Part shown: positions 1-64,000 of the stretch, one piece after another
Numbering within the stretch: position 1 is the stretch's first letter
Layout: every line of letters starts with the position of its first letter
Assembly (NCBI RefSeq): GCF_024502345.1
Contig: NZ_JALDNN010000003.1
DNA: 64,000 nucleotides
Source of the DNA: Escherichia coli
Lineage (GTDB): Bacteria > Pseudomonadota > Gammaproteobacteria > Enterobacterales > Enterobacteriaceae
Reading direction: 5' to 3' (one strand)
The notes under the pieces: model-generated
The model's database searches: none
Told to the model about the DNA's origin: nothing
The model's input: the letters and a program-made list of their open reading frames with translations, nothing else
Program-made: the position numbers and the translations under genes

Positions 1-1201
1 CCGTATCACAGTGTCCGCCGGATGCGCCTCGCAGTACGCCGTCAGAACCGGTCAGTACGTTCACATTGAAGTTGGTGTCTACTTCTAATGCGCTCAGTAC
101 CACCACATCCAGACGGTCAACGGATGCGCCTTTTGAACCCCAGTTGGCATACTGGTTTGCACTGATTTCAATGTGGTTTGGGTTGCGGGCCAAGGACTCA
201 GCCGCGTTACGGTCGAAGCTCTGCACGTCCAGCAGTTTGCGAATCAGGCCTTTTTCATGCAGATCCACGATGGTGGCGGTGATGCCGCCCAGCGCGAAGT
301 CAGCACGGATATCGCGGCTGCGCATTTTGTCTTCCAGGAAACGCGTCACGGCCAGAGAAGCGCCGCCGGTGCCTGTCTGCAGTGAGAAGCCTTCATTGAA
401 GTAGCCGGAGTTAGCAATGACCTCTGCCGCGCTACGGGCGATTAACAGTTCACGCGGGTTAGTGGTCATGCGGGTCGCATCAGCACCGATTTTGTCCGCA
501 TCGCCGACCTGATCGATCTGCACGATCAGATCTACCTGATCCTGTGTAATGCTGGCCGGGTTATGTGGATAGGTCAGCAGTTGTTCAGTCAGCAGGACAA
601 CCTGTTTCGCGTTTTCGGCATCTACGCGGGCATAGCCCAGTGAACCGCAGCATGCTTTACCGGTATAACCGTTGGCGTTACCAAACTGGTCGCAGGACGG
701 TACGCCGAGAAACGCCACATCAATGCTGAGTTCGCCACTTTGTACCAAGTGTACACGTCCACCGTGGGAGTGAATCTGTACCGGTTCGGCCAGCAGGCCA
801 CGGGAGATCTCTTCCGCCAGCGGGCCACGCAACCCGGAGGTATAAATACGGCTGACCACGCCCTGACGGATGTGCTCAACCAGCGGAGCATGGCAATCGC
901 TCAGAGAGCTGGAGGCCAGCGTCAGATTTTTAAAGCCCATACTGGCGATGGCGTCCATCACCAGGTTAATCGTCAGATCGCCACCGCGAAAAGCGTGGTG
1001 GAAAGAGATGGTCATGCCATCCTGTAAACCTGAACGACGAATGGCGTCTTCCAGGTTAGCGCACAGCTTTTTGTCGCGCGGTTTTTGCGCCTGTAGTTCT
1101 ACTTTTGCGGTGCTCTGATAAGCGGAAAGCTCACTTTCTGCATGACGGCTCCAGGTCGCCACGCGATCCTGGCGTTGAGACTGTTCGATTTTCTGCGTCA
1201 T
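1..1201 (-). CDS. citF: citrate lyase alpha subunit (citrate CoA-transferase), 5' part only; gene runs off window start
   Basis: Reverse-strand ATG at 1201 gives MTQKIEQSQRQDRVATW..., matching CitF N-terminus; lies directly downstream of citE in operon order. Confidence 0.9.
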   Translation of the reverse strand, partial: MTQKIEQSQRQDRVATWSRHAESELSAYQSTAKVELQAQKPRDKKLCANLEDAIRRSGLQDGMTISFHHAFRGGDLTINLVMDAIASMGFKNLTLASSSLSDCHAPLVEHIRQGVVSRIYTSGLRGPLAEEISRGLLAEPVQIHSHGGRVHLVQSGELSIDVAFLGVPSCDQFGNANGYTGKACCGSLGYARVDAENAKQVVLLTEQLLTYPHNPASITQDQVDLIVQIDQVGDADKIGADATRMTTNPRELLIARSAAEVIANSGYFNEGFSLQTGTGGASLAVTRFLEDKMRSRDIRADFALGGITATIVDLHEKGLIRKLLDVQSFDRNAAESLARNPNHIEISANQYANWGSKGASVDRLDVVVLSALEVDTNFNVNVLTGSDGVLRGASGGHCDT

Positions 1202-1210
1202 TTTTTTGCC

Positions 1211-2119
1211 TTATTCTTCGCGAATGCCGGAAAGTTCTGCACGGGAGATAACCAGAAGGGCGCGCTCGATAACCGGGCTGTCGACCATTTTGCCGTTCAG
1301 GGAAACCACTCCACGACCTTCGCGGGCAGCGGCTTCAGCGGCTTCTACGACCAAACGGGCGTGAGCCAGCTCTTTGCGCGTCGGGGCGTACAGGTTATGC
1401 AGGAGTTCGATCTGGCGCGGGTTGATGAGCGACTTGCCGTCAAAACCCAACTGCTTGATGTGTGCGGCTTCGTGCAGGAAACCTGCTTCGTTGTTGGCAT
1501 CGGAATACACGGTGTCGAACGCCTGAATACCGGCAGAACGTGCAGCCTGCAAAATAGAGCAGCGGGCAAACAGCAGTTCAGTACCCTCCGGCGAGCGTTC
1601 AGTGCGCAGGTTACGCACATAATCTTCAGCACCCAGAGCAATACCGATCAGGCGCTCGGAAGCGTGGGCAATTTCTACCGCACGGGTAATGCCTAACGGC
1701 GACTCAATGGCGGCTAACAGGCCGGTGCTGCCGGGTTCACGGCCACAGGCGTTCTCGATGCGCAGAATTTCACTTTCGATGTCGATGACATCCTGCGCGG
1801 TATCGGTCTTCGGTAAACGTACGATGTCAGCACCGCCGCGTACCACGGCTTCAAGGTCGTTGATGCCCCATTCGGAGTCGAGGGCGTTTACACGCACGAT
1901 AGTTTCAACGTCGTGATACAGCGGATGCTGCAGCGCGTGGTACACCATGCGGCGAGCGGTATCTTTTTCACGCAACGCGACGGAGTCTTCCAGGTCGAAC
2001 ATCAGTGCATCTGCCGGGTAGATGAACGAGTTGCTGACCATGGCGGCATTGGCACCCGGTACGAACAACATGCTGCGGCGAGTACGGGTTTTACGTTGTT
2101 GCAAAGATGCGGAAATCAC
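1211..2119 (-). CDS. citE: citrate lyase beta subunit (citryl-CoA lyase)
   Basis: Translation [28 protein letters not shown]... near-identical to CitE; GTG at 2119 overlaps citD stop (GTGA coupling); alternative ATG at 2134. Confidence 0.9.
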
Positions 2120-2412
2120 TGGCAATCCTCCCATGGCAGTGCCGGAATACCGCCAGCGCGGGCCAGTAGTGCTTCCAGTCGCGCACGTAAAATGCAGTCC
2201 AGTGCGCCTTTATCATCAACATTTAATTGCACGCCGCGTACGTTGTAGCGGGACAGAACGTCCAGGATGGTGGTCCGAATGGCATCACCGAACTGTTTTT
2301 CGACGCTACTGTTAACCTGCAGGTCAATATCCTGCGAATCGAGTGGGGCGATGCGAATCATCACATCACCGGACTCGAGTGTGCCTGCGACGGCTGCCTG
2401 GTTTATTTTCAT
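2116..2412 (-). CDS. citD: citrate lyase acyl carrier protein (gamma subunit)
   Basis: 98-aa [27 protein letters not shown]... matches CitD; 4-bp overlap with citC. Confidence 0.9.
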
Positions 2413-3485
2413 TTTTCACCTGTTGCTAATGCGGGGGTATTTTGGCGGACTGCCGCACCCGATGAGGCTCGTTCAACCATGCTTTGCAGATAGTGCAGCG
2501 TGGCGTCAGGGACCAGGGATGCGATAGCCGTGAGATCTTTTTTAACCAGCAGCTTGCGCACCCAGGAGGCGGAAATCGGCATCTCCTGGAAGCACAGCCG
2601 CTCAATTTCCACCAGTTCAATCGGTGGGGCGGGAAGCGTTGGGGTCTCCAGCCAGTAGCGCATATCGTTGTTGTACTGGGAGGTGACGGAGCAATACGGC
2701 TCGGTACCGACGAAACGATGTGTAACGCCGAGAGCCGGTGCCAGGTACTGGCGGAAGATTTTCAGGTCTATTTCGGTGTAGCAGTGGTTAATAACGCTCT
2801 GCTCTTTGATGAAGTAGCACGGGAACGTGGCGCGGGAAATGATGTATTCCGAACCGCGATGCACGGTTAAACGTGGAATATCTTTTGTCCCTTTAAGCAC
2901 CAGATCCAACCGGTCTTCATACGGAAACCGTGAGGTATCCTCTTTGACCAAAAACAGATGCAGCCAGTCACATTGTGCGGCCGCCTGTTGGATCAGAAAA
3001 CGATGTCCGTTGGTGAAGGGGTTGGCGTTCATGACGATGCAACCAATTTTTTTCCCTTCACGACGCTGTTTTGCCAGAGATTCAGCGTAACGTTTCAGAC
3101 GCGTGGTGCTGTTTTCCATCAGCACCATAATGCCGGGAACGCTGGTCAGCGTAGAAAAGCCACACTGTTTAAACAGCGATTCGTACTCGGTTTTGGTATA
3201 GATGAAGAGGTGCGTACAGTGGCGCTCATAGGCGAGGTTGATTAACTCGGTCGCCAGCGTCAGCGCTAAGCCTTCGCCCCGTACGGATTCGCAGATGGCG
3301 ACACATTTTATAATATTCCCAGCGATACCGCCGCAGGCAATCAGGCGGTCGTCTCGGGTGACGGTGATAAATACTTCGACGGTGGTGTCAACGCTCAAAT
3401 CATTCTCTTTCAGAAATTGCGTGATAGCCGCCATCTTTTTATTTTCTGAGCGTTTAACTTGCGTGAATATATTATTACCGAACAT
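2409..3485 (-). CDS. citC: [citrate (pro-3S)-lyase] ligase
   Basis: 358-aa [28 protein letters not shown]... colinear with CitC. Confidence 0.92.
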
Positions 3486-3875
3486 AGTGAATAGAGCCCC
3501 GATGCTATATTTGTTACTGGGTTTCTGTTTTTGTTGCTCTGCTTAGCAACCTGATAACGTTTTGTTTGCAATTGAAGGGAATGGTTTTTTATTACGGAGT
3601 ATTTCTTTTTTTCCCTGCTGCATACATCGTAAGGGGTATTTTGGAGGTAATTTTTGATTTATTTCACAATAAGTTAGAAGGTTTTAATGTGTTTTATGGT
3701 TTTAAGTTTTTTAATTAATTTAACCTCGAAATAGCGTGTGGTTTTAATTTGTTTAATTGATTTAAAGTGGGGAATCTGCAACGATCTTGTTTTATACACG
3801 TAACGTGTAAATAAAACATTTCTATTACAACTACAATGAGAAATAAGTTTCGGGCAACGTGGATGAGGAAGATAT
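3486..3875. promoter_or_regulatory. divergent citC / citA intergenic control region, AT-rich with repeated GGTTTTAA-type motifs
   Basis: 390-bp ORF-free AT-rich spacer between divergent operon starts; repeated (G)GTTTTAA(T/G) units visible around 3660-3760. Confidence 0.45.
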
Positions 3876-5537
3876 ATGGCTGAGCAGAAAAATAAAACAC
3901 GGTTTCCTTTTTTCCGCAGCCTGGCGTTTCCTTTACGCATCTTTCTGCTTATTTTGGTCGTTTCTGTTTTTATCATCGCCGCCCTGGCACAATACTTTAC
4001 CGCCAGCTTTGAAGATTATCTGGCCGCGCATGTCCGCGATATGGCAATGAACCAGGCCAAAATCATCGCCTCTAACGACAGTATCATCACGGCAGTTAAA
4101 CATCGTGATTACAAGCGTTTGGCGACGATTGCCGACAAACTGCAGAGCGGAACTGACTTCGACTATGTGGTTATCGGGGATACCAACTCCATTCGTCTAT
4201 ATCATCCGAACCCGGAAAAGATTGGCTACCCGATGCAGTTCACCAAACCCGGTGCGCTGGAAAAAGGGGAAAGCTACTTTATTACCGGTAAAGGGTCCAT
4301 CGGGATGGCAATGCGCGCTAAAACGCCCATCTTTGATGACGATGGCAAAATCATTGGCGTAGTCTCAATTGGTTATCTGATCAGCAAAATCGATAGCTGG
4401 CGATCGGATTTCTTACTCCCGATGGCCGGTGTGTTTATCTTGCTGTTGTTGGTTCTTATGCTGCTATCCTGGTTTTTCGCTGCCCATATTCGTCGGCAGA
4501 TGTTGGGTATGGAACCGAAACAAATTGCGCGGGTGGTACGTCAGCAGGAAGCGTTGTTCAGCTCGGTATATGAAGGATTGATTGCCGTGGATCCTGATGG
4601 ATATATCACCGCAATAAACCGCAGTGCGAGGAAAATGCTGGGGCTGTCTTCACCAGGGCGAAAGTGGCTTGGAAAACCGGTGAGTGAGGTGGTTCAGCCA
4701 GCGGACTTTTTCACCCAACAGATTGCGGAAAAACGACAGGATGCGATGGTAAACTTTAATGGCCTGAGCGTTATCGCCAACCGTGAAGCGATTCGCTCTG
4801 GTGACGAACTGCTTGGGGCAATCATCAGTTTTCGTAGTAAAGATGAAATTGCTACCCTTAATGCGCAATTAACGCAGATCAAACAGTATGTAGAGAGCCT
4901 GAGAACGCTGCGTCATGAGCACCTGAACTGGATGTCGACCATCAATGGCCTGCTGCAAATGAAAGAATATGACAAGGTTCTGGCCATGGTGCAGGGAGAA
5001 TCCCAGGCGCAACAGCAACTGATTGACAGCCTGCGTGGCGCGTTTGCCGATCGTCAGGTCGCCGGTCTGTTGTTTGGCAAGGTTCAGCGCGCACGGGAAC
5101 TGGGCCTCACCATGACTATCGTTCCGGGGAGCCAACTGCATCAACTCCCCGAGGGGCTGGATAGCACAGAGTTTGCAGCAATTGTTGGCAATCTGCTTGA
5201 TAATGCATTTGAAGCGAGCTTACGCACCCAGCAAGGCAACAAGGTCGTAGAGCTCTATTTGAGCGATGAAGGGGATGACGTGATCATCGAAGTTGCCGAT
5301 CAGGGATGCGGTGTGCCGGAAGCATTGCGTGAGAAAATATTTGAACAGGGTGTGAGCACCCGTACCGATGAACCAGGTGAACATGGCATCGGTTTGTATC
5401 TGATTGCAAGTTATGTGAGGCGCTGTGACGGGGTGATTACGCTCGAAGATAACTCCCCTTGCGGTACCTTATTTTCTTTATTTCTTCCGAAAGTGAAAAA
5501 AAATAATGACGGAACCATTAACGCTGTTGATCGTTGA
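3876..5537 (+). CDS. citA: citrate-sensing histidine kinase (CitA/DpiB)
   Basis: 553-aa ORF; periplasmic sensor region plus HisKA/HATPase motifs (DNAFEAS, GIGLYL); colinear with E. coli DpiB. Confidence 0.92.
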   Translation: MAEQKNKTRFPFFRSLAFPLRIFLLILVVSVFIIAALAQYFTASFEDYLAAHVRDMAMNQAKIIASNDSIITAVKHRDYKRLATIADKLQSGTDFDYVVIGDTNSIRLYHPNPEKIGYPMQFTKPGALEKGESYFITGKGSIGMAMRAKTPIFDDDGKIIGVVSIGYLISKIDSWRSDFLLPMAGVFILLLLVLMLLSWFFAAHIRRQMLGMEPKQIARVVRQQEALFSSVYEGLIAVDPDGYITAINRSARKMLGLSSPGRKWLGKPVSEVVQPADFFTQQIAEKRQDAMVNFNGLSVIANREAIRSGDELLGAIISFRSKDEIATLNAQLTQIKQYVESLRTLRHEHLNWMSTINGLLQMKEYDKVLAMVQGESQAQQQLIDSLRGAFADRQVAGLLFGKVQRARELGLTMTIVPGSQLHQLPEGLDSTEFAAIVGNLLDNAFEASLRTQQGNKVVELYLSDEGDDVIIEVADQGCGVPEALREKIFEQGVSTRTDEPGEHGIGLYLIASYVRRCDGVITLEDNSPCGTLFSLFLPKVKKNNDGTINAVDR

Positions 5538-6186
5538 GGATGAAACGCTACTGGCGGAAATGCATGCTGAATATATCCGCCATATACCCGGTTTCAGCCA
5601 GATATGGCTGGCGGGTAATCTTGAGCAGGCGAGGATGATGATTGAGCGTTTTAAGCCCGGTCTGATACTGCTCGATAACTACTTGCCGGACGGCAAGGGA
5701 ATTACGTTGCTGCATGAGCTGACCCAGGCGCGCTATCCGGGCGGCGTAGTGTTTACCACGGCGGCCAGCGATATGGAAACGGTCTCCGAGGCTGTGCGCA
5801 GCGGTGCGTTTGATTACCTGGTCAAACCCATTGCCTACGAGCGGCTGGGGCAGACCCTGACGCGTTATCAACAACGTCGACGCATGTTGGCGGGGAATGA
5901 CAGCGCCAGCCAAAAGCAGATTGATGAAATGTTTAATGCCTACGCGCGGGGCGAACCGAAAGGGGATTTACCGACTGGGATTGATGCGTTAACACTAAAT
6001 GCAGTGTTGAAATTATTCGCCGACCCGACGGTACACCATACTGCGGAAACGATCGCCCAGGCGCTTACCATCAGCCGAACGACTTCCAGACGCTACCTGG
6101 AGTACTGTGCCAGCCGTCATTTGATTATTGCGGAGATTATTCACGGTAAGGTAGGCAGGCCGCAGCGTATTTATCATGGCGGCTAA
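5506..6186 (+). CDS. citB: response regulator CitB/DpiA
   Basis: 226-aa ORF MTEPLTLLIVEDETLLAEMH... receiver domain plus C-terminal HTH; overlaps citA end. Confidence 0.9.
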   Translation: MTEPLTLLIVEDETLLAEMHAEYIRHIPGFSQIWLAGNLEQARMMIERFKPGLILLDNYLPDGKGITLLHELTQARYPGGVVFTTAASDMETVSEAVRSGAFDYLVKPIAYERLGQTLTRYQQRRRMLAGNDSASQKQIDEMFNAYARGEPKGDLPTGIDALTLNAVLKLFADPTVHHTAETIAQALTISRTTSRRYLEYCASRHLIIAEIIHGKVGRPQRIYHGG

Positions 6187-6199
6187 ATGCTGATTTCTG

Positions 6200-6290
6200 A
6201 CGTAGGCCGGATAAGATGTTTTAGCATCGACATCCGGCAACGGTGCGGTTTAAATGCCGGATGCGGCGTAGATGCCTAATCCGGCCTACA
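6200..6290. repeat. REP/BIME-like extragenic palindromes
   Basis: GTAGGCCGGATAAG ... GCCGGATGCGGCGTAGATGCCTAATCCGGCCTAC, typical enterobacterial REP units in inverted orientation. Confidence 0.6.
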
Positions 6291-6302
6291 TTTCACTGAG
6301 TA

Positions 6303-7044
6303 TCAGCCGCCAACGACGGCTGAAGAAGAACCTGGTACCATCACTTCAGTTGCGATAATCACAACCAACAGCCCAACCAGAACCGGAACCGAGGTACGTT
6401 TCACCACTTCGAACGGAGAAATCTTTGCCATACCTGCGACAGCGACAACCACGCCGGAGACCGGGGAGATTGTGCGCCCAAGGTTTGACGCCTGCAGCAT
6501 CGGGATAACAAGGTAAGCCGGGTTAATGCCGGAAGAATGCGCCAGCTTAGGGATCATTTCAACGAAGGCGTAGAACGGGGCGTTACCGGAACCCGTAGTC
6601 ATTGCCGCCAGCATAGTCAGGATCACCAGCACCATCATCAAGATAATGCTCGCTGAACCAAACGAGGTGGCGATAGAAATCAGACTCTGAATAAAGCCGA
6701 TTGTGCTCAGACCCTGGGCAAAAACACCCGCAGCGACTAACAACATCACCACGTTAGCAAAGGCATCCGCCATGCCACGGTAAGCGACTTCCAGACCAGA
6801 GAAAACCTTTTGGGTGTTGAACCCACGTACGAACTCCAGAATAGCCGCGATGAGCATGCACAGAACCAGAATCGTAATGATGTGCAACTGCGGGCCCCAT
6901 TTACCATCAAAAATCAGGACGCCAACGATCGGGGTAAACGGCAGAATGGCGTAAAATGACGGGGCAGTCGTGGTGATTTCAGCCACATCTAACATTTCAT
7001 GAGAAATGTTCTCTTTTTTATCCAGAAAACGCTGCCAGAAAAAG
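6303..7044 (-). pseudogene. dcuC: anaerobic C4-dicarboxylate transporter DcuC, 3' fragment (N-terminal ~210 codons missing, cut by IS26)
   Basis: Translation FFWQRFLDKKENISHEMLDVAEITTTAPSFYAILPFTP... matches C-terminal half of DcuC; reading frame runs into IS26 IR at 7045. Confidence 0.85.
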
Positions 7045-7832
7045 GGCACTGTTGCAAATAGTCGGTGGTGATAAACTTATCATCCCCTTTTGCTGATGGA
7101 GCTGCACATGAACCCATTCAAAGGCCGGCATTTTCAGCGTGACATCATTCTGTGGGCCGTACGCTGGTACTGCAAATACGGCATCAGTTACCGTGAGCTG
7201 CAGGAGATGCTGGCTGAACGCGGAGTGAATGTCGATCACTCCACGATTTACCGCTGGGTTCAGCGTTATGCGCCTGAAATGGAAAAACGGCTGCGCTGGT
7301 ACTGGCGTAACCCTTCCGATCTTTGCCCGTGGCACATGGATGAAACCTACGTGAAGGTCAATGGCCGCTGGGCGTATCTGTACCGGGCCGTCGACAGCCG
7401 GGGCCGCACTGTCGATTTTTATCTCTCCTCCCGTCGTAACAGCAAAGCTGCATACCGGTTTCTGGGTAAAATCCTCAACAACGTGAAGAAGTGGCAGATC
7501 CCGCGATTCATCAACACGGATAAAGCGCCCGCCTATGGTCGCGCGCTTGCTCTGCTCAAACGCGAAGGCCGGTGCCCGTCTGACGTTGAACACCGACAGA
7601 TTAAGTACCGGAACAACGTGATTGAATGCGATCATGGCAAACTGAAACGGATAATCGGCGCCACGCTGGGATTTAAATCCATGAAGACGGCTTACGCCAC
7701 CATCAAAGGTATTGAGGTGATGCGTGCATTACGCAAAGGCCAGGCCTCAGCATTTTATTATGGTGATCCCCTGGGCGAAATGCGCCTGGTAAGCAGAGTT
7801 TTTGAAATGTAAGGCCTTTGAATAAGACAAAA
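7045..7832 (+). mobile_element. IS26 (IS6 family), left 788 bp, interrupted by IS66-family insertion
   Basis: Begins GGCACTGTTGCAAA (IS26 terminal IR); contains intact tnp26; sequence ...GAATAAGACAAAAG breaks at 7833. Confidence 0.9.
7108..7812 (+). CDS. tnpA: IS26 transposase Tnp26
   Basis: MNPFKGRHFQRDIILWAVRWYCKYGISYREL...RLVSRVFEM, 234 aa, matches IS26 transposase as I recall it. Confidence 0.95.
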   Translation: MNPFKGRHFQRDIILWAVRWYCKYGISYRELQEMLAERGVNVDHSTIYRWVQRYAPEMEKRLRWYWRNPSDLCPWHMDETYVKVNGRWAYLYRAVDSRGRTVDFYLSSRRNSKAAYRFLGKILNNVKKWQIPRFINTDKAPAYGRALALLKREGRCPSDVEHRQIKYRNNVIECDHGKLKRIIGATLGFKSMKTAYATIKGIEVMRALRKGQASAFYYGDPLGEMRLVSRVFEM

Positions 7833-7862
7833 GTAAGCGTTAAGTGAGCGCCGTATTGACGG

Positions 7863-9455
7863 CTATTTATTGGTGAGATCTACGTTCCATGGCAGCAGTT
7901 CGGCCACTTTGTTGATGGGCCACTCCGGCAATACGCTCAGGATATGGCGAAGGTAACCCTCTGGATCGATACCGTTCAGCCTGCACGTTCCGATCAGACC
8001 ATACAGCAGGGCACCACGTTCACCACCATGATCACTGCCGAAGAAGATGTAGTTTTTCTTGCCCAGACAGACCGCTCGTAGCGCGCGCTCAGCAGCGTTA
8101 TTATCCGGCTCTGCCAGACCATCATCGCAGTAGTAACACAGGGCATCCCACTGGTTCAGTGCATAAGCGAACGCCTCGCCTAACCGGGATTTTTTCGACA
8201 GAGTGGCTCTTTTCTCCACCAACCAGTCATGCAGGGATATCAGCAACGGTTTACTTCGGGACCGTCTGGCGGCCAGCCGCTGAGATGCCGGAAGGCCGCG
8301 TATTTCCTCTTCTATCGCGTATAACTCACTGATGCGCTTCAGAGCCTCCTCTGCTGTGGCCGTCCGGGTGCTGATATAGACGTCATGGATTTTGCGCCGC
8401 GCATGAGCCCAGCATGCCGCTTCTGTCAACGGGCCACCTTCACGCTCTGCGCTGAACAACCTGTCGTACCCTGCGAAGGCATCTGCCTGCAGCACGCCAT
8501 GATAGTGCCGAAGATGTTGCTGAGGGTGTTTCCCCTGTCGGTCCGGTGAGAAGGCGAACCATGCCGCTGGCGGATCTGATGAACCCGCGCTTCTGTTATC
8601 ACGGACATATGTCCAGATACGCCCGGTTTTCGTCTTCTTTCTGCCCGGCGCCAGCACGGGCACCGGAGTGTCATCCGTATGCAGTTTGCGGCAGTCCATC
8701 ACGTAGTGGTAGAGGGCTTCATCCAGCGGGGCCATTAACCGGCAGCACGCATCCACCCAGTTGGAGAGCAGCGCACGACTCAGATCCACACCCTGACGGG
8801 CAAAGATTTCGCACTGGCGATACAGCGGCAGGTGTTCACAGTATTTGGCCGTTAACACGCGGGCCAGCAGACCCGGCCCGGCGATGCCCCGGTCGATAGG
8901 ACGTGAGGGCGCTGGCGCTTCAACGACGCAGTCGCATCGGGTACAGGCCTTTTTCACTCTGACCGTGCGGATCACTTTCAGGGCGCTGGAGACCAGCTCC
9001 AGTTGCTCCGCGCTGACTTCGCTGAGATAGGCCATATCACTACCGCAACCAGGACAGCTGGTTTCAGCTGGCTCCAGTCTGTTTATTTCGCGGGGAAGAT
9101 GTTCCGGTAACGGGCGACGATGACGGGACTGGCGCAACTGACGCGGAACCTGCTGATCATTGTCCCGGCCGTTGTAACGATCGCTTTGCTGCTCCTGCTG
9201 TTTCAGCAGGGCTTCGGCTTCTTCGACCTGCCGGCGTAGCTTTTCTGAACGGGTACCGAACAGCATTCGGCGCAGTTTTTCTATCTGAGCCCGCAGATAT
9301 TCTATTTCACGCTCTTCGTTCTCTATTTTCTCTTCTGCGCGGGCCAGCGCCGAACGCAGGAACGACTCAGTCTCAGCAACGAGACTGAGCTGGCTGTCTT
9401 TCTGGCGAAGCGCGTCTTCCAGCGCAGCGATACGGGCGAGATAGTCCTGACTCAT
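7863..9455 (-). CDS. IS66-family transposase TnpC (orf3)
   Basis: 530-aa ORF with N-terminal coiled coil, zinc-finger (CPGCG...CTRCDC) and DDE core typical of IS66 TnpC. Confidence 0.9.
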   Translation of the reverse strand: MSQDYLARIAALEDALRQKDSQLSLVAETESFLRSALARAEEKIENEEREIEYLRAQIEKLRRMLFGTRSEKLRRQVEEAEALLKQQEQQSDRYNGRDNDQQVPRQLRQSRHRRPLPEHLPREINRLEPAETSCPGCGSDMAYLSEVSAEQLELVSSALKVIRTVRVKKACTRCDCVVEAPAPSRPIDRGIAGPGLLARVLTAKYCEHLPLYRQCEIFARQGVDLSRALLSNWVDACCRLMAPLDEALYHYVMDCRKLHTDDTPVPVLAPGRKKTKTGRIWTYVRDNRSAGSSDPPAAWFAFSPDRQGKHPQQHLRHYHGVLQADAFAGYDRLFSAEREGGPLTEAACWAHARRKIHDVYISTRTATAEEALKRISELYAIEEEIRGLPASQRLAARRSRSKPLLISLHDWLVEKRATLSKKSRLGEAFAYALNQWDALCYYCDDGLAEPDNNAAERALRAVCLGKKNYIFFGSDHGGERGALLYGLIGTCRLNGIDPEGYLRHILSVLPEWPINKVAELLPWNVDLTNK

Positions 9456-9485
9456 GACCCCATTTATAATGCGGTCATGCGCTTT

Positions 9486-9836
9486 TTACAACATCGTCAG
9501 TGAGTTAAGGCGTGCAGTTTTAGGTTGCCGCCAGTCCAGCTTATCGAGGAGCATGGCGAGTTGTGAGCGGGTGATGGCGATTTTGCCGTCGCGTACAGCA
9601 GGCCAGACGAACTGTCCCTCTTCCAGACGTTTGGTAAACAGACACAGACCGTCAGCATCAGCCCAGAGGATCCTCACGGTGTCACCTTTACGACCACGGA
9701 AGATAAACAGGTGGCCGGAGAACGGATTGTCATCAAGAACATGCTGGACCAGTTCGCCCAGACCATTGAAGGACTTACGCATATCGGTGACCCCGGCAAC
9801 CAGCCAGATACGAGTGCCTGACGGTAAGGGTATCAT
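9486..9836 (-). CDS. IS66-family accessory protein TnpB (orf2)
   Basis: MIPLPSGTRIWLVAGVTDMRKSFNGL... ; ATGA overlap with upstream orf1. Confidence 0.85.
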   Translation of the reverse strand: MIPLPSGTRIWLVAGVTDMRKSFNGLGELVQHVLDDNPFSGHLFIFRGRKGDTVRILWADADGLCLFTKRLEEGQFVWPAVRDGKIAITRSQLAMLLDKLDWRQPKTARLNSLTML

Positions 9837-10240
9837 CGGCTCCTCCCGGTCAGCTCGCGGATCAGCGTTTTCAGAAGTGCAGGTGATAAATCCCCGGACA
9901 GACGCAGGCTGGCACCGCCGACAGTCACCTCGCATGTCATGGCCTCGCGGCAGGCTGGAGCGGCGGGTTCATAGTGCGGCTCAGCATGGTGTGACAGGGC
10001 CATATCAGGCAGGACAACGGGGATAACAGAGTCTTGCTCTCTGATTGACCGTTGTATTTCATCGGGCAGAAGATGTCTGTAACGCTGGCGCCAGGTAAAC
10101 AGCAGATTGTCATTAATTCCATTATCCCGCGCCAACCGGGCAACACAGGCTCCAGGCTGATATGACTTTTCGACGAGAGCCAGCTTAAAGTCCATTGAGT
10201 AGGACGCCCGCGCCCTGCGGGGCTGAAGAGTGTTTGACAT
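9833..10240 (-). CDS. IS66-family accessory protein TnpA (orf1), HTH
   Basis: 135-aa ORF first in three-gene IS66 operon. Confidence 0.8.
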   Translation of the reverse strand: MSNTLQPRRARASYSMDFKLALVEKSYQPGACVARLARDNGINDNLLFTWRQRYRHLLPDEIQRSIREQDSVIPVVLPDMALSHHAEPHYEPAAPACREAMTCEVTVGGASLRLSGDLSPALLKTLIRELTGRSR

Positions 10241-10326
10241 TGATAGAGTCCATTAACGTTAATAAGAGGACTCTATCATCGTCAATCGTTAGTAATCGCA
10301 ACAGGCGGCAGTGGCTTGACGCTTAC

Positions 10327-10366
10327 AGACAAAAGGCTGCCTCATCGCTAACTTTGCAACAGTGCC
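10327..10366 (+). mobile_element. IS26 right end (includes duplicated AGACAAAA, then 32 bp ending in IS26 IR)
   Basis: AGACAAAAGGCTGCCTCATCGCTAACTTTGCAACAGTGCC continues IS26 exactly where it was broken at 7832. Confidence 0.85.
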
Positions 10367-10455
10367 GTCGCTGACATCGTGCAACGACACAGAGCTAACG
10401 CTTAGGGTGTCATTTCGCCCTCAGCCGGAACCGACCCCAAGGACAGCGACTCTCA

Positions 10456-12834
10456 GTGATGGAGCACCTAAAAAGAGGCCCTGTCACTATCAGCGGCCCC
10501 GCATTCACTGAAGCACTTGAACGTTACACTCGCCTGCGCAGCCTGGAATTTTCCTGCCTGAATTTCACTGGGCTGCCTGCCATACAGCTCCGCAACCTGG
10601 CACGCTATGCCGGAATGGCATCGGTGAAATATATCAGCAGAATGCCAGAAGAACGGCGGCTGGCTATCCTTACCGCGTTCGTGAAAGCGCAAGAAATCTC
10701 GGCGCTGGACGAGGCCGTTGACGTGCTGGATATGCTGATCCTCAATATTACCAGGGAGGCGAAGAAAACCGGGCAGAAAAAGCGACTTAGGACGCTCAAG
10801 GATCTTGACCGTGCGGCGTTGTTGCTGGCGCGGGCATGTGCACTTTTACTTGATGAAGATACTGGTGATGATTTGCTGCGAAAGACCATATTCAGCAGTG
10901 TACCTGTCGCCAGACTGGCAGAGTCAGTGGAAAAAGTGAATGAACTGGCCCGCCCCCAGGATACAAACTTTCAGGATGAAATGGTGGAGCAGTACGGACG
11001 GGTAAGGCGTTTTTTGCCCGCACTACTGCGCGATCTGCACTTCCGGGCGGCCCCAGACGGTGAACATACCCTCGCGGCCATCCATTACCTGGCAGAGCTA
11101 AACGGCTCGAAAAAACGGATCCTGGACGATGCACCTGAGCATATCATTTCAGGCCCTTGGAAACGCCTGGTGTACGATGCTGAAGGTCGGATACAGCGAG
11201 CGGGTTACTCGTTGTGTCTGCTGGAGCGACTTCAGGATGCGCTACGCCGTCGTGACATCTGGTTGGAAAACAGCGATCGTTGGGGTGATCCGCGCCAAAA
11301 ACTTCTTCAGGGGGAGGAATGGCAGGCGCAGCGGGTTCCAGTGTGCCGGGCATTGGGTCACCCCACCAATGGCAGTAAAGCATCGGTGCAATTGGCAGCA
11401 CGGTTGGATGAAACCTGGAAAACGGTGGCATCACGTTTTGACCGCAATACCGCCGTAGACATCTGCAATGAAGGTAAACATCCTTCGCTGACCATCAGCA
11501 GCCTGGATAAATTGGATGAGCCACCGGCGCTGATACGACTGAGCAGCCGAGTCAGACAATTGCTCCCACCCGTTGACCTGACAGAACTGTTGCTTGAGAT
11601 TGACGCCAGAACGGGTTTCACCCGTGAATTCAGCCATGTCAGCGAGTCAGGTGCCCGCGCGCAGGATCTGCATATAAGCCTGTGTGCGGTGATGCTGGCT
11701 GAGGCCTGCAATATCGGACATGAGCCGCTGATCAAGCACAATATCCCTGCACTGACCCGCCATCGCCTGAGCTGGGTGAAACAGAACTACATCCGAGCAG
11801 AAACGCTGGTCAGCGCCAATGCGCGGCTGGTTGATTTTCAGTCCTCGTTAGCGTTGGCAGGATACTGGGGTGGCGGTGAGGTGGCCTCCGCTGATGGTAT
11901 GCGTTTTGTCACACCAGTGAAAACGGTGAATTCTGGCCCCAACAGAAAATACTTTGGTTCAGGGCGCGGCATTACCTGGTACAACTTTGTCTCTGACCAA
12001 TATTCGGGTTTTCATGGCATAGTGATCCCTGGAACGCTGCGGGATTCCATTTTTGTGCTGGAGGGACTACTTGAGCAACAAACGGGACTAAACCCGGTTG
12101 AAATCATGACGGACACAGCAGGTACCAGTGACATTATCTTTGGCTTGTTCTGGCTACTGGGATACCAATTTTCACCTCGTCTGGCGGATGCTGGTGAGGC
12201 GGTGTTCTGGCGGGCTGACAAAGCAGCGAATTACGGGGCGTTGGACGAACTGGCTCGGGGTTGTGTTGACCTTTCTAAAATCGAAAGCCACTGGGATGAG
12301 ATGATGCGGGTTGCAGGTTCGCTGAAGCTGGGCACAATTCATGCGTCAGAACTCATTCGATCGCTATTGAGAAGTACCCGACCGTCAGGGCTTGCTCAGG
12401 CAATAATGGAGGTCGGAAGAGTTAACAAGACACTGTATCTTCTCAACTATATTGATGATGAGGACTATCGCCGCAGGATCCTAACACAGCTTAACCGGGG
12501 CGAAGGTCGCCATGCCGTGGCAAGAGCCATTTGCTACGGTCAGCGTGGTGAGATCAGAAAACGTTACCGCGAGGGGCAGGAAGATCAGTTGGGTGCGCTG
12601 GGTCTGGTGACAAACGCAGTGGTGCTGTGGAATACGCTTTATATGCAGGAAGCCTTGTCGCACCTGCGTAGCACTGGGGAAGGGCCAGAAGATGAACATA
12701 TCGCGCGGCTTTCGCCTCTGATGCATGGTCATATCAACATGCTGGGACATTATACGTTCACACTACCGGAGGATATTATGAAGGGGGAATTGAGGCCGTT
12801 AAATCTCAATTTAAACAATGAATTACCTCCTTAG
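10456..12834 (+). pseudogene. Tn3-family transposase TnpA, 5'-truncated (about 200 N-terminal codons missing; upstream 90 bp in a different frame)
   Basis: 792-aa translation colinear with C-terminal ~4/5 of Tn3-family TnpA (about 1000 aa); starts at IS26 junction; stop codon lies inside terminal IR. Confidence 0.85.
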
Positions 12835-12867
12835 CGTGGTTTTTTACATCATTGGCCCTCAAACCCC
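12830..12867. repeat. Tn3-family 38-bp terminal inverted repeat
   Basis: Reverse complement reads GGGGTTTGAGGGCCAATGATGTAAAAAACCACGCTAAG (GGGG...ACGCTAAG pattern of Tn3-family IRs), overlapping tnpA stop. Confidence 0.8.
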
Positions 12868-12913
12868 TTATATGCGTTCTTAACGTTTGCTGCCCACTGT
12901 TCAATGCGGAGCA

Positions 12914-13060
12914 TCATTGCATATGTTGCTGCGGCATCAAGATCCAGTTGTTCAGAGTGTTCAGGGAGCAGAATTTTACAATATTCCAGTCATGAGCCAC
13001 AGCTCCGAGCCGTTCATAAAGTGTAGATAGTTGCGTTATGGAATCATCAGTGCGGTTCAT
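12914..13060 (-). CDS. small ORF (48 aa), translationally coupled (ATGA) to upstream 222-aa gene
   Basis: MNRTDDSITQLSTLYERLGAVAHDWNIVKFCS...; start overlaps stop of 13057-13725 gene; ends 47 bp from Tn3 IR; may be remnant of a gene disrupted by the transposon. Confidence 0.25.
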   Translation of the reverse strand: MNRTDDSITQLSTLYERLGAVAHDWNIVKFCSLNTLNNWILMPQQHMQ

Positions 13061-13725
13061 GAATAGCGCCGACTTCCAATAATATATTGAGCAAGTTTGA
13101 TGTTAAGACATACCATGTTGCTTGATAGTTGGCGCATCATACGGGATTCGCTACGAATTAAATAGGATTCAAGTAGTCCAGAATATTCCCCTGACGTTAC
13201 AACCGTCAACTGGGCAATGTGATTATTTAATTTGCTTACCCCTGCCAGGATATCATCCTCCGTCGCCTCGATATAAACGGGGGAGGCAGCGATAACATAA
13301 TCATCGAAAGGTCTTGCTGCCATCAATGTCTCAATAGATTTCGCCGTCCTTTCTTTCCCGAATGTATTTGTTAATTCCCGCCACCATTGTCGGTGACTGA
13401 ACGGTAAATCATGAAAGGTGGCTTCATAAGCGTCCACGAGGTCACGACTATTCAAAAAACCCAACCCGGCCGAGATCACCCACAACTCCAGGTTCTCAGT
13501 TGTCCGTAATATCTCTTTTGCCGTTGACCAGTGATTACCGGCATAGAGCGACAGGGCCGGTACCGGTGAAGCACTTTGCGACCGTTTAATCGTTGCTGCC
13601 CAGCTGGACATTGCCTCTTCTGGTGTCTGTCCAGACCGGATACTCAGTTCTGGCATGGAGCCGCACTGGCTGTGCTTACCTTTGGTACAGGACGTTATTA
13701 GGTGTGTAATTCGCGACGCCGCCAT
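13057..13725 (-). CDS. hypothetical protein (222 aa)
   Basis: ATG at 13725 preceded by GAGGG SD; ORF track extends to TTG at 13743; no family recognised. Confidence 0.55.
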   Translation of the reverse strand: MAASRITHLITSCTKGKHSQCGSMPELSIRSGQTPEEAMSSWAATIKRSQSASPVPALSLYAGNHWSTAKEILRTTENLELWVISAGLGFLNSRDLVDAYEATFHDLPFSHRQWWRELTNTFGKERTAKSIETLMAARPFDDYVIAASPVYIEATEDDILAGVSKLNNHIAQLTVVTSGEYSGLLESYLIRSESRMMRQLSSNMVCLNIKLAQYIIGSRRYS

Positions 13726-13935
13726 TTTGTAGCCCTCAGCCAAATGTGTGTAATCACTGTCTAACTATCGTAACAGCCCCTCATCCGCCATAACGACAAA
13801 GAGGAAGCCCTAAACGTAAACGACTACCCCATTATACATTTAGTCATGCCTTTACTAATAACTAGATACCAAAGTAAACACCCCAGAGGTGACACCGTCA
13901 CGTTTTTCGGCTTTATTTAGTTCATTTTATGTACT

Positions 13936-13963
13936 ATGGGATTTAATTATGGGTAAATCCCAT
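13936..13963. promoter_or_regulatory. perfect 10-bp inverted repeat ATGGGATTTA-N8-TAAATCCCAT in divergent promoter region
   Basis: Read directly; sits in 500-bp AT-rich ORF-free region between divergent genes; CTTTACTAAT also repeated at about 13846 and 14141. Confidence 0.4.
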
Positions 13964-14233
13964 AGATTTACACCTCTACTCAAAAGAGCCTAATAGAAAC
14001 TAAATCCTTATATATCAATAACTTGAATTCGCCATCACGCACCCATAGAGAGCACCCGTCTTTTGTCGGGCCGTAGGGTTGTTGGCCCCATAGTAACTGC
14101 ATGCTAATCTCTTTCATGCTTAGTCACTAGTAAAGGCTTTACTAATTGCGATGCTACGTGAATATTATTGACGGAGGAGGGGGTTGGGGCAGTGAAAATC
14201 TCTCAGCCAAAACAGTGGGAAAAGGATCGTGAA

Positions 14234-15046
14234 ATGAGCATGAATTATCAGCCGGAACTGAAGTTGAGTACCCGCACCGAACAACTCGCCAGTAGTCGTG
14301 ATGCCGCTATGCAAAAATTTCTGGACGGTATTATGCTGATTGCCGAAGCCTCAGCTATTTGCGGGTTTTCACTATTTAACAGCAAAATTATGGCCCCTAA
14401 TGCTTTTGGCCTTCCTGCGTCCCTGGCCGCAAGCATCGAGGAAGGGCGACAGCAAATAGACCGTAAGACATGGAACAATCTTTTTGAAGAAACGGGTATT
14501 GACCGATTCTGGAATCACAACCAGCGAGCGGAGTTCAGTGAGTCTCTCCGGTCCGCTCCGCCAATTGCGTCGTTAACCGTAATCCGTAGCACATTGCGCC
14601 AGGCAGTGGCCATTCGGAGCATCACGCTTGCTCAAGGGTTTGTTGATCTGCTATGCCAGCTTGATCGCCGGTATAAAACTAATGCCCAGCAATTTGTGAT
14701 GCCAAAAAAACTGGTACTACGTGGCATTTTTCCCGACTCGAACATGATGAGATATAACGGCTTTTCTCAGGATAATCTCTTCTATTTGAACGACTTTGAG
14801 AATATCGTTTGCATCTGCTCCAACGCAGCGACACCTCCTGTCGGCAGTGGATTGAATATGTACGACCGGCTTGCTGCCTTAAGGAAAACCGATTTTACTG
14901 GTGACATTACCGACCCGAAGGGCTGGAAGTGCCGATTGTTCGTAAATGGTAATGTCCATATTTCAGTTGAGTGTGAAAGCCTGCATAACACACTGAATGA
15001 CCTGATTAGCATTTATTTTGCCAACCAGATCCCGGCCAAAGGATAA
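14234..15046 (+). CDS. hypothetical protein (about 270 aa)
   Basis: ATG at 14234 with AAGGA SD (ORF track uses TTG at 14168); 2-bp gap to next gene. Confidence 0.55.
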   Translation: MSMNYQPELKLSTRTEQLASSRDAAMQKFLDGIMLIAEASAICGFSLFNSKIMAPNAFGLPASLAASIEEGRQQIDRKTWNNLFEETGIDRFWNHNQRAEFSESLRSAPPIASLTVIRSTLRQAVAIRSITLAQGFVDLLCQLDRRYKTNAQQFVMPKKLVLRGIFPDSNMMRYNGFSQDNLFYLNDFENIVCICSNAATPPVGSGLNMYDRLAALRKTDFTGDITDPKGWKCRLFVNGNVHISVECESLHNTLNDLISIYFANQIPAKG

Positions 15047-15048
15047 GA

Positions 15049-16269
15049 ATGATGACTGACAATGAAAATTTGATGAACGGGGATGAACAGACAGCGTCCA
15101 ATTTAAGTGAAGAGACAACAAAAAAGCGCCCTCTCAGCCCCGAACTACTGAAGAATTCTCCTTATTCATCAATAGCTAAGGTTAAATATTTCACCGAAAT
15201 TGAACAAATCTGCCTCGATAAGGGCATCAGCACCGAAAACCTCGATCAGTTTTTCAAAGCCCACTGGCTGCGGGATAAAATGGGGGGGTCTTTTGCCCGC
15301 GCTCAGGAGATGCTGGCTGCCTACAAGCAATACGTGGACGAGGTGCCCGAGGAAGCGCGTGCGATTGAAATCCCTGACCAGATTAAAGAAGCATTTAGTG
15401 ATTTTACTGCGTTTATCATCTGGTACTTCCGCTTAAGCTATACGGCTATCCAGAGTGATAGCGTGAAAATTGCGAAGGCAGAAATTACTCAGTTAAGACA
15501 TCGGAATGCTGAAATTCTGGAAGAACTGTCACAGTCGAAAGAACAGGTTACAGTACTGAATAACGAAAAAGTTAACCTGATTAACCAGCTGGAACAACAG
15601 CGTGAACTCGCCAGTAAATTGGGGGATTCACTTCGGGAAGCAGAAGAAGCGCTGGCTACAACCCAAAGTGAATTACAGCATGCCCAAAACGAGATTCAGC
15701 TTATACAGCAGACAGTAGGGACACTGAACCAACAACTGAGTGAGCGCAAGCAGGAACTGGCCTCCCAGCAGGAGTACCAGAAGCAACTGAATGATGAGAA
15801 TAAAGAGCAGCAGGTAGAGCTGACAGCCCTCAAAAGCCAGAATGAACACTTACAACGGACCGTATCTGATTTAAAGGTCAGTGTCAGTCAGCTTGAACAG
15901 GACCTTTCCTCAGCACAAACCCATTCCTCTGAATTGAGCTCATCTTTAGCCGAAAAGGACACGGCCCTGACGCTCGTGCGGTCGGAGCTGTCAACAGCTA
16001 AAGGGGAGAATGAACAACTTCGAGCTGAAGCACAACGCTTAGGTGATGAGAGCCTGCTTGCCAAAAAGGTGCAAACAGCTCAGACAGAAGAACTTCGGAA
16101 GCTCCAGAATCAGATGATATCCATGGAAGCGACACTCAATGCGGAAAAGACCATTTCAGAGTCTTTACGAGGAACAATCAAGCAGCTTACCGAAGCTATG
16201 ACCGGCGCAGTTGCCATCAAACCTAAATCCTCTGGGGCATCAAAACCGCGAAACAAAAAGACGACATAA
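15049..16269 (+). CDS. coiled-coil protein with N-terminal globular domain (KfrA-like architecture)
   Basis: 406 aa; residues ~140-380 are heptad-rich Q/E/L/K repeats (LEQQRELASKLGDSLREAEEALATTQSELQHAQNEIQ...). Confidence 0.65.
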   Translation: MMTDNENLMNGDEQTASNLSEETTKKRPLSPELLKNSPYSSIAKVKYFTEIEQICLDKGISTENLDQFFKAHWLRDKMGGSFARAQEMLAAYKQYVDEVPEEARAIEIPDQIKEAFSDFTAFIIWYFRLSYTAIQSDSVKIAKAEITQLRHRNAEILEELSQSKEQVTVLNNEKVNLINQLEQQRELASKLGDSLREAEEALATTQSELQHAQNEIQLIQQTVGTLNQQLSERKQELASQQEYQKQLNDENKEQQVELTALKSQNEHLQRTVSDLKVSVSQLEQDLSSAQTHSSELSSSLAEKDTALTLVRSELSTAKGENEQLRAEAQRLGDESLLAKKVQTAQTEELRKLQNQMISMEATLNAEKTISESLRGTIKQLTEAMTGAVAIKPKSSGASKPRNKKTT

Positions 16270-16323
16270 CTGCTCCCGCCAGGAATTTGCAATAGACTTA
16301 AATTCCTGGCGTCCACAGGCTCT

Positions 16324-16539
16324 TTATCCCGTTCGCAGGAGTTTACGTCCTTCCGACAGCATTAGGCTGATTTTCCCCGAATCACTGATCTCAATAGCAT
16401 CAACCAGGCTAGTGATCCCGCCAACAGCTTGCTGTTGTGAAATAGCTCCCAGTTTGTAGTCATCGAGTACTGCCGCCAAAAACGCCTTCAGTTTAACCTG
16501 CTCACTCATCGAAAGTATGTACGCCATTTTTAGCCCCAT
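16324..16539 (-). CDS. small hypothetical protein (about 71 aa), 4th gene of methyltransferase operon
   Basis: ATG 1 nt after stop of 439-aa gene; MGLKMAYILSMSEQVKLKAFLAAVLDDYKLGAISQQQ... Confidence 0.3.
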   Translation of the reverse strand: MGLKMAYILSMSEQVKLKAFLAAVLDDYKLGAISQQQAVGGITSLVDAIEISDSGKISLMLSEGRKLLRTG

Positions 16540-16540
16540 T

Positions 16541-17860
16541 TTAAGGTTGTGATTCGGGTGAATTGTATCGTCTAGCTTCCGGGAAATGAGGGAGTTCCTG
16601 GTATTCAGTCTTCTCCGTAGCATCCCAGTGCCACCATCCATAGGCCCCATATTCCTGGTTGTAATACGCCTTCTTAAGTTCCTTTCGCGCAAGATAGGCA
16701 GGTGTCGACATCCCGAAAACTTCCATCGGGAACGGCTTATCACTTCGTGTATCCAGTAAATAAAAATCTGGGAAAACATCGCTCACACTGGCGTCATACC
16801 GCATAGGCTTAACATAGTGCCGGTGTTCGGCATCAAGTTTACGGGACACTATCGCTTCGTAGGAGGAGTCCAGAGGTATCCAGTTATCACTCACCAGCAT
16901 AAGCACTATCTGATGAGCTCGTGCAGAGATACCTCTACTGGTCACCGATACGGGAGATGTAAGAGCAAAAACAACAACTTTGCCCCCATTTTTCCAGGCG
17001 GCATATTCCAGAGGGAATCGCCGCTTCACGCTATCCCAGTGCCCGTCTGAGTTAAAGAAGGTAAGGGGCATACCGCCGAAGTTACGCATAGGTAGAAACT
17101 TCAGCGGCTTCTCATGCTTTTCTGCGTCATAGCGCGGCAGTACTGATAGCAGCAGCAGTCGTTTGTCGCTCAGTTCCGCCGACGACAGCAGTTGAACCTG
17201 CTCACTGGCCACTTTGCTTTTAGAGTCCGCCACCCCGATAAAAAGATGGTCGCCAATACATGCTCTACCCGATCTAATCTGCTTTGCGGCTTCCAACATC
17301 CGGTATCGAACCAGCGAATCATTTCGCTTCCCGGCCATATTCGGATACCAGACATTAAGACCGGCTTCAGTCCACAACAGACTCAGAAGTCCGGACAGGG
17401 TCATTGAAGCCTGGCCACCTTCAGGTCGCTGGATTTGGGGCAGGGAAGGAACCTCAGACTTTTCCGGCGGATCTTTCTCCGTCATGCCTATTCCAAGGCG
17501 GATTGACATGGTCCCCTCATTGTTGATGCGTACAACATTGCTGGCATAACCCTTTAACCCTGTATGCCTGGCATCAAGGTCGAAAAACACACACGATGGA
17601 TCATGCTCAGTGCCGGTATTTGCAGCCTTAATCAGGATGAACGTATCACTGTTTGGTAGTGAGCGGACGTAGAGACGCTTTGCGCCTTTTCCCCGACATC
17701 CGCAGCTGATCACAGATTTCTGCCCGGACGTGTGGTGTGCTTTCTTCAGGGCCGACTGCCATCCCTTTACATACTCATCCTGTGTCTGAAATTCAGCCGA
17801 GTATCGTTTCGTGTTTGGTTCGTCATCGTAAGCAATAAAAACTGCAAACTTCTGGCCCAT
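16541..17860 (-). CDS. hypothetical 439-aa protein downstream of C5-methyltransferase; candidate restriction endonuclease or methylation-dependent partner
   Basis: Strong SD AGGAGG before ATG at 17860; co-directional with MTase; no family recognised by eye. Confidence 0.65.
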   Translation of the reverse strand: MGQKFAVFIAYDDEPNTKRYSAEFQTQDEYVKGWQSALKKAHHTSGQKSVISCGCRGKGAKRLYVRSLPNSDTFILIKAANTGTEHDPSCVFFDLDARHTGLKGYASNVVRINNEGTMSIRLGIGMTEKDPPEKSEVPSLPQIQRPEGGQASMTLSGLLSLLWTEAGLNVWYPNMAGKRNDSLVRYRMLEAAKQIRSGRACIGDHLFIGVADSKSKVASEQVQLLSSAELSDKRLLLLSVLPRYDAEKHEKPLKFLPMRNFGGMPLTFFNSDGHWDSVKRRFPLEYAAWKNGGKVVVFALTSPVSVTSRGISARAHQIVLMLVSDNWIPLDSSYEAIVSRKLDAEHRHYVKPMRYDASVSDVFPDFYLLDTRSDKPFPMEVFGMSTPAYLARKELKKAYYNQEYGAYGWWHWDATEKTEYQELPHFPEARRYNSPESQP

Positions 17861-17884
17861 GGGACCTCCTGAAATTTAAAAATA

Positions 17885-18055
17885 CTAATAGCCTAGCCAT
17901 ATCAATACTTCTTGCGCGTTGTACTCTTCCCTCTCACCCAACTCGGAAAAAAATACGTCTATGTCGCTGGCTACGACGCAATGTTTTGCAAGCTCTTGCA
18001 GAGCTCTCTGTTTTGAAATGGTGAGGTCTTCTGCTGAATCAAAATACGTCATCAT
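17885..18055 (-). CDS. small ORF (56 aa) between methyltransferase and 439-aa gene
   Basis: MMTYFDSAEDLTISKQRALQELAKHCVVASDIDVFFSELGEREEYNAQEVLIWLGY; GGAGG SD; below ORF-track length cutoff. Confidence 0.3.
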   Translation of the reverse strand: MMTYFDSAEDLTISKQRALQELAKHCVVASDIDVFFSELGEREEYNAQEVLIWLGY

Positions 18056-18183
18056 TACCTCCTGATGAAGGAGTTGACTGAAGCAGGCCTTTCTCTCCCT
18101 GCCCAGGTTTTTTTCTGTGCAAAAGTTACAATATTAGTGAAATAAACCATTACGTTAACCTGCAAAATCACACAGAAGAATTA

Positions 18184-19611
18184 CTATGATGCCGCTTCAA
18201 ATTCTCCCTTGAGACGAGCCGCAACGGCGATCTCAATACGGCTTCGAAGCAAACTGGCCACGGCCGCAAATACGTCGACGATGACCGAATTGCCGAACTG
18301 GCGATAGGCCTGGGTATCAGAGACTGGAATGCGAAAAGTAACTTTTCCCGGTTGCTCGAATCCCATAAGGCGGGCACATTCTCGCGGGGTTAAACGGCGC
18401 GGGCGCCTTGCCATATTTACAGGATCATTAAAGTCCTTTTCGCCTATGCTGTGATCCCATCCACGGTCTAGCAAAATTTCAGAGCCATCACGATAGTACC
18501 GTGCGCTGAGTGTTCTGCAAACAACTGATTTATCAAGTGGATTTACCAGTCCGAAGCCAAATCCATTACCTTTTGCCTGGTGCTTTTTAGCGTAGTTATA
18601 AAGGTACTCCCAGAGCTTTGGAGAAAGGATGTAACGGCTATCGACCTCAGCGTCCAGCAGCTCCCCAAGGGTTGGCCGTCGTGAAGGATAAAGAGCCGAT
18701 ACACCACTTAACGAAAAGCCATCATGGAGCTTCAGATCGCGCCTGAATCCAACCAACACGATACGTTCCCGGTGCTGAGGCCTGAAGTTCTTACCGTCAA
18801 TTATTTTGGGGTCCTTTGATCCGTGAGCATCGCAGTCGGCAACATCGTAGCCAAGTTCATCAAGCGCTTTCATGATGATGCGGAACGTATTTCCCTTATC
18901 GTGGCTCTTCAGATTTTTTACGTTCTCAAGAACGAAAATGGCAGGCTGTTTGGCTCGGATGATCCGGGCGACATCAAAAAAAAGGGTCCCCTGGGTGTCG
19001 CATTCAAAGCCGTGTTTTCGGCCCAAAGAGTTCTTTTTGCTGACACCGGCAATACTGAACGGCTGGCATGGGAAACCGGCGAGCAAAACATCATGGTCAG
19101 GAATGGATGCAGCGATAGAAGCATACGCCTGGTCTTCCGACACATCGGGAAGATTGCTGAGTGTAATGTCCCGGATATCTGAGTTGAAATGGTGCTCGGT
19201 GTCTTCGCAGTACCAGTTTGCACTGTATGTCCGGCGGGAGAACTGATTCCATTCGCTTGTAAACACGCATTTCCCGCCAATGGCGTCAAAACCACTCCGG
19301 AGGCCACCGATCCCAGCAAACAAGTCAATAAAACGGAAAAATTTCTGGTCATAGTCTGCTGGGCGTGAGGGGAGCAACGATCGAAGATAATGATATTCTT
19401 CCTGGGTTATTCGACATTCATTAACTGAACCTTTGATCTGGCGAATAAGTGATGCCCTCGACCAGTCGCTGCCGGTTGCAGCATTAAGTTGCGCAGCCAA
19501 ATCTTTTACGTCATAGATACTTGCAACCTGAACCAGTAATTTATGGATAGAGGAATGTGTCTCATCATTTAGCAATGCAGTTATTGCAGGCTCATTTCTC
19601 GCGCTGTACAT
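18184..19611 (-). CDS. DNA (cytosine-5)-methyltransferase, Dcm/EcoRII-methylase-like
   Basis: Motifs FAGIGG (AdoMet binding), PCQPFS (catalytic Cys), ENV; colinear with E. coli Dcm over nearly full length. Confidence 0.9.
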
Positions 19612-19833
19612 CCTTACTCCGTGAAATGTGATTAATTTAGGTTCTCAGACTACCACGCGCAGAAAATTCAATTTTTCTTTAAAGCCCTTTATTTTCATCT
19701 CCTGAAATAAATTTTTTATCCACTTAAATTGCCTCCGTTAACGGAAATTTGCCCGGGTTCTAATTGGTACAATAAGCACTTCTAATCACACGACTAATTT
19801 GTTACTACAAACCATCTAATTCAGGGAGAATGT

Positions 19834-20349
19834 ATGACTCTGTTGAAAAAGTTACTTTTGCCGACATTAATTGTCCTTTTCCCGGCGGCAGTTCTGGCTG
19901 GTCAGTCTTCATTTGAAGCAAAAGTGGTAAAAATTATCGATGGGGACACCATTACCGCGCTCGACGGTCAGAATACAAGCATCAAAATCCGTATGTACGG
20001 TATTGATGCCCCCGAAAGTAAGCAGGCCTTTGGACAAAAGGCTAAACAAGCGTTGAGCTCCGCGATTGCTGCACAGAATATTACGGTAATAGACCACGGA
20101 CCTGATATTTACGGCAGGATGTTGGGGACTATTTGGCTTGATGGTTATGACATCAACGCTTCAATGGTAGACAGTGGTTATGCATGGGTATATCGGTTTG
20201 ACGGTAATCCCATCGTCCCAAACTATCTTAAATTCGAAGCTTCAGCTCAGAAAGCCGTTAAAGGTCTCTGGGTAGATCCTAATCCCGTTGCTCCTTGGGA
20301 GTGGCGCCAGCAAAACCAGAAACCTCAAAAGACGAAAAGCAGGGGGTGA
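19834..20349 (+). CDS. secreted thermonuclease-family (staphylococcal nuclease-like) endonuclease
   Basis: N-terminal signal peptide (MTLLKKLLLPTLIVLFPAAVLA); SNase core motifs DGDT...YGIDAPE... Confidence 0.85.
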   Translation: MTLLKKLLLPTLIVLFPAAVLAGQSSFEAKVVKIIDGDTITALDGQNTSIKIRMYGIDAPESKQAFGQKAKQALSSAIAAQNITVIDHGPDIYGRMLGTIWLDGYDINASMVDSGYAWVYRFDGNPIVPNYLKFEASAQKAVKGLWVDPNPVAPWEWRQQNQKPQKTKSRG

Positions 20350-20355
20350 GCGCGA

Positions 20356-21287
20356 TGACAAGCCAGCATCCTTTACTGAAAATTGCACTTAATGGCGATG
20401 GACTTCTTTCGTGGCCAAATTCACCCGGACAGACTATGCGCTGCCCAACGTGTATGCGAGATGTTATTACGGGTCCGGATGGTGATTTAATACATCAAAT
20501 GGAAGAGGGCGCTAACCCCTGCACGCCATCTGTTGATGTTGTCATTTCAAAGGCGATCATTGAACTACTCAGCACGGGTGAGCGCCTCTATGTCAACCCA
20601 GTTAAGAACGCGAATAGAACACTGGCCCCATCGTTTATCTTTCTGCATAAAGACAAGCAACTTCGACCATTCATAAATACGGAATATCAACCAGCAGGTG
20701 CCACCTGGAGAAGTGATAAAGGGAACAGGCTTGGTTTTTTCTATATGGATGCGCGAGCGTCTAAAATTAATAAGGACCAGTTCGATTTTATTGCTGTAAT
20801 AGACCCATCTACTTTTCAAGCAGAATTTAAGACCTTATGGTCCATGTGTGAATTCGATAACCCCCTTGCCGCGTTACAGCACTTATTGGTTTCAGAGAAT
20901 ATGTCTTCAGTCTGGGTGAAATGGCCTGTTAAAAGCCTACAACCGAGGAAAGAAGCAGTGAAGGCCGATTACTGGTATGACTATTATTCACCTCACTACC
21001 CAGCGCAGCAGGCAGCTTGCACAGCAACAGTGATTGGACTGGAAGGAAATGTATCCGGGGAAACTATTTACATGCTCCAGATCGCTGTAGACCGGTCGAT
21101 AGTTGAGTACCAGCTTGTAAAATCGCTAGGGGTTATATTGCTATTGGATAATACGGGAAATTTGGTATCGGAGACGCGCCCACACTTTGATATAATCATC
21201 AAAGCTTGCATCTCGGGTGTCAGAGACTTTGTACGTCAAAATCCTCGAATGCGAAGTGTGGAGCATCAGATTACCAGTGCAATATGA
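20356..21287 (+). CDS. hypothetical protein (311 aa)
   Basis: ATG at 20356 preceded by GGGGG/GAG SD just after nuclease stop; no family recognised. Confidence 0.55.
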
Positions 21288-21781
21288 GGAAATGGATCAG
21301 CGACTAAATCTGTTGCTCGCCGTAAATACAAGTGCGCACCATAAAATAAAAACACTTTATAAATCAATGACTTTGTCAAAGCTAAGTAGAGATGTCCGGG
21401 GTGGGGCAAAGTTCAAATGTCCTTTGATAATATTGAATTCCTGGATAAAAATCGCATCTTAACCTCTTCGTTTGAGTACCTTGTTGGGTTGACCCCGTAT
21501 TCGCTTTATTTGTAGTATTGGGCTGCTTTGAAGTGTTTCATGTTCAAACGCGACGTGTTCTGTAAGTTCTTCCTGACAACAGAGCCGACAATATATACAC
21601 ATCCGCTATGGAGAATCTGACAACCGCTATGCGTATTACGCCACCCTGAGTTTTTCCTTCCTCTGTCGTACTGAGCAAGCCTCAGCACGCACTCAATAAC
21701 ATCCCGTCTGCGGATGTGCTTTACCGTACGTAAAAATGTAGCCCTCCAGGGCTGACTGTATCTAAAAACTGAGAAATTACT

Positions 21782-23260
21782 ATGTTGCTGTCCTCGACGC
21801 GTAAGGACTGGCTGGGTAACGTCCGTGGTGACGTTCTGGCCGGTATTGTTGTCGCGCTCGCACTCATTCCAGAAGCGATCGCCTTTTCCATTATCGCCGG
21901 TGTTGATCCCCAGGTGGGCCTCTACTCGGCGTTCTGTATTCCTCTCGTTATGGCCTTCTTTGGCGGACGTCCGGCGATGATTTCGTCCTCCACCGGTGCA
22001 ATGGCTCTCCTGATGGTGACGCTGGTGAAAGATCATGGCTTACAGTATTTACTGGCTGCCTCCATACTGACCGGGGTATTCCAGCTGATAGCCGGATATC
22101 TGAAGCTTGGCGGGCTGATGCGTTTTGTTTCACGCTCAGTGGTCACGGGGTTTGTTAATGCACTGGCAATACTGATTTTTATGGCCCAGTTGCCTGAGCT
22201 GACCAATGTGACATGGCATGTTTATGCCATGACTGCGGCAGGGCTGGGGATCATCTATCTCTTCCCTTATATCAACAAAACCATTCCTTCACCGCTTGTG
22301 TGCATCGTGGTGCTGACTGGGATTGCCATGTGGCTGCATCTGGATGTGCGAACCGTCGGGGATATGGGGAAACTTCCCGACAGTCTGCCGGTCTTCCTGC
22401 TCCCGGACGTGCCTTTAAATCTTCAGACGCTGCTCATCATCCTGCCATATTCTGCGGGGCTTGCGGTGGTTGGCCTGCTTGAGTCGATGATGACCGCCAC
22501 TATCGTGGATGACATGACCGACACGCCAAGCGACAAAAACAGGGAGTGCAAAGCTCAGGGCATCGCGAACATCTGCACATCCTTTATCGGAGGAATGGCA
22601 GGCTGCGCGATGATTGGGCAATCTGTTATCAACGTAAAATCCGGTGGACGCGGACGACTTTCAACCCTCACGGCGGGCGTGGTGCTGCTTTGCCTGATTG
22701 TGTTCCTGCGCAACTGGGTCTCCCAAATTCCGATGGCAGCGCTGGTCGCGGTGATGATTATGGTTTCCATCGGGACATTCTCCTGGCGCTCCATTGCCAA
22801 CCTGCGGACACACCCCCTTTCAACCAGCGTGGTCATGCTTGCCACCGTAGCGGTTGTGGTGGCAACACATAATCTGGCCTTCGGTGTGCTGACCGGTGTA
22901 CTGATTGCTTCGCTCAATTTTGCCACTAAAGTATCCCGGTTCATGCGTGTAACCTCAGTTCTGGAGGGGACGAGCCGGACGTATACCGTCACCGGCCAGG
23001 TATTCTTTGCATCAGCAGACCGCTTTACGAGCCACTTTGATTTCCGTGAAGCGATTGAGAATGTGGTGATAGACGTTTCACATGCCCATTTCTGGGACAT
23101 CACGTCCGTCAGCGCCCTGGATAAGGTGGTCATTAAGTTCCGCAGAGAGGGCGCCGGGGTTGAAATACGTGGGATGAATGAAGCCACCCGCACCATCGTT
23201 GACCGGTTTGGTGTTCACGATAAACCTGAAGAAGTCGAAAAACTGATGGGCGGTCATTAA
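21782..23260 (+). CDS. SulP-family anion transporter with C-terminal STAS domain
   Basis: 492 aa, about 10 TM segments, SulP signature region and STAS-like C-terminus. Confidence 0.85.
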
Positions 23261-23278
23261 CAGACTGGAGGGAAAACT

Positions 23279-24106
23279 ATGAATAATACTGTTACAGCTT
23301 GTGTGGACGGTTCACTTTCAACGCGGTCAGTGTGTGAATATGCGGCGTGGGCAGCCCGCACTTTGCAATCACAGCTAGCACTGTTGCACGTTATCGAAAA
23401 AGACAGCACCCCGGTAGTGTCAGACCTGACCGGCACTCTCGGCATAGACAGTCAGCAATTGCTGACCGATGAGCTGGTAGAAATTGAAGGGCAACGTAAT
23501 CGCCTGCTGATGGCCCAGGGGAAAGCAATACTGGAAAGTTGTGCTGAACTGCTTCAAAAACAGGGAAGCCCGGATGTGCTTTTGATGCAAAAACACGGTA
23601 CACCGGATGAAGTTCTGGCAGAGCTGAGCGACCTTCGTCTCATGGTGCTGGGGCGTCGGGGTAGCCAGCATCCGGTAGGCTCTCATCTGGAAAGCGTTAT
23701 TCGTCTGCAAAAGAAACCCCTACTGGTTGTTCCGGAGAACTACTCAGTGCCTTCCAGAGTCATGCTGGCTTATGATGGCAGTGAAGAAAGCAGGAGTAAC
23801 CTGGAACGTCTGACGATGAGTCCCTTACTCAGGGGGCTGGAGTGCCACCTTGTCATGGTAAACGGTAAGAAGGAAGAGCTGCTGACCGCACAGCAAATTT
23901 TACGTGACGCGGATATAGAAAACAGCACAACACATCTTACCGGGCAATCAGTCGGGGACGCGCTTATTCGTTACGCCGAGGAAAATGCTGTCGATCTGAT
24001 AGTGATGGGGGCCTACGGTCATTCCAGGTTGCGGCAGTTCTTTATCGGTAGTCATACCTCCGAAATGCTGCAAAAGACGCAACAACCGCTTCTTATCCTC
24101 CGTTAG
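23279..24106 (+). CDS. universal stress protein, tandem UspA domains
   Basis: 275 aa with two Usp-like halves (VLGRRG..., VMGAYGHSRL...). Confidence 0.8.
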   Translation: MNNTVTACVDGSLSTRSVCEYAAWAARTLQSQLALLHVIEKDSTPVVSDLTGTLGIDSQQLLTDELVEIEGQRNRLLMAQGKAILESCAELLQKQGSPDVLLMQKHGTPDEVLAELSDLRLMVLGRRGSQHPVGSHLESVIRLQKKPLLVVPENYSVPSRVMLAYDGSEESRSNLERLTMSPLLRGLECHLVMVNGKKEELLTAQQILRDADIENSTTHLTGQSVGDALIRYAEENAVDLIVMGAYGHSRLRQFFIGSHTSEMLQKTQQPLLILR

Positions 24107-24125
24107 CACTGATTATCTTAAATAA

Positions 24126-24150
24126 AAAAGGGCGAGTTCTCTCGCCCTTC
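24126..24150. terminator. bidirectional stem-loop terminator between usp and arsC (convergent)
   Basis: AAAAAAGGGCGAGTTCTCTCGCCCTTCGT hairpin flanked by A/T runs. Confidence 0.5.
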
Positions 24151-24165
24151 GTCACAAGAACACGT

Positions 24166-24591
24166 TTAGTTCAGCCGGTTACCTTTTTCATCAACTACCT
24201 TCTCACCGTCCTCTTTCGTGAACGCGCTTTTCTGCGCATCGGGAAGAATATCCAGCACGACTTCAGAAGGGCGGCATAGCCGGGTACCCAGCGGCGTTAC
24301 CACGATAGGGCGATTGATCAGAACAGGGTGCTGCAACATAAAATCGATTAACTGCTCGTCAGTAAAGCGGTCTTCCGCCAGCCCTAACGCTTCAAAAGGT
24401 TCGACATTCTTACGCAGCAGCGCTCGTACCGTGATCCCCATATCCGCAATGAGTTTTACCAGCTCAGCTCGTGATGGTGGGGTTTCAAGATAATGAATAA
24501 CGGTCGGCTCTGTACCGCTGTTGCGGATCATTTCAAGGGTATTGCGTGACGTGCCGCAGGCCGGGTTGTGATAAATGGTAATGTTGCTCAT
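24166..24591 (-). CDS. arsC: arsenate reductase (glutaredoxin-type)
   Basis: 141 aa MSNITIYHNPACGTSRNTLEMIR... classic ArsC. Confidence 0.92.
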   Translation of the reverse strand: MSNITIYHNPACGTSRNTLEMIRNSGTEPTVIHYLETPPSRAELVKLIADMGITVRALLRKNVEPFEALGLAEDRFTDEQLIDFMLQHPVLINRPIVVTPLGTRLCRPSEVVLDILPDAQKSAFTKEDGEKVVDEKGNRLN

Positions 24592-24603
24592 ATCAGTATC
24601 TCA

Positions 24604-25893
24604 TTACAAAGTGAAAGACAGACGAAGCGCCAGTGCTGCAAGCGTGACAAACAGCACGGGGATTGTCATGACAATGCCCACCCGGAAGTAATATCCCCAG
24701 GTAATTTTGATATTTTTCTGCGACAGAACGTGCAGCCACAGTAACGTTGCCAGACTGCCGATAGGGGTAATTTTTGGCCCCAGGTCGCTGCCGATGACGT
24801 TGGCGTAAATCATCGCTTCTTTGATAACACCGGTCGCAGTGCTGCCATCAATCGACAGCGCCCCGACCAGCACGGTCGGCATATTGTTCATCACTGATGA
24901 CAGGAAGGCCGTCAGGAAGCCCGTACCCAGCGTTGCCGCCCACAATCCCTGCTCTGCCAGCTGATTCAGCAAGGAAGAGAGATAGTGGGTCAGACCGGCA
25001 TTTCGTAAGCCGTAGACCACCAGGTACATCCCCAGCGAGAAGATAACGATTTGCCAGGGCGCACCACGCAGCACCTTACCGGTGTTAATGGCATGCCCTT
25101 TTTTCGCAACAGCAAACAGAAGCAATGCACCAGCGGCTGCGACCAAACTGACCGGTACGCCCAGCGGCTCCAGTCCGAAGAATCCCACCAGAAGCAACAC
25201 CAGAACCAGCCAGCCGGTTTTAAAGGTATTCACATCACGTATAGCGTCTTTCGGTTCTTTCAACAGAGAAACGTCGTAAACGGCGGGAATGTCCTTACGG
25301 AAAAACAGATGCAGCATCACCAGCGTAGCCGCAATCGCGGCCAGGTTAACCGGGACCATCACGGCGGCATATTCTGAGAAACCAAGCTTAAAGAAATCCG
25401 CCGAGACGATATTCACCAGGTTTGAGACAATCAGTGGCAGGCTTGCCGTGTCAGCGATAAACCCTGCGGCCATGATAAACGCTAAGGTTGCCCCCCGGCT
25501 GAATCCCAGCGCCAGCAGCATCGCGATAACGATAGGTGTCAGGATCAGTGCCGCACCGTCGTTGGCAAACAGTGCCGCAACCATCGCACCAAGCAGGACG
25601 ATCCAGGTGAAGAGCAGCCGCCCCCGGCCATTCCCCCAACGGGCAACGTGCAGCGCGGCCCATTCAAAGAAGCCGGATTCGTCGAGCAGAAGACTGATGA
25701 TGATCACGGCGATAAAGGTGGCGGTCGCATTCCACACTATCTGCCAGACCACCGGAATATCCCCCAGATGAACGACGCCAGTCAGCAATGCCAGAATTGC
25801 GCCCAGTGAGGCACTCCAGCCAATCCCCAGCCCTCTGGGTTGCCAGATAACCAGGACGAGCGTGAATAAAAAGATAGCACCAGCCAGTAACAT
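24604..25893 (-). CDS. arsB: arsenite efflux permease
   Basis: [28 protein letters not shown]... about 429 aa polytopic membrane protein matching ArsB. Confidence 0.92.
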
Positions 25894-25938
25894 CAGAAAC
25901 TCCATTCACATTTGTTTATTCGGATATATATATCGCCA

Positions 25939-26259
25939 TCAGCAGGAGACAGATGCCACGCTACTGAGCTTGTTGCGTATGTTTTCTCGTTCACAGTTCC
26001 AGGCTGTATCAATAATACCCGCAGCCCATGCTGGCATGTGTGGCGACAGTCGGTAATGCACCCATTTTCCTTCGCGACGGTCGATGACCAGCTCGGCTTC
26101 ACGTAAAAGGGCCATATGGCGAGAAATTTTTGGCTGAGACTCTGCGGTTGCCGCACAGATGTCACAGACGCACATTTCACCGGACTCCCTGAGAAGCATC
26201 ACGATAGTTGAACGGGTCTCGTCGGCGAGCAGTTTAAAAAGCTGAACAGGCTGTAGCAT
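25939..26259 (-). CDS. arsR: arsenical resistance operon repressor (ArsR/SmtB family)
   Basis: MLQPVQLFKLLADETRSTIVMLL...ELCVCDIC (metal-binding CVC)... Confidence 0.88.
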   Translation of the reverse strand: MLQPVQLFKLLADETRSTIVMLLRESGEMCVCDICAATAESQPKISRHMALLREAELVIDRREGKWVHYRLSPHMPAWAAGIIDTAWNCERENIRNKLSSVASVSC

Positions 26260-26345
26260 GCTTAACCTCGTAAAAAAATAACAATACATATGGTATTTCA
26301 TATGTGATAACTTTTAAAGCATAGCTTATGAAATGGAGATTTTTT

Positions 26346-27050
26346 ATGACCGACTTACCAGCAATCGAACCGGCTTATTTTGATGATGCGCTTGCCAGCA
26401 AACTTACGGGCAACAACGAAACCATGCCGCGAATTCTCATCCTGTACGGTTCAGTACGAGAGCGGTCCTACAGTCGTTTTGCAGCGGAAGAGGCCGGGCG
26501 GTTGCTGGCAAAGATGGGGGCTGAGGTGAAAATATTTAACCCATCCGGTCTGCCGTTACCCGATGATGCGCCCGAAAGTCACCCCAAAGTGCTTGAACTC
26601 CGCGAGCTGGTCAGGTGGTGTGACGGAATGGTCTGGAGTTCTCCGGAAAGACATGGCGCCATGAGCTCGGTGATGAAGGCCCAGATTGACTGGATACCCC
26701 TGAGTGAAGGTGCTGTTCGTCCTTCCCAGGGTAAAACGCTGGCCGTCATGCAGGTTTGTGGTGGTTCACAGTCGTTTAACACGGTCAATCAGATGCGGAT
26801 ACTTGGCCGCTGGATGCGGATGTTCACCATCCCCAATCAGTCGTCAGTGCCAAAGGCATGGCAGGAATTTGATGATGAAGGGCGCATGAAACCCTCACCC
26901 TGGTATGACAGGATTGTCGACGTTACCGAAGAGTTGTTCAAAATGACGTTACTCCTGAAAGGGCACACAGCCTACCTGTCCGACCGCTACAGCGAAAGGA
27001 AAGAGAGTCATCAGGAGCTCGCGGCACGGGTCAATCAGGCCAAAATCTGA
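26346..27050 (+). CDS. arsH: ArsH (NADPH-dependent FMN reductase family)
   Basis: MTDLPAIEP...[18 protein letters not shown]... typical ArsH; divergent from arsR. Confidence 0.85.
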
Positions 27051-27082
27051 CAGCCAGGCATGCCCGGATGGATTACCGGGCT

Positions 27083-28486
27083 TTAAATCGGTTTCTTCCC
27101 AAATATCTCTTCAGAGCGTGACTGAAGTTTCACCAGGGCATTGAACATATCGTCCTGATCCAGGGAACGCTGGGATTTCTTCGTCGTGGGAGCTTTACGC
27201 CTGCGAGAAGGGCCGTCTCCGGATGGTACGGATTGCGACCGGTTATTATCCCGCTCGGCCTGGACCAGCTGCGCCATTTCCAGGGCCCGCCCCAGACGTT
27301 TGTTATCCACAATGGCCCCCTGATCGATTTCAGAAAGCTTGTCATAGGTGGAGTAGGGAAGTGATACGCCATTAAGCCGGAGCTCTTTATGTCCATCCGG
27401 GTAATGCCAGACATCGATGTATTTACCAATCGCCCGACGACTGAATTCGCTGTCTTCAATCAGATAAAGGACTTTGTCGTATTGCACTGTGAGTGATTTC
27501 GACACTTTACGAGCTTCACGCCAGTTAAATACCATATCAAGATCGTCATCGACATCCAGTTCCCGATGAACATCAAACTCCTGGCGAGGCGCTTTTGCGA
27601 AACGACGGTTGTAATCGTTCATGAACTCTTCGGCAAATGCGTTCGCAGCTTCCATGGAACTGATGCCCTGGAGCCTGAGCTCCTTGACCAGTCGGTCCTG
27701 AAGCGTCAGGTGCGCCCGTTCAACGCGGCCTTTGGCAGCACTGGTTTCTGCACAAATGGTCTGAATGTTCAGTTCATGCATCGCACGGCCAAACTGGGTA
27801 TCGCCGTCGCCGCCGGTTGCATTTTTATTGTTGATCCTGAATACGCTGGCTTTGTCGCTGTACAGCGCAAGCGGTTTGCCATGTTTTTCAATATAGCCCC
27901 GGGTCGCTTCAAAATAGGTGAAAGTAGACTCAGATTTCACGAAAAGAAGCTGCATTAAACGACTGGTTGCGTCATCAACGTAAACCAGTGCCGTACACTT
28001 AGGTCCCCGATTTTCAAACCAGTGGTGGTCGCAGCCGTCGATTTGTATGAGTTCACCGGCACAGGCACGGCGGTAACGAGGTTGCTGAATTTTTGGCGCA
28101 CGTTGCTTACGTGGGACCCACAGACTGGCCTGAGTCATCAGCTTACGGACGGTTTCTTTGGAAAGATGAACACCGTGCACCTCAGACAGTTTTTCACAGG
28201 CCAGCGTCGGACCGAAATCGTTATAGCGTTCGCGAATAATGTTCAGCGCGTATGCGGCCAGTCCCTGAGGCAACTGGTTGTTACTGGATTTACCACGACG
28301 GCGGCTGGTCATGCCAATCGGACCATCTTCACGATAACGCGCAAGCAGACGACGGCACTGACGGTCGGAGATACCAAGCCGCTGAGCTGCCATTTGTGTT
28401 GTCAGACGCCGGTCGATGACATCCTGAATGATTTTGAGTCGGTTAACTTCATCCAATGTGAAAAACTCCGCTGCGAGAGCCGTCAT
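27083..28486 (-). CDS. DDE transposase (integrase-core type, ISNCY/IS1202-like; family tentative)
   Basis: 467 aa: N-terminal HTH (LGISDRQCRRLL), DDE core (IQIDGCDHHWF...VYVDDATSRL...ETSAAKGRVERAHLTLQDRL). Confidence 0.8.
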   Translation of the reverse strand: MTALAAEFFTLDEVNRLKIIQDVIDRRLTTQMAAQRLGISDRQCRRLLARYREDGPIGMTSRRRGKSSNNQLPQGLAAYALNIIRERYNDFGPTLACEKLSEVHGVHLSKETVRKLMTQASLWVPRKQRAPKIQQPRYRRACAGELIQIDGCDHHWFENRGPKCTALVYVDDATSRLMQLLFVKSESTFTYFEATRGYIEKHGKPLALYSDKASVFRINNKNATGGDGDTQFGRAMHELNIQTICAETSAAKGRVERAHLTLQDRLVKELRLQGISSMEAANAFAEEFMNDYNRRFAKAPRQEFDVHRELDVDDDLDMVFNWREARKVSKSLTVQYDKVLYLIEDSEFSRRAIGKYIDVWHYPDGHKELRLNGVSLPYSTYDKLSEIDQGAIVDNKRLGRALEMAQLVQAERDNNRSQSVPSGDGPSRRRKAPTTKKSQRSLDQDDMFNALVKLQSRSEEIFGKKPI

Positions 28487-28780
28487 GGTAATCCTTACTT
28501 GATTATACACGCCGGACATCTTAACTTAGCCATTATCGGACATTACAACTTTGCTACTACAGACTTTGTCAAAGCAAGTTTAAAATGTCACCTCTTTGTG
28601 CAAGATAGAAAGGGCACTTTCAGCCTATGTAATCATATTAATGTGACTGCTGCGTTATCCCACTCAACCAATTAATAAAGCAAAAGTTAAATATGAAAGA
28701 CTGGAATAAAAATATAACGAAAACATCTTAATATGGAAATATCTGTGTCAACGGGATCTTTAGTTATTGAATATCTGGTT

Positions 28781-29587
28781 CTAAATAGGTTCTACATTCA
28801 ACGGGAAGGGAAACCAAATATCTATATGTTTTTTATAAATACCATTACGTGGCAAACAACAATCTGCATATTTTTTTAAAGAATCTCCACATGGACAAAT
28901 ATTTTCTGGCGATAATACTCCATCATGTTCTTTCGCCTTAAATCTCCAGGTCGTAATATTGAAAATTTGATGTGGGGATTGTATGTATTTGACAACACTA
29001 ATTAAAGTTGAATAGTTATAATGATCACCATCATTGGAGAAAAAAACACTACATTTGTTAACGGGATTACTAACTATGTCATAAGTAATTAATTCAAAAT
29101 CGATCACTTCATCAAAGCAAAGAACTCCATTATAAAGTTTATTTTTAACATGACCACAATCATTAATAAAACTACGGGTTGTATTACATACTGAACATTT
29201 CACTTCTTTTATTATTTCACGAGAACTACCGAAGATTTTATATGGGAATAACGCCTGCCAATTACATACCATTCTCGCTAAGAAGTTAACACCATAGAAA
29301 TTAACCTCAGGCAGAAACTCATTATTTTCTTTAATATGTATTAAATCTATTTCTATCCTTTCAAGTTCTACCCATGCTTCATAAAAATCACCTCTTGTAA
29401 GTAAATTAATGACTTGAATATATTTTAAATGGGCTAGTAAAATTGTTTTGTATAAAAACAATCTGTTTGATTCATTATTCAAGCTCAAGGATTGAGCTTT
29501 TTTTAACTCAGCATTAAGATAATCAAGAATAGCACTATCTTCTTGAGTAATACACATCCAACGCTTTAACTTTTCGTGAATATTCAT
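28781..29587 (-). CDS. candidate defence operon gene D: SEC-C / zinc-finger protein (268 aa)
   Basis: C-terminal CPCGDSLKKYADCC (SEC-C-like metal-binding motif) plus CSVCN...CGH; AT-rich. Confidence 0.6.
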   Translation of the reverse strand: MNIHEKLKRWMCITQEDSAILDYLNAELKKAQSLSLNNESNRLFLYKTILLAHLKYIQVINLLTRGDFYEAWVELERIEIDLIHIKENNEFLPEVNFYGVNFLARMVCNWQALFPYKIFGSSREIIKEVKCSVCNTTRSFINDCGHVKNKLYNGVLCFDEVIDFELITYDIVSNPVNKCSVFFSNDGDHYNYSTLISVVKYIQSPHQIFNITTWRFKAKEHDGVLSPENICPCGDSLKKYADCCLPRNGIYKKHIDIWFPFPLNVEPI

Positions 29588-29604
29588 AATATCTATATAG
29601 ATTT

Positions 29605-30051
29605 TTATTTGATTTTGTTAATTACTTTTAAAACATCGTCTACTTTTCCAGAAACAGTGTATTTCACATGTTTTCCTGATTTATTTTTTTTAATTATAGA
29701 GACTTTAACGTCTATATCTCTAGTTCCAAAGTTATCAATTTTTTTCTGAATATAATTTGAAACAAGATTTACTAAAAAAGGTATCATTACTGATGTGGCA
29801 AAGAAAGTGCCTAACGCTAACGTTATACTGTTTAATTGCAGGTACGAAACACCATTAGAATCTCCGTACACTTTAACATTAGAATGTGATTGCTTGGTGA
29901 ACTGGAAAAAATCCAGTGCATTACCTCCAGTAATTTTTGAACTATCAAAAACGATCGCAATCTCATCATCTTGAGGTTCATATGAAGAAATGATTTTTAC
30001 CTCTTCATCTTCATCACTCATTTCACTCAAAGTAATGGGGTTCATTCTCAA
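29605..30051 (-). CDS. candidate defence operon gene C: small single-TM protein (148 aa)
   Basis: Acidic N-terminus, hydrophobic segment ITLALGTFFATSVMIPFLVNLV, basic C-terminus; 17 bp upstream of gene D. Confidence 0.5.
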   Translation of the reverse strand: MRMNPITLSEMSDEDEEVKIISSYEPQDDEIAIVFDSSKITGGNALDFFQFTKQSHSNVKVYGDSNGVSYLQLNSITLALGTFFATSVMIPFLVNLVSNYIQKKIDNFGTRDIDVKVSIIKKNKSGKHVKYTVSGKVDDVLKVINKIK

Positions 30052-30197
30052 CTCCTTGTTTTATATTTTTACATTCAAATTTTACTATACGACTGGTTAA
30101 TTGCTCCTGTCCAACACACACCAGAGTTCATATGCTTAGCATACAAGGGACCAATGCCAGTAGCGACAGGCTAGTGTGTCAAAAAACCACATGAAGA

Positions 30198-31559
30198 TCA
30201 ATCTCCTGCGGAAAATTTGGCCGCAATTAGTTTCATTGTCCTTTCCATGCCTTGATAAACTGTCGCATCTGTAATGTTTAACCTTGCGAGTTCCTTAAGT
30301 ATTCTAGCTTTGTTTCTGATCACTATTTTTTCTACTTTAAACTCTTGCATAGCATCATCAGGGTTTGAAACTAAATCGGGATAAACAGCATTATTCCCAA
30401 ATAATAAGAATGCACCTGACTGTGATGACATCCTTTCATTATTATTTCTTCCTTTAACGAAAATTAACCTTTCCAAATCTGATGGTATAATTACATCTTT
30501 AAAATAAGGTTTTTCATCTTTAATGTAATGTATGAGTTTTTGACAAGCTTCAGTTTTATTGAAAGCCTCCTTGTCCATTTTACAATCCAGCTGATCTTTC
30601 AGTGTTTGACTTAGCATTGATATATTTGATATGCAACTTACTGTATCAGAGTCAAAGAATTTTATACGATCCCTTTTTGTTTTGAAAATAATAACATGTC
30701 CATCAACCTCATTTGTATTTTCATTATTACTAATGTCGCAACAAGCGAAATACAGAGCGATTAGTGGATTTGATGTTATATCCAACAAACGAGTTGGTAG
30801 TCCGTAGTGTTGCATCCTTACTAACTTGTCTAGCATTGTTTTATCATCAACAAACTCAGTTGGCCTTGCTGTTAGGGCTTCACGGACTAAATTTGATTCA
30901 CTGTGCAAATGCTTGAAGTTACCTTTTTTGTTTTTCCTGAAAACTGATGGAGCCAACTCGTAAGATACATCAGAATGTCCACGATAAAATATTTCTGCAT
31001 CTTCTTCATGATCTTGTTCTAAAACACGCGCCATGAAACTTTGAACATTATCTATTATTGGGTAGTTATCAACTTCATCAGGAAGTGCTTCAGTAGGAGG
31101 AAGTGGTGTACTTCTTGTCGTTATATTTAGAAGTGCTAATGTTTGATTTAAATCACGTGCTTTTATTCCCCAGTGAGTCCGTTTCAGCCCATATGCACCT
31201 AATTCTAAAGCTGTTTGATATAACTCTTTGTTTATCACTACGACATCATCTTGTGAGTGAGTGATTCTGAAATCAAACTCAACATTTTTGTTAACTGTTC
31301 GTAGATTTGAAATTACACCAAGTCGCAAAGTAATGTATTCAACATTGTCTCGGGAATAAAGTTCTGACATAAAAAGCGTAGGTAATTTCTCAATATAAGA
31401 TAATGCTTTATCATTCAAAGGCGTTAACTTCAACCGGATGTCATCAGAGGTGCCTTCTAACATACGTGATATAGGAAAATCACAACTCCCACTAACCCGT
31501 TCATACATGGGCCAATGTTCAAAATAGTCAGGTTCTCCGCCCATAATTAGATTAAACAT
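30198..31559 (-). CDS. candidate defence operon gene B: FRG-domain protein (453 aa)
   Basis: FRG-domain signature block IFYRGHSD...LAPSVFR...RMQHYGLPTRLLDITSNPLIALYFAC...SSQSGAFLLFG preceded by about 190-aa unknown N-domain. Confidence 0.7.
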   Translation of the reverse strand: MFNLIMGGEPDYFEHWPMYERVSGSCDFPISRMLEGTSDDIRLKLTPLNDKALSYIEKLPTLFMSELYSRDNVEYITLRLGVISNLRTVNKNVEFDFRITHSQDDVVVINKELYQTALELGAYGLKRTHWGIKARDLNQTLALLNITTRSTPLPPTEALPDEVDNYPIIDNVQSFMARVLEQDHEEDAEIFYRGHSDVSYELAPSVFRKNKKGNFKHLHSESNLVREALTARPTEFVDDKTMLDKLVRMQHYGLPTRLLDITSNPLIALYFACCDISNNENTNEVDGHVIIFKTKRDRIKFFDSDTVSCISNISMLSQTLKDQLDCKMDKEAFNKTEACQKLIHYIKDEKPYFKDVIIPSDLERLIFVKGRNNNERMSSQSGAFLLFGNNAVYPDLVSNPDDAMQEFKVEKIVIRNKARILKELARLNITDATVYQGMERTMKLIAAKFSAGD

Positions 31560-31572
31560 TAAAACTAAATCC

Positions 31573-32376
31573 TTATATTTTACTTAATGAATTATTTACA
31601 ATCCAATCAATTGCGCCAGAGGTGCGAATCCAAGGCTTTATATTATGATTCACATAATAAATGGCTTCATCCATTCCACCTAACGTGATATATCCACTGT
31701 TAGACTTGATCTGTAATCTGCACTTCGATAACAAGCCGGGGATGTGTCTATTAGAATCAATCGCAGCTTTAGCGATATCATCGGCATCCGGGGATGACTG
31801 TCGGTAGGCGAGTAGGGCGCGTGTATACTGAAAAAACGAACGCATATCCCCAGGATAATCGTCCAGTAGCAAGGCCAGATCATCCACCATTTCAAGCTCA
31901 AGGTAATAGTTCGCTAATAAATGACGAATCCCCTGGTTATCGTTCGGGTTGAGCTTCAGCATTTCGCGGCTATGAGCCATAGCCGGATAAAAATTACCAG
32001 ACTCCCATAAGGCCTCAGCCAAAGCTGCTTTTGCTCTCATATATGGACGTGTTTCGACAAATCCCCAGAAACGTCCTGCGAACTCCTGAAAATCCTCGCC
32101 AAGTGCAATGCTGGCTGCGTACAAAGCAGTCTCCAGCTTCCCGATTTTTGACTCAGGAGGTTCTTGAGATATCTCGCAGTAGAATGAGTATGCGTCAGCA
32201 CAGAGCGGGGATTTCTTGATAGCTTTTCTGATGAGTTTCAGCACAACTTCCAGGTCATCATTTTCCCAGGCATCGAACATGAACTCCTGAGCCGCAACCA
32301 GATCTAGATGTAATTGCTCAGAGCTGACAGCAGTTTTATACAAATCAACGCGCTTTGTAGTCGGGAATTTAATCAT
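31573..32376 (-). CDS. candidate defence operon gene A: helical-repeat (TPR-like) protein (267 aa)
   Basis: Alpha-helical repeat character (AMAHSREMLKLNPNDNQGIRHLLANYYLELEMVDD); 13 bp upstream of gene B. Confidence 0.55.
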   Translation of the reverse strand: MIKFPTTKRVDLYKTAVSSEQLHLDLVAAQEFMFDAWENDDLEVVLKLIRKAIKKSPLCADAYSFYCEISQEPPESKIGKLETALYAASIALGEDFQEFAGRFWGFVETRPYMRAKAALAEALWESGNFYPAMAHSREMLKLNPNDNQGIRHLLANYYLELEMVDDLALLLDDYPGDMRSFFQYTRALLAYRQSSPDADDIAKAAIDSNRHIPGLLSKCRLQIKSNSGYITLGGMDEAIYYVNHNIKPWIRTSGAIDWIVNNSLSKI

Positions 32377-32434
32377 CTCAAGTATCCTTTTGGGGACTCA
32401 CTGTTCCGGTACTTTGCAGCACTGATGGTCGATT

Positions 32435-33793
32435 CTATCGCTTTGAACTTGCCACAAACAAGCTCGGGTCTGCCAGAACGGGATTGATAGCCCGGAGCTG
32501 TTCCTGGATGCGCACCTGAGCCTTACGGCTGGGCGATTTTTTGCTTCGTTCCCGTTTGCCTTCGCTTTCCCGCTCATCCTGTTTTACCTGAGCCAGTCGG
32601 AGTACAGTCCCGAGACGTTTGTTATCAACAATCTGCCCCTGGTCGACACAGGCCAGCTTATCAAATGCCTGGCACTTAAGGCTCCGGTGCCCATAGAGGA
32701 AGGCGAGGGTGCCATCGGGATAATCCAGTACTTTAATTTTTTCACCGGCAAGACGGCTATTTTCTTCTGTGGTGTCCATGAGATAAAGGATCTTATCGTA
32801 CTGGAAGGTCAGTGATTTCGACACGGTACGAACATCATGCCAGGCAAAGATGTCTCTTAATTCATCGGGGCTTTCCTGCACCGGACGATGCAAATCTTTG
32901 GGGAACTTAGCCGGTCGTGAAAACCGGCTGTTAAAGTCAGCGATGAAAGTGGCAAGCCAGGCATTTGCGGCCTCAATGCCGGTTATACCTTCCAGACGCA
33001 TTTCTTTGATCAGCCGATCCTGAAGTGTCTGATTCGCACGTTCCACGCGGCCTTTAGCTTCAGAGCTGTTGGCACAAATAAGCTCGATTGCCAGGTCATA
33101 AAGCACACGTCCGAACTGGGTAACGGTGGTATTGCGTTTCTCCGGACCACTGACGCGAAATATTGCGTGTTTGTCACTGTACAGCGATACCGGCTTCCCA
33201 TGCTGCTCGATGTATTCCCGGGTTGCCAGCATGTAGTCAAAGGCTGTTTCTGACTCGCTGAACCGCAAATGCATCAGACGCCCGGTGGCATCATCGATAA
33301 AGACCAGCAGGCAGCATTTTGGCGCACGGCCTTCAAACCAGTCATGGTGGGAGCCGTCGATCTGGATAAGTTCACCCAGACAATCACGCCGATGTCGGGG
33401 TTGATAAACCCGTGACTTACGGCGAGCATGCGGGACCCAGAGTCCGTCAGACGTCATCCAGTTGCGGACGGTCTCGATTGAAAGCCGGATATTATGGCGC
33501 TCTCTGAGTTTTTCTGCGGCCAGTGTGGGCCCAAAGTCACTGTAGTTTTCACGTATCAGCGTGAGTACTCGTAGTTTGAGAGATTCGGTCAACCGGCGGT
33601 TGCTGGGCTGGCCGCGTTTGCGGCTGACAAGTCCTTCAGCACCAGAAACTCGGTAACGATTGATAAGTCGTTGCGCCTGACGTTCTGAAATGCCAAGCTG
33701 TGATGCTGCATCACGACGGCGTAGACGCTTTTCACAAACTGCCTGTATCACCGGTAGGCGGTGGATCTCTTTATCTGACATGGTCACCAACAT
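32435..33793 (-). CDS. DDE transposase (integrase-core type, ISNCY/IS1202-like; family tentative)
   Basis: 452 aa; same architecture as 27083-28486 protein but clearly a different sequence (LGISERQAQRLI...IQIDGSHHDWF...). Confidence 0.8.
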   Translation of the reverse strand: MLVTMSDKEIHRLPVIQAVCEKRLRRRDAASQLGISERQAQRLINRYRVSGAEGLVSRKRGQPSNRRLTESLKLRVLTLIRENYSDFGPTLAAEKLRERHNIRLSIETVRNWMTSDGLWVPHARRKSRVYQPRHRRDCLGELIQIDGSHHDWFEGRAPKCCLLVFIDDATGRLMHLRFSESETAFDYMLATREYIEQHGKPVSLYSDKHAIFRVSGPEKRNTTVTQFGRVLYDLAIELICANSSEAKGRVERANQTLQDRLIKEMRLEGITGIEAANAWLATFIADFNSRFSRPAKFPKDLHRPVQESPDELRDIFAWHDVRTVSKSLTFQYDKILYLMDTTEENSRLAGEKIKVLDYPDGTLAFLYGHRSLKCQAFDKLACVDQGQIVDNKRLGTVLRLAQVKQDERESEGKRERSKKSPSRKAQVRIQEQLRAINPVLADPSLFVASSKR

Positions 33794-34053
33794 GCGTTGA
33801 GTCCCTTAGAATTGCATTCAGTTTAGCTTACTCTAAGGTGACGTTTCTATCTGGATAAAAAGTGACATTACTAAATGGTTCTAACAATCTTGGTGCGCAT
33901 AACAAAGATTATGTTAAATATGGTGGGTTTGCTCTTAAGTTCATGAGTCCCTCTCTTTCAGGAACTTACCGATGAATCAGTCAGTTGCCAAAGTTTAGTT
34001 GTGGACTTACGATGACTTCATAACACAAAAATTACGGGGCATCCGCTAAGTTC

Positions 34054-35577
34054 ATGGCATATACCATCTTACATTTATCGAGGAACAACCAGAGAACTCA
34101 TCTCATAGTTGATGATGTGACTACCCTACCGGTCATGTTCGCCACAATTTATGGAATGAATGAACTGAGCAAGAAAAGCCTAGGGACTCAAGAAAACATT
34201 TTGTGTTCGCTGCGTTTCTTTTACGTCTATTACTATAAGAAGCATAAACAAACATTTGACTACGATTTCTATCGGTCTGGCTACAATATCTCCTGTTTTA
34301 TCAGGGAGCTTGATGGCTTCTTTACTTATCTGCTCGGGAAGCAGCACCTGAGTGACGAGACCGACATAATCTCTAACGGGTTTTTACATTCGGCACTCTC
34401 CAGAACCAACAAGTCCACCTATGGTAACCACGTCAGAAACGTTGGCCGATTCCTTAAGTATCTCAACTATAGATATATGAATCTGGCATACCAAGATATG
34501 TCACCTACTGAAGCTCACCAGATTAACCAGGCGAACCATAGAGATCTCGCTGCCAGAATTAAGGTCTTCAATAGAGTTGAAGTATCCAGGAACGAACCAG
34601 CTCACCGATACAAAAGTATCACCAGCCAGCAAAGTATCGAACTAACGAACATGTTAATCCCCTCCACTCCTGAATTTTCAGATATCGAGACCGGCGAACT
34701 ATTCACGGCCGTGGTTAATCCCCAAAACCCATTCGATTCAGGATTTCAACAATACCGTAACTACCTTATTCACCGGTTAATGTTTAACTATGGCTTACGT
34801 GTTGGTGAAGTTCAATTGTTGATGAAGGATTGCGTGGGGCCAACCCTTCCAGACTCACGAGGTAACATTCGTTTCATCCTGATTGTACAAAATCTACCAG
34901 ATGATGTAGTTGACCCAAGGAAACAACAACCTTCACTCAAGACTGAGCATTCACAGCGACAAATCGAACTAACCGAAGATGACTTCATTATGTTTACCAT
35001 TTATATGGAGCAATATCGGTCCCCATTATTTGAAGAGAAAAAAATTGTTGACCATGAGTTTGTTTTTATTAAAGGCTCAGGTAGGTTAACTCCATTAACT
35101 TACGATGCAATTCGAACATTTTATAAGGAAAAAATTGATCCGGCATTCATTGCCCTATTCCCTCATTATCGTACGAAAAGTAATAAAAATATTAATAATA
35201 TGGTTAATATAACACCACACGTTGGGCGGCATACTTGGGCTAATATCACTCTTGAGTTTATTTACAATAGTCTCCTGAGTGAATCACTAATACTGGCGCA
35301 AGACTATGGTATTCGAGCAAGGATGAATGGAGTACTTGAACCAGCTATTGAACAACTTCGTGCTTTAGGCGGCTGGTCACTGACCAGTAAAGTTCCATTA
35401 AGATATGCCAAGCGGTTTATTGAAGTGGTGAGTAACCAGAGCAACTATAAGCGTACGAAACATTCAGATATGCATTTAGCTTCCCCAGAAACAAACATTT
35501 CGCAAAGAAAAACCTCCAACTTGCTAGAAGATAATGTTTATGACGAAGACTTCACATTCAAAGATCTATTCAACTGA
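34054..35577 (+). CDS. tyrosine recombinase (phage-integrase family), trio gene 1
   Basis: C-terminal catalytic block HVGRHTWANITL...LGGWS...RYA (R..H..R..Y pattern); AT-rich. Confidence 0.7.
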   Translation: MAYTILHLSRNNQRTHLIVDDVTTLPVMFATIYGMNELSKKSLGTQENILCSLRFFYVYYYKKHKQTFDYDFYRSGYNISCFIRELDGFFTYLLGKQHLSDETDIISNGFLHSALSRTNKSTYGNHVRNVGRFLKYLNYRYMNLAYQDMSPTEAHQINQANHRDLAARIKVFNRVEVSRNEPAHRYKSITSQQSIELTNMLIPSTPEFSDIETGELFTAVVNPQNPFDSGFQQYRNYLIHRLMFNYGLRVGEVQLLMKDCVGPTLPDSRGNIRFILIVQNLPDDVVDPRKQQPSLKTEHSQRQIELTEDDFIMFTIYMEQYRSPLFEEKKIVDHEFVFIKGSGRLTPLTYDAIRTFYKEKIDPAFIALFPHYRTKSNKNINNMVNITPHVGRHTWANITLEFIYNSLLSESLILAQDYGIRARMNGVLEPAIEQLRALGGWSLTSKVPLRYAKRFIEVVSNQSNYKRTKHSDMHLASPETNISQRKTSNLLEDNVYDEDFTFKDLFN

Positions 35578-37210
35578 GAGCGGTATCACCGGGGGTGGTT
35601 TTTTTAAAACCCATCCCCTTCACTTTACAAAAGAACAGCTTGAATGGATTGAAAATATTCAGCTCCCTAAACGATTGTTTTTAATAAGTGCAACAGAATT
35701 TGATGACCGATATTTATATCTACATGATGATTGGCGTTACAGATTCTCAGGTAATAATTTGGCTATATTATTCTCTACTGGTAAATACTTTTGTGATTTA
35801 TCACCAGTTTCACTCAAGCTCTTGAAATACTTAACGATCGCGTACATTAATGAGAACTCGGCAAGTGTTGCTGATAAATTTGCTCAGTTTGTCGCAACAA
35901 CTTTCAAACAAATTGAGGTTATCACTCGCGAAAGCCTTATTGAAAAAATGCAAATGCTAGTTGCGAAGACTGAGCGAAATCACTCAGACAGCAGTCAGTT
36001 CTATTACACCCTCTATGCATTACGAAAACTTGATCGTAATGGATTCTTCGAAAGTAAGGATGACAGTGATGAGCTGGAAGATCTATTGCTGGAAGTGCCA
36101 CGCCCTAGGAACAATAACTGGGCTCGCTACCAAAACCTAGACCTCGTTATACCAGAAGAAGTATGCCTAATGATAGAAAATGGCATTCAACGTTGGGCAT
36201 CTAAGCTATGTCCAAAAATTGATGTTGAAGAAAATAAAAACATTCATCTGGAAACTGTAAGGAAAACCATTAAAATTGATACATTACGGGACTGCATTAT
36301 TATTGGCATAGTTTATTACATTGGGGCCAGACCTGTACAGATCGGTAAACTTTCCGGAGGCGATTTTATCGTTGATACCGAGAATAAGTACGGGATGCGT
36401 TATTCAGTACTTGTGCCATATGCCAAAAAGTCAAAACTAACTATCGATCGAGTTCGAGTTGCAATTCCGGAAGAACTTGGAAAGTTAATCTTACTGTATA
36501 AGTACCTAGTTGGAATTGGTGATACCGACCCGATGTTTTCCATCATAGTATCTTCAATGAAGATGGTGGAAGCGTCATTAAAGAAAATGCTTTTCAGATT
36601 TTCACCACAAGAGATTCAGGAGGCAGTAAAAAACGATGATTATCAACTACCTGTATATACCGCAAGCCTCTTTCGTCACAACGTTGGTCACTCAATGGCA
36701 ATGAGTGGTGCCAGTGCTCCTGAGATAGCTTATATATTGGGACAATCCTCTTATGTTGTTGCAGATCGATACATTGCAGCCACCCCTGAGCTGGCTGATA
36801 TTCGTGAGGCAGCTTTGGGTCGCAACCCTGTGTTTAAGAACATGATGGCACTCATGTTGACTGGGAATTTAGTTCACAGCAGCGAATGGGAAGGTCGCAA
36901 TGTTGCAGGGTCAATTGGTGGGCAACTTCATTACCATCTCGGTGGATGTAATTATGAAGAAGACATTTGCCCCTTTGCACAGGGTCGTGGATGTTACGGT
37001 TGCCTGTATTTCAAACCATTTATAGATGGAAACCACAAAAAAGTATTTCTTTCGCTGAATGATGAAATCCAAAATGTTCGTGATGTTGCCGATGATGCTG
37101 GCATTTTAAATCATCCACTTCTCAAGGAATTAGTGCGGCGGAAAGAGCATGTAAATCAGGTTATGGCTCGCATTGAAATGGCAAAGGCCGGAGGACTATT
37201 TAATCGATGA
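35534..37210 (+). CDS. tyrosine recombinase, trio gene 2
   Basis: LFRHNVGHSMAMSGASAPEIAYILGQSSYVVADRYIA catalytic block; overlaps gene 1 by 44 nt and gene 3 by 4 nt (ATGA). Confidence 0.7.
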   Translation: MFMTKTSHSKIYSTESGITGGGFFKTHPLHFTKEQLEWIENIQLPKRLFLISATEFDDRYLYLHDDWRYRFSGNNLAILFSTGKYFCDLSPVSLKLLKYLTIAYINENSASVADKFAQFVATTFKQIEVITRESLIEKMQMLVAKTERNHSDSSQFYYTLYALRKLDRNGFFESKDDSDELEDLLLEVPRPRNNNWARYQNLDLVIPEEVCLMIENGIQRWASKLCPKIDVEENKNIHLETVRKTIKIDTLRDCIIIGIVYYIGARPVQIGKLSGGDFIVDTENKYGMRYSVLVPYAKKSKLTIDRVRVAIPEELGKLILLYKYLVGIGDTDPMFSIIVSSMKMVEASLKKMLFRFSPQEIQEAVKNDDYQLPVYTASLFRHNVGHSMAMSGASAPEIAYILGQSSYVVADRYIAATPELADIREAALGRNPVFKNMMALMLTGNLVHSSEWEGRNVAGSIGGQLHYHLGGCNYEEDICPFAQGRGCYGCLYFKPFIDGNHKKVFLSLNDEIQNVRDVADDAGILNHPLLKELVRRKEHVNQVMARIEMAKAGGLFNR

Positions 37211-38355
37211 CTACACAAATAACAATACGTAATAAACAGGCGGATAATCTTCTTATTTATATAGAGAAATATAAAGCAAAATTTGAAGAGCGTCTTGTTG
37301 CCTACAATGCTGTTGGACAACTGGAGTGGAATGCCGGTTCCTGGCGTTTTGGTGAGAAAGGTGTTGCATGGCTTAAAGAAACAAAAGATCGCGGCTTTAA
37401 GTGGGACGAAGTTTCTAGTCGTATTAAGGGGCTCTCACAAATGAATATTTCTTCGGAATTTCAGGATTTTATGCGAGCTTATCACATGCATCTGGTGTGT
37501 ATCATTGGCGGATTACCATCAGGTTCTACACTAGACAAACCATTACAGGTCATGAAGCGCTGGTATTGGGAAATGGTAAATAAAACAGGTCAAACGCATC
37601 CAATGTATCTGACTTCCGATATTATTCATGCAGCGATGGAGCGGCATCATGAGAATTCTGACAGTCCTGATAATGTCAGTGACTATTGCGATATTGCAGT
37701 AAAGGCCATTGCTTTACTACGTCAATATGATCTTTTCTTAGTTAATATTGAAGTCAAAAATAAGTATCCTTATCGAAATGGTTCTAACAGCACTAAAGAA
37801 AGGAAGAAAGCGCAAGAAGCCACCCCTGATCAAACTGATGATGAAAGACTCATATCAATCCGTGCATTTATGTGTGTTATTGAGTTGATCGCTTTAGCTG
37901 AGAATAGTTATCAGCGTATCTTTTACAATATGTTGTTACTCACAATTATTTGCGGTTTCCGTTTCCAGGAAATAATGTTGCTGAAAATGACTTCTTTGGT
38001 TAAGCGAGAAATTACGGATAAAGATAAACGTCAGCACGCAATAGATCAAGACTGGCCTACTTACAGGTTGGGTATTGAGTATCTTGGTGCAAAAAAGGCT
38101 GGATGGCGGATCCATTGGCTGGCGCCAAGCACTTATTCTGTCGTTGAGATGATTTATAAATCTGTTCGAGAATTGACCTCTGGGTTCCGTAAAACGATTC
38201 AGGGCTTCAGAGATTCTAATTTCACTAATATGCTCCCAGGTAAGATCGCTGATTTTCCTGATGAATGGATTGAGCAAAATTATCTTGAAGACATCATGTT
38301 TAGTGGTTCTGGTGGCTCCAGGAATGATCTTGGAAAGAGTATTCGGAATTCCATT
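37207..38355 (+). pseudogene. trio gene 3, 3'-truncated by IS903 (ORF-track stop at 38370 lies inside IS903 IR)
   Basis: Reading frame runs straight into IS903 terminal repeat; no native C-terminus or catalytic block present. Confidence 0.6.
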
Positions 38356-39412
38356 GGCTTTGTTGAATAAATCAGATTTCGGGTAAGTCTCCCCCGTAGC
38401 GGGTTGTGTTTTCAGGCAATACGCACGCTTTCAGGCATACCTGCTTTCGTCATTTTGTTCAGCGCTCGTACCAGGGCCATAGCCTCTGCAACCTGACCAT
38501 CGTAGTCACGCAGTGTCAGTGAACCCCCGAACAGCTGTTTTACCCGGTACATCGCCGTTTCCGCTATCGAGCGACGGTTGTAATCTGTTGTCCATTTCCA
38601 CCGCGCATTACTCCCGGTCATTCGCTGATTAGCCACTGCACGGTTACGGTCTGCATATTCACCGGGCCAGTAACCCGCACCTTTTCGGGGAGGGATAAGC
38701 GCGCTGATTTTCTTACGCCGCAGTTCATCGTGACATAGCCGGGTATCGTAAGCGCCATCGGCGGCGGCTGACCTGATTTTCCGGTGGGTTTGCCGGATTA
38801 ACCCGGGGAAGGCCTCTGAGTCCGTAACGTTGTTCAGCGACAGGTCAGCGCAGATGATTTCATGTGTTTTACTGTCAACGGCGAGATGCAGCTTACGCCA
38901 GATACGGCGGCGTTCCTGGCCATGCTTTTTGACTTTCCACTCGCCTTCACCGAAGACCTTCAGCCCGGTGGAATCAATTACCAGGTGTGCGATTTCACCC
39001 CGGGTGGGCGTTTTGAAACTGACATTAACCGACTTTGCCCGCCTGCTGACACAGCTGTAATCCGGGCAGCGTAGCGGAACGTTCATCAGAGAAAAAATGG
39101 AATCAATAAAGCCCTGCGCAGCGCGCAGGGTCAGCCTGAATACGCGTTTAATGACCAGCACAGTCGTGATGGCAAGGTCAGAATAGCGCTGAGGTCTGCC
39201 TCGTGAAGAAGGTGTTGCTGACTCATACCAGGCCTGAATAGCTTCATCATCCAGCCAGAAAGTTATGGAGCCACGGTTGATGAGGGCTTTATTGTAGGTG
39301 GGCCAGTTGGTGATTTTGAACTTTTGCTTTGCCACGGAACGGTCTGCGTTGTCGGGAAGATACGTGATCTGATCCTTCAACTCAGCAAAAGTTCGATTTA
39401 TTCAACAAAGCC
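38356..39412 (-). mobile_element. IS903-like element (IS5 family), 1057 bp
   Basis: 18-bp terminal IRs GGCTTTGTTGAATAAATC at both ends; no flanking 9-bp duplication (AATTCCATT vs GATTTTGGA). Confidence 0.9.
38412..39335 (-). CDS. IS903 transposase
   Basis: (V)AKQKFKITNWPTYNKALINRGSITFWLDDEAIQAWYES... about 307 aa; GTG start at 39335 (ORF track ATG at 39380). Confidence 0.9.
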   Translation of the reverse strand: MAKQKFKITNWPTYNKALINRGSITFWLDDEAIQAWYESATPSSRGRPQRYSDLAITTVLVIKRVFRLTLRAAQGFIDSIFSLMNVPLRCPDYSCVSRRAKSVNVSFKTPTRGEIAHLVIDSTGLKVFGEGEWKVKKHGQERRRIWRKLHLAVDSKTHEIICADLSLNNVTDSEAFPGLIRQTHRKIRSAAADGAYDTRLCHDELRRKKISALIPPRKGAGYWPGEYADRNRAVANQRMTGSNARWKWTTDYNRRSIAETAMYRVKQLFGGSLTLRDYDGQVAEAMALVRALNKMTKAGMPESVRIA

Positions 39413-39562
39413 GATTTTGGAATTTCCCCTACCATAATCTGGTAGCTACACATTCACTCGCAGAGATTAATCGCTTTAACATAATTAGTGCCAGCACTGA
39501 GTCCTTTAAAATTATAAATCCATGTTCTATCCATAACGTCGTGCCATTGCTCCTTTCGGTGT

Positions 39563-39844
39563 TCACTGCAAACGGGAGCAGGAATTCCGTTGCAGTTCTT
39601 CGGCCGCCTGCTGTTGCAGCACGACCATCACTCTGCTGAGCATTGTCAGCGCCTGGGAAGGGGAACCGCCAAACGTCAATTTGATTTCGTTGGTGGTGTG
39701 GTGCTGTTCCAGGTCGAGAATATTTACTTCCACGTCTGCGCCCTTCTCATCCTTAGCCGTACAATGAATGCTGACCCGGGTCACCGGGTCCTTAACTGTC
39801 TGCAATGGTTTCTTCGTGCTGATGTTGATTGCGGTATTCTTCAT
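39563..39844 (-). CDS. hypothetical protein (93 aa)
   Basis: ORF downstream of ParB-like gene; no family recognised. Confidence 0.4.
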   Translation of the reverse strand: MKNTAINISTKKPLQTVKDPVTRVSIHCTAKDEKGADVEVNILDLEQHHTTNEIKLTFGGSPSQALTMLSRVMVVLQQQAAEELQRNSCSRLQ

Positions 39845-39909
39845 TGCCCTGTTTCTCCTTGACCAGTGGTGGTAACCGACCCTACCGGGTGGCGGGGTCA
39901 GTCAGGAAA

Positions 39910-41115
39910 TCATGCCTGGCCCTTGTTCTGCTTTTCAGCATGTTTACGCAGGTACTGCGTCAGATCGCCGTGAGCTTCACAAATGGCATTCATCTCGTCA
40001 TTGGTCAGCACCAGAGTGTAAGTATCGTCGCTGAGGTTCTTAGCGGCCCGTTGTTTAGCTTCTTCCGCAATACGCGAAAACAGCGGGATTGCCGTGTCCG
40101 CAATCGTCGTCACGGTCTTTTTGTTCAGTACGCTGGAGACCGACACAGCTTTAGGCTCTGGCGTTTTGACCGGGTCTTTCATCTGCGGTGCCGGGGTCCT
40201 TTCCGGGGTCGGCTCCGGGTTAGTGCCCGCACTCCCGTCCACCAGCTGCGGTGGGGTGGTCTCATCGTTAGTACCTTCGCCGGACGTTTGTTCAGTCACG
40301 GTGGTTTCCGGGGGGGTCGCATTTGCGTCCGGCACGATGGCTGCTTTCGGCTTCATCGCTGCATCAATGTTGCCAGCTTTGACGAATTTCAGGGTTTTGG
40401 CCGTCGCCTTACCATAAACATCAATGGCTTTGGTGATGTTGTTGACCGCTTCATCGCCGCTGTAAAGGTATTCATCCAGCGCGACATACATACTCACTTC
40501 ACCCTTCACCAACATGGCCTGGAGGGCTTCAGGCAGATCCAGGACGCGAACCATCTGACGCAGGTGCTGTTCGGTTTTACCGCGACGCTTCGCCAGTTCA
40601 GCGAACGTTTTGGGTTCTTCCGCGTCTTCAACCATCCGTTTGATGGAGAGCGCCTCAGCTACGACAGACAGAGCCAGATTTGAGTTACCGTCCAGCGTAA
40701 ACTGCTCGGCACTGGCGCGGCTACCGCGAAACTCCTCGCATCGAATTAACGTGATCAATTCACGCCCTTCATCTGCCAGCTCGATGTTTGCCATCGCGAC
40801 GGCACGGATACGGCATGCTCCCTGGCGCAGGACCGGACGGCCATTCAGAATCTGTACGACAATAGCTTGTACGCTTAAAGGATCGATCTTGTAGGACTCT
40901 TTCAGGCTGTTCAGGTGGGCTACCACGTCAGGTAATGAGTAGTAACTCTCCCCAATGCCAGCAGTACGGGTGTTAAACCCCTCTTCCTCTTCGACCACTG
41001 CCGGGTTAATGACTAGACCATTGCTTTTGCGTGCGCCGTTACCGGTACGCTCCAGGTAGGTGCGCAGGCTGATATCGTTGTTAGCGGTTTTTACATCATT
41101 TTCGACAGTGGACAT
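39910..41115 (-). CDS. ParB/KorB-like DNA-binding protein (orphan, no adjacent ParA)
   Basis: GxxRxRA-type ParB box (RQGACRIRAVA), HTH (KTFAELAKRRGKTEQHLRQMVRVL), low-complexity P/T/E linker; assignment tentative. Confidence 0.5.
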   Translation of the reverse strand: MSTVENDVKTANNDISLRTYLERTGNGARKSNGLVINPAVVEEEEGFNTRTAGIGESYYSLPDVVAHLNSLKESYKIDPLSVQAIVVQILNGRPVLRQGACRIRAVAMANIELADEGRELITLIRCEEFRGSRASAEQFTLDGNSNLALSVVAEALSIKRMVEDAEEPKTFAELAKRRGKTEQHLRQMVRVLDLPEALQAMLVKGEVSMYVALDEYLYSGDEAVNNITKAIDVYGKATAKTLKFVKAGNIDAAMKPKAAIVPDANATPPETTVTEQTSGEGTNDETTPPQLVDGSAGTNPEPTPERTPAPQMKDPVKTPEPKAVSVSSVLNKKTVTTIADTAIPLFSRIAEEAKQRAAKNLSDDTYTLVLTNDEMNAICEAHGDLTQYLRKHAEKQNKGQA

Positions 41116-41204
41116 GGTGCCTTCCTTTTAGTTTTCGTTTAGGGTGTTTGTTCGCTACAAAACAACAATACCAGGTTCGATTCATTTCCTAATAACCTGA
41201 GGCG

Positions 41205-41230
41205 AAAAAAAAGTAACTTTTTTTCCGGGG
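41205..41230. promoter_or_regulatory. palindromic motif copy R0 (AAAGTAACTTT core + TTTTCCGGGGG)
   Basis: about 90 bp upstream of ParB-like gene start; see motif finding. Confidence 0.45.
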
Positions 41231-41324
41231 GTTATAGTACGCGATCCGTCCGTTTTAAATTCTCGCTAAGGAGGGCAAATTTCACTTTAGTGTGAAAAGC
41301 GGGTACATAAAGCAGGAATATGTC

Positions 41325-41348
41325 GAAAAAGTTACTTTCCCGGTTGCC
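41325..41348. promoter_or_regulatory. palindromic motif copy R1 GAAAAAGTTACTTTCCCGGTTGCC
   Basis: 23/24 match (one indel) to copy at 59289-59312. Confidence 0.5.
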
Positions 41349-41875
41349 TGAAAAAATGCCGTTGCAGCAAACACAAGGTGTGAACACCCCCCCCGCCCCG
41401 GCGGCTCCGGGCAAAGGAGTATCCGATGAAGCTTTCCCGGCAGACCACAAATGATACGGCTGTAATCGAAGGCACCCGCAGATTACCGACCATATCGCCT
41501 CCCAGCGAGCCACCGAAGCCAAAAAAGACGGCATGAATTTTAATGCAGGCGTTGAGCTTGCATCTAAAAGGAACTGTGCAACGAGGACAAACATTACCAT
41601 GATTGAACACCGCACAGAGATGCGCCAAACGGCCATTAAATCGCTTCAGGAAGCCGAAGAAGCATTGACGGCACTGGCTATGTCCTATGAGCTACAGCCC
41701 GATGATAAGGCCAGTTCGTGTCATCCACGGACCGGTACTCTCTCCACGGCCAGCCAGGTACGGAAATTGCGCCGTGTCGTCGAAAAGCAGAAAACTTGAA
41801 ATTCGACAAGGCGGCGGGTAGCTATTTCCTGCATGTACAAACTAACAAGGGTTTAGCCGACGATAGAAAGGAAAA

Positions 41876-41907
41876 AAGGGTTTCCCCGACCGGAGAAACC
41901 CTTTTCT
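41876..41907 (+). terminator. rho-independent-type hairpin (GGGTTTC...GAAACCC + T-run)
   Basis: AAGGGTTTCCCCGACCGGAGAAACCCTTTTCT. Confidence 0.45.
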
Positions 41908-41944
41908 AAAGGTGCCATTAGCTTGCTGGCCCACATTCTGAAAT

Positions 41945-41964
41945 GAGGGGGGTCGCCCCCCCTC
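41945..41964. terminator. G/C-rich perfect hairpin GAGGGGGG-TCG-CCCCCCTC just downstream of hok
   Basis: Read directly; 6 bp from hok stop codon. Confidence 0.4.
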
Positions 41965-41970
41965 TTTCAG

Positions 41971-42129
41971 CTACTTACCGGATTCGTAGTCCATCACAGC
42001 CGACACTTCCCGTGTACCGTCTTTCAGCCTCAGTTCGCAGAGCGAATTGCGCGTAAGCCAGGTGAATATCAACAGCGTAAGACATACTATCAATACGCAC
42101 AAAACAACGGGTTGGTTCGGCAGTTTCAT
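41971..42129 (-). CDS. hok: Hok/Gef-family type I toxin (52 aa)
   Basis: [52 protein letters not shown]; AAGGAG SD; ORF-track 100-aa version is an in-frame upstream extension. Confidence 0.85.
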
Positions 42130-42486
42130 GGCCTTCTTCTCCTTGCATTTAAGCGGGTAAGAGGCTACTCTGAATGTGACTAGCATACAGGGGCCTCGGG
42201 TTAATTTGAAAAAATTACTCGGGGCTTTCTGCTTTTTACCACAGTCAAACAGTGAATCTGCTGGCTGGGGCAAAAGCCTCCAGCACCGAGGTTATTATAC
42301 CACCCCGCCCCTTTTAAACGAACAGATCGTTCTCCTAAATATTTAATAAGTAAGTATTTCAGGTTTTGCTGCTTCGCAGGCTGTAACAGCAGGTGTCTGA
42401 CGTAATAACTGATTAAACAGACGGATTCGAATCTCAACACTCAACGACGCCAGCTCGCCTGTTCCCCCGCTTCTTTCCGGCTGTAA

Positions 42487-43092
42487 TCAGTCCGTTTTCG
42501 TACCAGCGATCAGTGACAAACGGTGAGCACGAACACTACTGTGCCGGAGGCTGTCCGGGTAATGGGCGATTTTCTCCAGTTCCTCATCGAGGCGGGTATA
42601 CGTCAGCCTCCTGATTTTCAAGATTTCCTTGTGAAGCCAGCGTTTGATAAAGGGATTGCCGGAAAGCAGTACCAGGTCTGCATCCTCCACTTCATCAAAA
42701 AGCCAGACGGGTTTTGCCGGAGTAAGGCGGTAGAGCCAGGTGCGGGAAAACTCCCCCGTTGCAATCAGAAACCAGACAACCATGCCAAGTGCGAACTCGA
42801 TGACCAGCATCAGGGTAAACTGAATATCCCGGACGTCAGGCTCTCCGGTAAAGCTCATTAGGCGGTCGCCAGTTGCCAGACGCTGAATAATACAGACCAG
42901 CATCAGCAGAGCCAGTAACAGCGCCATGAGCAGCCCGCCGTTCACTTCAAAAGTAGCTTTCTGGACGCGATCAGGCGGCACCTGCTTACGGTAGCGGCCG
43001 ACCACATCACCAATCATTACCCTGATGGCTATGCGTTCTTCATCGACCGTTGTTTCGGTAAATCCGGACGGGCCCGTTTCTGTTTGATTCAT
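42487..43092 (-). CDS. hypothetical membrane protein (201 aa, 2 predicted TM helices)
   Basis: Hydrophobic segments LLMALLLALLMLVCII and FTLMLVIEFALGMVVWFLIA. Confidence 0.5.
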   Translation of the reverse strand: MNQTETGPSGFTETTVDEERIAIRVMIGDVVGRYRKQVPPDRVQKATFEVNGGLLMALLLALLMLVCIIQRLATGDRLMSFTGEPDVRDIQFTLMLVIEFALGMVVWFLIATGEFSRTWLYRLTPAKPVWLFDEVEDADLVLLSGNPFIKRWLHKEILKIRRLTYTRLDEELEKIAHYPDSLRHSSVRAHRLSLIAGTKTD

Positions 43093-43305
43093 GTACCCTC
43101 TCCTCTCTCTGAAAAATAATGGTAAGACGCAAGCTGATCATACCAGGTGAGCAGGAGTGGTTTTGTCGGTTAAAGGCTGGAAAAAAACGGTTAAAAAAAG
43201 AGGGAAATGACAGCAAGAAGGTGGGATGCAGTAAGCGGCTTTGGTTCCCTCCGGTTCTGTGGGGAGGAAACGGCCAGAACAGCAGACCGATACGATGGGC
43301 GGGCG

Positions 43306-43587
43306 CTATTTTGTATCCAGAATTCGTGCCTTTTCTTCCCGCGTCGCCAGTCGGGCACTTCCGGAACGGTCGCGGATCAGCAGTGGCTTTTCCTTTTTCC
43401 AACCAGTGATAGCCGTTTCCCCGAAACGACGCGGTGCATTGCCATTCCAGCTGGCAATCACGTGATTATCGTGTACTTCCTTGATGACGACAGAATGAAG
43501 AGTCACCGTCTTAATGGTGGTGTTTCCCATTTTGGTCCGGGAGAGTGACCAGACGGTCATCCCCACCTCCAGCTGACTGAGTTTCAT
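43306..43587 (-). CDS. hypothetical protein (about 93 aa)
   Basis: Internal Met MKLSQLEVGMTVWS... taken as start. Confidence 0.4.
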   Translation of the reverse strand: MKLSQLEVGMTVWSLSRTKMGNTTIKTVTLHSVVIKEVHDNHVIASWNGNAPRRFGETAITGWKKEKPLLIRDRSGSARLATREEKARILDTK

Positions 43588-43718
43588 CTTTACTCCGGTA
43601 ATATCGGGATACATCATTAAACGACGTGGAGACGTAGGTTAGCATAAGCACTCACAGCGGATACTGCCGCCAGATAACAGGGTGAGGTATCCGCCATGAG
43701 CAGTCTTTACGGCTGGCG

Positions 43719-43889
43719 TTATTCGGCCAGGGCGCGGGTAATAGACGCACGCTGACGCTGGCGCTCAGCCTTACGCTGGCTGCGGCGATATAGCGGCTTC
43801 GCGGCAGCGTAGCGACAATCTTCCGGGTGGTACCAGCAACAGCCGCAGGGCTCAGGCTGGGGTTTTCCGGCAAGTCCGAATGGTTTCAT
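43719..43889 (-). CDS. small Cys-rich ORF (56 aa), not in ORF track
   Basis: MKPFGLAGKPQPEPCGCCWYHPEDCRYAAAKPLYRRSQRKAERQRQRASITRALAE; AAGGTGA SD 5 nt upstream; the overlapping ORF-track frame (43652-43873) lacks a comparable start context. Confidence 0.35.
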   Translation of the reverse strand: MKPFGLAGKPQPEPCGCCWYHPEDCRYAAAKPLYRRSQRKAERQRQRASITRALAE

Positions 43890-43930
43890 AATGTCACCTT
43901 TTAAATGGAATAATGTTCAGGTCCCGTCCA

Positions 43931-44254
43931 TCAGGCCACGGGTTCATTAATGAAGCGGCGTTGCATAAACAGGTACAGATAACCCTCTGGCGAGAACATA
44001 CAAAGATTCTCGGTAATACAGGCATCGAGGTACTTCGTGTCGCCAAGGAGTCGCTTAATGACAGCCAGCTGGTTAGCCGCAGACTGAATCAGCGGATAGC
44101 CATTCACGGCACGATGAATACCTGAGTGGAATAACGAACGAGCCTTTCCAATCTTTTCCCGGGTTGCGTCCATTTCCATATCGATAACAGACTGACGCGC
44201 AACATTAATAGCATTGCCGGATAACTCCGCGAAGCTAACCAGAGGCTTATTCAT
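43931..44254 (-). CDS. hypothetical protein (107 aa)
   Basis: ORF with SD-like GGAAGGAG upstream. Confidence 0.45.
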   Translation of the reverse strand: MNKPLVSFAELSGNAINVARQSVIDMEMDATREKIGKARSLFHSGIHRAVNGYPLIQSAANQLAVIKRLLGDTKYLDACITENLCMFSPEGYLYLFMQRRFINEPVA

Positions 44255-44439
44255 AAAAAACTCCTTCCAGGTATGTGAGCTTATTATATCAATACGGACT
44301 TTGCCCCAAACAACCCGACTCGAAATATTTTGGAAATTACTCTAATAACTAAAAATGGCACCCGGAAAATAGAATGAATTTATTTTAAGCTTGCCGAACA
44401 TGGCTGGCGGCGGAATTAAATTTGGGTAATGACTCCAAC

Positions 44440-44943
44440 TTATTGATAGTGTTTTATGTTCAGATAATGCCCGATGACTTTGTCATGCTGCTCCACCGAT
44501 TTTGAGAACGACAGCGACTTCCGTCCCAGCCGTGCCAGGTGCTGCCTCAGATTCAGGTTATGCCGCTCAATTCGCTGCGTATATCGCTTGCTGATTACGT
44601 GCAGCTTTCCCTTCAGGCGGGATTCATACAGCGGCCAGCCATCCGTCATCCATATCACCACGTCAAAGGGTGACAGCAGGCTCATAAGACGCCCCAGCGT
44701 CGCCATAGTGCGTTCACCGAATACGTGCGCAACAACCGTCTTCCGGAGCCTGTCATACGCGTAAAACAGCCAGCGCTGGCGCGATTTAGCCCCGACGTAT
44801 CCCCACTGTTCGTCCATTTCCGCGCAGACGATGACGTCACTGCCCGGCTGTATGCGCGAGGTTACCGACTGCGGCCTGAGTTTTTTAAATGGCGGAAAAT
44901 CGTGTTGAGGCCAACGCCCATAATGCGGGCGGTTGCCCGGCAT
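44440..44943 (-). CDS. insB: IS1 InsB (normally expressed as InsAB' by -1 frameshift)
   Basis: [27 protein letters not shown]...; differs at several residues from copy 2. Confidence 0.95.
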
Positions 44944-45137
44944 CCAACGCCATTCATGGCCATATCAATGATTTTCTGGTGCGTACCGGGTTGAGAAGCG
45001 GTGTAAGTGAACTGCAGTTGCCATGTTTTACGGCAGTGAGAGCAGAGATAGCGCTGATGTCCGGCAGTGCTTTTGCCGTTACGCACCACCCCGTCAGTAG
45101 CTGAACAGGAGGGACAGCTGATAGAAACAGAAGCCAC
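44862..45137 (-). CDS. insA: IS1 InsA
   Basis: [43 protein letters not shown]... Confidence 0.95.
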
Positions 45138-45290
45138 TGGAGCACCTCAAAAACACCATCATACACTAAATCAGTAAGTTGGCAGCATCACCGAAAATAA
45201 AATAGAGAGAGTTTTCAATCCGCATGACTTTAAAAAAGACAATTTTTAGAAATAAGCCGGATAAAAAAATAGCTTTATCCGGCACTCATA

Positions 45291-46241
45291 TTACAACCAG
45301 TTCTTCCGCTTAAAGTACAGATACGGTGCCAGGCCCGCGAGGATCATAAAGATAATCGCGGCAGGGTAGCCGAAGCTCCACTTCAGTTCTGGCATAAACT
45401 CAAAGTTCATGCCATAGCTGGAAGCAACGAGCGTCGGCGGCAGGAATACCACGGATACCACCGAGAAGATTTTGATGATGCGGTTCTGCTCGATGTTGAT
45501 AAAACCCATTGCCGCCTGCATCAGGAAGTTCACCTTCTGGAACAGGGATTCGTTATGCGGCAGCAGGGATTCGATATCTCGCAGGATTTCACGCGCCTGC
45601 TCCAGTTGCCCACCCGGTAAACGCGCTTTACGCACCAGGAAGTTGAGCGCGCGCTGGGTATCCATCAGACACAGGCGAACTTTCCAGCCGATATCTTCCA
45701 GTTCCGCCAGCGTGGAGAGCGCCTCGTCGTACTCATCGCCCTGATGCCCTTCCATAATCACCCGGCTCAACTGCTCCAGGTCGCTATAGATATTTTCAAT
45801 TTCATCTGCCAACTGTTCGATTTTGGTTTCGAACAGATCCAGCAGCAACTCGTAGGCGTTACCGTCTACCATCGACTGGCTACGGGCACGCATACGATAC
45901 AGACGAAAAGCGGGCAGTTCACGCTCACGCAGAGTAAACAGACGACCATCACGGATGGTAAATGCCACAGTGGAGTTACCGGCGTGATCTTCCGCATCTT
46001 CAAAGAAGAAGAAGGAGTGAATATGCAGGCCGTCGTCGTCTTCAAAGAAACGTGCCGATGCTTCGATGTCTTCCAGTTCCGGGCGGGTTGCCAGGCTCTG
46101 GCCAAGTTCAGATTGTAAGCGCAGTCGCTCGTCGTCGTCCGGTTCGACAAGATCAATCCATACTGCATTTACAAGGGGTTGTGACTCTTCGACTTCCAGC
46201 CGGGTCAGTCGGTTATTTTCCAGTTGAAATGCGCTCAGCAT
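45291..46241 (-). CDS. corA: magnesium/cobalt transporter CorA
   Basis: [31 protein letters not shown]...[17 protein letters not shown]...YFKRKNWL, essentially identical to enterobacterial CorA; terminator hairpin GCCGGATAAA...TTTATCCGGC downstream. Confidence 0.95.
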
Positions 46242-46640
46242 GACCGGGACTCCCAATGCTTAAAATATCGGACAGTTCGGTGGGCACACAGAAACAAATT
46301 GGGTTTCAGACCATTAAACAGCCTGACTCAGCGCGACGGGAAAAATTGAGGTCGCTGACAACCGCTAAGGCTATCAGCAAAAAGGGATAGCCTTAGGAGT
46401 TGATCCTGGATGACAGGATAGTGAGCCAGTATCTACTGGGTGTGTCCAAGGCGAATGTCCTCTTAGAGTGATCGTGCGCGCATGTTACGCCAGCAAAATT
46501 TTGCCGTCAACACGCAACAGAACACCACAGAACAATAGTTGAACTTCGCGCTTTTTGGTACTCGTCAAGGTCGCTAACAGGATAAAAAAATCCCACATCC
46601 AGGACCTATAATGGCGCATCAGCTACTCATTGGTAAAGGA

Positions 46641-46940
46641 ATGATCACCTTGAATCTCAAACGGATTTTTCTCGCCCTCACCTTACTTCCCTTGTTTGCT
46701 GTTGCCGCTGATGATTGCGCACTCTCAGATCCGACGCTGACCGTACAGGCGTATACCGTTAATCCTCAAACAGAGCGGGTGAAAATGTACTGGCAAAAAG
46801 CCAATGGCGAAGCGTGGGGAACGTTACATGCTCTGCTGGCGGATATTAATAGTCAGGGTCAGGTGCAGATGGCGATGAACGGCGGCATCTTAAATTTGAC
46901 GGTTTTTGATATAAAATATAGAAAGAAGGAGGTTTTCTGA
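46641..46940 (+). CDS. signal-peptide protein (99 aa), possibly a truncated chromosomal gene at an island junction
   Basis: MITLNLKRIFLALTLLPLFAVAADD...; stop embedded in hairpin AAGGAGGTTTTCTGAATACCTCCTT. Confidence 0.4.
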   Translation: MITLNLKRIFLALTLLPLFAVAADDCALSDPTLTVQAYTVNPQTERVKMYWQKANGEAWGTLHALLADINSQGQVQMAMNGGILNLTVFDIKYRKKEVF

Positions 46941-46959
46941 ATACCTCCTTCACTGGCGC

Positions 46960-47166
46960 TCAGTTCGAGAATACGTTAACGCTGTACCGTTTACCGAGCA
47001 CCTCGGCAGTGGTATCGACAATTTTCTGAATATCATCGGCAATCGCGGGTTTACTGAATGCGACGGTGTGCAGTTCACCAGCCTGTTCCGCCGTCGCACC
47101 ATCATGAAAGCGGCTGGCATCGTAAAGCTGGACCCGGAGTGTCCGGGTATAATCGACATGGCCCAT
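46960..47166 (-). CDS. small hypothetical protein (68 aa)
   Basis: ORF in unidirectional array; C-terminal block resembles the two 74-aa paralogues. Confidence 0.4.
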   Translation of the reverse strand: MGHVDYTRTLRVQLYDASRFHDGATAEQAGELHTVAFSKPAIADDIQKIVDTTAEVLGKRYSVNVFSN

Positions 47167-47200
47167 TATTCCTCTCCTGTTCAGTCAGGCGCTATACGCG

Positions 47201-47425
47201 TTAATAATCACTTTCTTCCGGTTGCGGCTGGGTGACAAACTGGTACTTCACCCCATTAGGGACGCCAACGGCTTTTGCTACAGATTCACACAGCAGCGAC
47301 AGGTCATTCAGAGTCATCGGATATTCGATATCGACGGAATATAAGGCCCCGGCGTTCTCGGCCTCTTCGATATTTTTATACTGGGCACTGAAAATGGCTA
47401 TGGTAGAGATTTCAAGGTTATGCAT
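47201..47425 (-). CDS. small hypothetical protein (74 aa), paralogue of 53302-53526
   Basis: Shares 19-residue block YPMTLNDLSLLCESVAKA(V/L) with 53302-53526 product. Confidence 0.5.
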   Translation of the reverse strand: MHNLEISTIAIFSAQYKNIEEAENAGALYSVDIEYPMTLNDLSLLCESVAKAVGVPNGVKYQFVTQPQPEESDY

Positions 47426-47478
47426 GAGTCAGTCCTTGTTAATAAAAAAGAAGCCACCGTAAGGTGGCTGAATAAAGG

Positions 47479-47685
47479 TTAATGGACCTGGCTGGCCTTT
47501 TTTTCCGCGTTCTTGTTGTAATCAACGCGGGCAATAACGACGGCAGCGGCCAGGAGTGCAGCGAGACCGCCGTAGAATACTGGTCGGGAGATATCGACGA
47601 ACATATCGCTCAGGTTATCAACGCCGAGGAGAAATACGCAGATAATGACGATAAAGCGAACAGGTTTGCTGTAGAACAATTTCAT
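47479..47685 (-). CDS. small membrane protein (68 aa)
   Basis: Two hydrophobic helices. Confidence 0.4.
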   Translation of the reverse strand: MKLFYSKPVRFIVIICVFLLGVDNLSDMFVDISRPVFYGGLAALLAAAVVIARVDYNKNAEKKASQVH

Positions 47686-47884
47686 CAGGAGCTATCCTTC
47701 TGGGGTGAAATGACACCAGCATTACACCATATCAGATGCCAATTTTTTTTCGGTAACGGGCCTATTTTGACAAGAAAAAAGACACATCAGGGAGGCAATG
47801 ACGAGAGTATTTTCGAGGTGCCTATGGCCTGTCACTTCCTGAACTCAGGAAAAGAACGATGCTGTAGAACACAATCGAAATATA

Positions 47885-47900
47885 GAAAAGTAACTTTTCC
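47885..47900. promoter_or_regulatory. palindromic motif copy R4 GAAAAGTAACTTTTCC
   Basis: Intergenic, 200 bp upstream of 47685 gene start. Confidence 0.45.
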
Positions 47901-48080
47901 ACCGACGATATGTCCGGCGGCAAGTTATTCTTATGCAGGGCACAAATCAGTGAATTGGGTTCCGCGCGGGAAAGTCAAAAAAACTTGCATGTCGTTCCGG
48001 ATGCCAGGCGACGTAGCACATAGATTTGGGCCTGTGTAAGCGGGGAGCTGGGACGTTTTGTGTCTGCCATAATGTTCCTT

Positions 48081-48341
48081 TTATAACGAGGGCTGTCCGG
48101 CTGACAGATTAGCGGACAGACCTGAAAATAACGTGCATATCCAGCACCTGGCTGAATCCCTGAGCGAGGCAAATGCCTTTACTCTTCCCCCTCCGACAAC
48201 AACAAAAATGCGTTGAGCTTCCTCTTCGGCCTGTTCATCAGTCATGCTTTTCTCGCGGATGTGCGAAGTAAACAGGCTCCAGTTTGCAGCGATAAAATCA
48301 CGTACTTGATGCATTTCCGAATTCTCAGCGTCAATAACCAT
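48081..48341 (-). CDS. hypothetical protein (86 aa)
   Basis: ORF in array. Confidence 0.4.
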   Translation of the reverse strand: MVIDAENSEMHQVRDFIAANWSLFTSHIREKSMTDEQAEEEAQRIFVVVGGGRVKAFASLRDSARCWICTLFSGLSANLSAGQPSL

Positions 48342-48429
48342 TTTTAGTGTCCTGTGTCTTAAATAAGGTCCGCCCTGTTAATAGATCAGGGACGGACTGT
48401 TTAAGCGAGATAGCCAGCCTGTGCCGTGG

Positions 48430-48936
48430 TTATCCATTCACCAGAGTGATTTTTGTGGGGGATACTTTGATACTAAAAGCATTAAATTTCTTTTTAAGAG
48501 CGAGTTCAAACCACGCCACCGGGATAGAGACCGAACTATCATCGCCGCCCAATGCCTCCTCTGCCTCGTCATACCATTCATCATCAACAGACGGATTCAT
48601 CCCACGGGCATAGACAACCGTATCACGGGAAACAGGGGTTCCATCCAGAGATGCATTGGTAATCAGATAGACGCCATGATCTTTTACCAGAAGGATCTGT
48701 GGAGTCAGGCGGGCCGGGTCAATGTGTTTGGATGATGGCCAGAAAATTCCCCCCGTCTGGTTCATTTCCACTTCTGTTTTGCCCTCTTCGTTGAGAGGAG
48801 TACCGCCGGGGTAATTTGACGGTTCAAAAAGCTGTTCAATGGTTGCATTGAACCGTTCCGCCGAGCGGAGTTCTTCGAGGAGCTTTTTTACCCCAGCAAT
48901 TTCGAATGTTAATGTGGTCATAAACTTATTCTCCAT
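48430..48936 (-). CDS. hypothetical protein (168 aa)
   Basis: ORF in array, acidic. Confidence 0.5.
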   Translation of the reverse strand: MENKFMTTLTFEIAGVKKLLEELRSAERFNATIEQLFEPSNYPGGTPLNEEGKTEVEMNQTGGIFWPSSKHIDPARLTPQILLVKDHGVYLITNASLDGTPVSRDTVVYARGMNPSVDDEWYDEAEEALGGDDSSVSIPVAWFELALKKKFNAFSIKVSPTKITLVNG

Positions 48937-49234
48937 CCGTAGTCAGCATCAGATATCGGGTGGCCAGTAGCAACTCTTTGACGTCAGCAGTTGAAACCTC
49001 CCCTTTGCCTTCTACCGCGTCCTGCAAACGCTGACGCGTCGCCTGAATCGTCTCTGACGACAGTGACGCCAGTTTGCTCAATACAGCGTTAGCTTTTTCC
49101 ACAGCGGGATACAGGGACTCTGAGGTGGTATTGTCTACATCGTTATCGAAAAACAGGTCAGACTCCATATTAATATTGTCTTCGAGCCAGCTGGTAAGAA
49201 TATCAAGTAAAGACATAACTTTATTAATCTGCAT
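48926..49234 (-). CDS. hypothetical protein (about 102 aa)
   Basis: ATG at 49234 with GAGGG SD; ORF-track N-terminal extension unlikely. Confidence 0.45.
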   Translation of the reverse strand: MQINKVMSLLDILTSWLEDNINMESDLFFDNDVDNTTSESLYPAVEKANAVLSKLASLSSETIQATRQRLQDAVEGKGEVSTADVKELLLATRYLMLTTDGE

Positions 49235-49442
49235 TTTTCTCGCCCTCGGTTGATGTAATTCAAATATAACAAACTGTCTCGTCTGGCTAATAACCCAGAA
49301 TGAAAAAAATAAGCGATTTATTAGATAGGACTGAATTAAATTTAAATGGAGTGCAGCCGGACTCAGTTTAAAAACACTCCGCGCTAAAGGCAGAAAAAAG
49401 CCTTCCGAAAGGGAAGGCTTATGCACTACATCAGGAAAAGAA

Positions 49443-49823
49443 CTATCGCTGCTTCTGGAGCGCGATATACGCTGCGAAAACAGCTACCAACACCGTCATG
49501 AAGTAAACTAGATATGAACCAGATTGCCAGACATTAACGCCAAAAAACGATATTAATTTTCCGTCCGGGATAACAGAAAAAATCAGGTTCCAGAATCCAA
49601 CCAGAACGACCTGAGAGATAATCATTTTACCAAGCGCTCCCAGTTCATGAGCCGCATACATTGCAGCCATGACAAATGTCAGAGCTACCACAAGCAGCGC
49701 AGACAAAGCCACAACCGAAATGCTCAGGCCGACGGATGTAAACAGAATGGCATCTTTAAAAGTCAGACCTGTAAAACCCCAGATCAGAATGGCTAAAATG
49801 AAAAACATAAGGATAAATTTCAC
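49443..49823 (-). CDS. integral membrane protein (126 aa, 4 TM)
   Basis: Hydrophobic throughout. Confidence 0.5.
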   Translation of the reverse strand: MKFILMFFILAILIWGFTGLTFKDAILFTSVGLSISVVALSALLVVALTFVMAAMYAAHELGALGKMIISQVVLVGFWNLIFSVIPDGKLISFFGVNVWQSGSYLVYFMTVLVAVFAAYIALQKQR

Positions 49824-49908
49824 TAGAATTGCGTCCCTCTTTCGGTGGCAGAGTGTCGGTCAGGATGCCTGTGGCGAGGCAACTACAGACAGAATTTAAC
49901 ACAAAAAA

Positions 49909-50193
49909 TTAATTACAAATCCGTTCACAGGCCTGTTTCAATGATTCTTTGGTATGGCTATGTGCGGCCTGATTTAACAATGCCCGGATGTGTAGTTCAT
50001 CATGACCGTCAGCTACAAAGAGTTTGATTTTACTTTCAAGGCGGCTCATGGCTTCGTAGAGTTTTGCCTCTTTATTGTTCTTCATAAAGCGAAGAATGTA
50101 ATCCGCAATAATATGCTCTGGTGGCGTTTTAATTTCACGGCAGCGATTGCTTGTCATGAGTTTTTCCTCAAGTTTGTGGCAAAATGGCACCAT
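49909..50193 (-). CDS. hypothetical protein (about 94 aa)
   Basis: Internal Met start MVPFCHKLEEK... Confidence 0.4.
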   Translation of the reverse strand: MVPFCHKLEEKLMTSNRCREIKTPPEHIIADYILRFMKNNKEAKLYEAMSRLESKIKLFVADGHDELHIRALLNQAAHSHTKESLKQACERICN

Positions 50194-50194
50194 C

Positions 50195-50422
50195 TCATTT
50201 AAGCCACCCTTTTCCGGTTGTATAATTAATTTGACCTGCTTTACACAGCGCCAGCAAACGGCGATCAAGAATATGCGACGGTTGCGGATTGCTTTCCCCG
50301 GCTGCAATCCGGTGACACTCTGCTTTGATCTCTCCGGCAAATAATGTCGAGAACGGCGTAGGAACTGGGGTAAGAATTTCGTTGAGTGCCCTGTCCAGCG
50401 CCAGATACTTATCCATATTCAT
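50195..50422 (-). CDS. hypothetical protein (about 75 aa)
   Basis: Internal Met start MNMDKYLALDRALNEIL... Confidence 0.4.
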   Translation of the reverse strand: MNMDKYLALDRALNEILTPVPTPFSTLFAGEIKAECHRIAAGESNPQPSHILDRRLLALCKAGQINYTTGKGWLK

Positions 50423-50591
50423 GTCCTTGCAGGTAATTGAATGGATGGGATTTAAATTTATTATACTGAATCGAGTTACTAAACTAATATCCTTCAGGAT
50501 GAAGAAAGGAATCATCCACCTTCAGTATGTATTCGACATATAGGACACGTCTCTAAAATTTTTCGCGTTTTCGCGATTTACACCGACAGGC

Positions 50592-50945
50592 CTACCAGTC
50601 ACCACCTTCGATATGAAGTTGCGTCGCAGAAACAGCCACCATTTCCTGCATTGGCTGGTCATGCTTGTTATGACTACTCCCAAGCAGTAGGCTCACCTTG
50701 CCGTTAGCGGAATAAAACATAGCATCAGGAAAATGCTCTCTGACTTCCCCCAGCAATGTGTGCATCGACTGAGTCAGTCGGTAGAATCGACGTGCGGCAG
50801 TCGGCATTGCATCATCAAGGAGATCTCCGGCGTCGCCGTCCCCGCTGTTTATGAAACTCAGTACCTTATCTTCGTCCATTCGAACCTCTTTTTCAGTCAT
50901 GTCATATATATCCATTGAGATATCTGTCAGCCTGAGCAACGACAT
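50592..50945 (-). CDS. hypothetical protein (117 aa)
   Basis: ORF in array. Confidence 0.45.
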   Translation of the reverse strand: MSLLRLTDISMDIYDMTEKEVRMDEDKVLSFINSGDGDAGDLLDDAMPTAARRFYRLTQSMHTLLGEVREHFPDAMFYSANGKVSLLLGSSHNKHDQPMQEMVAVSATQLHIEGGDW

Positions 50946-50960
50946 CAGGCTGACCTTCGC

Positions 50961-51569
50961 TCACCCGGTAATAACGATGGCCTGTTCCAATTGTGGCTGG
51001 CGATCCCCCCGCAGCGCTACCGACTCCTGGAGGCGTGCGGAAGGCATCGTCATTGCCTTAAACCCCTCATCCCGCGAACGCACCAGCATCCCCCACGAAT
51101 GGGTTTCACAGACATCGTTCTCGAAATTGGGTTCGGTCGACAGCAGTGATTCCATCTTCGGTTCGATGTGTACCGGCGCAATGTTTTTATAAACAGGGTG
51201 AACACGACACTGTTCAGACGCTTGTGCTCGGTAGCTCCCTTGCGCCAGCAGCACGTCATGGGAAACCAGGTCATAATCTGTATCTTCGACAAAAGTCTTC
51301 AGGGTGTGCGTTATTTTGCCGAATCCTTCGATATTCCAGACGGACACCATCGTAAACTCTTCAAACGCACGGGGACTTTTGACCAAAAATCCATTCAGCG
51401 CCCTACGCCCCTTCAGCATCCCCACCAGGTATTGCTTGTTGGGATAAGGGCGCATCGCAACAAGGTCATTACCAGTCAGGCGTAGCGACAGTTCCGGGAC
51501 GCTTACGGAATCCAGCGTGCAAAGATTTCCCATCGGATGCAGGATTTTTGGTACAAGGTGCAAAAACAT
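50961..51569 (-). CDS. hypothetical protein (202 aa)
   Basis: ORF in array. Confidence 0.5.
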   Translation of the reverse strand: MFLHLVPKILHPMGNLCTLDSVSVPELSLRLTGNDLVAMRPYPNKQYLVGMLKGRRALNGFLVKSPRAFEEFTMVSVWNIEGFGKITHTLKTFVEDTDYDLVSHDVLLAQGSYRAQASEQCRVHPVYKNIAPVHIEPKMESLLSTEPNFENDVCETHSWGMLVRSRDEGFKAMTMPSARLQESVALRGDRQPQLEQAIVITG

Positions 51570-51599
51570 CGGTATTCTCCTCGTTTATTAAGCCTTCAA

Positions 51600-52136
51600 T
51601 TATTGTGCCGTCGCCTGATGTATTTCGAACCAGAAGACAACCGGCTTTTCCGTGACTTCAATTAACCCAAATCGCTCTGCGGTTCTGAAGTTGACGCTGT
51701 ATGCCCTGGCGCGTTCTACCTGGCGGCTTATTTCTTTCCTCATGCCTTCAACACTTAATGCACCTTTAAAGAGATTGCAGGGGGCGCAAGCCGGAAAAAG
51801 ATTTTCGATTGCATGCAGTTCAGGGTGCATGACCTTACCGGTACTTCGAGCCCGGTGTGTCACTCGACTTCCAGCGGGGGCTCTGACCATTTCAAAATCC
51901 CGCCTCACCGGTTCAACATGATCGGCATGCCAGCCTTTTTCCGGCAAAGGACAGCCGCAGTAGGCACACCGACCGCCAAATTTCAAACGCAGTTCGGCTC
52001 GTTGCTCTTTGGATATTTTATTTTTTGGTTTTGAAAATCGCCCATCATCAGATTCAACCTTCGGGAGGAGTTCTGAAAAATTGGGTAATTCGATTACTGC
52101 GCCTTTGTTATTTAGAACTTTCACCGGACCTCCCAA
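51600..52136 (-). CDS. HNH endonuclease-domain protein (178 aa)
   Basis: CAYCGC...HADHVEP...N...ACAPCN = C-x2-C / H-x-D-H / C-x2-C HNH signature. Confidence 0.75.
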   Translation of the reverse strand: MGGPVKVLNNKGAVIELPNFSELLPKVESDDGRFSKPKNKISKEQRAELRLKFGGRCAYCGCPLPEKGWHADHVEPVRRDFEMVRAPAGSRVTHRARSTGKVMHPELHAIENLFPACAPCNLFKGALSVEGMRKEISRQVERARAYSVNFRTAERFGLIEVTEKPVVFWFEIHQATAQ

Positions 52137-52154
52137 CCATATTAAGACGATTTT

Positions 52155-52466
52155 TTATTTATTTTCCTGAATTAGTTTTCGAATTTTAATCAGGTGTGGT
52201 CGGCTTAATTTGCATAGCTGTTCGGTCGCGGCATCCAGAGTGGGAAATACATGGGCCTCATTAATATCCAGTGTCCAGTATTTCGCTTTACCTTCTCCCA
52301 GATCAGATTCAAAGTAATTCCGCTTTACCCCAATCTGCTTTGGTCTTCCATTAATTCTGACGATTTCATGCCGCTCGTCGAAGATAAAACCCTCTCCGAC
52401 CAACGTCAGGAGGACAAAAGGGCCCTCGGCCTTTTGCGTACCCAGCGAACTCATCTCATTATTCAT
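52155..52466 (-). CDS. hypothetical protein (103 aa)
   Basis: ATGA-coupled to upstream gene. Confidence 0.45.
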   Translation of the reverse strand: MNNEMSSLGTQKAEGPFVLLTLVGEGFIFDERHEIVRINGRPKQIGVKRNYFESDLGEGKAKYWTLDINEAHVFPTLDAATEQLCKLSRPHLIKIRKLIQENK

Positions 52467-53146
52467 ACGACCTCCCCGGTAATACGCTTAAAGTTGACGA
52501 CCCAGACCCACGGGTTGGCCTGCCAACTGTCCTCGCCGTACGTGTTTTTCCAGAGGCTGCGGAAGCCAAGAAAGTGCTTATCGCCAAGAACACAACATTC
52601 TGTTGGTGCGCCTTCAGCTTTGGCATCTTCCTCGCTGATGGTATTTAACCGCTCTACCCGCAAATCGGTAATTTCCAGTGCAATACGGCTGGCCCAGCGA
52701 GGCATATGGATTGAAGGTGTCCACGCACCTTCGAACTTCATATTTTCGGTACGAGGCTTCCAGTCGGCCTCATCAGGGATCGACCACAGCCCATAATCCC
52801 CCGACCGCTGTTCGCAGCTCGCCCGGTAAATGCGGGCTGCTTCAGTCCTGTCCATCACGATGTTGTCATTCCAGTCCACCGCGCACGCATCTTCATTCCC
52901 GAGCAATGAAAACGCCTCACGGACCGTAATGCGGTCGCCAACTACGCCGTACGGACAAGGCCGAAGCGCCGAGTATGGCTGGGTCCCTGTTGGAAGCCAC
53001 CAGTCATGCGTGTGCCCGCGATGTCGCGGTGTTTGCGCAGGCCTTATAGACCATTCATCCGAACTATATTGAGGCTTTATAATCCGCCGCGTCTGTGTTT
53101 TCTGATCTGCCAGAATTGCCCGGACCATTTCATCATTAAAAAGCAT
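52463..53146 (-). CDS. phage-type ASCH/PUA-like protein (tentative)
   Basis: N-terminus MLFNDEMVRAILADQKTQTRRII resembles common phage ASCH-domain proteins. Confidence 0.5.
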   Translation of the reverse strand: MLFNDEMVRAILADQKTQTRRIIKPQYSSDEWSIRPAQTPRHRGHTHDWWLPTGTQPYSALRPCPYGVVGDRITVREAFSLLGNEDACAVDWNDNIVMDRTEAARIYRASCEQRSGDYGLWSIPDEADWKPRTENMKFEGAWTPSIHMPRWASRIALEITDLRVERLNTISEEDAKAEGAPTECCVLGDKHFLGFRSLWKNTYGEDSWQANPWVWVVNFKRITGEVV

Positions 53147-53301
53147 TCCACGAGTCTTCACTGTGCTGACTCCTTTCACACATGGTTCACACATTGAGAG
53201 GCCTATCCCTCTTTATCAGCCAGGCATACCGAAACTGTCGGTAGTTTTACGGGAACGGGCAACTGCCCCCCTACCTGATAAAGTGGTGTTCTCCCCCAAA
53301 A

Positions 53302-53526
53302 TTAATCGTATTCCCCATCCACTACCGGCTCAGTCGTAATTTCATATTTCACTCCGCCGGGTACATCCAACGCTTTAGCGACGGACTCACACAGCAATGA
53401 CAAATCATTCAGGGTCATTGGGTATTCAACTTCCAGGCTGTGCAGTGCATTGGCGCTGGCAGCAGCAGCCTTGTCAGCATGACAGGCATTAAAAACGAAA
53501 ACGGTGGTTTTTTCTTGAATAGGCAT
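53302..53526 (-). CDS. small hypothetical protein (74 aa), paralogue of 47201-47425
   Basis: ...EYPMTLNDLSLLCESVAKALDVPGGVKY... Confidence 0.5.
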   Translation of the reverse strand: MPIQEKTTVFVFNACHADKAAAASANALHSLEVEYPMTLNDLSLLCESVAKALDVPGGVKYEITTEPVVDGEYD

Positions 53527-53612
53527 AGTGCAATCCTCTGAATAATTAGCCCTGTGATCAGGGCGGTTTTTGATTAAATTTAAATGTTCGTTTTCAATAA
53601 TTAGTGAATCTG

Positions 53613-54077
53613 TTAATCGGGTTGTGACTTATCATTTTCTCCAACCGAAGTGCTGTCGAGAAATGACCATTCTTGTTTGGGGCTTTTATATAATGCACTA
53701 GCCTCAGTACTCATCCACGACTCACAGGCTTTATAAGTCATGCCTTCCTCTCTAACGCGGTCCTTAAAATACGCCCAGGCTTGCAGATCAAGCGGCTGAT
53801 ACTCTTTCAGCGACTGGTCAAGCCTTTCCTTCCAGATTTTCTTCCGATGAGTAAAATGAGGAAAAGCCAGGAATGCATAACTACCTGCAACAAAAAAAAA
53901 GAACAGGAGTCCGCCCCATAGAGAATGTTTGAAAAACACCAGTCCTGGGAAAATCCATGCCACAATGGCAACAAATAAAAGAAGGTGCTCCTTCCCAGTA
54001 GGTTTATTAAAATGCCAGGAAATTGCAATACACTTTAATTTACTAAAGTGATTTTGTTTCTCCTTAATATCGGTCAT
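53613..54077 (-). CDS. membrane protein (154 aa)
   Basis: Two long hydrophobic segments. Confidence 0.5.
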   Translation of the reverse strand: MTDIKEKQNHFSKLKCIAISWHFNKPTGKEHLLLFVAIVAWIFPGLVFFKHSLWGGLLFFFFVAGSYAFLAFPHFTHRKKIWKERLDQSLKEYQPLDLQAWAYFKDRVREEGMTYKACESWMSTEASALYKSPKQEWSFLDSTSVGENDKSQPD

Positions 54078-54123
54078 ATATCAGTCCTTACTTATAAAAA
54101 AATGGTTATTATTAGTCTGATGT

Positions 54124-54137
54124 AAAAGTTACTTTTC
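54124..54137. promoter_or_regulatory. palindromic motif copy R5 AAAAGTTACTTTTC
   Basis: 47 bp upstream of 54077 gene start. Confidence 0.45.
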
Positions 54138-54259
54138 AAAACAGTCCCTTTAACGAATTCCGCACCTGCGCTCATTACAACACACACCATTCGGCGCTTT
54201 TTCCGTTAACGGGGCTATTTTCACGTTTTTTGCACGTATGTCTGATTTTGCTGGTGGGC

Positions 54260-56689
54260 TCACGCCAGCAGGCGGACCATACGTTTCAACAGAGGCCTTA
54301 ACAACGCCGCCGTCCTCTCCCGGCATTCATCCACATGCCGGAACCCCGTCTTTTTCGAAGACTGGGGGCCGGATAACATCCGCAGCTCCCAGATGACTTC
54401 CCGTAAGGTTCCTTCGCGCTCCGGCGAAATACACCCGGCTAATGTCTCCAGAAAGCGTTTTCTTACGGCCCGGTAATACAGACGTTCTTCCGGTTGCTGT
54501 GACGAAATCCGCAGGTTACAGAGGGTCAGGACAGCGTCAAGAGTCCTTGCCTTCAGTTCGTCTCCCGTCCGGGCCAGATGTAGCTGTTGTTCTGTCTCCA
54601 GTTGCGTCGTTATCCACCCCCCCAGAGGGGTTTTGTTGTAGGTGTGCAGTGCCACACAGGCCGCAACACAACACCAGAAGCGCAGTTTCTGCCGCTGCCC
54701 CCGCAGTTTGCGGGCTACGAGCAAGCGATAATCGCTGTCGGTCAGGATCTTGAAACGGCGGCTGGCGAGCAGAGACGGCAGCGGCGTCTGGTCGTTAATG
54801 CCAAGACGTGAATAGGCCTGCCCGCGTTGAGCGAGTCGATGGTACACCGCACCTTTCCCCCGCGAAATTCGGACGGCGCCGTATCTAAGCAGGTACTGTG
54901 CCGCCGCCACAGGGGTAAACTCACCGTCAGACACACGCTGGCGTAATCCGTCATATTCATGCCAGATAATCCAGGATGCCGTGTCTTCATCGACCGTCAG
55001 CTCATCCTCTTCTTCGAATGCAACGATGTTCAGGCCTTCCCCGCTACTCATCAGACTGCGGGAAGCTCGCTCATCCTCCCGACCGTCAAAATAGGCTATT
55101 TCGGATGACGGATCGGACAGCCCGTCAAATGACGTCCCGATACGGCCTTCCGGCAACTTCATCCAGCGTGGTGCTGGCATCGGCGTGCGGGGTACTGGTT
55201 GCATAGCTGGCTCATCGTCGAGAAGATCCAGTGCCCCCCCTTCCCACACCTGGCGGTAAAGTTCAATGGCACGAAATGGGCGCGGGTTAAAGCAATGCAG
55301 TGACCAGAGAAAGTCGATATGCAGCACGTTAGCCTCCTGCACCAGTCGAAACTGCGGCTCCGACATGCGGCGGTTATGCGCGGTATCTTCGATCTCGCCT
55401 GAAAGTAACTTTTCATGCACCGCTGCGGCCCGCTGAGCCTCCACGTAATCGAGGCTGCAACAGATATGGAACAGTCTTTCGGTCAGGGACGACGAGAACA
55501 CATTGGGCTGAAGACGCACATACCCGCCCTCAAACACTTTGCGTCCGATATAATCCCGAAGGCTCCAGTCGTACTGAATTTTGGTCAGGAAACGCTGAAG
55601 GCGGTTGAGACCAGCCTGGTAGCCGTACTTCTCAGGGTCAGTGCGGAGTAAGGTTTCCATCGAGTGATCAATGCCGACGGCGCAGCATAGCGAGCATCCA
55701 TAGCGAGCGCCGCAGGCAGAAGACCGGACAGTGGATTTCTCCGGCGTCCAGATACATTCCCCGGTCGCGTCTTTGTAAAGCGTGGCGAGGCTGAAGTTGT
55801 CCGGCAAAAAGCTTGGCAGCGGAAATCGCGCCAGAGAACCACAGGCCATCAGAAATGACCAGATATCCTGTGCCCGCCACTCTTTCACCGGGTACAGTTC
55901 GCCGCCGTGCTCCGTGAGCGAGACGCTGTCCGCCTGCCCGCCCATTCTTAGGATGTTGTCTGCCCGACGGGCGCTCTCATCATCGCGGGAACCCAGCATC
56001 AGGCACACTTTGTTGCGGACAGAAGCAGGTGCATTTTTCAGATAACGGGCTTTGGCCTGGCGCAGTGGAGAACGCTTTAGATCTGTAGCGCATTGACGCG
56101 TAGAAGAATTTGTCCAGGTTGGAAGTCCACGCCCGGTCAGAATGCGTCCGACCCAGCTCTGGGTCATGGACGGGCGGGCCACAAGGACGGTCAAAGGCAG
56201 TTCTTGTTCGGCAATAAAGGCTCTGAGCTGGCTGAGAACCTGCGTGGCCTGATGATGCATCTCAGGGTTTTCAATCAGGGTGTCAGACATCTGAATGAAG
56301 TGGTGCTGGCTGACGTTCGACCCGTTTCGTACTGCACGGATCAAGGCCATAAGGAACAAGTGCAGTAGCGAGTGAGAGTCTTTCCCGCCGCTGTAGCCGA
56401 CGCACATGGTCCAGCCTTCGGTAATCGCATGATAAATGGCACTGGTTGCCGTCGTCACGCGCGAAGCGAGACTGATCGGCTCACCGGCATCAGTATAATT
56501 CAGATCCGCATCGGTCTTCAGTGTCTGCCAGACATCGCCCCATTTATCCTGCGTCAGAATGGCAGCGTTAGCCGCCTCAGAAAATTGAATTTCTGAGGGT
56601 AATTCAAGGAATGTTTCTTTCATTTCGATATACATATTATTTCCTGAATTTGGCTTTCGCTGTATTGTCGCGATATTTATTAAATCCAT
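54260..56689 (-). CDS. large PP-loop ATP-pyrophosphatase (PAPS-reductase / DndC-like) domain protein, 809 aa
   Basis: PP-loop GYSGGKDS near residue 100; Cys cluster ACGARYGCSLCCAVG; long C-terminal extension of unknown function. Confidence 0.75.
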   Translation of the reverse strand: MDLINIATIQRKPNSGNNMYIEMKETFLELPSEIQFSEAANAAILTQDKWGDVWQTLKTDADLNYTDAGEPISLASRVTTATSAIYHAITEGWTMCVGYSGGKDSHSLLHLFLMALIRAVRNGSNVSQHHFIQMSDTLIENPEMHHQATQVLSQLRAFIAEQELPLTVLVARPSMTQSWVGRILTGRGLPTWTNSSTRQCATDLKRSPLRQAKARYLKNAPASVRNKVCLMLGSRDDESARRADNILRMGGQADSVSLTEHGGELYPVKEWRAQDIWSFLMACGSLARFPLPSFLPDNFSLATLYKDATGECIWTPEKSTVRSSACGARYGCSLCCAVGIDHSMETLLRTDPEKYGYQAGLNRLQRFLTKIQYDWSLRDYIGRKVFEGGYVRLQPNVFSSSLTERLFHICCSLDYVEAQRAAAVHEKLLSGEIEDTAHNRRMSEPQFRLVQEANVLHIDFLWSLHCFNPRPFRAIELYRQVWEGGALDLLDDEPAMQPVPRTPMPAPRWMKLPEGRIGTSFDGLSDPSSEIAYFDGREDERASRSLMSSGEGLNIVAFEEEDELTVDEDTASWIIWHEYDGLRQRVSDGEFTPVAAAQYLLRYGAVRISRGKGAVYHRLAQRGQAYSRLGINDQTPLPSLLASRRFKILTDSDYRLLVARKLRGQRQKLRFWCCVAACVALHTYNKTPLGGWITTQLETEQQLHLARTGDELKARTLDAVLTLCNLRISSQQPEERLYYRAVRKRFLETLAGCISPEREGTLREVIWELRMLSGPQSSKKTGFRHVDECRERTAALLRPLLKRMVRLLA

Positions 56690-56811
56690 TTAATATCTTC
56701 AGCGCAATATGTGAAGCTAAAAATAGTTAAATTGAAATCATGCCAATTTAATTAAATAACACTGAACAAATAAAATTACGCGGCAATAAATATATTATGT
56801 TCTCCACGCTC

Positions 56812-57258
56812 TCACGAATACTGCTGGGTAATTAAAACCGTCGCATTTGATTCCAGCTCTGCCAACGGAATTAGGGGCGTATTGAGCATCATGTCATCGC
56901 CGCAATGACGGGGTACAGCCGTCAGATGAAATGATTCTTTCATGACCCGGATGGAAGTTGTTTCCGTGCGGCAGGAGGGCATTACGTCCCGGAGCATCGT
57001 TTCCTGTCCGCTGCTGTCACTTTCAATAAACGCAGCCTGCGACATGAGAACCTCAATGTCCTCTTCCAATGTTTCGGACCAGTGGCAGTCATAGAAGAAA
57101 AACTCGGCGGCGTACAAATCATTTTCTTTCACGTATGCCGCCAGTTCACGGATACGCTTAGCCAGCGACGTATCAATGGAAAAGAAGACGCTTTGCGGGA
57201 CATCACTCGCAAATTCATTGATGCAGCTAGCGGACAAAATCAGGATTTTATTGGTCAT
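56812..57258 (-). CDS. hypothetical protein (about 148 aa)
   Basis: Internal Met MTNKILILSASCINEF... Confidence 0.45.
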   Translation of the reverse strand: MTNKILILSASCINEFASDVPQSVFFSIDTSLAKRIRELAAYVKENDLYAAEFFFYDCHWSETLEEDIEVLMSQAAFIESDSSGQETMLRDVMPSCRTETTSIRVMKESFHLTAVPRHCGDDMMLNTPLIPLAELESNATVLITQQYS

Positions 57259-57305
57259 TTTCAGCTCTCCATGCCACCGGCTGTTCCGGTGGCAATCAGG
57301 GATTA

Positions 57306-58112
57306 TCAGGCAGTCACGGGGCACAATTCGTCAAGTGAAGGCAGTAATTTGCTCAGGCTTTCGTACACGACGGGCATCAATTCAGTGACGCTGTGAAGCG
57401 CCATGCTGGTATTGTCTTCTTCGCTGAGAATGATAACTCCATCCTCACCAGGATTGTCGGGCGTGCTCTCGTCAGAGGCCAGGCGGTGGCGTGCAACGTC
57501 ATAAGCCGATTCTGATTTTTTGCAGCTCATCAGATAGCATTGAGTGTATGTGTATTCGTGGTTGTACTGGTTCACTTTCACCAACGCATACTGAACACCG
57601 GCATCATGAGCTTCGTTCATCAGGCGAGAAAAATTAAAGCCTTCTTCGTAGTGGTGTGTATCTTTAGTCACCACAATAGTCGCACCGCCGAACTCGTTTT
57701 CGCGTGGTCGGTCGCAGACGAAAGCGGCATTGATTGTGACCATCTCAGGCAGGTTAAACACCGACAACACGGCAGTTGTTACCGCGATAGCGTGGTCGAG
57801 GTTAATGCTTTCATCATGGCAGATTGCCAGGCCTTTACCGGTGATTTCCGCTTTGAGTTCCAGCTCGTAATTGTCTTCTGGTGACTCCGACTGACCAAAA
57901 GTCGGCTCAAACGGATCGCACTCCGGGTGGTTCTGAATAATACCCAGGACAAGCAATTCAGTGAGGGAACACTCTGAAACCGGTTTAGACAGCAAGTGTT
58001 CACCTTCCGCCACATCCGTGTCTGTAACATACGCAATCGCGTCCAGTGCCATCTGTGCCTGTTCCTGTGAACAGAGAATTGTGAAGGATGCCTGAGTGTA
58101 ATTGTTCGCCAT
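57306..58112 (-). CDS. hypothetical protein (268 aa)
   Basis: ORF in array; acidic. Confidence 0.5.
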   Translation of the reverse strand: MANNYTQASFTILCSQEQAQMALDAIAYVTDTDVAEGEHLLSKPVSECSLTELLVLGIIQNHPECDPFEPTFGQSESPEDNYELELKAEITGKGLAICHDESINLDHAIAVTTAVLSVFNLPEMVTINAAFVCDRPRENEFGGATIVVTKDTHHYEEGFNFSRLMNEAHDAGVQYALVKVNQYNHEYTYTQCYLMSCKKSESAYDVARHRLASDESTPDNPGEDGVIILSEEDNTSMALHSVTELMPVVYESLSKLLPSLDELCPVTA

Positions 58113-58339
58113 TGCATAACTCCTTATTTAATTAAATGTGATTGCTGTCTGTGAATAGATAATATCAAAACAGATACCTGCACCTAATAACCAATAATGA
58201 AATATGTTCGAAATTTTTATAGAGCAGACAGCGCCATATTTAATAATCCAACTTTTATTCTGGATACGGTGTAAAATAAATATACGGGAAAACAAAAAAC
58301 CGCCACAAGGGCGGAATTTATTAGACGGGAAAGATTTGG

Positions 58340-58603
58340 TTATACGGTATGTGTCAGGGAGGAAGCAATGAGCCTGTCTGGTAACAGTGATTGTAGGGAC
58401 GCAGACGAAATAACAAGCACCTGATCCAAGTGCGCTATACCTTCGTCGATATGTTGCTGGAATGCCGCTTCAGCTTCACCGCAGGAGTCCGCTTCGACCA
58501 GCATCACCTCTTCCTCATCATCAAACATCATGCGGCCTGAGATAATATACAGTCGGCTTAAGTCCGGGGTATTTACAGCGATGCCCTGTTCGTTAATCAT
58601 CAT
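58340..58603 (-). CDS. hypothetical protein (87 aa)
   Basis: ORF in array. Confidence 0.4.
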   Translation of the reverse strand: MMINEQGIAVNTPDLSRLYIISGRMMFDDEEEVMLVEADSCGEAEAAFQQHIDEGIAHLDQVLVISSASLQSLLPDRLIASSLTHTV

Positions 58604-58659
58604 TTTTCTCCGCCTTCAATTTTTAAATTTGTCAGTTCTGCTACGTGTAAAAAACAGCA

Positions 58660-58992
58660 TCAGCCCTGTAAACCCGGACAGGTATCAACGTAGCTCATTG
58701 GTTTGCCGATCGCGGCGCTCAGGCGAAGGATTTCGCCGATGGAGACGTACCGAAGCATTTCCGAACGCCCGTGTTTCTGGTATTCATCCACCGACATAGT
58801 GCGCCAGTCCTTGTGCGGTGCGGTTTTGCACAACTGCCAGTTGTCGGCAGTGGTCGGGCGACGCAGGACATATACACCCAGCGAAGGCGTGAGGCCACTG
58901 CCGAATGCCTGCTCCACCACAATACGTACTTCAGAGCCGTCGGGGCGTTTCAGTGTCTGAGTAATTTTAGTAATGAGCTGTTCGGATTCCAT
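58660..58992 (-). CDS. hypothetical protein (110 aa)
   Basis: ORF in array. Confidence 0.45.
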   Translation of the reverse strand: MESEQLITKITQTLKRPDGSEVRIVVEQAFGSGLTPSLGVYVLRRPTTADNWQLCKTAPHKDWRTMSVDEYQKHGRSEMLRYVSIGEILRLSAAIGKPMSYVDTCPGLQG

Positions 58993-59288
58993 ACTATTAA
59001 CCTCGACCGTCAGTTGGGTTGCTGTAGGGATATTTTACCAAAGTCGGCTCTCTGGCTAATAAGTAAGAAGTGATTTTTTTCATTCATTGAAGTTTCTTTC
59101 ATATGGAATGAATATTAATTATTTAAACTGACTCGGCCTATTTTAATTATTATTAATCAGGGTATTTAATGTGCAAATTGGCAGGGCGCTGAATTACCGG
59201 GCATCCATTGCCCGGACAGTTTATTAAAAAAAACTGATAATGCCCCGCCGGAGAATTACGCCAATTCCTGTGAAGGCATGGTCTGGCT

Positions 59289-59312
59289 GAAAAGTTACTT
59301 TTCCCGGTTGCC
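59289..59312. promoter_or_regulatory. palindromic motif copy R2 GAAAAGTTACTTTTCCCGGTTGCC
   Basis: In 500-bp ORF-free region upstream of 58992 gene. Confidence 0.5.
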
Positions 59313-59491
59313 CTGCCTTGATCCCGTATCGTTTATACCGGTCTGCTCTTACATCCTACCTGGGCAGCAGCTGGCTACGGTGATCGGGTATTAAAATAGA
59401 ACCGGTCTGTTTTACCGCAGATTCAACGCCCCGCACCTAGCGTAAAATCGCCTTTCCCGGATGCCCTCCTTAGTCGTCCGGCACGATGGCG

Positions 59492-60653
59492 CTACTCCCA
59501 GCGATAAGGGGTAAAATAGTCCTCGTTAACAGCAAGAAATTCGGTCAGGGAATGCATCGCCTTCGTGTCATATGCCGTCACAATAAAACGGTATCCGTCC
59601 ACCGTTTCGATGTAGCTGATCCCCCGTGGCGTGCAACTGGATTTCACAACTTCCGCCGTCATCATAAACTGCCCTTGCGGGAATTCCGGTGACAGGTAGA
59701 TAAAGCCAGTGGTGGCTGATGACGGGTTGGCATTCATCAGCACGCTGTTAAATTGCTTTCCGTGCCGCGCCGGAATCAACGCGCTCCCCGCTGTCGCCTG
59801 AGTCATCAACTGGCGGATCAGGGTTTCCTCTTTATCTGAGCTGTAGGCGCGAACATCATTTTCAGCCCCGGAGCGTGAGTAGACGCCGACATGAGCAAGA
59901 CGTCGGTACTCGTTACGCATATAGGCATGACAGGATGCACCGGCTCGCCCCTGAAGAGTGACGCCAAAGTCTTCACATAACATCAGTACCTGGCGCAGGT
60001 TTTTGTCATAGACCGTGGCAGAGAGCGCCAGGTTATAGCTGATGAATGTCAGCTCAAAAACCCGGGTATGTGCGTCACTAAGGTGTGCCTCCATGCGGAT
60101 CACTGGTTTCTCCGTCATTGGAAACGGCGTACCGGCCAAGCAGTACGAGGTAACATCGCTAAAACACTCGTCGATCACACTGGCAATGACCGTATCGGCG
60201 TCAATGACAGCCGGAGCTGGAACATAAATCTGAAACTGTCCTTCAGTGCCCGGTTGGATCAGGACGGGGTATAGACGCGGGGAATTGAGTTGTTCGCAGT
60301 CGGCATTGATCAGTTCTGTCCAACCGGGTTTTCCGGTGGGAGCATCAAGGCGAAGACCCAGGTTATCGCAGAAGTCGACGATCTGGCGGGAGTGCTCCAC
60401 CATCACTGCCCCGGAGAGTGTCAGACCGTGCGTAACCATCTGCATCTCACTCGTCCGGGTCTGGGAGTTCTGGGACCAGGGCTGTAATGAAAGCGTCGTC
60501 CGACTTAAGGAGGGAATGATGGTTTCATTCAGAGGTTCAATAAGCTGGCAATGCGCATACAGCCGGGTGGCGAGGAAGTCAAATATGAAGCTTGCCTGTT
60601 GTTTTGTGCTGGCCTGAATATAAAACATCGCATCCATGCCTGAATCCCGGGAT
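59492..60653 (-). pseudogene. 395-codon gene of unknown function split after codon 7 by IS1; first 5 codons and start of the TSD remain at 61436-61450
   Basis: Removing IS1 and one TSD copy restores ATG AAA CTT TTC GGT ATT TCA TCC CGG... (MKLFGISSRDSGMDAMFYIQ...); ORF-track start MAASPG is encoded by the IS1 terminus. Confidence 0.7.
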
Positions 60654-60717
60654 GAAATACCGGGTGATGCTGCCAACTTACTGATTTAGTGTATGATGGT
60701 GTTTTTGAGGTGCTCCA

Positions 60718-60993
60718 GTGGCTTCTGTTTCTATCAGCTGTCCCTCCTGTTCAGCTACTGACGGGGTGGTGCGTAACGGCAAAAGCACCGCCGGACATCA
60801 GCGCTATCTCTGCTCTCACTGCCGTAAAACATGGCAACTGCAGTTCACTTACACCGCTTCTCAACCCGGTACGCACCAGAAAATCATTGATATGGCCATG
60901 AATGGCGTTGGATGCCGGGCAACAGCCCGCATTATGGGCGTTGGCCTCAACACGATTTTACGTCACTTAAAAAACTCAGGCCGCAGTCGGTAA
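60718..60993 (+). CDS. insA: IS1 InsA
   Basis: Near-identical to copy 1 InsA. Confidence 0.95.
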
Positions 60994-61415
60994 CCTCGCG
61001 CATACAGCCGGGCAGTGACGTCATCGTCTGCGCGGAAATGGACGAACAGTGGGGATACGTCGGGGCTAAATCGCGCCAGCGCTGGCTGTTTTACGCGTAT
61101 GACAGGCTCCGGAAGACGGTTGTTGCGCACGTATTCGGTGAACGCACTATGGCGACGCTGGGGCGTCTTATGAGCCTGCTGTCACCCTTTGACGTGGTGA
61201 TATGGATGACGGATGGCTGGCCGCTGTATGAATCCCGCCTGAAGGGAAAGCTGCACGTAATCAGCAAGCGATATACGCAGCGAATTGAGCGGCATAACCT
61301 GAATCTGAGGCAGCACCTGGCACGGCTGGGACGGAAGTCGCTGTCGTTCTCAAAATCGGTGGAGCTGCATGACAAAGTCATCGGGCATTATCTGAACATA
61401 AAACACTATCAATAA
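60912..61415 (+). CDS. insB: IS1 InsB
   Basis: [25 protein letters not shown]... Confidence 0.95.
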
Positions 61416-61458
61416 GTTGGAGTCATTACCGAAATACCGAAAAGTTTCATTTTTTACC

Positions 61459-61755
61459 TTAATGGATGAGCGATTTATAATCATGCGCCGACAGGTGGAC
61501 GTTATGTACGCCATCGTTCCACTCAAAGAATAGCCGATATTTTGAATTAACTCGAATGGAAGAATACCGGTTTGCGGTCATTCTTAAGCGTTCGTACCGC
61601 AAACTACCAGATAACAATTCGCGTTCGTTTTTAACATTATTTAACGTTTCCAGTCTGCATGAAATCGCATTAATCAGTTCAGCAGGAATGCCTGCCGTGG
61701 ATTTTCCATTACGGAAAAACTTTTCCAATCGCCTGTCTTTAAATGAATGGATCAT
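61459..61755 (-). CDS. HigB-like toxin (plasmid-maintenance killer protein family, RelE/ParE fold)
   Basis: [38 protein letters not shown]...SIRVNSKYRLFFEWNDGVHNVHLSAHDY aligns with Rts1 HigB pattern (MIKSFKHKGLKLLFEKG...P...RL...SITVRANWRITF...DY). Confidence 0.65.
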   Translation of the reverse strand: MIHSFKDRRLEKFFRNGKSTAGIPAELINAISCRLETLNNVKNERELLSGSLRYERLRMTANRYSSIRVNSKYRLFFEWNDGVHNVHLSAHDYKSLIH

Positions 61756-61818
61756 ATTTTCCTCCGTAACGAAATGAGTTTAAATAAATAAGAATTAAAA
61801 AAGCCTAAATCTAATTTA

Positions 61819-62286
61819 TTACATCCCGAGGATTCTGGCTGCGACCGTCAGTTGTTTATCACTTAATGGAAATTTGCGTGATAACGTCGACTTCAGGCTG
61901 TTCAAAAAACTGTTCTCGCCGTCTTGCTGCGTGATGGCGTCCACCAGTTCTTGGTGGTTCTGACACCAGAGGTTGAACGCGGAAGTCTTTGATTGAACAG
62001 CACGTTGACGCTCTGCTGCCTGAGCGGCTGAGATCTTGCGAGCAGCTTCTGGGTATATGCGATACAGTGCAGTCAGGGTGTAACAGGTACGGGTAGTGAC
62101 CAGGCTATAGCCAGTGGCATTACAGGCAATACAGCGGCTCTTATAAAAGTGATTGCGTTCGCCACGTCCATTGCATTTATTGCAAGTAACACGGTAAATA
62201 TATTCCCCGGTGCCTTTTACTGAATCAATACACTTAATCTTAGCGTTATCGATTGCCATTCCGCTACGGTCAAAGTATTTATCCAT
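61819..62286 (-). CDS. zinc-finger protein (155 aa), CxxC-x-GxG repeats
   Basis: CNKCNGRGE...CIACNATGY DnaJ-type zinc-finger-like spacing. Confidence 0.5.
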   Translation of the reverse strand: MDKYFDRSGMAIDNAKIKCIDSVKGTGEYIYRVTCNKCNGRGERNHFYKSRCIACNATGYSLVTTRTCYTLTALYRIYPEAARKISAAQAAERQRAVQSKTSAFNLWCQNHQELVDAITQQDGENSFLNSLKSTLSRKFPLSDKQLTVAARILGM

Positions 62287-62608
62287 TTTTGATTCCTCAG
62301 GTTTGGTCTGAAGTAATAATGACAGATTGGCCTCGCTGGCTAATAACCTGAACGAACGTTTTTTGAAAATAAATCAGGAAGGATGATTGAGATGATTTAT
62401 ATATGCAGGATTCAATTTTAATGGAGGGTATTTTCAGAATTATCTGTTTACAAAAAACGAAACAAATCCTAATGAGGCATTTATTGCATCACAATAAAAG
62501 TGATTGCTTTTCACTCATTTGAGTAGCGATGCTTAAGTATTTATCCGTTTTAAGGTATAACAGCAGCGTGATACGACTCAGGGAATGCCTGTCCGTCACC
62601 TTAATGAT

Positions 62609-62626
62609 GCTTTACTTCCGGTTGCC
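62609..62626. promoter_or_regulatory. motif copy R3a GCTTTACTTCCGGTTGCC (half-palindrome + CCGGTTGCC extension)
   Basis: In 860-bp ORF-poor region. Confidence 0.35.
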
Positions 62627-62999
62627 GAAACAGTCCATATGGCTGACATGTATTACACGCACGGTCTAACGCAGTTCCGGGGGGTGGCACAGCGGCGTGA
62701 TGCCGCTTTAATCTGGAAAACGCAGGCATCTACTGGTGCCTCAGGATCGCGGCACTCGCAAGCTGAAACACCAGAGCCTGTTCGTCTTCCGGCTGTATCG
62801 CTCGTCCCCGTCTACAAAACCCGTCTCATCCGCAGGTATCGCTGGCGCACTCCCAGACGGTTAGAGGCTTTCGGGAACTGCCTGGGTCAAAGAACACCGG
62901 CGTTCAGGTAGCTGTTGAAATGGACATCTACACGTTTTTGTTCAAGTGATTCAGTTGTGGTGAGGGCATAACGGGTAATGCCCTCCCGTGAAGCCCTGA

Positions 63000-63015
63000 G
63001 AAAAGTTACTTTTCC
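63000..63015. promoter_or_regulatory. palindromic motif copy R3b GAAAAGTTACTTTTCC
   Basis: 130 bp upstream of 63146 start codon. Confidence 0.45.
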
Positions 63016-63145
63016 AGGATTAATGCAGTCTGGCTTTTAATATAAATTCAGGGGATATTTTTTAAAAAAAATACCTGTCGTCAACTTATTAGAAAAGTAA
63101 GTCAAAATGCTAGAGTGTTCTCATTCAAAAAGAGGAGAACTAACC

Positions 63146-63922
63146 ATGCCAAAATATTTGTTACCTGCCGAGCTTGCGGAAATTGTTTGTGGATTACTGG
63201 TGCAACCAGCATTATTGAATGAATTAAAAACACCAGCCACGCATAAAGCATTTATGCAGGACATCGGCGAGCTGGTGGCGAAACATTGCGGCGGTCAAAT
63301 TGACGGCGTGATCATGCCTGAGGTACGCGATGAAGACAGCCAGGCCGATTACCTGACATCTCCAGATGAAACCCCTTATATTGTTGTCTCTCCTGGCCAG
63401 GACATGCACTCCCTCACAGATAACGTCTGGCGTCATCATGCCCGGGATGGCTGGCTTGACCATATCAAAGGCAGTGTCGAAGAAAGCCCTGATGAACTGC
63501 CGACCCACAAAGAGTGCGCTGTACGCCGCTACACCCTCCAGCGTCTGCTCCTTCAGGAAGAAACCAGCCATGCTAATCTGCCAGTACAGGTGGTGCGGAT
63601 GTGTGAGTACAGCACCGACGATGTTGAGCAGACCGATTCTTCAGCAGAGTTTAACGTCACAATGGCGCTCGGTGGTCATGCCATGCTGGCAGTAAAAGAT
63701 ACAGATTCCCGTCTGGTGATGGCCCTGACACTCTTGATTGAAAATGGAGTTCCCTCTGTCCACGTTAATGCGGGTGACACTGATCCTTCAGTTCTGCACA
63801 TCCGGGCAGCTCACGGTGGTCTGGTTCTTTCAACCGACTCCCTTAATCATGATTTCAGTATTTCGCCCTCTGACCAGTATACCTACGGACGCCCTGGATT
63901 ATTATTGAAAGCCGCCTACTGA
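63146..63922 (+). CDS. hypothetical protein (258 aa)
   Basis: ATG at 63146 with GAGGAG SD (AAAGAGGAGAACTAACCATG); ORF track starts further upstream. Confidence 0.5.
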   Translation: MPKYLLPAELAEIVCGLLVQPALLNELKTPATHKAFMQDIGELVAKHCGGQIDGVIMPEVRDEDSQADYLTSPDETPYIVVSPGQDMHSLTDNVWRHHARDGWLDHIKGSVEESPDELPTHKECAVRRYTLQRLLLQEETSHANLPVQVVRMCEYSTDDVEQTDSSAEFNVTMALGGHAMLAVKDTDSRLVMALTLLIENGVPSVHVNAGDTDPSVLHIRAAHGGLVLSTDSLNHDFSISPSDQYTYGRPGLLLKAAY

Positions 63923-64000
63923 TTTATTAATTCAAAATCCGTCATTATTATTTACCCCCATTTTTCGCCCCTAACTTATGGGGCGAGTATATTTTAAAAA

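What the first reader, a model, noticed from the sequence alone, without database searches (positions are those of the whole stretch)
6303..12867. IS26-mediated junction fusing the chromosomal cit/dcuC locus to a truncated Tn3-family transposon
IS26 is bounded on the left by dcuC cut at about codon 213 and on the right by a Tn3-family tnpA lacking about 200 N-terminal codons. The 8 bp flanking IS26 differ (no target duplication), which is the signature of IS26-mediated deletion, inversion or cointegrate resolution rather than simple insertion. The 90 bp between IS26 and the tnpA ORF are open only in another frame, so tnpA is also frameshifted or decayed. The missing dcuC 5' half is not in this window.
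Basis: partly seen in the sequence, partly recalled or inferred. Interest (0 to 1): 0.45.

Follow-up and report, generated by a model that had tools for sequence, protein, structure and literature searches.

The report
IS26 junction on a mosaic plasmid
This is an ordinary but multi-layered scar of mobile-element activity: a 16.5-kb piece of Citrobacter freundii chromosome (citrate-fermentation genes) was captured by the insertion sequence IS26 onto an IncHI1-type conjugative plasmid, next to the wreck of two nested Tn3-family transposons.

Summary

1. The cit/dpiBA/dcuC' DNA is not host chromosome in place. It is 79.7% identical to E. coli chromosomes and 99.97% identical to a Citrobacter freundii-type chromosome. 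Its closest complete relative (99.98% over 21 kb) is a circular 300,631-bp IncHI1A plasmid. There, a second, directly oriented IS26 bounds the other end of the same 16.5-kb segment, which makes it an IS26 pseudo-compound transposon.

2. The "IS26" spans 3,322 bp because a 2,494-bp IS66-family element sits inside its right end, flanked by an 8-bp duplication (AGACAAAA).

3. The bases between IS26 and tnpA are not decayed tnpA. Positions 10367-10438 are the last 72 bp of Tn5403 (tnpR end plus 38-bp inverted repeat). Tn5403 had inserted into tnpA at codon 205 and was then cut back by IS26. The tnpA remnant (residues 206-1002) is in frame with no frameshift.

4. The missing dcuC 5' half, the transposon's left part (SIR2-HerA defence cargo, tnpR) and the rest of Tn5403 are absent from the complete relative plasmid. 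They were lost, not relocated by inversion.

Confirmed as stated: dcuC is cut at codon 215, and the 8-bp flanks differ (AGAAAAAG versus GTCGCTGA). This is a known mechanism with low-to-moderate interest.

The parts
1..7044 (.). Right-hand 7 kb of a captured Citrobacter freundii-type chromosomal segment: citF' (partial), citE, citD, citC, dpiB (3876-5537), dpiA (5506-6186) and dcuC'.
   Evidence: It is 79.7% identical to E. coli chromosomes. It is 99.97% identical (2 mismatches in 7,044 bp) to the 5.18-Mb chromosome CP154587.1, and 99.2-99.4% to seven other contigs carrying an intact dcuC. It is 95.5% identical to C. portucalensis A60. NCBI names the exact DpiB protein 'Citrobacter freundii'. 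Homology ends exactly at 7044.
6303..7044 (-). dcuC' : the 3' 742 nt of dcuC (codons 215-461). The 5' 644 nt are missing.
   Evidence: NCBIfam NF007937 DcuC, E = 1.2e-138, profile positions 216-454 of 455. The intact 461-codon gene is at L008 6068-7453, and the homology break is at L008 6809.
7037..7044 (.). The 8 bp flanking the left end of IS26: AGAAAAAG.
   Evidence: Read from the sequence. The same flank occurs in L050, L057 and the MSB1_9D plasmid.
7045..7832 (+). IS26 positions 1-788: IRL at 7045-7058 and an intact tnp26 at 7108-7812.
   Evidence: Exact inverted-repeat match. NF033587 IS6-family transposase, E = 2.3e-82, 234 aa. Alignment to an 820-bp IS26 shows 2 SNPs, at IS26 positions 685 and 789.
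7825..7832 (.). Left copy of the 8-bp target duplication (AGACAAAA) made by the IS66-family insertion. These bases are IS26 positions 781-788.
   Evidence: The same 8 bp recur at 10327-10334.
7833..10326 (-). IS66-family insertion sequence of 2,494 bp with ends GTAAGCG...CGCTTAC. It carries tnpC (7863-9455), tnpB (9486-9836) and tnpA (9833-10240).
   Evidence: NCBIfam IS66 transposase E = 5.6e-135, IS66 TnpB E = 8.7e-35, IS66 TnpA E = 1.2e-22. Boundaries and duplication. RefSeq annotation of the identical region.
10327..10366 (+). IS26 positions 781-820: the right copy of the duplication (10327-10334) and IRR (10353-10366).
10367..10438 (+). Tn5403 remnant: the last 39 nt of tnpR (stop TAG at 10403-10405) overlapping the 38-bp terminal inverted repeat at 10401-10438. 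On the minus strand the repeat reads GGGGTCGGTTCCGGCTGAGGGCGAAATGACACCCTAAG. The first 8 bp, GTCGCTGA, are the right flank of IS26.
   Evidence: It matches about 2,660 plasmid records, many at 100%. In annotated copies the match covers the end of the resolvase gene next to a 'Tn5403 family transposase'.
10439..12834 (+). Truncated tnpA of a roughly 7.5-kb Tn3-family transposon. Residues 206-1002 are kept in frame; codons 1-204 and one further nt are missing.
   Evidence: NF033527 Tn3-family transposase, E = 3.7e-282, profile positions 184-954 of 954, no internal stop. It is 99.96% identical to the intact 1,002-aa gene in L002 from its nt 614 onward.
12830..12867 (-). Right 38-bp terminal inverted repeat of that Tn3-family transposon (GGGGTTTGAGGGCCAATGATGTAAAAAACCACGCTAAG). 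The plasmid backbone begins at 12868 (TTATA...).
   Evidence: It matches the left repeat of the intact copy, L002 2918-2955. Homology with other carriers ends at 12868-12870.

Best explanation
The region is a layered mobile-element junction on an IncHI1A-type conjugative plasmid. It is not a chromosome-transposon fusion in place.

Inferred order of events:
1. A roughly 7.5-kb Tn3-family transposon (IRL, HerA, SIR2, tnpR, tnpA, IRR) sat in the plasmid backbone next to the DUF6884 gene.
2. Tn5403 inserted into its tnpA at codon 205.
3. IS26 activity removed everything to the left: most of Tn5403, the 5' 613 nt of tnpA, tnpR and the SIR2-HerA cargo. This left IS26 abutting 72 bp of Tn5403 with no target duplication.
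4. An IS26 sitting in dcuC of a Citrobacter freundii-type chromosome mobilised the adjacent 16.5 kb (dmsA', dmsBC, uspG, rnk, rna, citTGXFEDC, dpiBA, dcuC'). The most likely vehicle is a translocatable unit of one IS26 plus the segment. This unit joined the plasmid at a resident IS26.
5. The result is IS26a, segment, IS26b in direct orientation (a pseudo-compound transposon). The dcuC 5' half stayed behind in the donor.
6. Last, an IS66-family element inserted 32 bp from the right end of IS26b, leaving an intact 8-bp duplication.

Shown directly: the anatomy, all breakpoints, the origin of each piece, the plasmid context of the closest relative, and the absence of the missing pieces from that relative.

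Inferred: the order of steps 1 to 4, and whether Tnp26 chemistry or homologous recombination made each join.
For: Anatomy:
- IS26 ends.
- The IS66-family element with its duplication.
- The Tn5403 end.
- An in-frame tnpA remnant.

Ancestral state:
- The intact transposon lies next to the same DUF6884, DUF4942 and DUF1173 backbone genes in L002 and L062.
- Its cargo is SIR2-HerA: PADLOC HerA 6.6e-250, SIR2 4e-155.

Origin of the cit segment:
- 79.7% identity to E. coli.
- 99.94-99.97% identity and collinear with chromosome CP154587.1, which has intact dmsA, dcuC, pagP and cspE.
- NCBI labels the exact DpiB protein C. freundii.

Plasmid context:
- NZ_LR890350.1 is circular, 300,631 bp, IncHI1A, MOBH, with trh/tra/rep/par genes.
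- It is 99.98% identical to window 1-21387.
- Its IS26a (record 95128-95947) and IS26b::IS66 (112430-115751) are both on the + strand.

Resident IS26 and incoming IS26:
- The RelE, IS110, IS26a junction is 100% identical in an unrelated plasmid that has different DNA to the right of IS26a. 951 plasmid records cover at least 80% of the IS110-unit query ending at that junction.
- IS26b differs from IS26a at IS26 positions 685 and 789. The G at position 789 is shared by the IS26 at the same dcuC' junction in two other assemblies. This fits IS26b arriving with the segment.

Loss rather than inversion:
- The dcuC 5' half, the transposon's left part and the rest of Tn5403 are absent from the whole relative plasmid.
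- The dcuC 5' half is absent at 90% identity or more from all PLSDB plasmids.

Precedent:
- A Tn5403 copy truncated by an adjacent IS26 deletion is described in PMC5142620.
- IS26 cointegrates, translocatable units, pseudo-compound transposons and loss of flanking repeats are reviewed in PMC7986276.
Against: - The window starts inside citF, so its own left boundary cannot be seen. IS26a is about 10 kb upstream in the relative.
- The window is not the same molecule as NZ_LR890350.1. They differ at 21388-28556 and beyond 34616.
- A 3.15-Mb contig (JBHZEU010000001.1) carries the same dcuC'-IS26 junction with a longer segment bounded by IS1 on the left. Chromosomal or integrated versions therefore exist, and the direction of transfer between contexts is unresolved.
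- No plasmid with the predicted intermediate (a single IS26 between the IS110 element and the 72-bp Tn5403 end) was found in PLSDB.
- The SNP argument assumes which IS26 variant was resident.
Confidence: 0.75

Rival explanations
1. One reading: the window is a bacterial chromosome whose native cit/dcuC locus has been fused by IS26 to plasmid or transposon DNA. This would happen by IS26 cointegrate formation integrating a plasmid into dcuC, or by IS26-mediated deletion or inversion. The dcuC 5' half would then lie elsewhere in the same chromosome next to another IS26.
For: - The left edge of the segment is outside the window.
- The same dcuC'-IS26 junction occurs on a 3.15-Mb contig.
- The segment is 99.97% identical to a Citrobacter-type chromosome, so a donor chromosome carrying an integrated plasmid would look identical within the window.
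Against: - The only complete record with the whole junction is a circular IncHI1A plasmid. It has an IS26 at the other end of the segment and no dcuC 5' half.
- A second carrier is a 314-kb, plasmid-sized contig.
- The window shares the IS66 insertion and the IS26 position-685 SNP with these plasmid versions and not with the 3.15-Mb contig.
- On the 3.15-Mb contig both sides of the segment are also non-native: IS1 plus P1-like genes on the left, plasmid-like DNA on the right.
Confidence: 0.12
2. The joins were made by RecA-dependent homologous recombination between pre-existing IS26 copies on different replicons, with no Tnp26-catalysed step. The missing duplications would reflect reshuffling among the many IS26 copies.
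For: - The relative plasmid has 10 IS26 copies and none has matching flanks. This is typical of extensive IS26-IS26 exchange.
- The review lists recA-dependent routes for forming and resolving translocatable units.
Against: - IS26a keeps the resident variant at both SNP positions, while IS26b keeps G at position 789. Any crossover would therefore have to lie in the last 31 bp or at the very end of the element. That fits end-directed Tnp26 reactions better.
- The original dcuC' and dmsA' breakpoints still need a transposase-made cut.
Confidence: 0.1
3. The junction is an assembly artefact: a false join of a chromosomal contig and a plasmid contig across the repeated IS26.
For: IS26 is a multi-copy repeat (10 copies in the relative plasmid) and often causes misjoins.
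Against: - The identical junction, with the same flanks, appears in the window and in three other records (LR890350.1, JBRKCY010000002.1, JBHZEU010000001.1).
- The IS26 here is uniquely marked by the IS66 insertion. A read-through of dcuC', IS26, IS66, IS26 end and Tn5403' is therefore not ambiguous.
Confidence: 0.02

Closest known systems
IS26 pseudo-compound transposons and translocatable units (e.g. Tn4352, Tn6023; Harmer & Hall; reviewed in PMC7986276)
   Same: In the closest complete relative, two directly oriented IS26 copies bracket a passenger segment. There is no 8-bp duplication around the whole structure or around either IS26. A resident IS26 acts as the entry point, and in another carrier (L050) a further IS26 unit has been added beside it.
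   Different: The passenger is not a resistance gene. It is 16.5 kb of Citrobacter housekeeping and metabolic chromosome, including the complete citrate-lyase/citT/dpiBA cluster. One bounding IS26 carries a nested IS66-family element. The left IS26 cannot be seen in the window itself.
IS26-adjacent deletion leaving a truncated Tn5403 (pKPC-e4e and pKpQIL-6e6 in He et al. 2016, PMC5142620)
   Same: Tn5403 first inserted into a gene of another transposon. An IS26-mediated deletion then removed most of Tn5403 together with neighbouring DNA, leaving a short Tn5403 end directly against IS26.
   Different: The target here was the tnpA of a SIR2-HerA-carrying Tn3-family transposon on an IncHI1A backbone. 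Only 72 bp of Tn5403 survive.
IS15 (IS26 carrying a nested insertion sequence)
   Same: It is an IS6-family element interrupted by another insertion sequence. The review mentions IS15 (1,648 bp) as one insertion sequence inserted into another.
   Different: The nested element here belongs to the IS66 family (2,494 bp). It sits downstream of tnp26, so the transposase gene and both 14-bp ends remain intact.
Classical plasmid-borne citrate utilisation (Cit+) determinants of IncH plasmids (recalled from memory, not tested here)
   Same: Citrate-related genes are carried on an H-group plasmid and flanked by insertion sequences.
   Different: As recalled, those determinants encode a citrate carrier. 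Here the cargo is the anaerobic citrate-lyase pathway with citT and its two-component regulator, copied from a Citrobacter chromosome.

Membership tests
IS26 (IS6 family) | Perfect 14-bp terminal inverted repeats GGCACTGTTGCAAA | tested here: met
   They lie at 7045-7058 (+) and 10353-10366 (-), with 0 expected by chance.
IS26 (IS6 family) | 820-bp element with a single 234-aa DDE transposase | tested here: met
   788 + 32 bp = 820 bp once the IS66 element and one duplication copy are removed. There are 2 SNPs relative to another IS26. The Tnp26 product hits NF033587 at E = 2.3e-82.
IS26 (IS6 family) | 8-bp direct target repeat, expected for a simple cointegrate-and-resolution insertion | tested here: not met
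   The flanks are AGAAAAAG and GTCGCTGA. This does not affect membership. It indicates deletion, a translocatable unit or recombination rather than simple insertion.
IS26 pseudo-compound transposon | Two IS26 copies in direct orientation flanking a passenger segment | tested here: inconclusive
   The feature is met in the 99.98%-identical relative NZ_LR890350.1: IS26 at record 95128-95947 and 112430-115751, both on the + strand. The window begins inside the passenger, so its own left end cannot be seen.
IS66 family | Three genes tnpA-tnpB-tnpC, terminal repeats beginning GTAAGCG, and an 8-bp target duplication | tested here: met
   NCBIfam hits for all three proteins. Ends GTAAGCG...CGCTTAC and duplication AGACAAAA.
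Tn5403 (Tn3 family) | 38-bp terminal inverted repeat adjoining the 3' end of tnpR, identical to annotated Tn5403 copies | tested here: met
   100% identity over the 72 bp to many plasmids. In those plasmids the match lies at the end of the resolvase gene beside a 'Tn5403 family transposase'.
Tn5403 (Tn3 family) | Complete element with tnpA, res, tnpR and both terminal repeats | tested here: not met
   Only 72 bp are present. The rest is absent from the window and from the relative plasmid. It is a remnant, not an element.
Tn3-family transposon (unnamed, SIR2-HerA cargo) | Tn3-type DDE transposase and 38-bp terminal repeats beginning GGGG and ending in TAAG | tested here: met
   NF033527 at E = 3.7e-282 for residues 206-1002. 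The right repeat is at 12830-12867 and matches the left repeat of the intact copy in L002.
Tn3-family transposon (unnamed, SIR2-HerA cargo) | Intact, mobile unit with both repeats, tnpR/res and full-length tnpA | tested here: not met
   The left repeat, HerA, SIR2, tnpR and tnpA codons 1-204 are missing.
DcuC C4-dicarboxylate carrier | Full-length protein of about 455-461 aa | tested here: not met
   Only profile positions 216-454 are present, and the score of 462.7 is below the equivalog cut-off of 513. It is a pseudogene fragment.

The most novel reading that the evidence does not exclude
The captured Citrobacter block is a functional, self-regulated metabolic module (citT, citCDEFXG and dpiBA are all intact) riding on a conjugative IncHI1A plasmid. 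It might give new hosts a second, divergent citrate-fermentation pathway. An extra DpiBA two-component system might also cross-talk with host regulation. DpiA is known, from my own recall and not tested here, to influence plasmid replication and the SOS response. On this reading the cargo is selected rather than accidental, which would explain why the same block persists in at least four different genetic contexts.
Probability: 0.1. Interest if true: 0.5.

Novelty: new member of a known kind. Interest (0 to 1): 0.25.

Why it matters
The finding illustrates how IS26 moves ordinary chromosomal operons, not only resistance genes, between genera on large conjugative plasmids. It also shows that successive elements (a Tn3-family transposon, Tn5403, IS26, an IS66-family element) leave a readable stratigraphy.

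There are two practical lessons for annotation. A chromosomal-looking locus next to IS26 need not be chromosome. A short unexplained spacer next to IS26 can be the scar of a third element.

The events also removed a SIR2-HerA anti-phage system from the plasmid lineage. None of this changes what is understood about IS26 mechanism.

Tried and rejected
1. I looked for a matching 8-bp flank, direct or reverse-complement, among all 10 IS26 copies of the complete relative plasmid. None matched, so no inversion or deletion partner could be named.

2. I searched for the C. freundii-type dcuC 5' half plus pagP. It is absent from the window, from the relative plasmid and, at 90% identity or more, from all PLSDB plasmids.

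3. I searched for the transposon's left part and the Tn5403 body in the relative plasmid. There is only an unrelated 109-bp left-end fragment at record 188574-188682 and a 73%-identical tnpA of another transposon.

4. I looked for the predicted precursor plasmid (IS110 element, single IS26, 72-bp Tn5403 end). It was not found. The Tn5403'/tnpA junction is unique to NZ_LR890350.1 in PLSDB.
   - K. pneumoniae plasmid CP056373 has IS26 cutting the same tnpA 370 bp further upstream. That is an independent event.
   - Hit H30 carries IS26 and the IS66 element separately, not nested.

5. I tried to find the window's own source record. It is not in the E. coli complete-genome set or in PLSDB.

6. Literature searches for the strain, for the donor accession and for an IncHI1/IS26/citrate-lyase/Citrobacter combination found no description of this event.

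7. I considered composite-transposon transposition with a duplication around the whole unit. I rejected it because the outer flanks, ATTTTTTG and GTCGCTGA, differ.

8. The species of the 3.15-Mb contig JBHZEU010000001.1 could not be determined with these tools.


Full report
**What is in the sequence**

- The 14-bp IS26 terminal repeat GGCACTGTTGCAAA occurs exactly twice in the 64-kb window, at 7045-7058 (+) and 10353-10366 (-), with none expected by chance. The two ends are 3,322 bp apart, not 820 bp.
- Reading the sequence and aligning it to an 820-bp IS26 gives this layout:
  - IS26 positions 1-788 lie at 7045-7832.
  - IS26 positions 781-820 lie at 10327-10366.
  - Between them, at 7833-10326, sits a 2,494-bp element with ends GTAAGCG...CGCTTAC.
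  - That element is flanked by an 8-bp duplication of IS26 sequence (AGACAAAA, at 7825-7832 and 10327-10334).
- The element's three genes hit the NCBIfam models for IS66 TnpC (5.6e-135), TnpB (8.7e-35) and TnpA (1.2e-22).
- The insertion lies downstream of the tnp26 stop codon. The 234-aa transposase (7108-7812; NF033587, 2.3e-82) and both terminal repeats are intact.

**Left side of IS26**

- Positions 6303-7044 (minus strand) are the 3' 742 nt of dcuC.
- The product matches DcuC profile positions 216-454 of 455.
- In an intact 461-codon Citrobacter gene the break falls after nt 644, in codon 215.

**Right side of IS26**

That inference is wrong.
- Comparison with three carriers of the same tnpA (L002, L003, L004) shows that homology starts at 10439.
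- Positions 10367-10438 are a different element. They comprise the last 39 nt of a resolvase gene, whose stop codon lies inside a 38-bp Tn3-family terminal repeat (GGGGTCGGTTCCGGCTGAGGGCGAAATGACACCCTAAG on the minus strand, 10401-10438).
- This 72-bp piece matches about 2,660 plasmid records, many at 100% identity. In annotated copies it is the tnpR-proximal end of Tn5403.
- From 10441 the tnpA frame reads without any stop through residues 206-1002 of the 1,002-aa protein (NF033527, 3.7e-282).
- The tnpA stop codon sits inside the transposon's right 38-bp repeat at 12830-12867. The plasmid backbone begins at 12868.
- tnpA is therefore truncated but not frameshifted. The truncation point is a Tn5403 insertion site, not an IS26 cut.

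**What the truncated transposon was**

- Related plasmids (L002 from E. coli 873.10; L062 from E. coli 0H26) carry the intact element next to the same DUF6884, DUF4942, DUF1173 and Dcm backbone genes. Its order is IRL, a 690-aa ATPase, a 463-aa SIR2 protein, resolvase, tnpA, IRR.
- PADLOC assigns the two cargo proteins to HerA (6.6e-250) and SIR2 (4e-155), a SIR2-HerA anti-phage pair.
- All of this, plus tnpR and 613 nt of tnpA, is missing from the window.

**Where the cit/dcuC DNA comes from**

- Window 1-7044 is only 79.7% identical to E. coli chromosomes. Among 5,426 complete E. coli genomes, a single record, a plasmid, carries it at 99% identity or more.
- A search of species-representative genomes gave Citrobacter portucalensis A60 as the best named match. 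DpiB is 100% identical at the protein level and the DNA is 95.5% identical. C. braakii, C. werkmanii and C. youngae score lower.
- An exact-protein look-up of DpiB found many megabase-scale contigs. They are collinear and 99.2-99.97% identical in DNA, with intact dcuC followed by pagP, cspE, crcB, lipA and dacA.
- The closest is CP154587.1 (5.18 Mb), with 2 mismatches in 7,044 bp.
- NCBI labels this exact DpiB sequence "Citrobacter freundii".
- The segment is therefore chromosomal in origin, from the C. freundii group, and foreign to E. coli.

**Where it sits now**

- Window 1-21387 is 99.98% identical to plasmid 2 of E. coli MSB1_9D (NZ_LR890350.1). That plasmid is 300,631 bp, circular, IncHI1A, MOBH and conjugative. 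I retrieved it completely; it carries the IncHI trh/tra, rep and par genes.
- The window's last ~24 kb (about 39400-64000) is likewise IncHI1A backbone; 20000-45000 matches other large enterobacterial plasmids carrying ars and pco genes.
- In the MSB1_9D plasmid a second IS26 (IS26a, record 95128-95947), in the same orientation, lies 16,482 bp to the left. It cuts a dmsA-like gene.
- The passenger is collinear with the Citrobacter chromosome: dmsA', dmsB, dmsC, uspG, rnk, a hydrolase, a flavin reductase, rna, citTGXFEDC, dpiBA, dcuC'.
- This structure meets the definition of an IS26 pseudo-compound transposon (PMC7986276).
- The window starts inside citF, so its own left end is not visible. 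The window is also not the same molecule as NZ_LR890350.1: they differ at 21388-28556 and beyond 34616. This is the main limitation of the analysis.

**Flanks and missing pieces**

- The 8-bp flanks are:
  - IS26b: AGAAAAAG and GTCGCTGA.
  - IS26a: ATTTTTTG and GTTTTACT.
- None of the 10 IS26 copies in the relative plasmid has a flank matching any other, whether direct or reverse-complement.
- The following are absent from that plasmid:
  - the C. freundii-type dcuC 5' half,
  - the transposon's left part,
  - the body of Tn5403.
- The dcuC 5' half is also absent, at 90% identity or more, from all PLSDB plasmids.
- The missing DNA was therefore lost or never transferred.

**How it most likely arose**

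- IS26a looks like a resident copy.
  - The junction RelE/HTH toxin-antitoxin, IS110-family element, IS26a is 100% identical over 4,987 bp in the 0H26 plasmid. There, different DNA follows IS26a.
  - 951 plasmid records cover at least 80% of the IS110-unit query that ends at this junction; in the one I inspected (L063) IS26 sits at the same junction in inverted orientation.
- IS26b looks like it arrived with the segment.
  - IS26b differs from IS26a at IS26 positions 685 and 789.
  - The G at position 789 is shared by the IS26 at the same dcuC' junction in two other assemblies.
- The simplest route has three steps.
  - An IS26 sat in dcuC of a Citrobacter chromosome.
  - It excised together with the adjacent 16.5 kb as a translocatable unit, by intramolecular replicative attack on dmsA.
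  - The unit then entered the plasmid at IS26a. No new duplication was made, and IS26b was placed against whatever had been to the right of IS26a.
- That right-hand neighbour was the 72-bp Tn5403 stump. It had been created earlier by Tn5403 insertion into tnpA, followed by an IS26 adjacent deletion.
- He et al. describe exactly this sequence of events, with a truncated Tn5403 left against IS26, for KPC plasmids (PMC5142620).
- The IS66-family insertion is the youngest event. Its duplication is intact, and it is absent from the dcuC'-IS26 junction on contig JBHZEU010000001.1.
- The order of the earlier steps, and whether Tnp26 or RecA made each join, are inferred rather than shown.
- The SNP pattern would confine any crossover to the last 31 bp of IS26. 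That mildly favours end-directed Tnp26 reactions.

**Other contexts of the same junction**

- JBRKCY010000002.1 (314,650 bp) has an extra IS26 plus a 1.2-kb unit inserted between dcuC' and IS26::IS66. IS26-driven change has therefore continued at this spot.
- JBHZEU010000001.1 (a 3.15-Mb contig) has a longer version of the segment.
  - It is bounded on the left by IS1 in the dmsD-like gene.
  - P1-like genes and the same Tn3-family tnpA/IRR lie nearby.
  - To the right of an uninterrupted IS26 there is plasmid-like DNA.
- This keeps a chromosomally integrated variant possible.

**Comparison with what is known, and verdict**

- Every component belongs to a described family, and the mechanism is textbook IS26 behaviour.
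- Four features are specific to this case:
  - the cargo, a complete Citrobacter citrate-lyase/citT/dpiBA module on an IncHI1A plasmid;
  - the nested IS66-family element inside IS26;
  - the three-layer scar to the right of IS26;
  - the loss of a SIR2-HerA defence system.
- I found no paper describing this event in the searchable library.
- It is a new member of a known kind and of modest interest (0.25).
The interpretation needs the four corrections given in the summary.

Noticed in passing
window 34054-38370 (+): Three co-directional ORFs (507, 558 and 387 aa) in the plasmid-type region have no Pfam hit and no meaningful PADLOC hit. In the MSB1_9D plasmid an IS26 cuts this block at the position matching window 34616.
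   Followed up: partly
window 30198-31559 (-): A 453-aa FRG-domain protein matches the PADLOC candidate defence family PDC-S15 (E = 1.7e-99). It sits among ISNCY-family elements, next to a 267-aa protein with no PADLOC hit (not scanned against Pfam).
   Followed up: partly
window 13057-19611: This backbone block lies beside the transposon remnant. It contains a DUF6884 gene, DUF4942 plus a 406-aa coiled-coil protein with weak JetC/LmuB similarity, DUF1173 and a Dcm-type cytosine methyltransferase. It could be a defence or anti-defence island; I did not analyse it further.
   Followed up: partly
window 21388-28556: The SulP transporter, Usp, ArsB, ArsH-like FMN reductase and ISNCY transposase block is present in the window. 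The otherwise near-identical MSB1_9D plasmid has different DNA here (an IS3-interrupted STM4504-family gene plus ISNCY).
   Followed up: partly
window 44425-45193 and 60656-61430: Two IS1 copies lie in opposite orientation about 15 kb apart in the IncHI1A backbone.
   Followed up: no
L002 2918-10437 (NZ_CP061755.1) and L062: The intact Tn3-family transposon carries a SIR2-HerA anti-phage system as cargo. In L002 it has no 5-bp target duplication (TTAGC versus TTATA). In L062 an IS5708-like element sits at its left end.
   Followed up: partly
L001 2554-4243 and L063: A unit of about 1.7 kb containing an IS110-family transposase abuts an IS26 end at the identical position in the plasmids inspected, with IS26 in either orientation (951 records cover at least 80% of the unit). 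This is an old, widely disseminated RelE/HTH, IS110, IS26 module.
   Followed up: partly
NZ_LR890350.1 whole record (L069-L074): The relative plasmid is a large mosaic with 10 IS26 copies and several other chromosomal-type cargo blocks: glgBCAP-pgm, a sucrose PTS operon, the clpK heat-resistance locus, an mla-like transporter, rpoH, a Tn7-like element, and a 14.7-kb VCBS adhesin gene with a type I secretion system.
   Followed up: no
L050 13170-18535 (JBRKCY010000002.1): An additional IS26 plus a 1.2-kb unit (a 267-aa protein with a faint ParB-like HTH, and a 78-aa ORF) is inserted directly to the left of IS26::IS66. This forms a tandem IS26 array at the same dcuC' junction.
   Followed up: partly
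L057 / L067 (JBHZEU010000001.1, 3.15-Mb contig): A longer version of the Citrobacter segment is bounded by IS1 on the left and by the same dcuC'-IS26 junction on the right. It is embedded among P1-like phage genes, the same Tn3-family tnpA/IRR and a type I restriction-modification system. The organism and the replicon type are unknown.
   Followed up: partly

What the first reader, a model, noticed from the sequence alone, without database searches (positions are those of the whole stretch)
7045..10366. IS66-family element nested inside IS26 with 8-bp target duplication
IS26 sequence is continuous across the insertion once 7833-10326 is removed (...GAATAAGACAAAA|GGCTGCC...). The 8 bp AGACAAAA are present on both sides of a 2494-bp element that starts and ends with GTAAGCG-type inverted repeats and encodes the three-ORF IS66 set. 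The insertion lies downstream of tnp26 and within about 35 bp of the IS26 right end, so IS26 may still be mobilisable while carrying an IS66 passenger.
Basis: seen in the sequence. Interest (0 to 1): 0.4.

Follow-up and report, generated by a model that had tools for sequence, protein, structure and literature searches.

The report
IS66-family element nested inside IS26
One common jumping gene (a 2.5-kb IS66-family insertion sequence, labelled ISEsp1 by one depositor) has landed inside the non-coding tail of another (IS26) on an IncHI1-type plasmid; this is a real but ordinary nested insertion with no sign that the pair has spread as a unit.

Summary
IS26 spans 7045-10366. It is split after its base 788 by a 2494-bp IS66-family element (7833-10326), flanked by the 8-bp duplication AGACAAAA. 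Removing the element and one duplicate leaves an 820-bp IS26 with one silent difference from canonical copies.

The insert carries intact tnpA, tnpB and tnpC on the minus strand and imperfect GTAAGCGT terminal repeats. Identical copies lie at many other sites, and 10 of 12 checked copies have their own 8-bp duplication at the same termini. One depositor labels a copy differing by a 2-bp indel as ISEsp1.

The nested pair was found in only one public record, E. coli MSB1_9D plasmid 2. It sits there between the same flanks as in the window, which comes from a related plasmid. No second copy and no other context turned up.

IS26 keeps an intact transposase gene and both 14-bp ends. A published synthetic analogue, IS26::catA1, stays active, so the pair is probably still mobilisable by Tnp26. 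That is inference only.

Verdict: a real, ordinary nested insertion of low interest.

The parts
7045..7832 (+). IS26, bases 1-788 (left part), including the 14-bp left terminal repeat at 7045-7058
   Evidence: Matches canonical IS26 except for the silent C685T at 7729.
7108..7812 (+). tnp26, intact (234 aa)
   Evidence: The translation is identical to that of canonical IS26 in L005. The identical segment in NZ_LR890350.1 is annotated WP_001067855.1. DDE_Tnp_IS240 E=2.4e-48 and NF033587 E=2.3e-82.
7825..7832 (.). Left copy of the 8-bp target duplication AGACAAAA (IS26 bases 781-788)
   Evidence: Present only once in intact IS26.
7833..10326 (-). 2494-bp IS66-family insertion sequence (the copy labelled ISEsp1 by the depositor of MZ382871.1 differs from it by a 2-bp indel)
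   Evidence: 100% identical full-length copies occur in at least 16 plasmids and several E. coli chromosomes. Ten of 12 checked copies elsewhere have their own 8-bp duplication at the same termini. Depositor label; 2-bp difference.
7833..7853 (.). Terminal inverted repeat of the IS66 element at the tnpC-proximal end, GTAAGCGTTAAGTGAGCGCCG
   Evidence: 16 of 21 bases match the other end.
7863..9455 (-). tnpC, DDE transposase (530 aa)
   Evidence: DDE_Tnp_IS66 E=5.6e-97, plus zf-IS66, LZ_Tnp_IS66 and DDE_Tnp_IS66_C. NF033517 scores 450 bits against a cutoff of 180. The exact protein is seen on 669 contigs.
9486..9836 (-). tnpB, IS66 accessory protein (116 aa)
   Evidence: TnpB_IS66 E=5.9e-36. 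NF033819 scores 118.5 bits against a cutoff of 50.
9833..10240 (-). tnpA, IS66 accessory protein (135 aa); its stop codon overlaps the tnpB start in ATGA
   Evidence: HTH_Tnp_1 E=2.3e-12. NF047595 scores 80.6 bits against a cutoff of 74. Overlap shown.
10306..10326 (.). Terminal inverted repeat of the IS66 element at the tnpA-proximal end (reverse complement GTAAGCGTCAAGCCACTGCCG)
10327..10334 (.). Right copy of the 8-bp target duplication AGACAAAA
10335..10366 (+). IS26, bases 789-820 (right part), including the 14-bp right terminal repeat at 10353-10366
6303..7044 (-). Left flank: dcuC remnant lacking its N-terminus, cut by IS26
   Evidence: RefSeq annotation of the collinear NZ_LR890350.1. 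The 8 bp next to IS26 on the two sides differ (AGAAAAAG and GTCGCTGA).
10435..12834 (+). Right flank: Tn3-family transposase remnant lacking its N-terminus, starting 68 bp beyond the IS26 right end
   Evidence: RefSeq annotation; ORF.

Best explanation
An active IS66-family insertion sequence transposed into the short non-coding tail of an IS26 copy on an IncHI1-type plasmid. It is identical, apart from a 2-bp indel, to copies labelled ISEsp1, and it uses the DDE transposase TnpC with accessory proteins TnpA and TnpB. It entered between IS26 bases 788 and 789 and made the family's usual 8-bp duplication (AGACAAAA).

Shown here: the insertion event, both element identities, intact genes and ends in both elements, and recent mobility of the IS66 element.

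Inferred: the insertion left tnp26 and both 14-bp IS26 ends untouched, so the 3314-bp composite should still be a substrate for Tnp26. In copy-in cointegrate formation the whole composite would be duplicated. In targeted conservative reactions with ordinary IS26 copies, only the left end, with 788 bp of uninterrupted identity, should react. The data give no sign that either has happened since the insertion.
For: - Exact junctions, duplication and rebuilt 820-bp IS26.
- Three IS66 ORFs above curated cutoffs.
- Copies 100% identical in at least 16 plasmids of Klebsiella, Enterobacter, Citrobacter and E. coli, and in E. coli chromosomes.
- Ten of 12 checked copies elsewhere have different 8-bp duplications at the same termini. 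The 11 duplicated targets, including the one in the window, are AT-rich (31% GC), as is the IS26 site.
- The chromosome of the strain whose plasmid carries the composite (MSB1_9D) holds an identical copy with its own duplication, AAAGTAAT. This points to recent transposition in that lineage.
- The Tnp26 protein sequence is unchanged and both terminal repeats are intact.
- IS26::catA1 has its insert between IS26 bases 775 and 776 and keeps 44 bp of native right end. It formed targeted cointegrates at wild-type frequency, in 30 of 30 cases at the left end (PMC7885326).
- Tnp26 binds probes containing 40 bp of either IS26 end, and the authors attribute recognition to the 14-bp repeat (PMC8477213). 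Here 40 bp of contiguous IS26 sequence remain at the right end, counting the duplicated 8 bp.
Against: - There is no evidence that the composite has moved. It occurs once, between the same flanks (dcuC remnant on one side, Tn3-family tnpA remnant on the other), in the window and in NZ_LR890350.1. These are collinear for 21.4 kb with 5 SNPs.
- NZ_LR890350.1 has about nine other IS26 places and none carries the insert.
- The left-junction sequence gave 0 hits in 100,044 species-representative genomes and in JGI metagenomes.
- Only 32 bp of native right end remain, against 44 bp in the tested construct. The minimum needed for copy-in has not been defined in the papers read here.
- tnpC converges on tnp26, so antisense transcription could lower Tnp26 expression. 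This was not tested.
Confidence: 0.93

Rival explanations
1. The IS26 copy is functionally dead. With the insert so close to the right end, and with convergent transcription from tnpC, the composite can no longer form cointegrates and is a fossil carried passively by the plasmid.
For: - One copy, one context and no spread.
- Only 32 bp of native right end remain.
- In the synthetic analogue the right end never reacted in the targeted mode.
- This IS26 has no target duplication of its own, so its last detectable activity may predate the insertion.
Against: - The Tnp26 protein sequence is unchanged and both 14-bp repeats are intact.
- IS26::catA1 was as active as wild type through its left end.
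- Tnp26 binds probes containing 40 bp of the right end, with recognition attributed to the 14-bp repeat.
- Absence of spread is expected for a recent event in a rarely sampled lineage.
Confidence: 0.3
2. The structure is an assembly artefact: two multi-copy repeats (IS26 and the IS66 element) were wrongly joined.
For: Both elements are repeats, which often cause misassembly. The window's source is unknown.
Against: - A misjoin would not create a precise 8-bp duplication at the exact termini that the element uses at 10 other sites.
- It would not leave an IS26 that rebuilds to exactly 820 bp.
- The identical 3322-bp structure occurs in a separate complete record, NZ_LR890350.1. That record differs from the window by SNPs and by rearrangements further along.
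Confidence: 0.01
3. The arrangement arose by recombination between separate IS26 fragments flanking an IS66 element, or by IS26 activity around an existing IS66 copy, rather than by IS66 transposition into IS26.
For: IS26 often truncates or abuts IS66-family elements. Four other records with near-complete matches to the query turned out to be side-by-side arrangements, not nested ones.
Against: The two IS26 segments are exactly complementary (1-788 and 781-820) and share only the 8 bp expected from an IS66-type duplication. The IS66 element is complete, with both terminal repeats. IS26-mediated events end at IS26 termini, not 32 bp inside the element.
Confidence: 0.01

Closest known systems
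ISEsp1 (IS66 family; ISfinder name used in the mcr-9 literature)
   Same: The copy in MZ382871.1, annotated by its depositor as 'ISEsp1 family transposase / ISEsp1 accessory protein / IS66 TnpB', differs from the window element only by a 2-bp indel. Papers place ISEsp1 in Enterobacter chromosomes and IncHI2 plasmids next to mcr-9 (PMC10940312, PMC13049778).
   Different: The ISfinder reference sequence could not be consulted, so the name rests on a depositor's label. NCBI's pipeline gives it only the generic name 'IS66 family transposase'.
ISKox1 (IS66 family)
   Same: Same three-gene layout, the same first 12 terminal bases (GTAAGCGTTAAG / CTTGACGCTTAC) and an 8-bp duplication (L005). TnpC is 93% identical, and the two fall in one 90% protein cluster.
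   Different: About 80% nucleotide identity in a global alignment, and 2526 bp against 2494 bp. By the usual ISfinder criteria (my own knowledge) this makes it a different IS.
IS26::catA1, the synthetic IS26 with an internal passenger (Harmer and Hall 2021, PMC7885326)
   Same: Foreign DNA is inserted downstream of tnp26 and upstream of the right terminal repeat. tnp26 and both repeats are intact. It is the direct experimental model for what such a composite can do: wild-type targeted cointegrate frequency, always through the left end.
   Different: The model is synthetic, with a 699-bp catA1 fragment between bases 775 and 776 and 44 bp of native right end. Here the insertion is natural, 2502 bp including the duplication, lies between bases 788 and 789, and leaves 32 bp of native right end. 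The passenger is itself an autonomous IS transcribed towards tnp26.
Canonical IS26 (820 bp)
   Same: Once the insert is removed it matches at 819 of 820 bases, with an identical Tnp26 and 14-bp repeats. The silent T685 variant is itself common, occurring in at least 208 PLSDB records.
   Different: It is interrupted at base 788. It has no flanking 8-bp duplication of its own, and the flanks are remnants of dcuC and a Tn3-family tnpA.

Membership tests
IS66 family (canonical three-ORF group) | DDE transposase TnpC with the IS66 catalytic domain and zinc-finger and leucine-zipper N-terminal domains | tested here: met
   PF03050 E=5.6e-97, plus PF13005, PF13007 and PF13817. NF033517 scores 450 bits against a cutoff of 180.
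IS66 family (canonical three-ORF group) | Accessory genes tnpA and tnpB upstream of tnpC, with tnpA and tnpB overlapping | tested here: met
   TnpB: PF05717 E=5.9e-36, and NF033819 scores 118.5 bits (cutoff 50). TnpA: NF047595 scores 80.6 bits (cutoff 74). ATGA overlap at 9833-9836.
IS66 family (canonical three-ORF group) | Imperfect terminal inverted repeats of roughly 20 bp beginning GTAAGCG (family description from my own knowledge of Han et al. 2001 and Gourbeyre et al. 2010, not read here) | tested here: met
   GTAAGCGT at both ends, and 16 of 21 terminal bases match.
IS66 family (canonical three-ORF group) | 8-bp target site duplication | tested here: met
   AGACAAAA in the window. Ten of 12 checked copies of this element elsewhere have their own 8-bp duplication, and so does an ISKox1 copy.
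IS66 family (canonical three-ORF group) | Identity with a named ISfinder entry (ISEsp1) | tested here: inconclusive
   Only a depositor's label on a copy that differs by a 2-bp indel. ISfinder is not available through these tools.
IS26 (IS6/IS26 family) | 820-bp element with perfect 14-bp terminal repeats GGCACTGTTGCAAA | tested here: met
   The rebuilt sequence is 820 bp and matches four intact copies at 819 of 820 bases. Both repeats are present.
IS26 (IS6/IS26 family) | Intact 234-aa Tnp26 | tested here: met
   The translation is identical to that of canonical IS26. The identical segment in NZ_LR890350.1 is annotated WP_001067855.1. NF033587 E=2.3e-82.
IS26 (IS6/IS26 family) | 8-bp duplication flanking the IS26 copy (expected after a simple copy-in event followed by resolution) | tested here: not met
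   The flanks are AGAAAAAG and GTCGCTGA. This is common for IS26 copies that have taken part in deletions or recombination. It does not argue against identity as IS26.
IS26 (IS6/IS26 family) | Ability of the interrupted copy to form cointegrates | not testable with these tools
   Inferred only from the IS26::catA1 analogue. No second copy or context was found.

The most novel reading that the evidence does not exclude
The IS26::IS66 composite is a working natural counterpart of the synthetic IS26::catA1. Tnp26 would copy or translocate the whole 3.3-kb unit, so the IS66 element rides on IS26's high traffic between plasmids. The unit's targeted conservative reactions with ordinary IS26 copies would be confined to the left end. 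That would make it a natural one-ended marker for studying the IS26 mechanism and a route for spreading one IS inside another.
Probability: 0.4. Interest if true: 0.3.

Novelty: already known. Interest (0 to 1): 0.1.

Why it matters
It matters little beyond correct annotation. Both elements are well known, and one IS landing inside another is routine on resistance and IncHI plasmids. The identical structure already sits in a public record, where the genes are annotated but the nesting is not.

Two modest uses remain. The unique junctions and the 8-bp duplication make a good epidemiological marker for this plasmid lineage. The composite is also a natural version of the IS26::catA1 construct used to show that targeted conservative cointegration needs extended identity at the reacting end. 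It could test how little right-end sequence IS26 needs, 32 bp here against 44 bp in the construct.

Tried and rejected
- **Composite elsewhere.** I searched the full 3322-bp composite against 72,556 plasmids and 5,426 complete E. coli genomes. Only NZ_LR890350.1 holds it.
- **Near-complete matches.** Four other records with more than 80% coverage (H27, H28, H29, H64) looked promising. Their annotation shows IS26 lying beside an IS66-family element (ISKox1, ISEc23 and others), not nested in it.
- **Junction scans.** An orientation-specific left-junction pattern and one that catches either orientation found nothing in genome contigs. The either-orientation pattern also found nothing in metagenome contigs. 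These collections have limited power: one genome per species, and short contigs that break at repeats.
- **Empty site.** I looked for an ancestor with the dcuC remnant, intact IS26 and the Tn3-family tnpA remnant, to order the events. No PLSDB record has it, so the order of IS26 rearrangement and IS66 insertion stays unknown.
- **Silent SNP as lineage marker.** C685T in this IS26 is not usable, because at least 208 PLSDB records carry it.
- **Promoter and terminator scan of 6950-10500.** No promoter-like sites, and terminator-like sites at the chance level (4 found, 3.0 expected). This says nothing useful about expression.
- **Papers not held.** Han et al. 2001 on IS679 (PMC95320) and 'IS26 cannot move alone' (PMID 33686401) could not be read. 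Statements about them rest on my own knowledge.
- **Is the window NZ_LR890350.1?** No. It is collinear for 21,387 bp with 5 SNPs and then diverges.
Full report
**1. The observation**

The region was read directly and checked by script.
- IS26 begins at 7045 with GGCACTGTTGCAAA and ends at 10366 with the inverted copy of that repeat.
- The 8 bp AGACAAAA occur at 7825-7832 and again at 10327-10334.
- Between them lies a 2494-bp segment (7833-10326) that starts GTAAGCGT and ends ACGCTTAC. Sixteen of its first 21 terminal bases are inverted-repeat matches.
- Joining 7045-7832 to 10335-10366 gives exactly 820 bp.

This rebuilt sequence matches four intact IS26 copies from unrelated plasmids at 819 of 820 positions. 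The single difference, C685T at window 7729, is silent, so the Tnp26 protein sequence is unchanged. That variant is itself widespread, occurring in at least 208 PLSDB records.

Intact IS26 reads ...GAATAAGACAAAAGGCTGCC... with one AGACAAAA. The 8 bp are therefore a true duplication of IS26 sequence. The insertion point lies between IS26 bases 788 and 789, which is 20 bp after the tnp26 stop codon and 32 bp from the right end.

The only slip is that restoring IS26 needs removal of the element plus one copy of the duplication.

**2. What the insert is**

Three ORFs lie on the minus strand.

| Gene | Coordinates | Length | Family evidence |
|---|---|---|---|
| tnpA | 9833-10240 | 135 aa | HTH_Tnp_1; NF047595 above its cutoff |
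| tnpB | 9486-9836 | 116 aa | TnpB_IS66, E=5.9e-36 |
| tnpC | 7863-9455 | 530 aa | DDE_Tnp_IS66, E=5.6e-97, with zinc-finger, leucine-zipper and C-terminal IS66 domains; NF033517 at 450 bits (cutoff 180) |

The tnpA stop codon overlaps the tnpB start in ATGA.

The whole 2494 bp is 100% identical to copies in at least 16 plasmids of Klebsiella, Enterobacter, Citrobacter and E. coli, and in several E. coli chromosomes. In total 103 PLSDB records have a match of at least 99%.

I fetched further copies of the element and compared their flanks. Of the 12 copies that lie outside the composite, ten have a different 8-bp direct repeat at exactly these termini. An ISKox1 copy in the same set shows the same pattern. 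This settles the element's boundaries and its duplication length. The 11 duplicated targets, including the one in the window, are AT-rich (31% GC). AGACAAAA, in the AT-rich tail of IS26, fits that pattern.

One depositor (MZ382871.1) labels a copy that differs only by a 2-bp indel as ISEsp1. ISEsp1 is an ISfinder name that appears in the mcr-9 literature. ISfinder could not be queried, so the name is provisional.

The nearest relative that NCBI names is ISKox1. Its TnpC is 93% identical, its nucleotide identity is about 80%, and it has the same first 12 terminal bases.

**3. Distribution of the nested pair**

The 3322-bp composite was searched against PLSDB and all complete RefSeq E. coli genomes. 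Only NZ_LR890350.1 contains it, at 100% identity. This is plasmid 2 of E. coli MSB1_9D, IncHI1A, 300.6 kb, from a rectal swab in Australia. Four other high-coverage hits are side-by-side IS26 and IS66-family arrangements, not nested ones.

The window is not that record. It is collinear with it for 21,387 bp with 5 SNPs, none inside the composite, and then differs by rearrangements. It is therefore a sister plasmid that carries the composite between the same flanks, a dcuC remnant and a Tn3-family tnpA remnant. This is vertical inheritance of one event, not independent movement.

NZ_LR890350.1 has about nine other IS26 places and only one IS66 place, so the composite has not been duplicated there. 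Junction patterns found nothing in species-representative genomes or JGI metagenomes.

The MSB1_9D chromosome holds an identical IS66 copy with its own duplication, AAAGTAAT. The element was therefore recently active in that lineage. This is the likely setting for the hop into IS26, or out of it.

**4. How it most likely works**

Shown: a standard IS66-family transposition event into IS26.

Inferred: IS26 function survives. tnp26 and both 14-bp repeats are intact.

Harmer and Hall built IS26::catA1, with 699 bp inserted between IS26 bases 775 and 776, leaving 44 bp of native right end. It formed targeted conservative cointegrates with R388::IS26 at 5.5e-4, the same as wild type. All 30 cointegrates examined had reacted at the left end, because the reaction needs extended identity at the reacting end (PMC7885326). 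Tnp26 binds probes containing 40 bp of either IS26 end, and the authors attribute recognition to the 14-bp repeat (PMC8477213).

By analogy, the natural composite should react with other IS26 copies through its left end only. In copy-in events it should duplicate as a 3314-bp unit.

Three points remain uncertain:
- only 32 bp of native right end remain;
- tnpC is transcribed towards tnp26;
- no database evidence shows any activity after the insertion.

The IS26 copy has no target duplication of its own. It was therefore involved in earlier rearrangements, but no empty-site ancestor was found to order the events.

**5. Comparison, novelty and verdict**

Both elements pass every family test that could be run here. 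IS26 itself lacks a flanking duplication, but that is not a defining feature. Nested insertion sequences are commonplace, and the structure already exists in a public record.

Its only modest value is as a lineage marker and as a natural analogue of an engineered IS26 derivative.

Noticed in passing
window 1-6186: A citrate fermentation cluster (citF, citE-like, citD, citC) with the two-component system dpiB/dpiA sits on this IncHI1-type plasmid, directly upstream of the dcuC remnant cut by IS26. The cluster has therefore lost its adjacent dicarboxylate transporter gene.
   Followed up: partly
window 10435-12834: A Tn3-family transposase gene lacking its N-terminus starts 68 bp beyond the IS26 right end. 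IS26 has no target duplication of its own (AGAAAAAG and GTCGCTGA), so both flanks look like products of earlier IS26-mediated deletion or recombination.
   Followed up: partly
window 7729: A silent C-to-T change at IS26 base 685 relative to the commonest IS26. The same variant occurs in at least 208 PLSDB records, some annotated IS15DIV, so it is a common IS26 isoform and not a marker of this copy.
   Followed up: yes
window 21388-28556 and beyond 34616: The window departs from its closest relative, NZ_LR890350.1, in two places. It carries a SulP transporter, universal stress protein and arsC/arsB/arsR/arsH module next to ISNCY-family elements where the relative has IS3 and ISNCY copies. It also lacks the IS26 that the relative has after the ISLad2 element. 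The window's source plasmid is in neither PLSDB nor the complete E. coli RefSeq set.
   Followed up: partly
L007 (NZ_LR890349.1 52391-54885): The chromosome of E. coli MSB1_9D carries an identical copy of the IS66 element between a DUF932 gene and a WYL-domain gene, with the duplication AAAGTAAT. K. pneumoniae KSB1_9E, also from Australia, has another identical copy on a plasmid. This hints at local circulation of the element.
   Followed up: partly
L003 (NZ_CP059483.1) and L010 (NZ_CM176338.1): Two full-length copies of the IS66 element lack matching 8-bp flanks. In L010 the element lies between another IS66-family tnpC fragment and a pcoS fragment. This suggests later recombination or deletion between copies.
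   Followed up: no
window 7850-7873: A small GC-rich hairpin followed by a T-run (GCCGTATTGACGGC TATTTATTGG) sits just inside the IS66 end on the plus strand, immediately downstream of tnp26. It could stop tnp26 read-through, but terminator-like sites in the region are no more frequent than chance.
   Followed up: partly

What the first reader, a model, noticed from the sequence alone, without database searches (positions are those of the whole stretch)
12868..16269. Accessory cluster beside the Tn3 IR: coupled 222-aa + 48-aa genes, divergent 270-aa gene and KfrA-like coiled-coil protein
The 222-aa gene is ATGA-coupled to a 48-aa ORF that ends 47 bp from the Tn3-family IR, possibly a gene remnant. 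A 500-bp AT-rich divergent promoter region carries a perfect 10-bp inverted repeat with 8-bp spacer (ATGGGATTTA...TAAATCCCAT) and repeated CTTTACTAAT units. Across it lie a ~270-aa unknown and, 2 bp after, a 406-aa protein with a ~240-residue coiled coil. No component is recognisable; the architecture suggests a regulated module of unknown function.
Basis: seen in the sequence. Interest (0 to 1): 0.45.

Follow-up and report, generated by a model that had tools for sequence, protein, structure and literature searches.

The report
Conserved IncHI plasmid backbone gene module
This is an uncharacterised but conserved stretch of IncHI resistance-plasmid backbone: a lone DpdC-type DNA-base enzyme gene, a regulatory region with conserved symmetric sites, and an operon for a DUF4942 protein plus a probable KfrA/TlpA-like coiled-coil protein.

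Summary
The interpretation needs correcting in three ways.

- **Not accessory cargo.** The block is IncHI plasmid backbone, equivalent by my gene-order mapping to R27 ORFs R0158-R0162. The same gene order occurs in IncHI1, IncHI2 and more distant plasmids.
- **Two of the three proteins are recognisable; the third probably is.**
  - The 222-aa protein is a DpdC-family (DUF6884) enzyme. It is 41% identical to a DpdC in a genuine dpd island and keeps the CxxxK and SAxxG motifs. It has no dpdA/dpdB partners and lacks DpdC's C-terminal ~95 residues.
  - The 270-aa protein is DUF4942. Other family members carry this domain ahead of a SAM methyltransferase domain, and pOXA-48 encodes a stand-alone copy beside its relaxase genes.
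  - The 406-aa protein is probably a divergent KfrA/TlpA-type protein. R27 labels it "tlpA". Its relatives score below threshold against Pfam KfrA_N, and hhalign gives 93.5% probability, or 54% without the coiled coil.
- **The 48-aa ORF is a remnant.** It derives from a 90-aa gene broken by a 1-nt deletion and by the Tn3-family junction.

The inverted repeat has 12-bp arms. It is conserved across lineages, and one distant lineage carries compensatory changes in both arms. Two CTTTACTA-type sites flank it and occur only where the coiled-coil gene is present.

Best reading: an autoregulated operon. The biochemical function remains unknown. Interest is moderate.

The parts
12830..12867 (-). 38-bp terminal inverted repeat of a Tn3-family transposon (GGGG...TAAG), marking the left edge of the backbone block
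   Evidence: Exact single match in the window. It follows an ORF with a DDE_Tnp_Tn3 domain, E 2.9e-153. Homology to pHCM1 starts at 12869.
12914..13060 (-). 48-aa ORF: broken remnant of a 90-aa gene found intact in pHCM1 and R27
   Evidence: The first 23 codons match the pHCM1 90-aa gene. A 1-nt deletion then shifts the frame, and the 3' end is replaced by the Tn3-family junction. The downstream small gene differs between lineages.
13057..13725 (-). 222-aa orphan DpdC-family (DUF6884) gene
   Evidence: Pfam DUF6884 scores 32 bits (cut-off 30) and PADLOC DpdC scores 1.4e-55. It is 41% identical over its whole length to a 318-aa DpdC next to TGT, DndB, SNF2 and DpdG genes. C13 and K17 and the ISAG motif (I84-S85-A86 invariant, G87 nearly so) are conserved. 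No dpdA or dpdB appears in the annotated region of a closely related plasmid corresponding to the window.
13841..13857 (.). O1: imperfect palindrome TAGTCATG-C-CTTTACTA carrying one CTTTACTA half-site
   Evidence: It is invariant in pHCM1 and p34983. The half-site sits at the same relative position in IncHI2 and L008, and is replaced by GTTATGAGT in L009.
13889..13901 (.). Small dyad GTGAC-N3-GTCAC
   Evidence: Conserved in six of the seven aligned loci, including L009; pMS7884A, whose upstream region is replaced, lacks it. It was flagged only as a weak terminator-like hairpin. No function is assigned.
13934..13965 (.). Central inverted repeat CTATGGGATTTA N8 TAAATCCCATAG
   Evidence: Perfect 12-nt arms and no match in 100 shuffles. 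The 10-nt core arms are exact in 8 fetched IncHI loci while the spacer varies. L009 has CTATGCGATATA...TATATCGCATAG, with two changes mirrored in both arms.
14128..14144 (.). O2: perfect palindrome TAGTAAAG-G-CTTTACTA, 90-106 bp upstream of the ATG at 14234
   Evidence: It is conserved in IncHI2 (TTAGTAAAG-C-CTTTACTAA) and replaced by TACTCATAAC-N3-GTTATGAATA in L009.
14234..15046 (+). 270-aa DUF4942 gene (a GTG at 14192 would give 284 aa)
   Evidence: Pfam DUF4942 scores 76 bits (cut-off 25). 349 cluster representatives match at E<=1e-3, either stand-alone or followed by a SAM methyltransferase domain. The AlphaFold2 model has pLDDT 88.8 and no informative structural match.
15049..16269 (+). 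406-aa protein: ~135-residue N-terminal region with a possible KfrA_N-like helix-turn-helix, then a ~250-residue coiled coil; equivalent to R27 R0158 ('tlpA')
   Evidence: R27 gene order and label. Pfam KfrA_N scores below threshold in four orthologues. hhalign against a TlpA/KfrA_N set gives 93.5%, or 54% without the coiled coil. Coiled-coil composition.
16324..19611 (-). Context, conserved with the module: 67-aa gene, DUF1173 (predicted PD-(D/E)XK nuclease), 56-aa gene, DNA cytosine methyltransferase
   Evidence: PMC3045609 for the DUF1173 prediction.

Best explanation
**What it is (shown).** The region is a conserved piece of IncHI conjugative-plasmid backbone. It lies between the plasmid hns gene and the DUF1173/dcm/thermonuclease cluster. 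A Tn3-family transposon abuts its left edge. That junction, together with a 1-nt deletion, destroyed a small 90-aa gene and left the 48-aa ORF.

**Two transcription units diverge from a ~500-bp regulatory region.**
- *Leftward:* an orphan DpdC-family enzyme. Inferred from its family, it is a DNA-binding, base-flipping enzyme with an intact CxxxK/SAxxG site. Its nearest characterised relative hydrates preQ0 in DNA to the amide ADG. Here it has no DpdA/DpdB to supply preQ0.
- *Rightward:* a tightly linked pair, DUF4942 and a 406-aa coiled-coil protein.

**How it most likely works (inferred).** The coiled-coil protein is a divergent KfrA/TlpA-type repressor. As a coiled-coil dimer or oligomer, it binds through its N-terminal helix-turn-helix to the CTTTACTA-type sites O1 and O2, which bracket the region about 260-290 bp apart. 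In this way it autoregulates its own operon and probably the divergent DpdC-like gene. Like TlpA, it may be temperature-sensitive.

The central 12-bp inverted repeat is a second, separate site that travels with DUF4942 rather than with the coiled-coil gene.

**What remains unknown.** The biochemical role of DUF4942 and of the orphan DpdC-like enzyme. Their neighbours (H-NS, Dcm, nucleases, UmuDC in related plasmids) point to DNA transactions during plasmid establishment or maintenance.
For: **Backbone and synteny**
- The order H-NS ... DUF6884 | DUF4942-coiled coil | 67 aa-DUF1173-56 aa-Dcm | thermonuclease recurs in pHCM1, R27, p34983, IncHI2 pHNSHP45-2 and L008. pMS7884A and L009 keep the core but lack the DUF6884 side.
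- DUF4942 at >=60% identity occurs in 1429 plasmid records, and the coiled-coil N-domain in 1430.

**Remnant**
-.

**DpdC family**
-.
- Published in-vitro activity of DpdC: PMC10164549.
- DUF6884 motifs and YaaA-like DNA-binding fold: PMC11701544.

**KfrA/TlpA likeness**
- R27 labels R0158 'tlpA, regulator'.
- Genuine TlpA matches Pfam KfrA_N at 5.6e-17.
- The IncHI1 and IncHI2 orthologues score 19-21 bits against KfrA_N, with a cut-off of 26.1.
- hhalign gives 93.5% (E 2.3e-7). The same register is kept at 54% (E 1.3e-4) once the coiled coil is removed.
- KfrA of RA3 is an autoregulator that binds repeated 9-bp units over its own promoter (PMC7783346).

**Candidate operators**
- O1 and O2 are conserved between IncHI1 and IncHI2.
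- In L009 they are replaced by a different palindrome at the same positions. There the N-domain is only 26-32% identical.
- They are absent upstream of DUF4942 genes that have no coiled-coil partner (L016, L017, pOXA-48).
- In the 64-kb window, O-type sites occur only here.

**Expression in R27**
- R0158-R0162 give 1.6-2.7x higher signal at 37 C than at 25 C.
- They respond little to loss of HtdA at 25 C (1.3-2.9x), whereas the neighbouring R0153-R0157 rise 4-16x.
- I inferred the mapping of R-numbers to genes from gene order.
Against: - No binding or regulation has been shown for any of these proteins.
- The window's own 406-aa protein does not reach any Pfam KfrA_N listing, and BLASTP against TlpA is not significant.
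- The AlphaFold2 model of the N-domain is poor (pLDDT 62), so a helix-turn-helix could not be confirmed structurally.
- The N-domain is net acidic, with 15 K+R against 22 D+E.
- No consensus sigma-70 promoter was found in the region, so the position of the sites relative to promoters is unknown.
- The association of O1/O2 with the coiled-coil gene rests on only about four lineages with the gene and three without.
- A central-IR-like dyad also sits upstream of a DUF4942 gene with no coiled-coil partner (L016). The most conspicuous site is therefore probably not the coiled-coil protein's.
- H-NS silencing alone could explain the higher expression at 37 C.
- DUF4942 is a pseudogene in R27 and pHCM1, so the pair is dispensable in at least that lineage.
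Confidence: 0.5

Rival explanations
1. DUF4942 itself is the sequence-specific DNA-binding protein. It recognises the central inverted repeat and autoregulates the operon. The coiled-coil protein is a structural or scaffolding partner, as KfrC is to KfrA, and not the repressor.
For: - A related dyad with about the same geometry lies upstream of DUF4942 in L016, where there is no coiled-coil gene. Its core half-site TATGTCGTATAA matches 9 of 12 positions of L009's TATGCGATATAA (my own comparison of the sequences).
- In other family members DUF4942 sits ahead of a DNA methyltransferase domain, the place where a DNA-recognition module would sit.
- The central repeat changes in L009 together with a DUF4942 that is only 49% identical.
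Against: - DUF4942 has no detectable DNA-binding fold and no structural match at all.
- Its invariant residues (W80, D187, H242, N255) look more like a catalytic or metal site than a variable recognition surface.
- No similar dyad lies upstream of DUF4942 in L017 or pOXA-48.
Confidence: 0.2
2. The region is controlled mainly by factors encoded elsewhere: H-NS/Hha silencing of AT-rich DNA, or another plasmid or host regulator. The conserved dyads are sites for those factors, and neither local protein regulates.
For: - The region is AT-rich and next to the plasmid hns gene.
- Expression is higher at 37 C, as is typical of H-NS-silenced genes.
- GTGAC-N3-GTCAC is conserved even where O1, O2 and the inverted repeat have changed sequence, as expected for a site bound by a conserved host factor.
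Against: - H-NS needs no palindromes.
- O1, O2 and the inverted repeat change sequence with the plasmid lineage, which fits a co-evolving plasmid-encoded binder.
- The sites are unique within 64 kb, so they are not part of a wide regulon.
- The block responds little to loss of HtdA at 25 C.
Confidence: 0.17
3. The repeats act as nucleic-acid structure and not as protein sites: a hairpin in a long 5' leader RNA, or a folded single-stranded DNA element used when the plasmid enters a new cell, like the single-strand promoters of plasmid leading regions.
For: - The 346-nt region folds better than shuffled sequence as single-stranded DNA on both strands (z -3.2 and -2.7), with an outer stem formed by O1 and O2.
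- The changes in the central repeat keep base pairing.
- Distant DUF4942 relatives lie in the region next to the relaxase genes of pOXA-48.
Against: - O1 and O2 are copies of one palindromic motif, so they pair with each other automatically. The z-scores are modest.
- No Rfam family matches.
- Known single-strand promoters are long imperfect hairpins carrying -35 and -10 boxes, and no such boxes were found.
- The position of this block relative to oriT was not established.
Confidence: 0.08

Closest known systems
DpdC of the Dpd 7-deazaguanine restriction-modification system (Salmonella Montevideo; DUF6884)
   Same: - Same family: PADLOC DpdC 1.4e-55.
- 41% identity over all 222 residues to a DpdC inside a dpd island.
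- Invariant CxxxK and SAxxG motifs.
   Different: - No dpdA, dpdB or dpdD-K on the plasmid stretch examined.
- Lacks the ~95-residue C-terminal extension of the island enzyme.
- Sits on conjugative plasmids beside H-NS, nuclease and UmuDC genes.
- Its substrate is therefore unknown.
TlpA of the Salmonella virulence plasmid and KfrA of IncP/IncU plasmids (KfrA_N domain plus long coiled coil; autoregulators)
   Same: - N-terminal globular part followed by a ~250-residue coiled coil.
- Plasmid-encoded, with repeated symmetric sites in its own upstream region.
- R27 annotation 'tlpA'.
- Remote profile similarity.
   Different: - Below Pfam's threshold.
- A longer N-terminal part (~135 against ~55-80 residues).
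- Second gene of an operon behind DUF4942, not a stand-alone autoregulated gene.
- No partition genes beside it.
- Binding and temperature sensing are untested.
DUF4942 proteins of other plasmids, islands and phages, including DUF4942-methyltransferase fusions and the pOXA-48 copy
   Same: Same Pfam domain over almost the whole protein. Stand-alone ~260-290-aa form, as in pOXA-48 and large Klebsiella plasmids.
   Different: - Only 23-30% identical to those copies.
- Only the IncHI-type copies are followed by the coiled-coil gene.
- No methyltransferase domain here.
R27 / pHCM1 backbone ORFs R0158-R0162
   Same: Same genes in the same order, 94-99% identical.
   Different: - In the window DUF4942 is intact, whereas it carries a stop codon in pHCM1.
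- The 90-aa gene is broken in the window.
- A ~135-bp patch (13966-14100) has diverged.

Membership tests
DpdC / DUF6884 | Significant match to the family profile | tested here: met
   Pfam PF21818 scores 32 bits (cut-off 30). PADLOC DpdC PDLC02818 scores 1.4e-55 over profile positions 5-232 of 319.
DpdC / DUF6884 | Conserved CxxxK and LSAxxG motifs (PMC11701544) | tested here: met
   C13-T-K-G-K17 and I84-S85-A86-G87-L-G89. C13, K17, I84, S85 and A86 are invariant in 17 relatives, including an island DpdC.
DpdC / DUF6884 | Encoded with dpdA (TGT-like) and dpdB (DndB-like) in a dpd island | tested here: not met
   No such genes appear in the annotated context of a closely related plasmid or of IncHI relatives. 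The true island is shown for comparison.
DpdC / DUF6884 | Converts preQ0 in DNA to ADG | not testable with these tools
   Activity is known only for the S. Montevideo enzyme (PMC10164549).
DUF4942 | Significant match to the family profile over the whole domain | tested here: met
   PF13708 scores 76.3 bits (cut-off 25), profile positions 2-187 of 190.
DUF4942-methyltransferase fusions (orphan DNA methyltransferases) | C-terminal class I SAM methyltransferase domain | tested here: not met
   The protein ends after DUF4942. The fusion form exists in other family members.
KfrA / TlpA-type proteins | N-terminal KfrA_N DNA-binding domain | tested here: inconclusive
   - The window protein gets no Pfam KfrA_N listing.
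- Four orthologues score 19-21 bits against a cut-off of 26.1.
- hhalign gives 93.5% with the start of the coiled coil and 54% without it.
- The AlphaFold2 model is too poor to judge.
KfrA / TlpA-type proteins | Long C-terminal alpha-helical coiled coil | tested here: met
   One proline in residues 136-392, L/E/Q-rich composition, and a continuous helix from residue 110 to the end of the modelled 1-184 segment.
KfrA / TlpA-type proteins | Binds repeated sites in its own promoter and represses it | not testable with these tools
   Candidate sites O1 and O2 co-occur and co-vary with the gene. No binding data exist.
Tn3-family transposon end | ~38-bp terminal inverted repeat (GGGG...TAAG) next to a DDE_Tnp_Tn3 transposase gene | tested here: met
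   The second end of the element was not found in the window.
Plasmid leading-region anti-defence genes | Located just downstream of oriT on the first-transferred strand | not tested
   Only indirect evidence: distant DUF4942 relatives lie beside ssb, an antirestriction gene and mobA/traI in pOXA-48. The IncHI oriT position was not mapped here.

The most novel reading that the evidence does not exclude
IncHI and several other families of conjugative plasmids carry lone parts of DNA-modification defence systems. Here that part is a DpdC-type enzyme. In pOXA-48 it is a DndB/DGQHR protein, also beside DUF4942.

The most novel reading is that these act on 7-deazaguanine-modified or otherwise modified DNA to help the plasmid establish itself in hosts armed with Dpd-like systems, or to disarm such systems. 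DUF4942 and the coiled-coil protein would form a temperature-responsive control and targeting unit. That would be a new class of plasmid counter-defence based on editing a hypermodified base.
Probability: 0.1. Interest if true: 0.75.

Novelty: new member of a known kind. Interest (0 to 1): 0.4.

Why it matters
- The module sits on more than 1,400 sequenced large resistance plasmids of Enterobacteriaceae, including IncHI1 and IncHI2 plasmids (one fetched example, pHNSHP45-2, comes from pig faeces) and the S. Typhi plasmids R27 and pHCM1. None of its genes has an assigned role.
- It gives three testable leads:
  - a probable local KfrA/TlpA-type repressor with defined candidate operators, on plasmids whose conjugation is known to be thermoregulated;
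  - an orphan DpdC-type enzyme with an intact active site but no preQ0-inserting partners;
  - DUF4942, a protein family found on more than 3,000 plasmids, for which a confident model found no informative match among solved structures.
- Overall this is ordinary plasmid backbone with unknown function, not a new kind of system.

Tried and rejected
**Ideas rejected**
- *Split DpdC.* I asked whether the coupled small gene is the missing C-terminal part of DpdC. The pHCM1 90-aa and p34983 150-aa proteins match no DpdC model. The small gene also differs between lineages.
- *The repeat as a transposon end or attachment site.* Homology to pHCM1 stops exactly at the repeat, and p724-MDR has a Tn7-like element nearby. 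But pHCM1-type sequence continues for ~220 bp past the repeat in p724-MDR, and the Tn7-like end lies at the DUF4942 start. The break only reflects a diverged patch in the window.
- *A 45-aa ORF in that patch (13980-14117).* It is not conserved, being interrupted after 16 codons in pHCM1 (my translation of the alignment).
- *Intrinsic terminator or known RNA.* There are only weak 5-bp hairpins and no Rfam match.
- *Direct TlpA homology by BLASTP.* Not significant.

**Searches that gave nothing useful**
- The N-domain model was too poor to search with.
- A genome-contig scan for more DUF4942 loci found nothing.
- Sequence searches of PDB found no meaningful relative for any of the three proteins; the only hits were three chance-level matches (E 0.7-1.0) for the 222-aa protein.

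**Idea left untested**
- The C-terminal beta-hairpin plus helix of DUF4942, with invariant NGNxH and N255, may be a His-Me finger nuclease motif. Nothing here tests it.

Full report
**1.

ORF listing and direct reading confirm each described feature.
- The 222-aa gene (13057-13725, minus strand) overlaps a 48-aa ORF (12914-13060) by ATGA.
- A 38-bp Tn3-family terminal repeat lies at 12830-12867, directly after a DDE_Tnp_Tn3 ORF.
- The intergenic region has 41.5% GC, against 48.7% for the window.
- The 270-aa gene (14234-15046) is followed after 2 nt by the 406-aa gene (15049-16269).
- The inverted repeat is stronger than reported: 12-nt perfect arms with an 8-nt spacer at 13934-13965. None of 100 shuffles gave a match.
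- CTTTACTAAT occurs at 13850 and 14137. The second copy is half of a perfect palindrome, TAGTAAAG-G-CTTTACTA.

**2. Where the window comes from**

- The 3.6-kb region is 100% identical to several E. coli and Klebsiella plasmids typed IncHI1A/IncFIB. Part of it matches 816 plasmid records, nearly all conjugative.
- In S. Typhi pHCM1 and R27 the same genes lie between the plasmid hns gene and a DUF1173/dcm/thermonuclease cluster.
- The block is therefore plasmid backbone and not transposon cargo. The transposon is a later neighbour.

**3. The 48-aa ORF is a remnant**

- pHCM1 has a 90-aa gene coupled to the 222-aa gene.
- The window copy matches it for 23 codons. It then lacks one T, which shifts the frame. 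Its 3' end is cut off at the transposon junction at 12867/12868.
- The gene at this position is not conserved between lineages. It is 150 aa in p34983 and an unrelated 90-aa protein in another plasmid type.

**4. The 222-aa protein is DpdC-family**

- It passes the Pfam DUF6884 threshold and matches a PADLOC DpdC model at 1.4e-55.
- It is 41% identical over its whole length to a 318-aa Brenneria protein. That protein sits next to TGT (dpdA), DndB-like (dpdB), SNF2, DEAD and DpdG genes behind an integrase, which is a genuine dpd island.
- The family's CxxxK and SAxxG motifs (PMC11701544) are conserved in an alignment of plasmid copies with the island enzyme.
- DpdC converts preQ0 in DNA to ADG independently of DpdA/B (PMC10164549).
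- The plasmid copy lacks the island enzyme's last ~95 residues.
- No dpdA or dpdB appears in the annotated region of a closely related plasmid that corresponds to the window.
- Similar short orphan copies occur on other conjugative plasmids, several of them beside H-NS, thermonuclease, DUF1173, PsiA or UmuDC genes.
- What the orphan acts on is unknown.

**5. The 270-aa protein is DUF4942**

- Pfam scores 76 bits.
- An exhaustive search found 349 cluster representatives in two forms: stand-alone (~260 aa), or followed by a class I SAM methyltransferase domain (~460-500 aa).
- tblastn finds the family on 3,085 plasmid records.
- In pOXA-48 a 23%-identical copy lies with ssb, an antirestriction gene, Hha, a JAB protein and a DndB-like DGQHR protein, next to mobA/traI.
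- An AlphaFold2 model is confident (pLDDT 88.8, pTM 0.84). It shows a long helical hairpin plus an alpha/beta part carrying invariant D187, H242 and N255.
- In pHCM1 the gene carries a stop codon. In R27 it is missing from the gene table.

**6. The 406-aa protein**

- Its N-terminal domain family is confined to IncHI-type plasmids. It occurs in 1,430 records; the IncHI2 version is 47-53% identical and a distant full-length relative (L009) 28%.
- It follows DUF4942 in every IncHI-type locus inspected: after a 2-nt gap in the IncHI1-type loci, with a 4-nt overlap in IncHI2.
- The counts of plasmids with close DUF4942 (1,429) and with this domain (1,430) agree.
- At about 30% DUF4942 identity the partner is absent.
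- The R27 transcriptome paper lists R0158 as 'tlpA, regulator'. Gene order identifies R0158 as this gene.
- BLASTP against genuine TlpA is not significant.
- However, TlpA belongs to Pfam KfrA_N, and four orthologues of the 406-aa protein score 19-21 bits against KfrA_N, with a cut-off of 26.1.
- A profile-profile comparison with five TlpA/KfrA_N proteins gives 93.5% probability.
- With the coiled coil removed from both sides, the same register survives at 54% (E 1.3e-4). It aligns 'LRxxxGGS...Y' and 'EIPDQIKEA' with TlpA's helix-turn-helix region and linker.
- The AlphaFold2 model of the N-domain is too poor to help.
- I rate remote KfrA/TlpA relatedness as likely but unproven.

**7. The regulatory region**

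Aligning seven loci shows four conserved elements.
- **Central repeat.** The arms are identical in IncHI1, IncHI1B-typed and IncHI2 plasmids while the spacer varies. In L009 two positions are changed in both arms, keeping the symmetry.
- **O1 and O2.** They carry CTTTACTA half-sites 261-287 bp apart in IncHI1, IncHI2 and L008. L009 has a different half-site, GTTATGAGT, at the same two places. Loci without the coiled-coil gene have neither.
- **GTGAC-N3-GTCAC.** It is conserved in six of the seven aligned loci. pMS7884A, whose upstream region is replaced, lacks it.
- A dyad resembling the central repeat also lies upstream of a partner-less DUF4942 gene (L016). The central repeat therefore tracks DUF4942, while O1 and O2 track the coiled-coil gene.
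- The region folds somewhat better than shuffles as single-stranded DNA. This follows from O1 and O2 being copies of one palindrome.
- No consensus promoter, good terminator or Rfam family was found.

**8. Expression data from the literature**

- In R27, R0158-R0162 give 1.6-2.7x more signal at 37 C than at 25 C.
- Loss of HtdA at 25 C raises R0153-R0157 4-16x but R0158-R0162 only 1.3-2.9x (PMC7366339).
- This fits separate, local control and is compatible with a TlpA-like thermometer. H-NS silencing would give the same temperature trend.
- I inferred the assignment of R0159-R0162 to individual genes from gene order.

**9. Conclusion**

- *Shown:* the block is a conserved IncHI backbone module, two of its proteins belong to known families, the 48-aa ORF is debris, and the repeats are conserved and co-vary with lineage.
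- *Inferred (about 0.5):* the coiled-coil protein is a KfrA/TlpA-type autoregulator acting at O1 and O2.
- *Open:* what binds the central repeat, and what DUF4942 and the orphan DpdC-like enzyme do.
- The setting among H-NS, Dcm, nuclease and (in relatives) UmuDC and PsiA genes suggests a role in DNA transactions during plasmid establishment or maintenance. That is only an inference from neighbourhood.

Noticed in passing
window 13173-13725 (locus L002 9258-9812): RefSeq annotates the DUF6884 gene as only 184 aa on NZ_CP081775. That start would cut off the invariant CxxxK motif. The conserved start is the ATG at window 13725, giving 222 aa.
   Followed up: partly
L003 8312-9178 (pHCM1); R27 L023 27703-29096: DUF4942 is split by a stop codon into 169 + 116 aa in S. 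Typhi pHCM1, where the window has Gln. It is missing from the R27 gene table. The gene is therefore dispensable in that lineage.
   Followed up: partly
window 13966-14100: A ~135-bp patch just right of the inverted repeat is strongly diverged from pHCM1 and p34983, although both flanks are ~99% identical. This suggests a small recombination patch. A 45-aa ORF in it is not conserved.
   Followed up: partly
L007 about 8421 onward (p724-MDR): A Tn7-like element (tnsA, tnsB, tnsC, tnsD-family) is inserted just upstream of the DUF4942 start region. Its end begins TGTCCGAGGACAATAAAG.
   Followed up: no
L002 1759-9035 and L004 273-5323; window 7863-12834: Sister Tn3-family elements beside this block carry defence-like cargo: SIR2 + ATP-binding protein on NZ_CP081775, and TIR + DUF4231 on p34983. 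In the window itself only the C-terminal 792 aa of the transposase form an ORF, and an IS66-family transposase lies just upstream (7863-9455).
   Followed up: no
L001 about 8900-9001 (pBA33875): This plasmid has the same breakpoint at window 12868/12869 and the same 1-nt deletion, but unrelated DNA to the left. This points to a later rearrangement at the transposon end.
   Followed up: no
window 16541-19611; L024 5046-7105: DUF1173, predicted in the literature to be a PD-(D/E)XK nuclease, always sits two genes from the Dcm methyltransferase. This could be a restriction-modification-like pair. In pOXA-48 an orphan DndB-like (DGQHR) gene lies beside DUF4942.
   Followed up: no
window 14924-15022 (DUF4942 residues 231-263): The model shows a beta-hairpin plus helix carrying invariant N238-G-N-x-H242 and N255. 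This resembles a His-Me finger nuclease motif. No search supported or refuted it.
   Followed up: no
window 13889-13901: GTGAC-N3-GTCAC is conserved in six of the seven aligned loci, even where the other repeats have changed sequence. pMS7884A, whose upstream region is replaced, lacks it. Its binder is unknown.
   Followed up: partly

What the first reader, a model, noticed from the sequence alone, without database searches (positions are those of the whole stretch)
19834..21287. Secreted thermonuclease gene directly downstream of the methyltransferase operon's promoter region, followed by an unknown 311-aa gene
A signal-peptide SNase-like nuclease (YGIDAPE motif) is encoded divergently from the MTase, with a 311-aa unknown starting 6 bp after its stop. 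Plasmid-borne SNase-like nucleases are known (e.g. RP4 ParB), but linkage to a Dcm-like MTase module is unusual and the coupled 311-aa protein is unrecognised.
Basis: partly seen in the sequence, partly recalled or inferred. Interest (0 to 1): 0.3.

Follow-up and report, generated by a model that had tools for sequence, protein, structure and literature searches.

The report
IncHI plasmid nuclease and orphan partner
This is a conserved two-gene operon of the backbone of large IncHI resistance plasmids: an ordinary exported staphylococcal-type nuclease, followed by a 310-residue cytoplasmic protein that occurs only next to this nuclease lineage and whose function is still unknown.

Summary
Window 19834-20349 (+) encodes a 171-aa SNase-family nuclease. 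It has a Sec-type signal peptide and every catalytic and Ca2+-binding residue of S. aureus nuclease. A second ORF follows five bases after its stop, at 20355-21287 (+). It is 310 aa, not 311. A Dcm-type methyltransferase starts 222 bp upstream on the other strand.

The window is IncHI (MOBH/MPF_F) plasmid backbone. SNase genes occur on at least 5000 of 72,556 plasmids. The 310-aa gene is on 1410, almost the same number as the 1412 that carry an IncHI-clade SNase (60% identity or more).

In every context examined, down to 24% identity, the partner starts -4 to +17 nt after the SNase stop. A conserved extended -10 element lies upstream. Published proteomics detected the nuclease, the methylase and, by gene position, the partner's orthologue from IncHI1 plasmids.

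The partner belongs to a tiny orphan family with no match in any family library. The model shows a Cys2-His-Cys zinc ribbon, an alpha/beta core weakly resembling restriction-endonuclease folds without catalytic motifs, and a SpoVG-like domain.

The nuclease is ordinary. The partner is real, strictly linked and uncharacterised. It is not an R-M system and not an RP4 par module. Interest is modest.

The parts
19612..19833 (.). 222-bp divergent intergenic region between the Dcm-type methyltransferase and the nuclease operon. Its sequence is poorly conserved between lineages.
19765..19773 (+). Extended -10 promoter-like element TGgTACAAT, 69 nt upstream of the nuclease ATG.
   Evidence: A TGnTAnAAT element lies at -66 to -71 in 9 of 10 divergent lineages, although the rest of the spacer is not conserved. 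This is a consensus match and no transcript data exist.
19823..19829 (+). Shine-Dalgarno sequence AGGGAGA for the nuclease gene.
   Evidence: Read directly from the sequence.
19834..20349 (+). SNase-family (thermonuclease) gene, 171 aa. Codons 1-22 (19834-19899) are a Sec-type signal peptide. The mature protein would be 149 aa.
   Evidence: PF00565 at 8.5e-23. It aligns to S. aureus nuclease structures at E ~1e-9. D38, R53, D58, E61, Y93 and R95 (equivalent to S. aureus D21, R35, D40, E43, Y85 and R87) are invariant in 11 sequences. Hydrophobicity supports the signal peptide.
20341..20349 (+). Shine-Dalgarno sequence AGGGGGTGA for the partner gene. It overlaps the nuclease stop codon, which suggests translational coupling.
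20355..21287 (+). Gene for a 310-aa cytoplasmic protein of an orphan family, with no signal peptide or transmembrane segment.
   Evidence: No hit in Pfam, NCBIfam, PHROGs, PADLOC or PDB sequences. The family comprises 21-25 clusters in 1.8-5.8 billion proteins. dN/dS is 0.32. Maximum Kyte-Doolittle(19) is 1.18.
20433..20522 (+). Partner residues 27-56: a zinc-ribbon-like Cys30-x2-Cys33 ... His47 ... Cys56 module of three short strands.
   Evidence: Alignment A2 keeps the ligands in 14 of 18 members. Model strands are at 27-29, 36-39 and 45-47 with pLDDT 80-90.
20532..20924 (+). Partner residues 60-190: an alpha/beta core (helix 60-73, five strands, helices 151-179). It carries the invariant W118-x-S120-x-K122-G123 motif. 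It weakly resembles the restriction-endonuclease fold, but PD/(D/E)xK residues are not conserved.
20931..21008 (+). Partner residues 193-218: a variable, low-confidence linker containing the aromatic DYWYDYY stretch.
21018..21245 (+). Partner residues 222-297: a four-stranded sheet plus a long helix, SpoVG-like. It carries invariant E236, G259, L263, G268 and C285.
21283..21284 (.). Deletion breakpoint at the 3' end of the partner gene. Relatives continue with two small + strand genes (99 and 97 aa) that the window lacks.
18184..19611 (-). Context: divergent Dcm-type C5-cytosine methyltransferase, 475 aa.
   Evidence: PF00145 at 2.5e-74. NCBIfam PRK10458 scores 847 bits against a cutoff of 710. 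The best PADLOC hit is 'orphan methyltransferase'.
16541..18055 (-). Context: a 56-aa ORF (17885-18055) and a DUF1173 protein (16541-17860), both downstream of Dcm on the minus strand.
   Evidence: PF06666 at 1.4e-42. DUF1173 has been described as a Zn motif plus a PD-(D/E)xK-like core without an active site (PMC3045609).
13057..16269 (.). Context: the rest of the syntenic backbone block. It comprises DUF6884 (13057-13743, minus), DUF4942 (14168-15046, plus) and a 406-aa coiled-coil protein (15049-16269, plus).
   Evidence: The same order is seen.

Best explanation
What is shown. This is a two-gene operon belonging to the vertically inherited backbone of IncHI-type conjugative plasmids.

Gene 1 encodes a catalytically intact, Ca2+-dependent, sequence-non-specific SNase-family nuclease. 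It is made with a Sec signal peptide, so it should act outside the cytoplasm, in the periplasm or medium.

Gene 2 is read from the same transcript. Its ribosome-binding site overlaps the nuclease stop codon. It encodes a 310-aa protein that stays in the cytoplasm.

What is inferred. The partner is probably a non-catalytic, nucleic-acid-binding protein. It has an N-terminal Cys2-His-Cys zinc ribbon, a degenerate restriction-endonuclease-like core with no PD-(D/E)xK residues, and a SpoVG-like C-terminal domain. I think it works on DNA inside the cell as part of the same DNA-handling backbone block as its neighbours: the orphan Dcm methylase, DUF1173 (also a Zn motif plus an inactive nuclease fold) and DUF4942. 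I do not think it is needed for the nuclease's chemistry or export.

On this reading the operon co-expresses two plasmid-serving DNA functions from one promoter, placed back to back with the methylase promoter. One function degrades DNA outside the cytoplasm. The other binds or marks DNA inside it. The pair is not a restriction-modification system and not a par/multimer-resolution module.
For: Anatomy:
- SNase domain, catalytic residues and signal peptide.
- The gap from the SNase stop to the partner start is -4 to +17 nt in 10 of 10 lineages, and an extended -10 element is conserved in 9 of 10.
- No + strand terminator-like site lies between or within the two genes.

Backbone membership:
- The window matches IncHI1A/HI1B, MOBH, MPF_F plasmids.
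- The partner is found on 1410 plasmids and the IncHI-clade SNase on 1412.
- The block DUF4942 / coiled-coil / DUF1173 / 56 aa / Dcm, then divergently SNase / partner, is syntenic down to 24% partner identity.
- Insertions occur elsewhere in the block but never between the two genes.

Expression:
- The nuclease, the adjacent hypothetical protein and Dcm were detected by LC-MS/MS from four IncHI1 plasmids (gene identity by position).

The partner is not required by SNases in general:
- Secreted SNase homologues with the same catalytic residues and signal peptides occur without it on at least 3588 other plasmids.

Partner architecture:
- AF2 model with pLDDT 77, five concordant models.
- Zinc ligands are kept in 14 of 18 members.
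- PD and ExK positions are not conserved.
- There is no hydrophobic segment.
Against: - All known members sit in one syntenic plasmid lineage, so adjacency cannot separate 'works with the nuclease' from 'works with the block'.
- The partner is charge-neutral (30 K+R against 32 D+E), which is not typical of a DNA-binding protein.
- The conserved W-x-S-x-K-G, E236 and C285 residues could form an unrecognised active site.
- Conserved translational coupling usually indicates a closer functional or physical link than shared regulation.
- No experiment addresses nuclease activity, localisation or phenotype.
Confidence: 0.35

Rival explanations
1. Nuclease plus cognate cytoplasmic inhibitor or holding factor. 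The 310-aa protein would bind the nuclease precursor before export. It would either neutralise it or keep it export-competent, as in barnase/barstar, NucA/NuiA or colicin DNase/immunity pairs.
For: - Strict one-to-one co-occurrence with one SNase clade.
- Partner immediately downstream with an overlapping stop/SD or ATGA/GTGA overlap in all lineages.
- The partner is cytoplasmic while the nuclease is exported.
- The partner evolves 2-3 times faster than the nuclease, with no conserved catalytic motif.
- Both proteins are expressed.
Against: - Secreted SNase homologues with identical catalytic residues and signal peptides exist without any such partner on thousands of plasmids.
- From general knowledge, SNase needs high Ca2+ and is nearly inactive at cytoplasmic Ca2+ levels, and no inhibitor is known for this family.
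- 310 aa in three domains with a zinc ribbon is large for an immunity protein.
- The nuclease itself is slow-evolving (dN/dS 0.07), unlike toxins locked in co-evolution with an immunity protein.
- The partner is not acidic, so it is not a DNA mimic.
Confidence: 0.25
2. The partner is a new enzyme, for example one that modifies DNA or nucleotides. It would use the invariant W118-x-S120-x-K122-G123 loop, E236 and C285, and would be co-expressed with the nuclease in a shared pathway.
For: - Several short motifs are invariant across members at 24-100% identity: WxSxKG, E236, Q253, G259, G268 and C285.
- The gene is under purifying selection.
- The two structured domains are predicted confidently.
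Against: - No similarity to any enzyme family by sequence or fold.
- Very few polar residues are invariant.
Confidence: 0.12
3. RP4/RK2 ParB-like stability function. The SNase-type nuclease and its partner would act on plasmid DNA to help multimer resolution or stable inheritance, as proposed for the parCBA region.
For: - The nuclease belongs to the same SNase superfamily as RP4 ParB (general knowledge).
- One plasmid homologue at 42% identity is annotated 'ParB'.
- The gene is a backbone gene of a large low-copy plasmid.
Against: - No resolvase or parC-like gene is in the operon. The neighbours are Dcm and the orphan protein.
- A signal peptide sends the nuclease out of the compartment where plasmid DNA resides.
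- IncHI partition and stability genes lie elsewhere in the core genome.
Confidence: 0.08
4. A restriction-modification-like or defence module. Dcm would protect self DNA, and the nuclease, with the partner as a specificity subunit, would attack unmethylated incoming DNA.
For: - Divergent promoter arrangement with a cytosine methylase.
- The linkage to Dcm is conserved.
- The SNase weakly matches a PADLOC candidate 'SNc+LTD' at 3.9e-11.
- Defence cargo clusters just downstream in relatives.
Against: - The nuclease is exported and is of a sequence-non-specific family.
- The partner has no PADLOC hit and no catalytic nuclease motif.
- The best PADLOC match for the Dcm is 'orphan methyltransferase'.
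- A related plasmid lineage has DUF1173 and SNase without Dcm.
Confidence: 0.03

Closest known systems
Staphylococcus aureus nuclease A (thermonuclease, Nuc; PF00565)
   Same: - Same domain, at E ~1e-9 to solved structures.
- All Ca2+-binding and catalytic residues are conserved.
- Both are secreted through an N-terminal signal.
- The predicted mature length of 149 aa is the same.
   Different: - Only 29% identity.
- Plasmid-borne in Enterobacterales.
- It has a conserved C-terminal P-W-x-W-R tail that S. aureus lacks.
- It is followed by a translationally coupled partner gene.
RP4/RK2 ParB nuclease of the parCBA region
   Same: A plasmid-encoded SNase-superfamily nuclease on a conjugative plasmid backbone (general knowledge, not tested by alignment here).
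   Different: - There is no ParA resolvase or ParC in the operon.
- The neighbours are an orphan Dcm methylase and the 310-aa protein.
Stand-alone SNase genes of IncF and Klebsiella IncFIB/HI1B plasmids
   Same: - 37-53% identity.
- Same signal peptide and catalytic residues.
- Backbone location. In the Klebsiella lineage the gene is also divergent from DUF1173.
   Different: - No 310-aa partner.
- The gene is followed instead by hha (IncF) or a PLD-family protein (Klebsiella).
- No Dcm is adjacent.
DUF1173 (PF06666), encoded 2 kb away in the same block
   Same: By my inference, the general architecture is the same: an N-terminal Cys/His zinc motif followed by a PD-(D/E)xK-like core that lacks the catalytic signature (PMC3045609).
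   Different: - No detectable homology: hhalign probability is 0.3%.
- Different length (439 against 310 aa) and different zinc-motif spacing.
- DUF1173 has no SpoVG-like C-terminal domain.
Secreted nuclease / cytoplasmic inhibitor pairs (barnase-barstar, NucA-NuiA, colicin DNase-Im)
   Same: An exported nuclease gene is immediately followed by, and co-expressed with, a cytoplasmic protein found only with that nuclease.
   Different: - No sequence or fold similarity to any known inhibitor.
- The partner is three to four times larger.
- Orthologous nucleases do without it.
- Binding is untested.

Membership tests
SNase / thermonuclease family (PF00565) | Domain match above the curated threshold | tested here: met
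   81.3 bits against a cutoff of 21, E = 8.5e-23, covering profile positions 1-106 of 107.
SNase / thermonuclease family (PF00565) | Ca2+-ligand and catalytic residues (S. aureus D21, D40, T41 backbone, R35, E43, R87, Y85) | tested here: met
   D38, D58, R53, E61, R95 and Y93 are invariant in an 11-sequence alignment that includes S. aureus nuclease. T41 is replaced by A59; from general knowledge this ligand is a backbone carbonyl.
SNase / thermonuclease family (PF00565) | Ca2+-dependent DNase/RNase activity | not testable with these tools
   Needs an enzyme assay.
Exported (Sec) protein | N-terminal signal peptide with n-, h- and c-regions | tested here: met
   The sequence is MTLLKK, then a 15-residue hydrophobic core (KD 2.55), then VLA|G. 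The feature is conserved in all plasmid homologues and absent from the mature S. aureus sequence. No dedicated predictor was available.
NCBIfam EcnA calcium-activated nuclease (NF047969, equivalog) | Score above the equivalog cutoff | tested here: not met
   63.5 bits against a cutoff of 180.
RP4 parCBA-type stability module | Nuclease gene in an operon with a ParA resolvase and ParC | tested here: not met
   The operon holds only the SNase and the 310-aa orphan. No resolvase lies within the block.
Type II restriction-modification system | A cytoplasmic, sequence-specific endonuclease paired with the methyltransferase | tested here: not met
   The nuclease is SNase-type with a signal peptide. 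The partner lacks PD-(D/E)xK residues and has no PADLOC hit. The best PADLOC hit for the Dcm is 'orphan MTase'.
PD-(D/E)xK (restriction-endonuclease-like) superfamily, for the 310-aa protein | alpha-beta-beta-beta-alpha-beta core fold | tested here: inconclusive
PD-(D/E)xK (restriction-endonuclease-like) superfamily, for the 310-aa protein | Conserved acidic residues and lysine of the active site | tested here: not met
   The putative PD position is P92-S/D/G/A. The putative ExK strand is G-F-F. E70 is not invariant.
DUF1173 (PF06666), for the 310-aa protein | Profile similarity | tested here: not met
   No Pfam hit. hhalign A2 against A3 gives probability 0.3% and E = 0.21.
Nuclease-inhibitor (immunity) pair | The partner is adjacent, co-transcribed and restricted to its nuclease | tested here: met
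   The gap is -4 to +17 nt in 10 of 10 lineages. 1410 plasmids carry the partner against 1412 with the clade's SNase.
Nuclease-inhibitor (immunity) pair | The nuclease cannot be maintained without the partner | tested here: not met
   Homologous secreted SNases with intact active sites are carried without it on at least 3588 plasmids. This does not exclude a lineage-specific dependence.
Nuclease-inhibitor (immunity) pair | Physical binding and inhibition | not testable with these tools
   No complex prediction or assay was available.

The most novel reading that the evidence does not exclude
The 310-aa protein founds a new family of dedicated SNase-associated factors. It could be the first cytoplasmic inhibitor or holding factor known for a staphylococcal-type nuclease. 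Alternatively it could be a zinc-ribbon, dead-nuclease-fold DNA reader that works with the plasmid's orphan Dcm/DUF1173 block during establishment of IncHI plasmids in new hosts.
Probability: 0.25. Interest if true: 0.55.

Novelty: new variant of a known kind. Interest (0 to 1): 0.3.

Why it matters
IncHI plasmids are major carriers of multidrug, colistin and carbapenem resistance in Salmonella, E. coli and Enterobacter. About half of their core genes have no known function.

This pair, together with the Dcm methylase, is part of that core and is expressed as protein. It also sits at the edge of a hot spot where resistance and defence cargo is inserted.

Knowing what the exported nuclease and its lineage-specific partner do could reveal a backbone function worth targeting. 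Candidate roles include clearing extracellular DNA, competing with other mobile DNA, and supporting establishment after transfer. If the partner turns out to bind the nuclease, it would also be the first natural protein partner of an SNase-type nuclease. As it stands, the nuclease is ordinary and the partner is an uncharacterised orphan, so the finding is a lead rather than a discovery.

Tried and rejected
1. Family libraries for the partner. Pfam, NCBIfam, PHROGs and PADLOC gave nothing with the single sequence. Pfam also gave nothing for all 18 members at E up to 10.

2. PDB sequence and profile searches found only chance-level hits at E ~1.

3. Exhaustive HMMER over 1.84 billion representatives, plus a profile search, found only 21-25 relatives, none annotated.

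4. P0039 is a 1252-aa secreted LTD / EEP-nuclease / dockerin protein that matched residues 34-120 three times (E = 3.9e-7). I rejected it as inflated by repeats. Each pairwise piece has E ~1e-5 in a two-sequence search. The matched part is a confidently predicted helix in the partner, but it lies at the end of or just after each lamin-tail repeat in P0039, which I expect to be beta-strand.

6. I tested homology between the partner and the neighbouring DUF1173 with hhalign. Probability was 0.3%, so I rejected it.

7. An early reading that locus L012 lacks the Dcm gene was wrong. A Dcm fragment lies 2 kb upstream, with two genes inserted between it and the SNase.

8. I considered whether this is a plasmid leading region with anti-restriction genes. 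I could not place the block next to oriT. In the IncHI1 core-gene order it is not adjacent to the listed Trh genes, and no oriT or relaxase is in the window. I make no such claim.

9. Alignment of the intergenic region showed no conserved operator or inverted repeat. Rfam found nothing in the locus.

10. Literature searches found no functional study of this nuclease or its partner.
Full report
**Observation**

The ORF table shows a 171-aa ORF at 19834-20349 (+) and, in the next frame, an ORF whose first ATG is at 20355 and whose stop ends at 21287. The raw sequence shows AGGGAGA four bases before the first ATG. It also shows AGGGGGTGA, which contains the nuclease stop codon, five bases before the second ATG.

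The first product matches Pfam SNase at E = 8.5e-23 and contains MYGIDAPES. The second has no Pfam match.

A 475-aa Dcm-type C5-cytosine methyltransferase (PF00145 at 2.5e-74; NCBIfam PRK10458 at 847 bits against a cutoff of 710) starts 222 bp upstream on the opposite strand. It is followed by a 56-aa ORF and a DUF1173 protein.

**The nuclease**

It aligns to solved S. aureus nuclease structures at E ~1e-9. I aligned ten plasmid homologues with S. aureus nuclease A. The residues equivalent to D21, R35, D40, E43, Y85 and R87 are invariant; here they are D38, R53, D58, E61, Y93 and R95.

The N-terminus has two lysines, a 15-residue hydrophobic core (Kyte-Doolittle 2.55) and a VLA|G site. Cleavage there would leave a 149-aa mature protein. 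I conclude that it is an active, exported, Ca2+-dependent non-specific nuclease. Activity and localisation are inferred, not measured.

It scores below the NCBIfam EcnA and NucI equivalog cutoffs.

**Where the window comes from**

The 1.9-kb region is 99.8% identical to 170-450-kb conjugative plasmids of Citrobacter, E. coli, Enterobacter, Klebsiella and Salmonella. These are typed IncHI1A/HI1B, MOBH, MPF_F. There the genes are annotated 'DNA cytosine methyltransferase', 'thermonuclease family protein' and 'hypothetical protein'.

In E. coli the region is present in 132 of 5426 complete genomes, and 127 of 138 places are on plasmids.

In the window the block runs from about 13.0 to 21.3 kb: DUF6884, DUF4942, a 406-aa coiled-coil protein, a 67-aa ORF, DUF1173, a 56-aa ORF and Dcm, then divergently the SNase and the partner. 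A truncated Tn3-family transposase and IS66 lie on the left. SulP, USP and ars cargo lie on the right.

**Distribution and linkage**

By tblastn the partner is found on 1410 of 72,556 plasmids, 1230 of them conjugative. The SNase is found on at least 5000. Of these, 1412 are at 60% identity or more, and at least 3588 are below that. The near-equality of 1410 and 1412 shows that the partner belongs to one SNase clade only.

Outside that clade the nuclease stands alone. On IncF pO157 it lies after finO and before hha. On Klebsiella IncFIB/HI1B plasmids it is divergent from DUF1173 and followed by a PLD-family protein. These partner-less nucleases keep both the signal peptide and the active site.

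Within the clade I examined contexts at partner identities of 89, 78, 51, 50, 48, 40, 38, 25 and 24%. In every one the partner directly follows the SNase, and the Dcm gene is upstream.

Insertions have occurred elsewhere in the block:
- two genes between Dcm and the SNase in L012;
- extra genes between DUF1173 and Dcm in L016;
- a SMEK_N gene in L023.

None has occurred between the SNase and the partner. The distance from the SNase stop to the partner start is -4, -4, -4, 5, 5, 5, 5, 11, 11 and 17 nt in ten lineages.

The Dcm-SNase spacer is otherwise unalignable. Even so, a TGnTAnAAT extended -10 element sits 66-71 nt before the SNase ATG in nine of the ten lineages. No + strand terminator-like site was found in 19500-21800.

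**Both genes are real and expressed**

Against a relative with 93% DNA identity, dN/dS is 0.07 for the SNase, 0.32 for the partner, 0.13 for Dcm and 0.09 for DUF1173. At all depths the partner accumulates amino-acid change two to three times faster than the nuclease.

Table S3 of a proteomic study of four IncHI1 plasmids lists core genes #2 'hypothetical protein', #3 'nuclease' and #4 'DNA cytosine methylase' as consecutive genes. By my count of the '+' marks, gene #2 was detected in 6 and gene #3 in 5 of 12 plasmid-condition combinations at 24 C (PMC5390554).

In p8025 from that study, the gene next to the thermonuclease encodes WP_015062961.1. The same protein accession is annotated in L018, whose copy is 88.7% identical to the window's partner protein. 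Identification of core gene #2 with the partner is by position.

**The partner protein**

It has no hit in Pfam, NCBIfam, PHROGs or PADLOC, and none in PDB sequences, whether searched as a single sequence or as a profile. An exhaustive HMMER pass over 1.84 billion representatives found 21 relatives. A profile search of 5.8 billion clusters found 25, none annotated.

It has no hydrophobic segment and is charge-neutral. A first AF2 model was poor (pLDDT 62). Adding the 22-46% identical members gave five concordant models with pLDDT 77.

The model has four parts:
- A three-stranded module carrying Cys30, Cys33, His47 and Cys56. These ligands are kept in 14 of 18 members.
- An alpha/beta core spanning residues 60-190.
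- A disordered, aromatic linker spanning residues 193-218.
- A four-stranded sheet packed on a long helix, spanning residues 222-297.

The positions where PD and (D/E)xK would fall are not conserved. The invariant polar residues are S120 and K122 (in W-x-S-x-K-G), E236 and C285. BFVD gave nothing, and AFDB was unavailable.

The neighbouring DUF1173 family has been described as a zinc motif plus a PD-(D/E)xK-like core without the active-site signature (PMC3045609). That is the architecture I infer for the partner. Profile-profile comparison nevertheless finds no relationship, at probability 0.3%.

**Interpretation**

What is shown:
- This is a conserved, expressed, two-gene operon of the IncHI backbone.
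- Its first product is an intact exported SNase.
- Its second product is a cytoplasmic orphan protein restricted to this nuclease clade.

What is inferred is the role of the partner. I favour a non-catalytic nucleic-acid-binding function within the DNA-handling block, alongside the orphan Dcm, DUF1173 and DUF4942. My reasons are:
- its domain make-up;
- the fact that homologous secreted nucleases do without it;
- the fact that SNase is, from general knowledge, almost inactive at cytoplasmic Ca2+ levels.

My confidence in this is only 0.35.

The main rival is a dedicated cytoplasmic inhibitor or holding factor for the nuclease precursor, at confidence 0.25. The never-interrupted, translationally coupled junction supports it, as does the partner's faster evolution. 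A new enzyme, a ParB-like stability role and an R-M-like role are less likely, for the reasons given under the rivals.

Because every known member lies in one syntenic plasmid lineage, genomic context cannot separate these models. A complex prediction or simple genetics would.

**Comparison and novelty**

The nuclease is a new member of a very well-known family. It is one of thousands of plasmid SNase genes, so it is ordinary. The pair is not a member of the RP4 parCBA module, since there is no resolvase. It is not an R-M system either, since the nuclease is exported and non-specific.

The partner is an uncharacterised lineage-specific family. It is already present, as 'hypothetical protein', in about 1400 plasmid records and in the published IncHI1 core genome. 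I found no functional study of it.

I rate the whole as a new variant of a known kind, with modest interest (0.3). Interest would rise to about 0.55 if the partner proves to be a dedicated SNase-binding factor or a methylation-linked DNA reader.

Noticed in passing
window 21283-21400: Homology to relatives breaks at 21283/21284, inside the last codons of the partner gene. Related plasmids continue with two small + strand genes (99 and 97 aa; about 740-1090 bp) that the window lacks. As a result the window's protein ends ..SAI (310 aa) instead of ..SAMPG (312 aa).
   Followed up: yes
window 21500-33800; L001 13957-14757; L006 13365-15285; L027 4163-5569: The site just downstream of the pair is a cargo hot spot. 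The window carries SulP, USP and arsCBRH, then ISNCY elements and FRG-domain proteins. Relatives carry a Shedu nuclease or a SMODS-like plus S-4TM effector pair at the same place.
   Followed up: partly
window 16541-18055 (-): The Dcm gene is followed by a 56-aa ORF and DUF1173. The literature describes DUF1173 as a zinc motif plus an inactive PD-(D/E)xK fold. In a Klebsiella plasmid lineage DUF1173 is directly divergent from the SNase with no Dcm. The DUF1173-SNase association may therefore be older than the Dcm insertion.
   Followed up: partly
L006 7213-7356: One lineage has a partial duplicate of the 5' end of the SNase gene (a 47-aa ORF with a signal-peptide-like start), about 120 nt upstream of the intact gene.
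   Followed up: no
window 42127-42288 (-): Rfam finds a full-length sok antitoxin RNA (89 bits), which implies a hok/sok post-segregational killing locus.
   Followed up: no
window 34054-38370 (+): Three consecutive overlapping ORFs (507, 558 and 387 aa) lie in low-GC DNA and have no Pfam hit. In related plasmids the equivalent trio is annotated site-specific integrase / integrase / hypothetical protein. The third ORF here is shorter than in relatives and lies next to a DDE transposase gene.
   Followed up: no
window 54260-56689 (-) and 39910-41115 (-): There is an 808-aa protein with only a PAPS-reductase domain hit and a 400-aa protein with only a ParB-HTH hit. Most other backbone ORFs between 41 and 60 kb have no family assignment.
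   Followed up: no
window 15049-16269 (+): The 406-aa coiled-coil protein next to DUF4942 evolves as fast as the partner (28-43% identity where the SNase is 52-78%). It gives weak PADLOC hits to JetC/LmuB coiled-coil regions, probably from composition only.
   Followed up: no
window 1-7050: The left end carries citrate-lyase-related genes (HpcH/HpaI-family lyase subunit, citrate lyase ligase), a DpiB/DpiA-type two-component system and a truncated DcuC-type carrier. This metabolic cargo ends at an IS66-family element.
   Followed up: no
P0039 / L014 6001-9759: A 1252-aa metagenomic secreted protein (three lamin-tail repeats, an EEP nuclease domain and a dockerin) matched partner residues 34-120 three times at a summed E of 3.9e-7. 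I judged this to be inflated by the repeats, but I could not exclude a shared small motif.
   Followed up: partly
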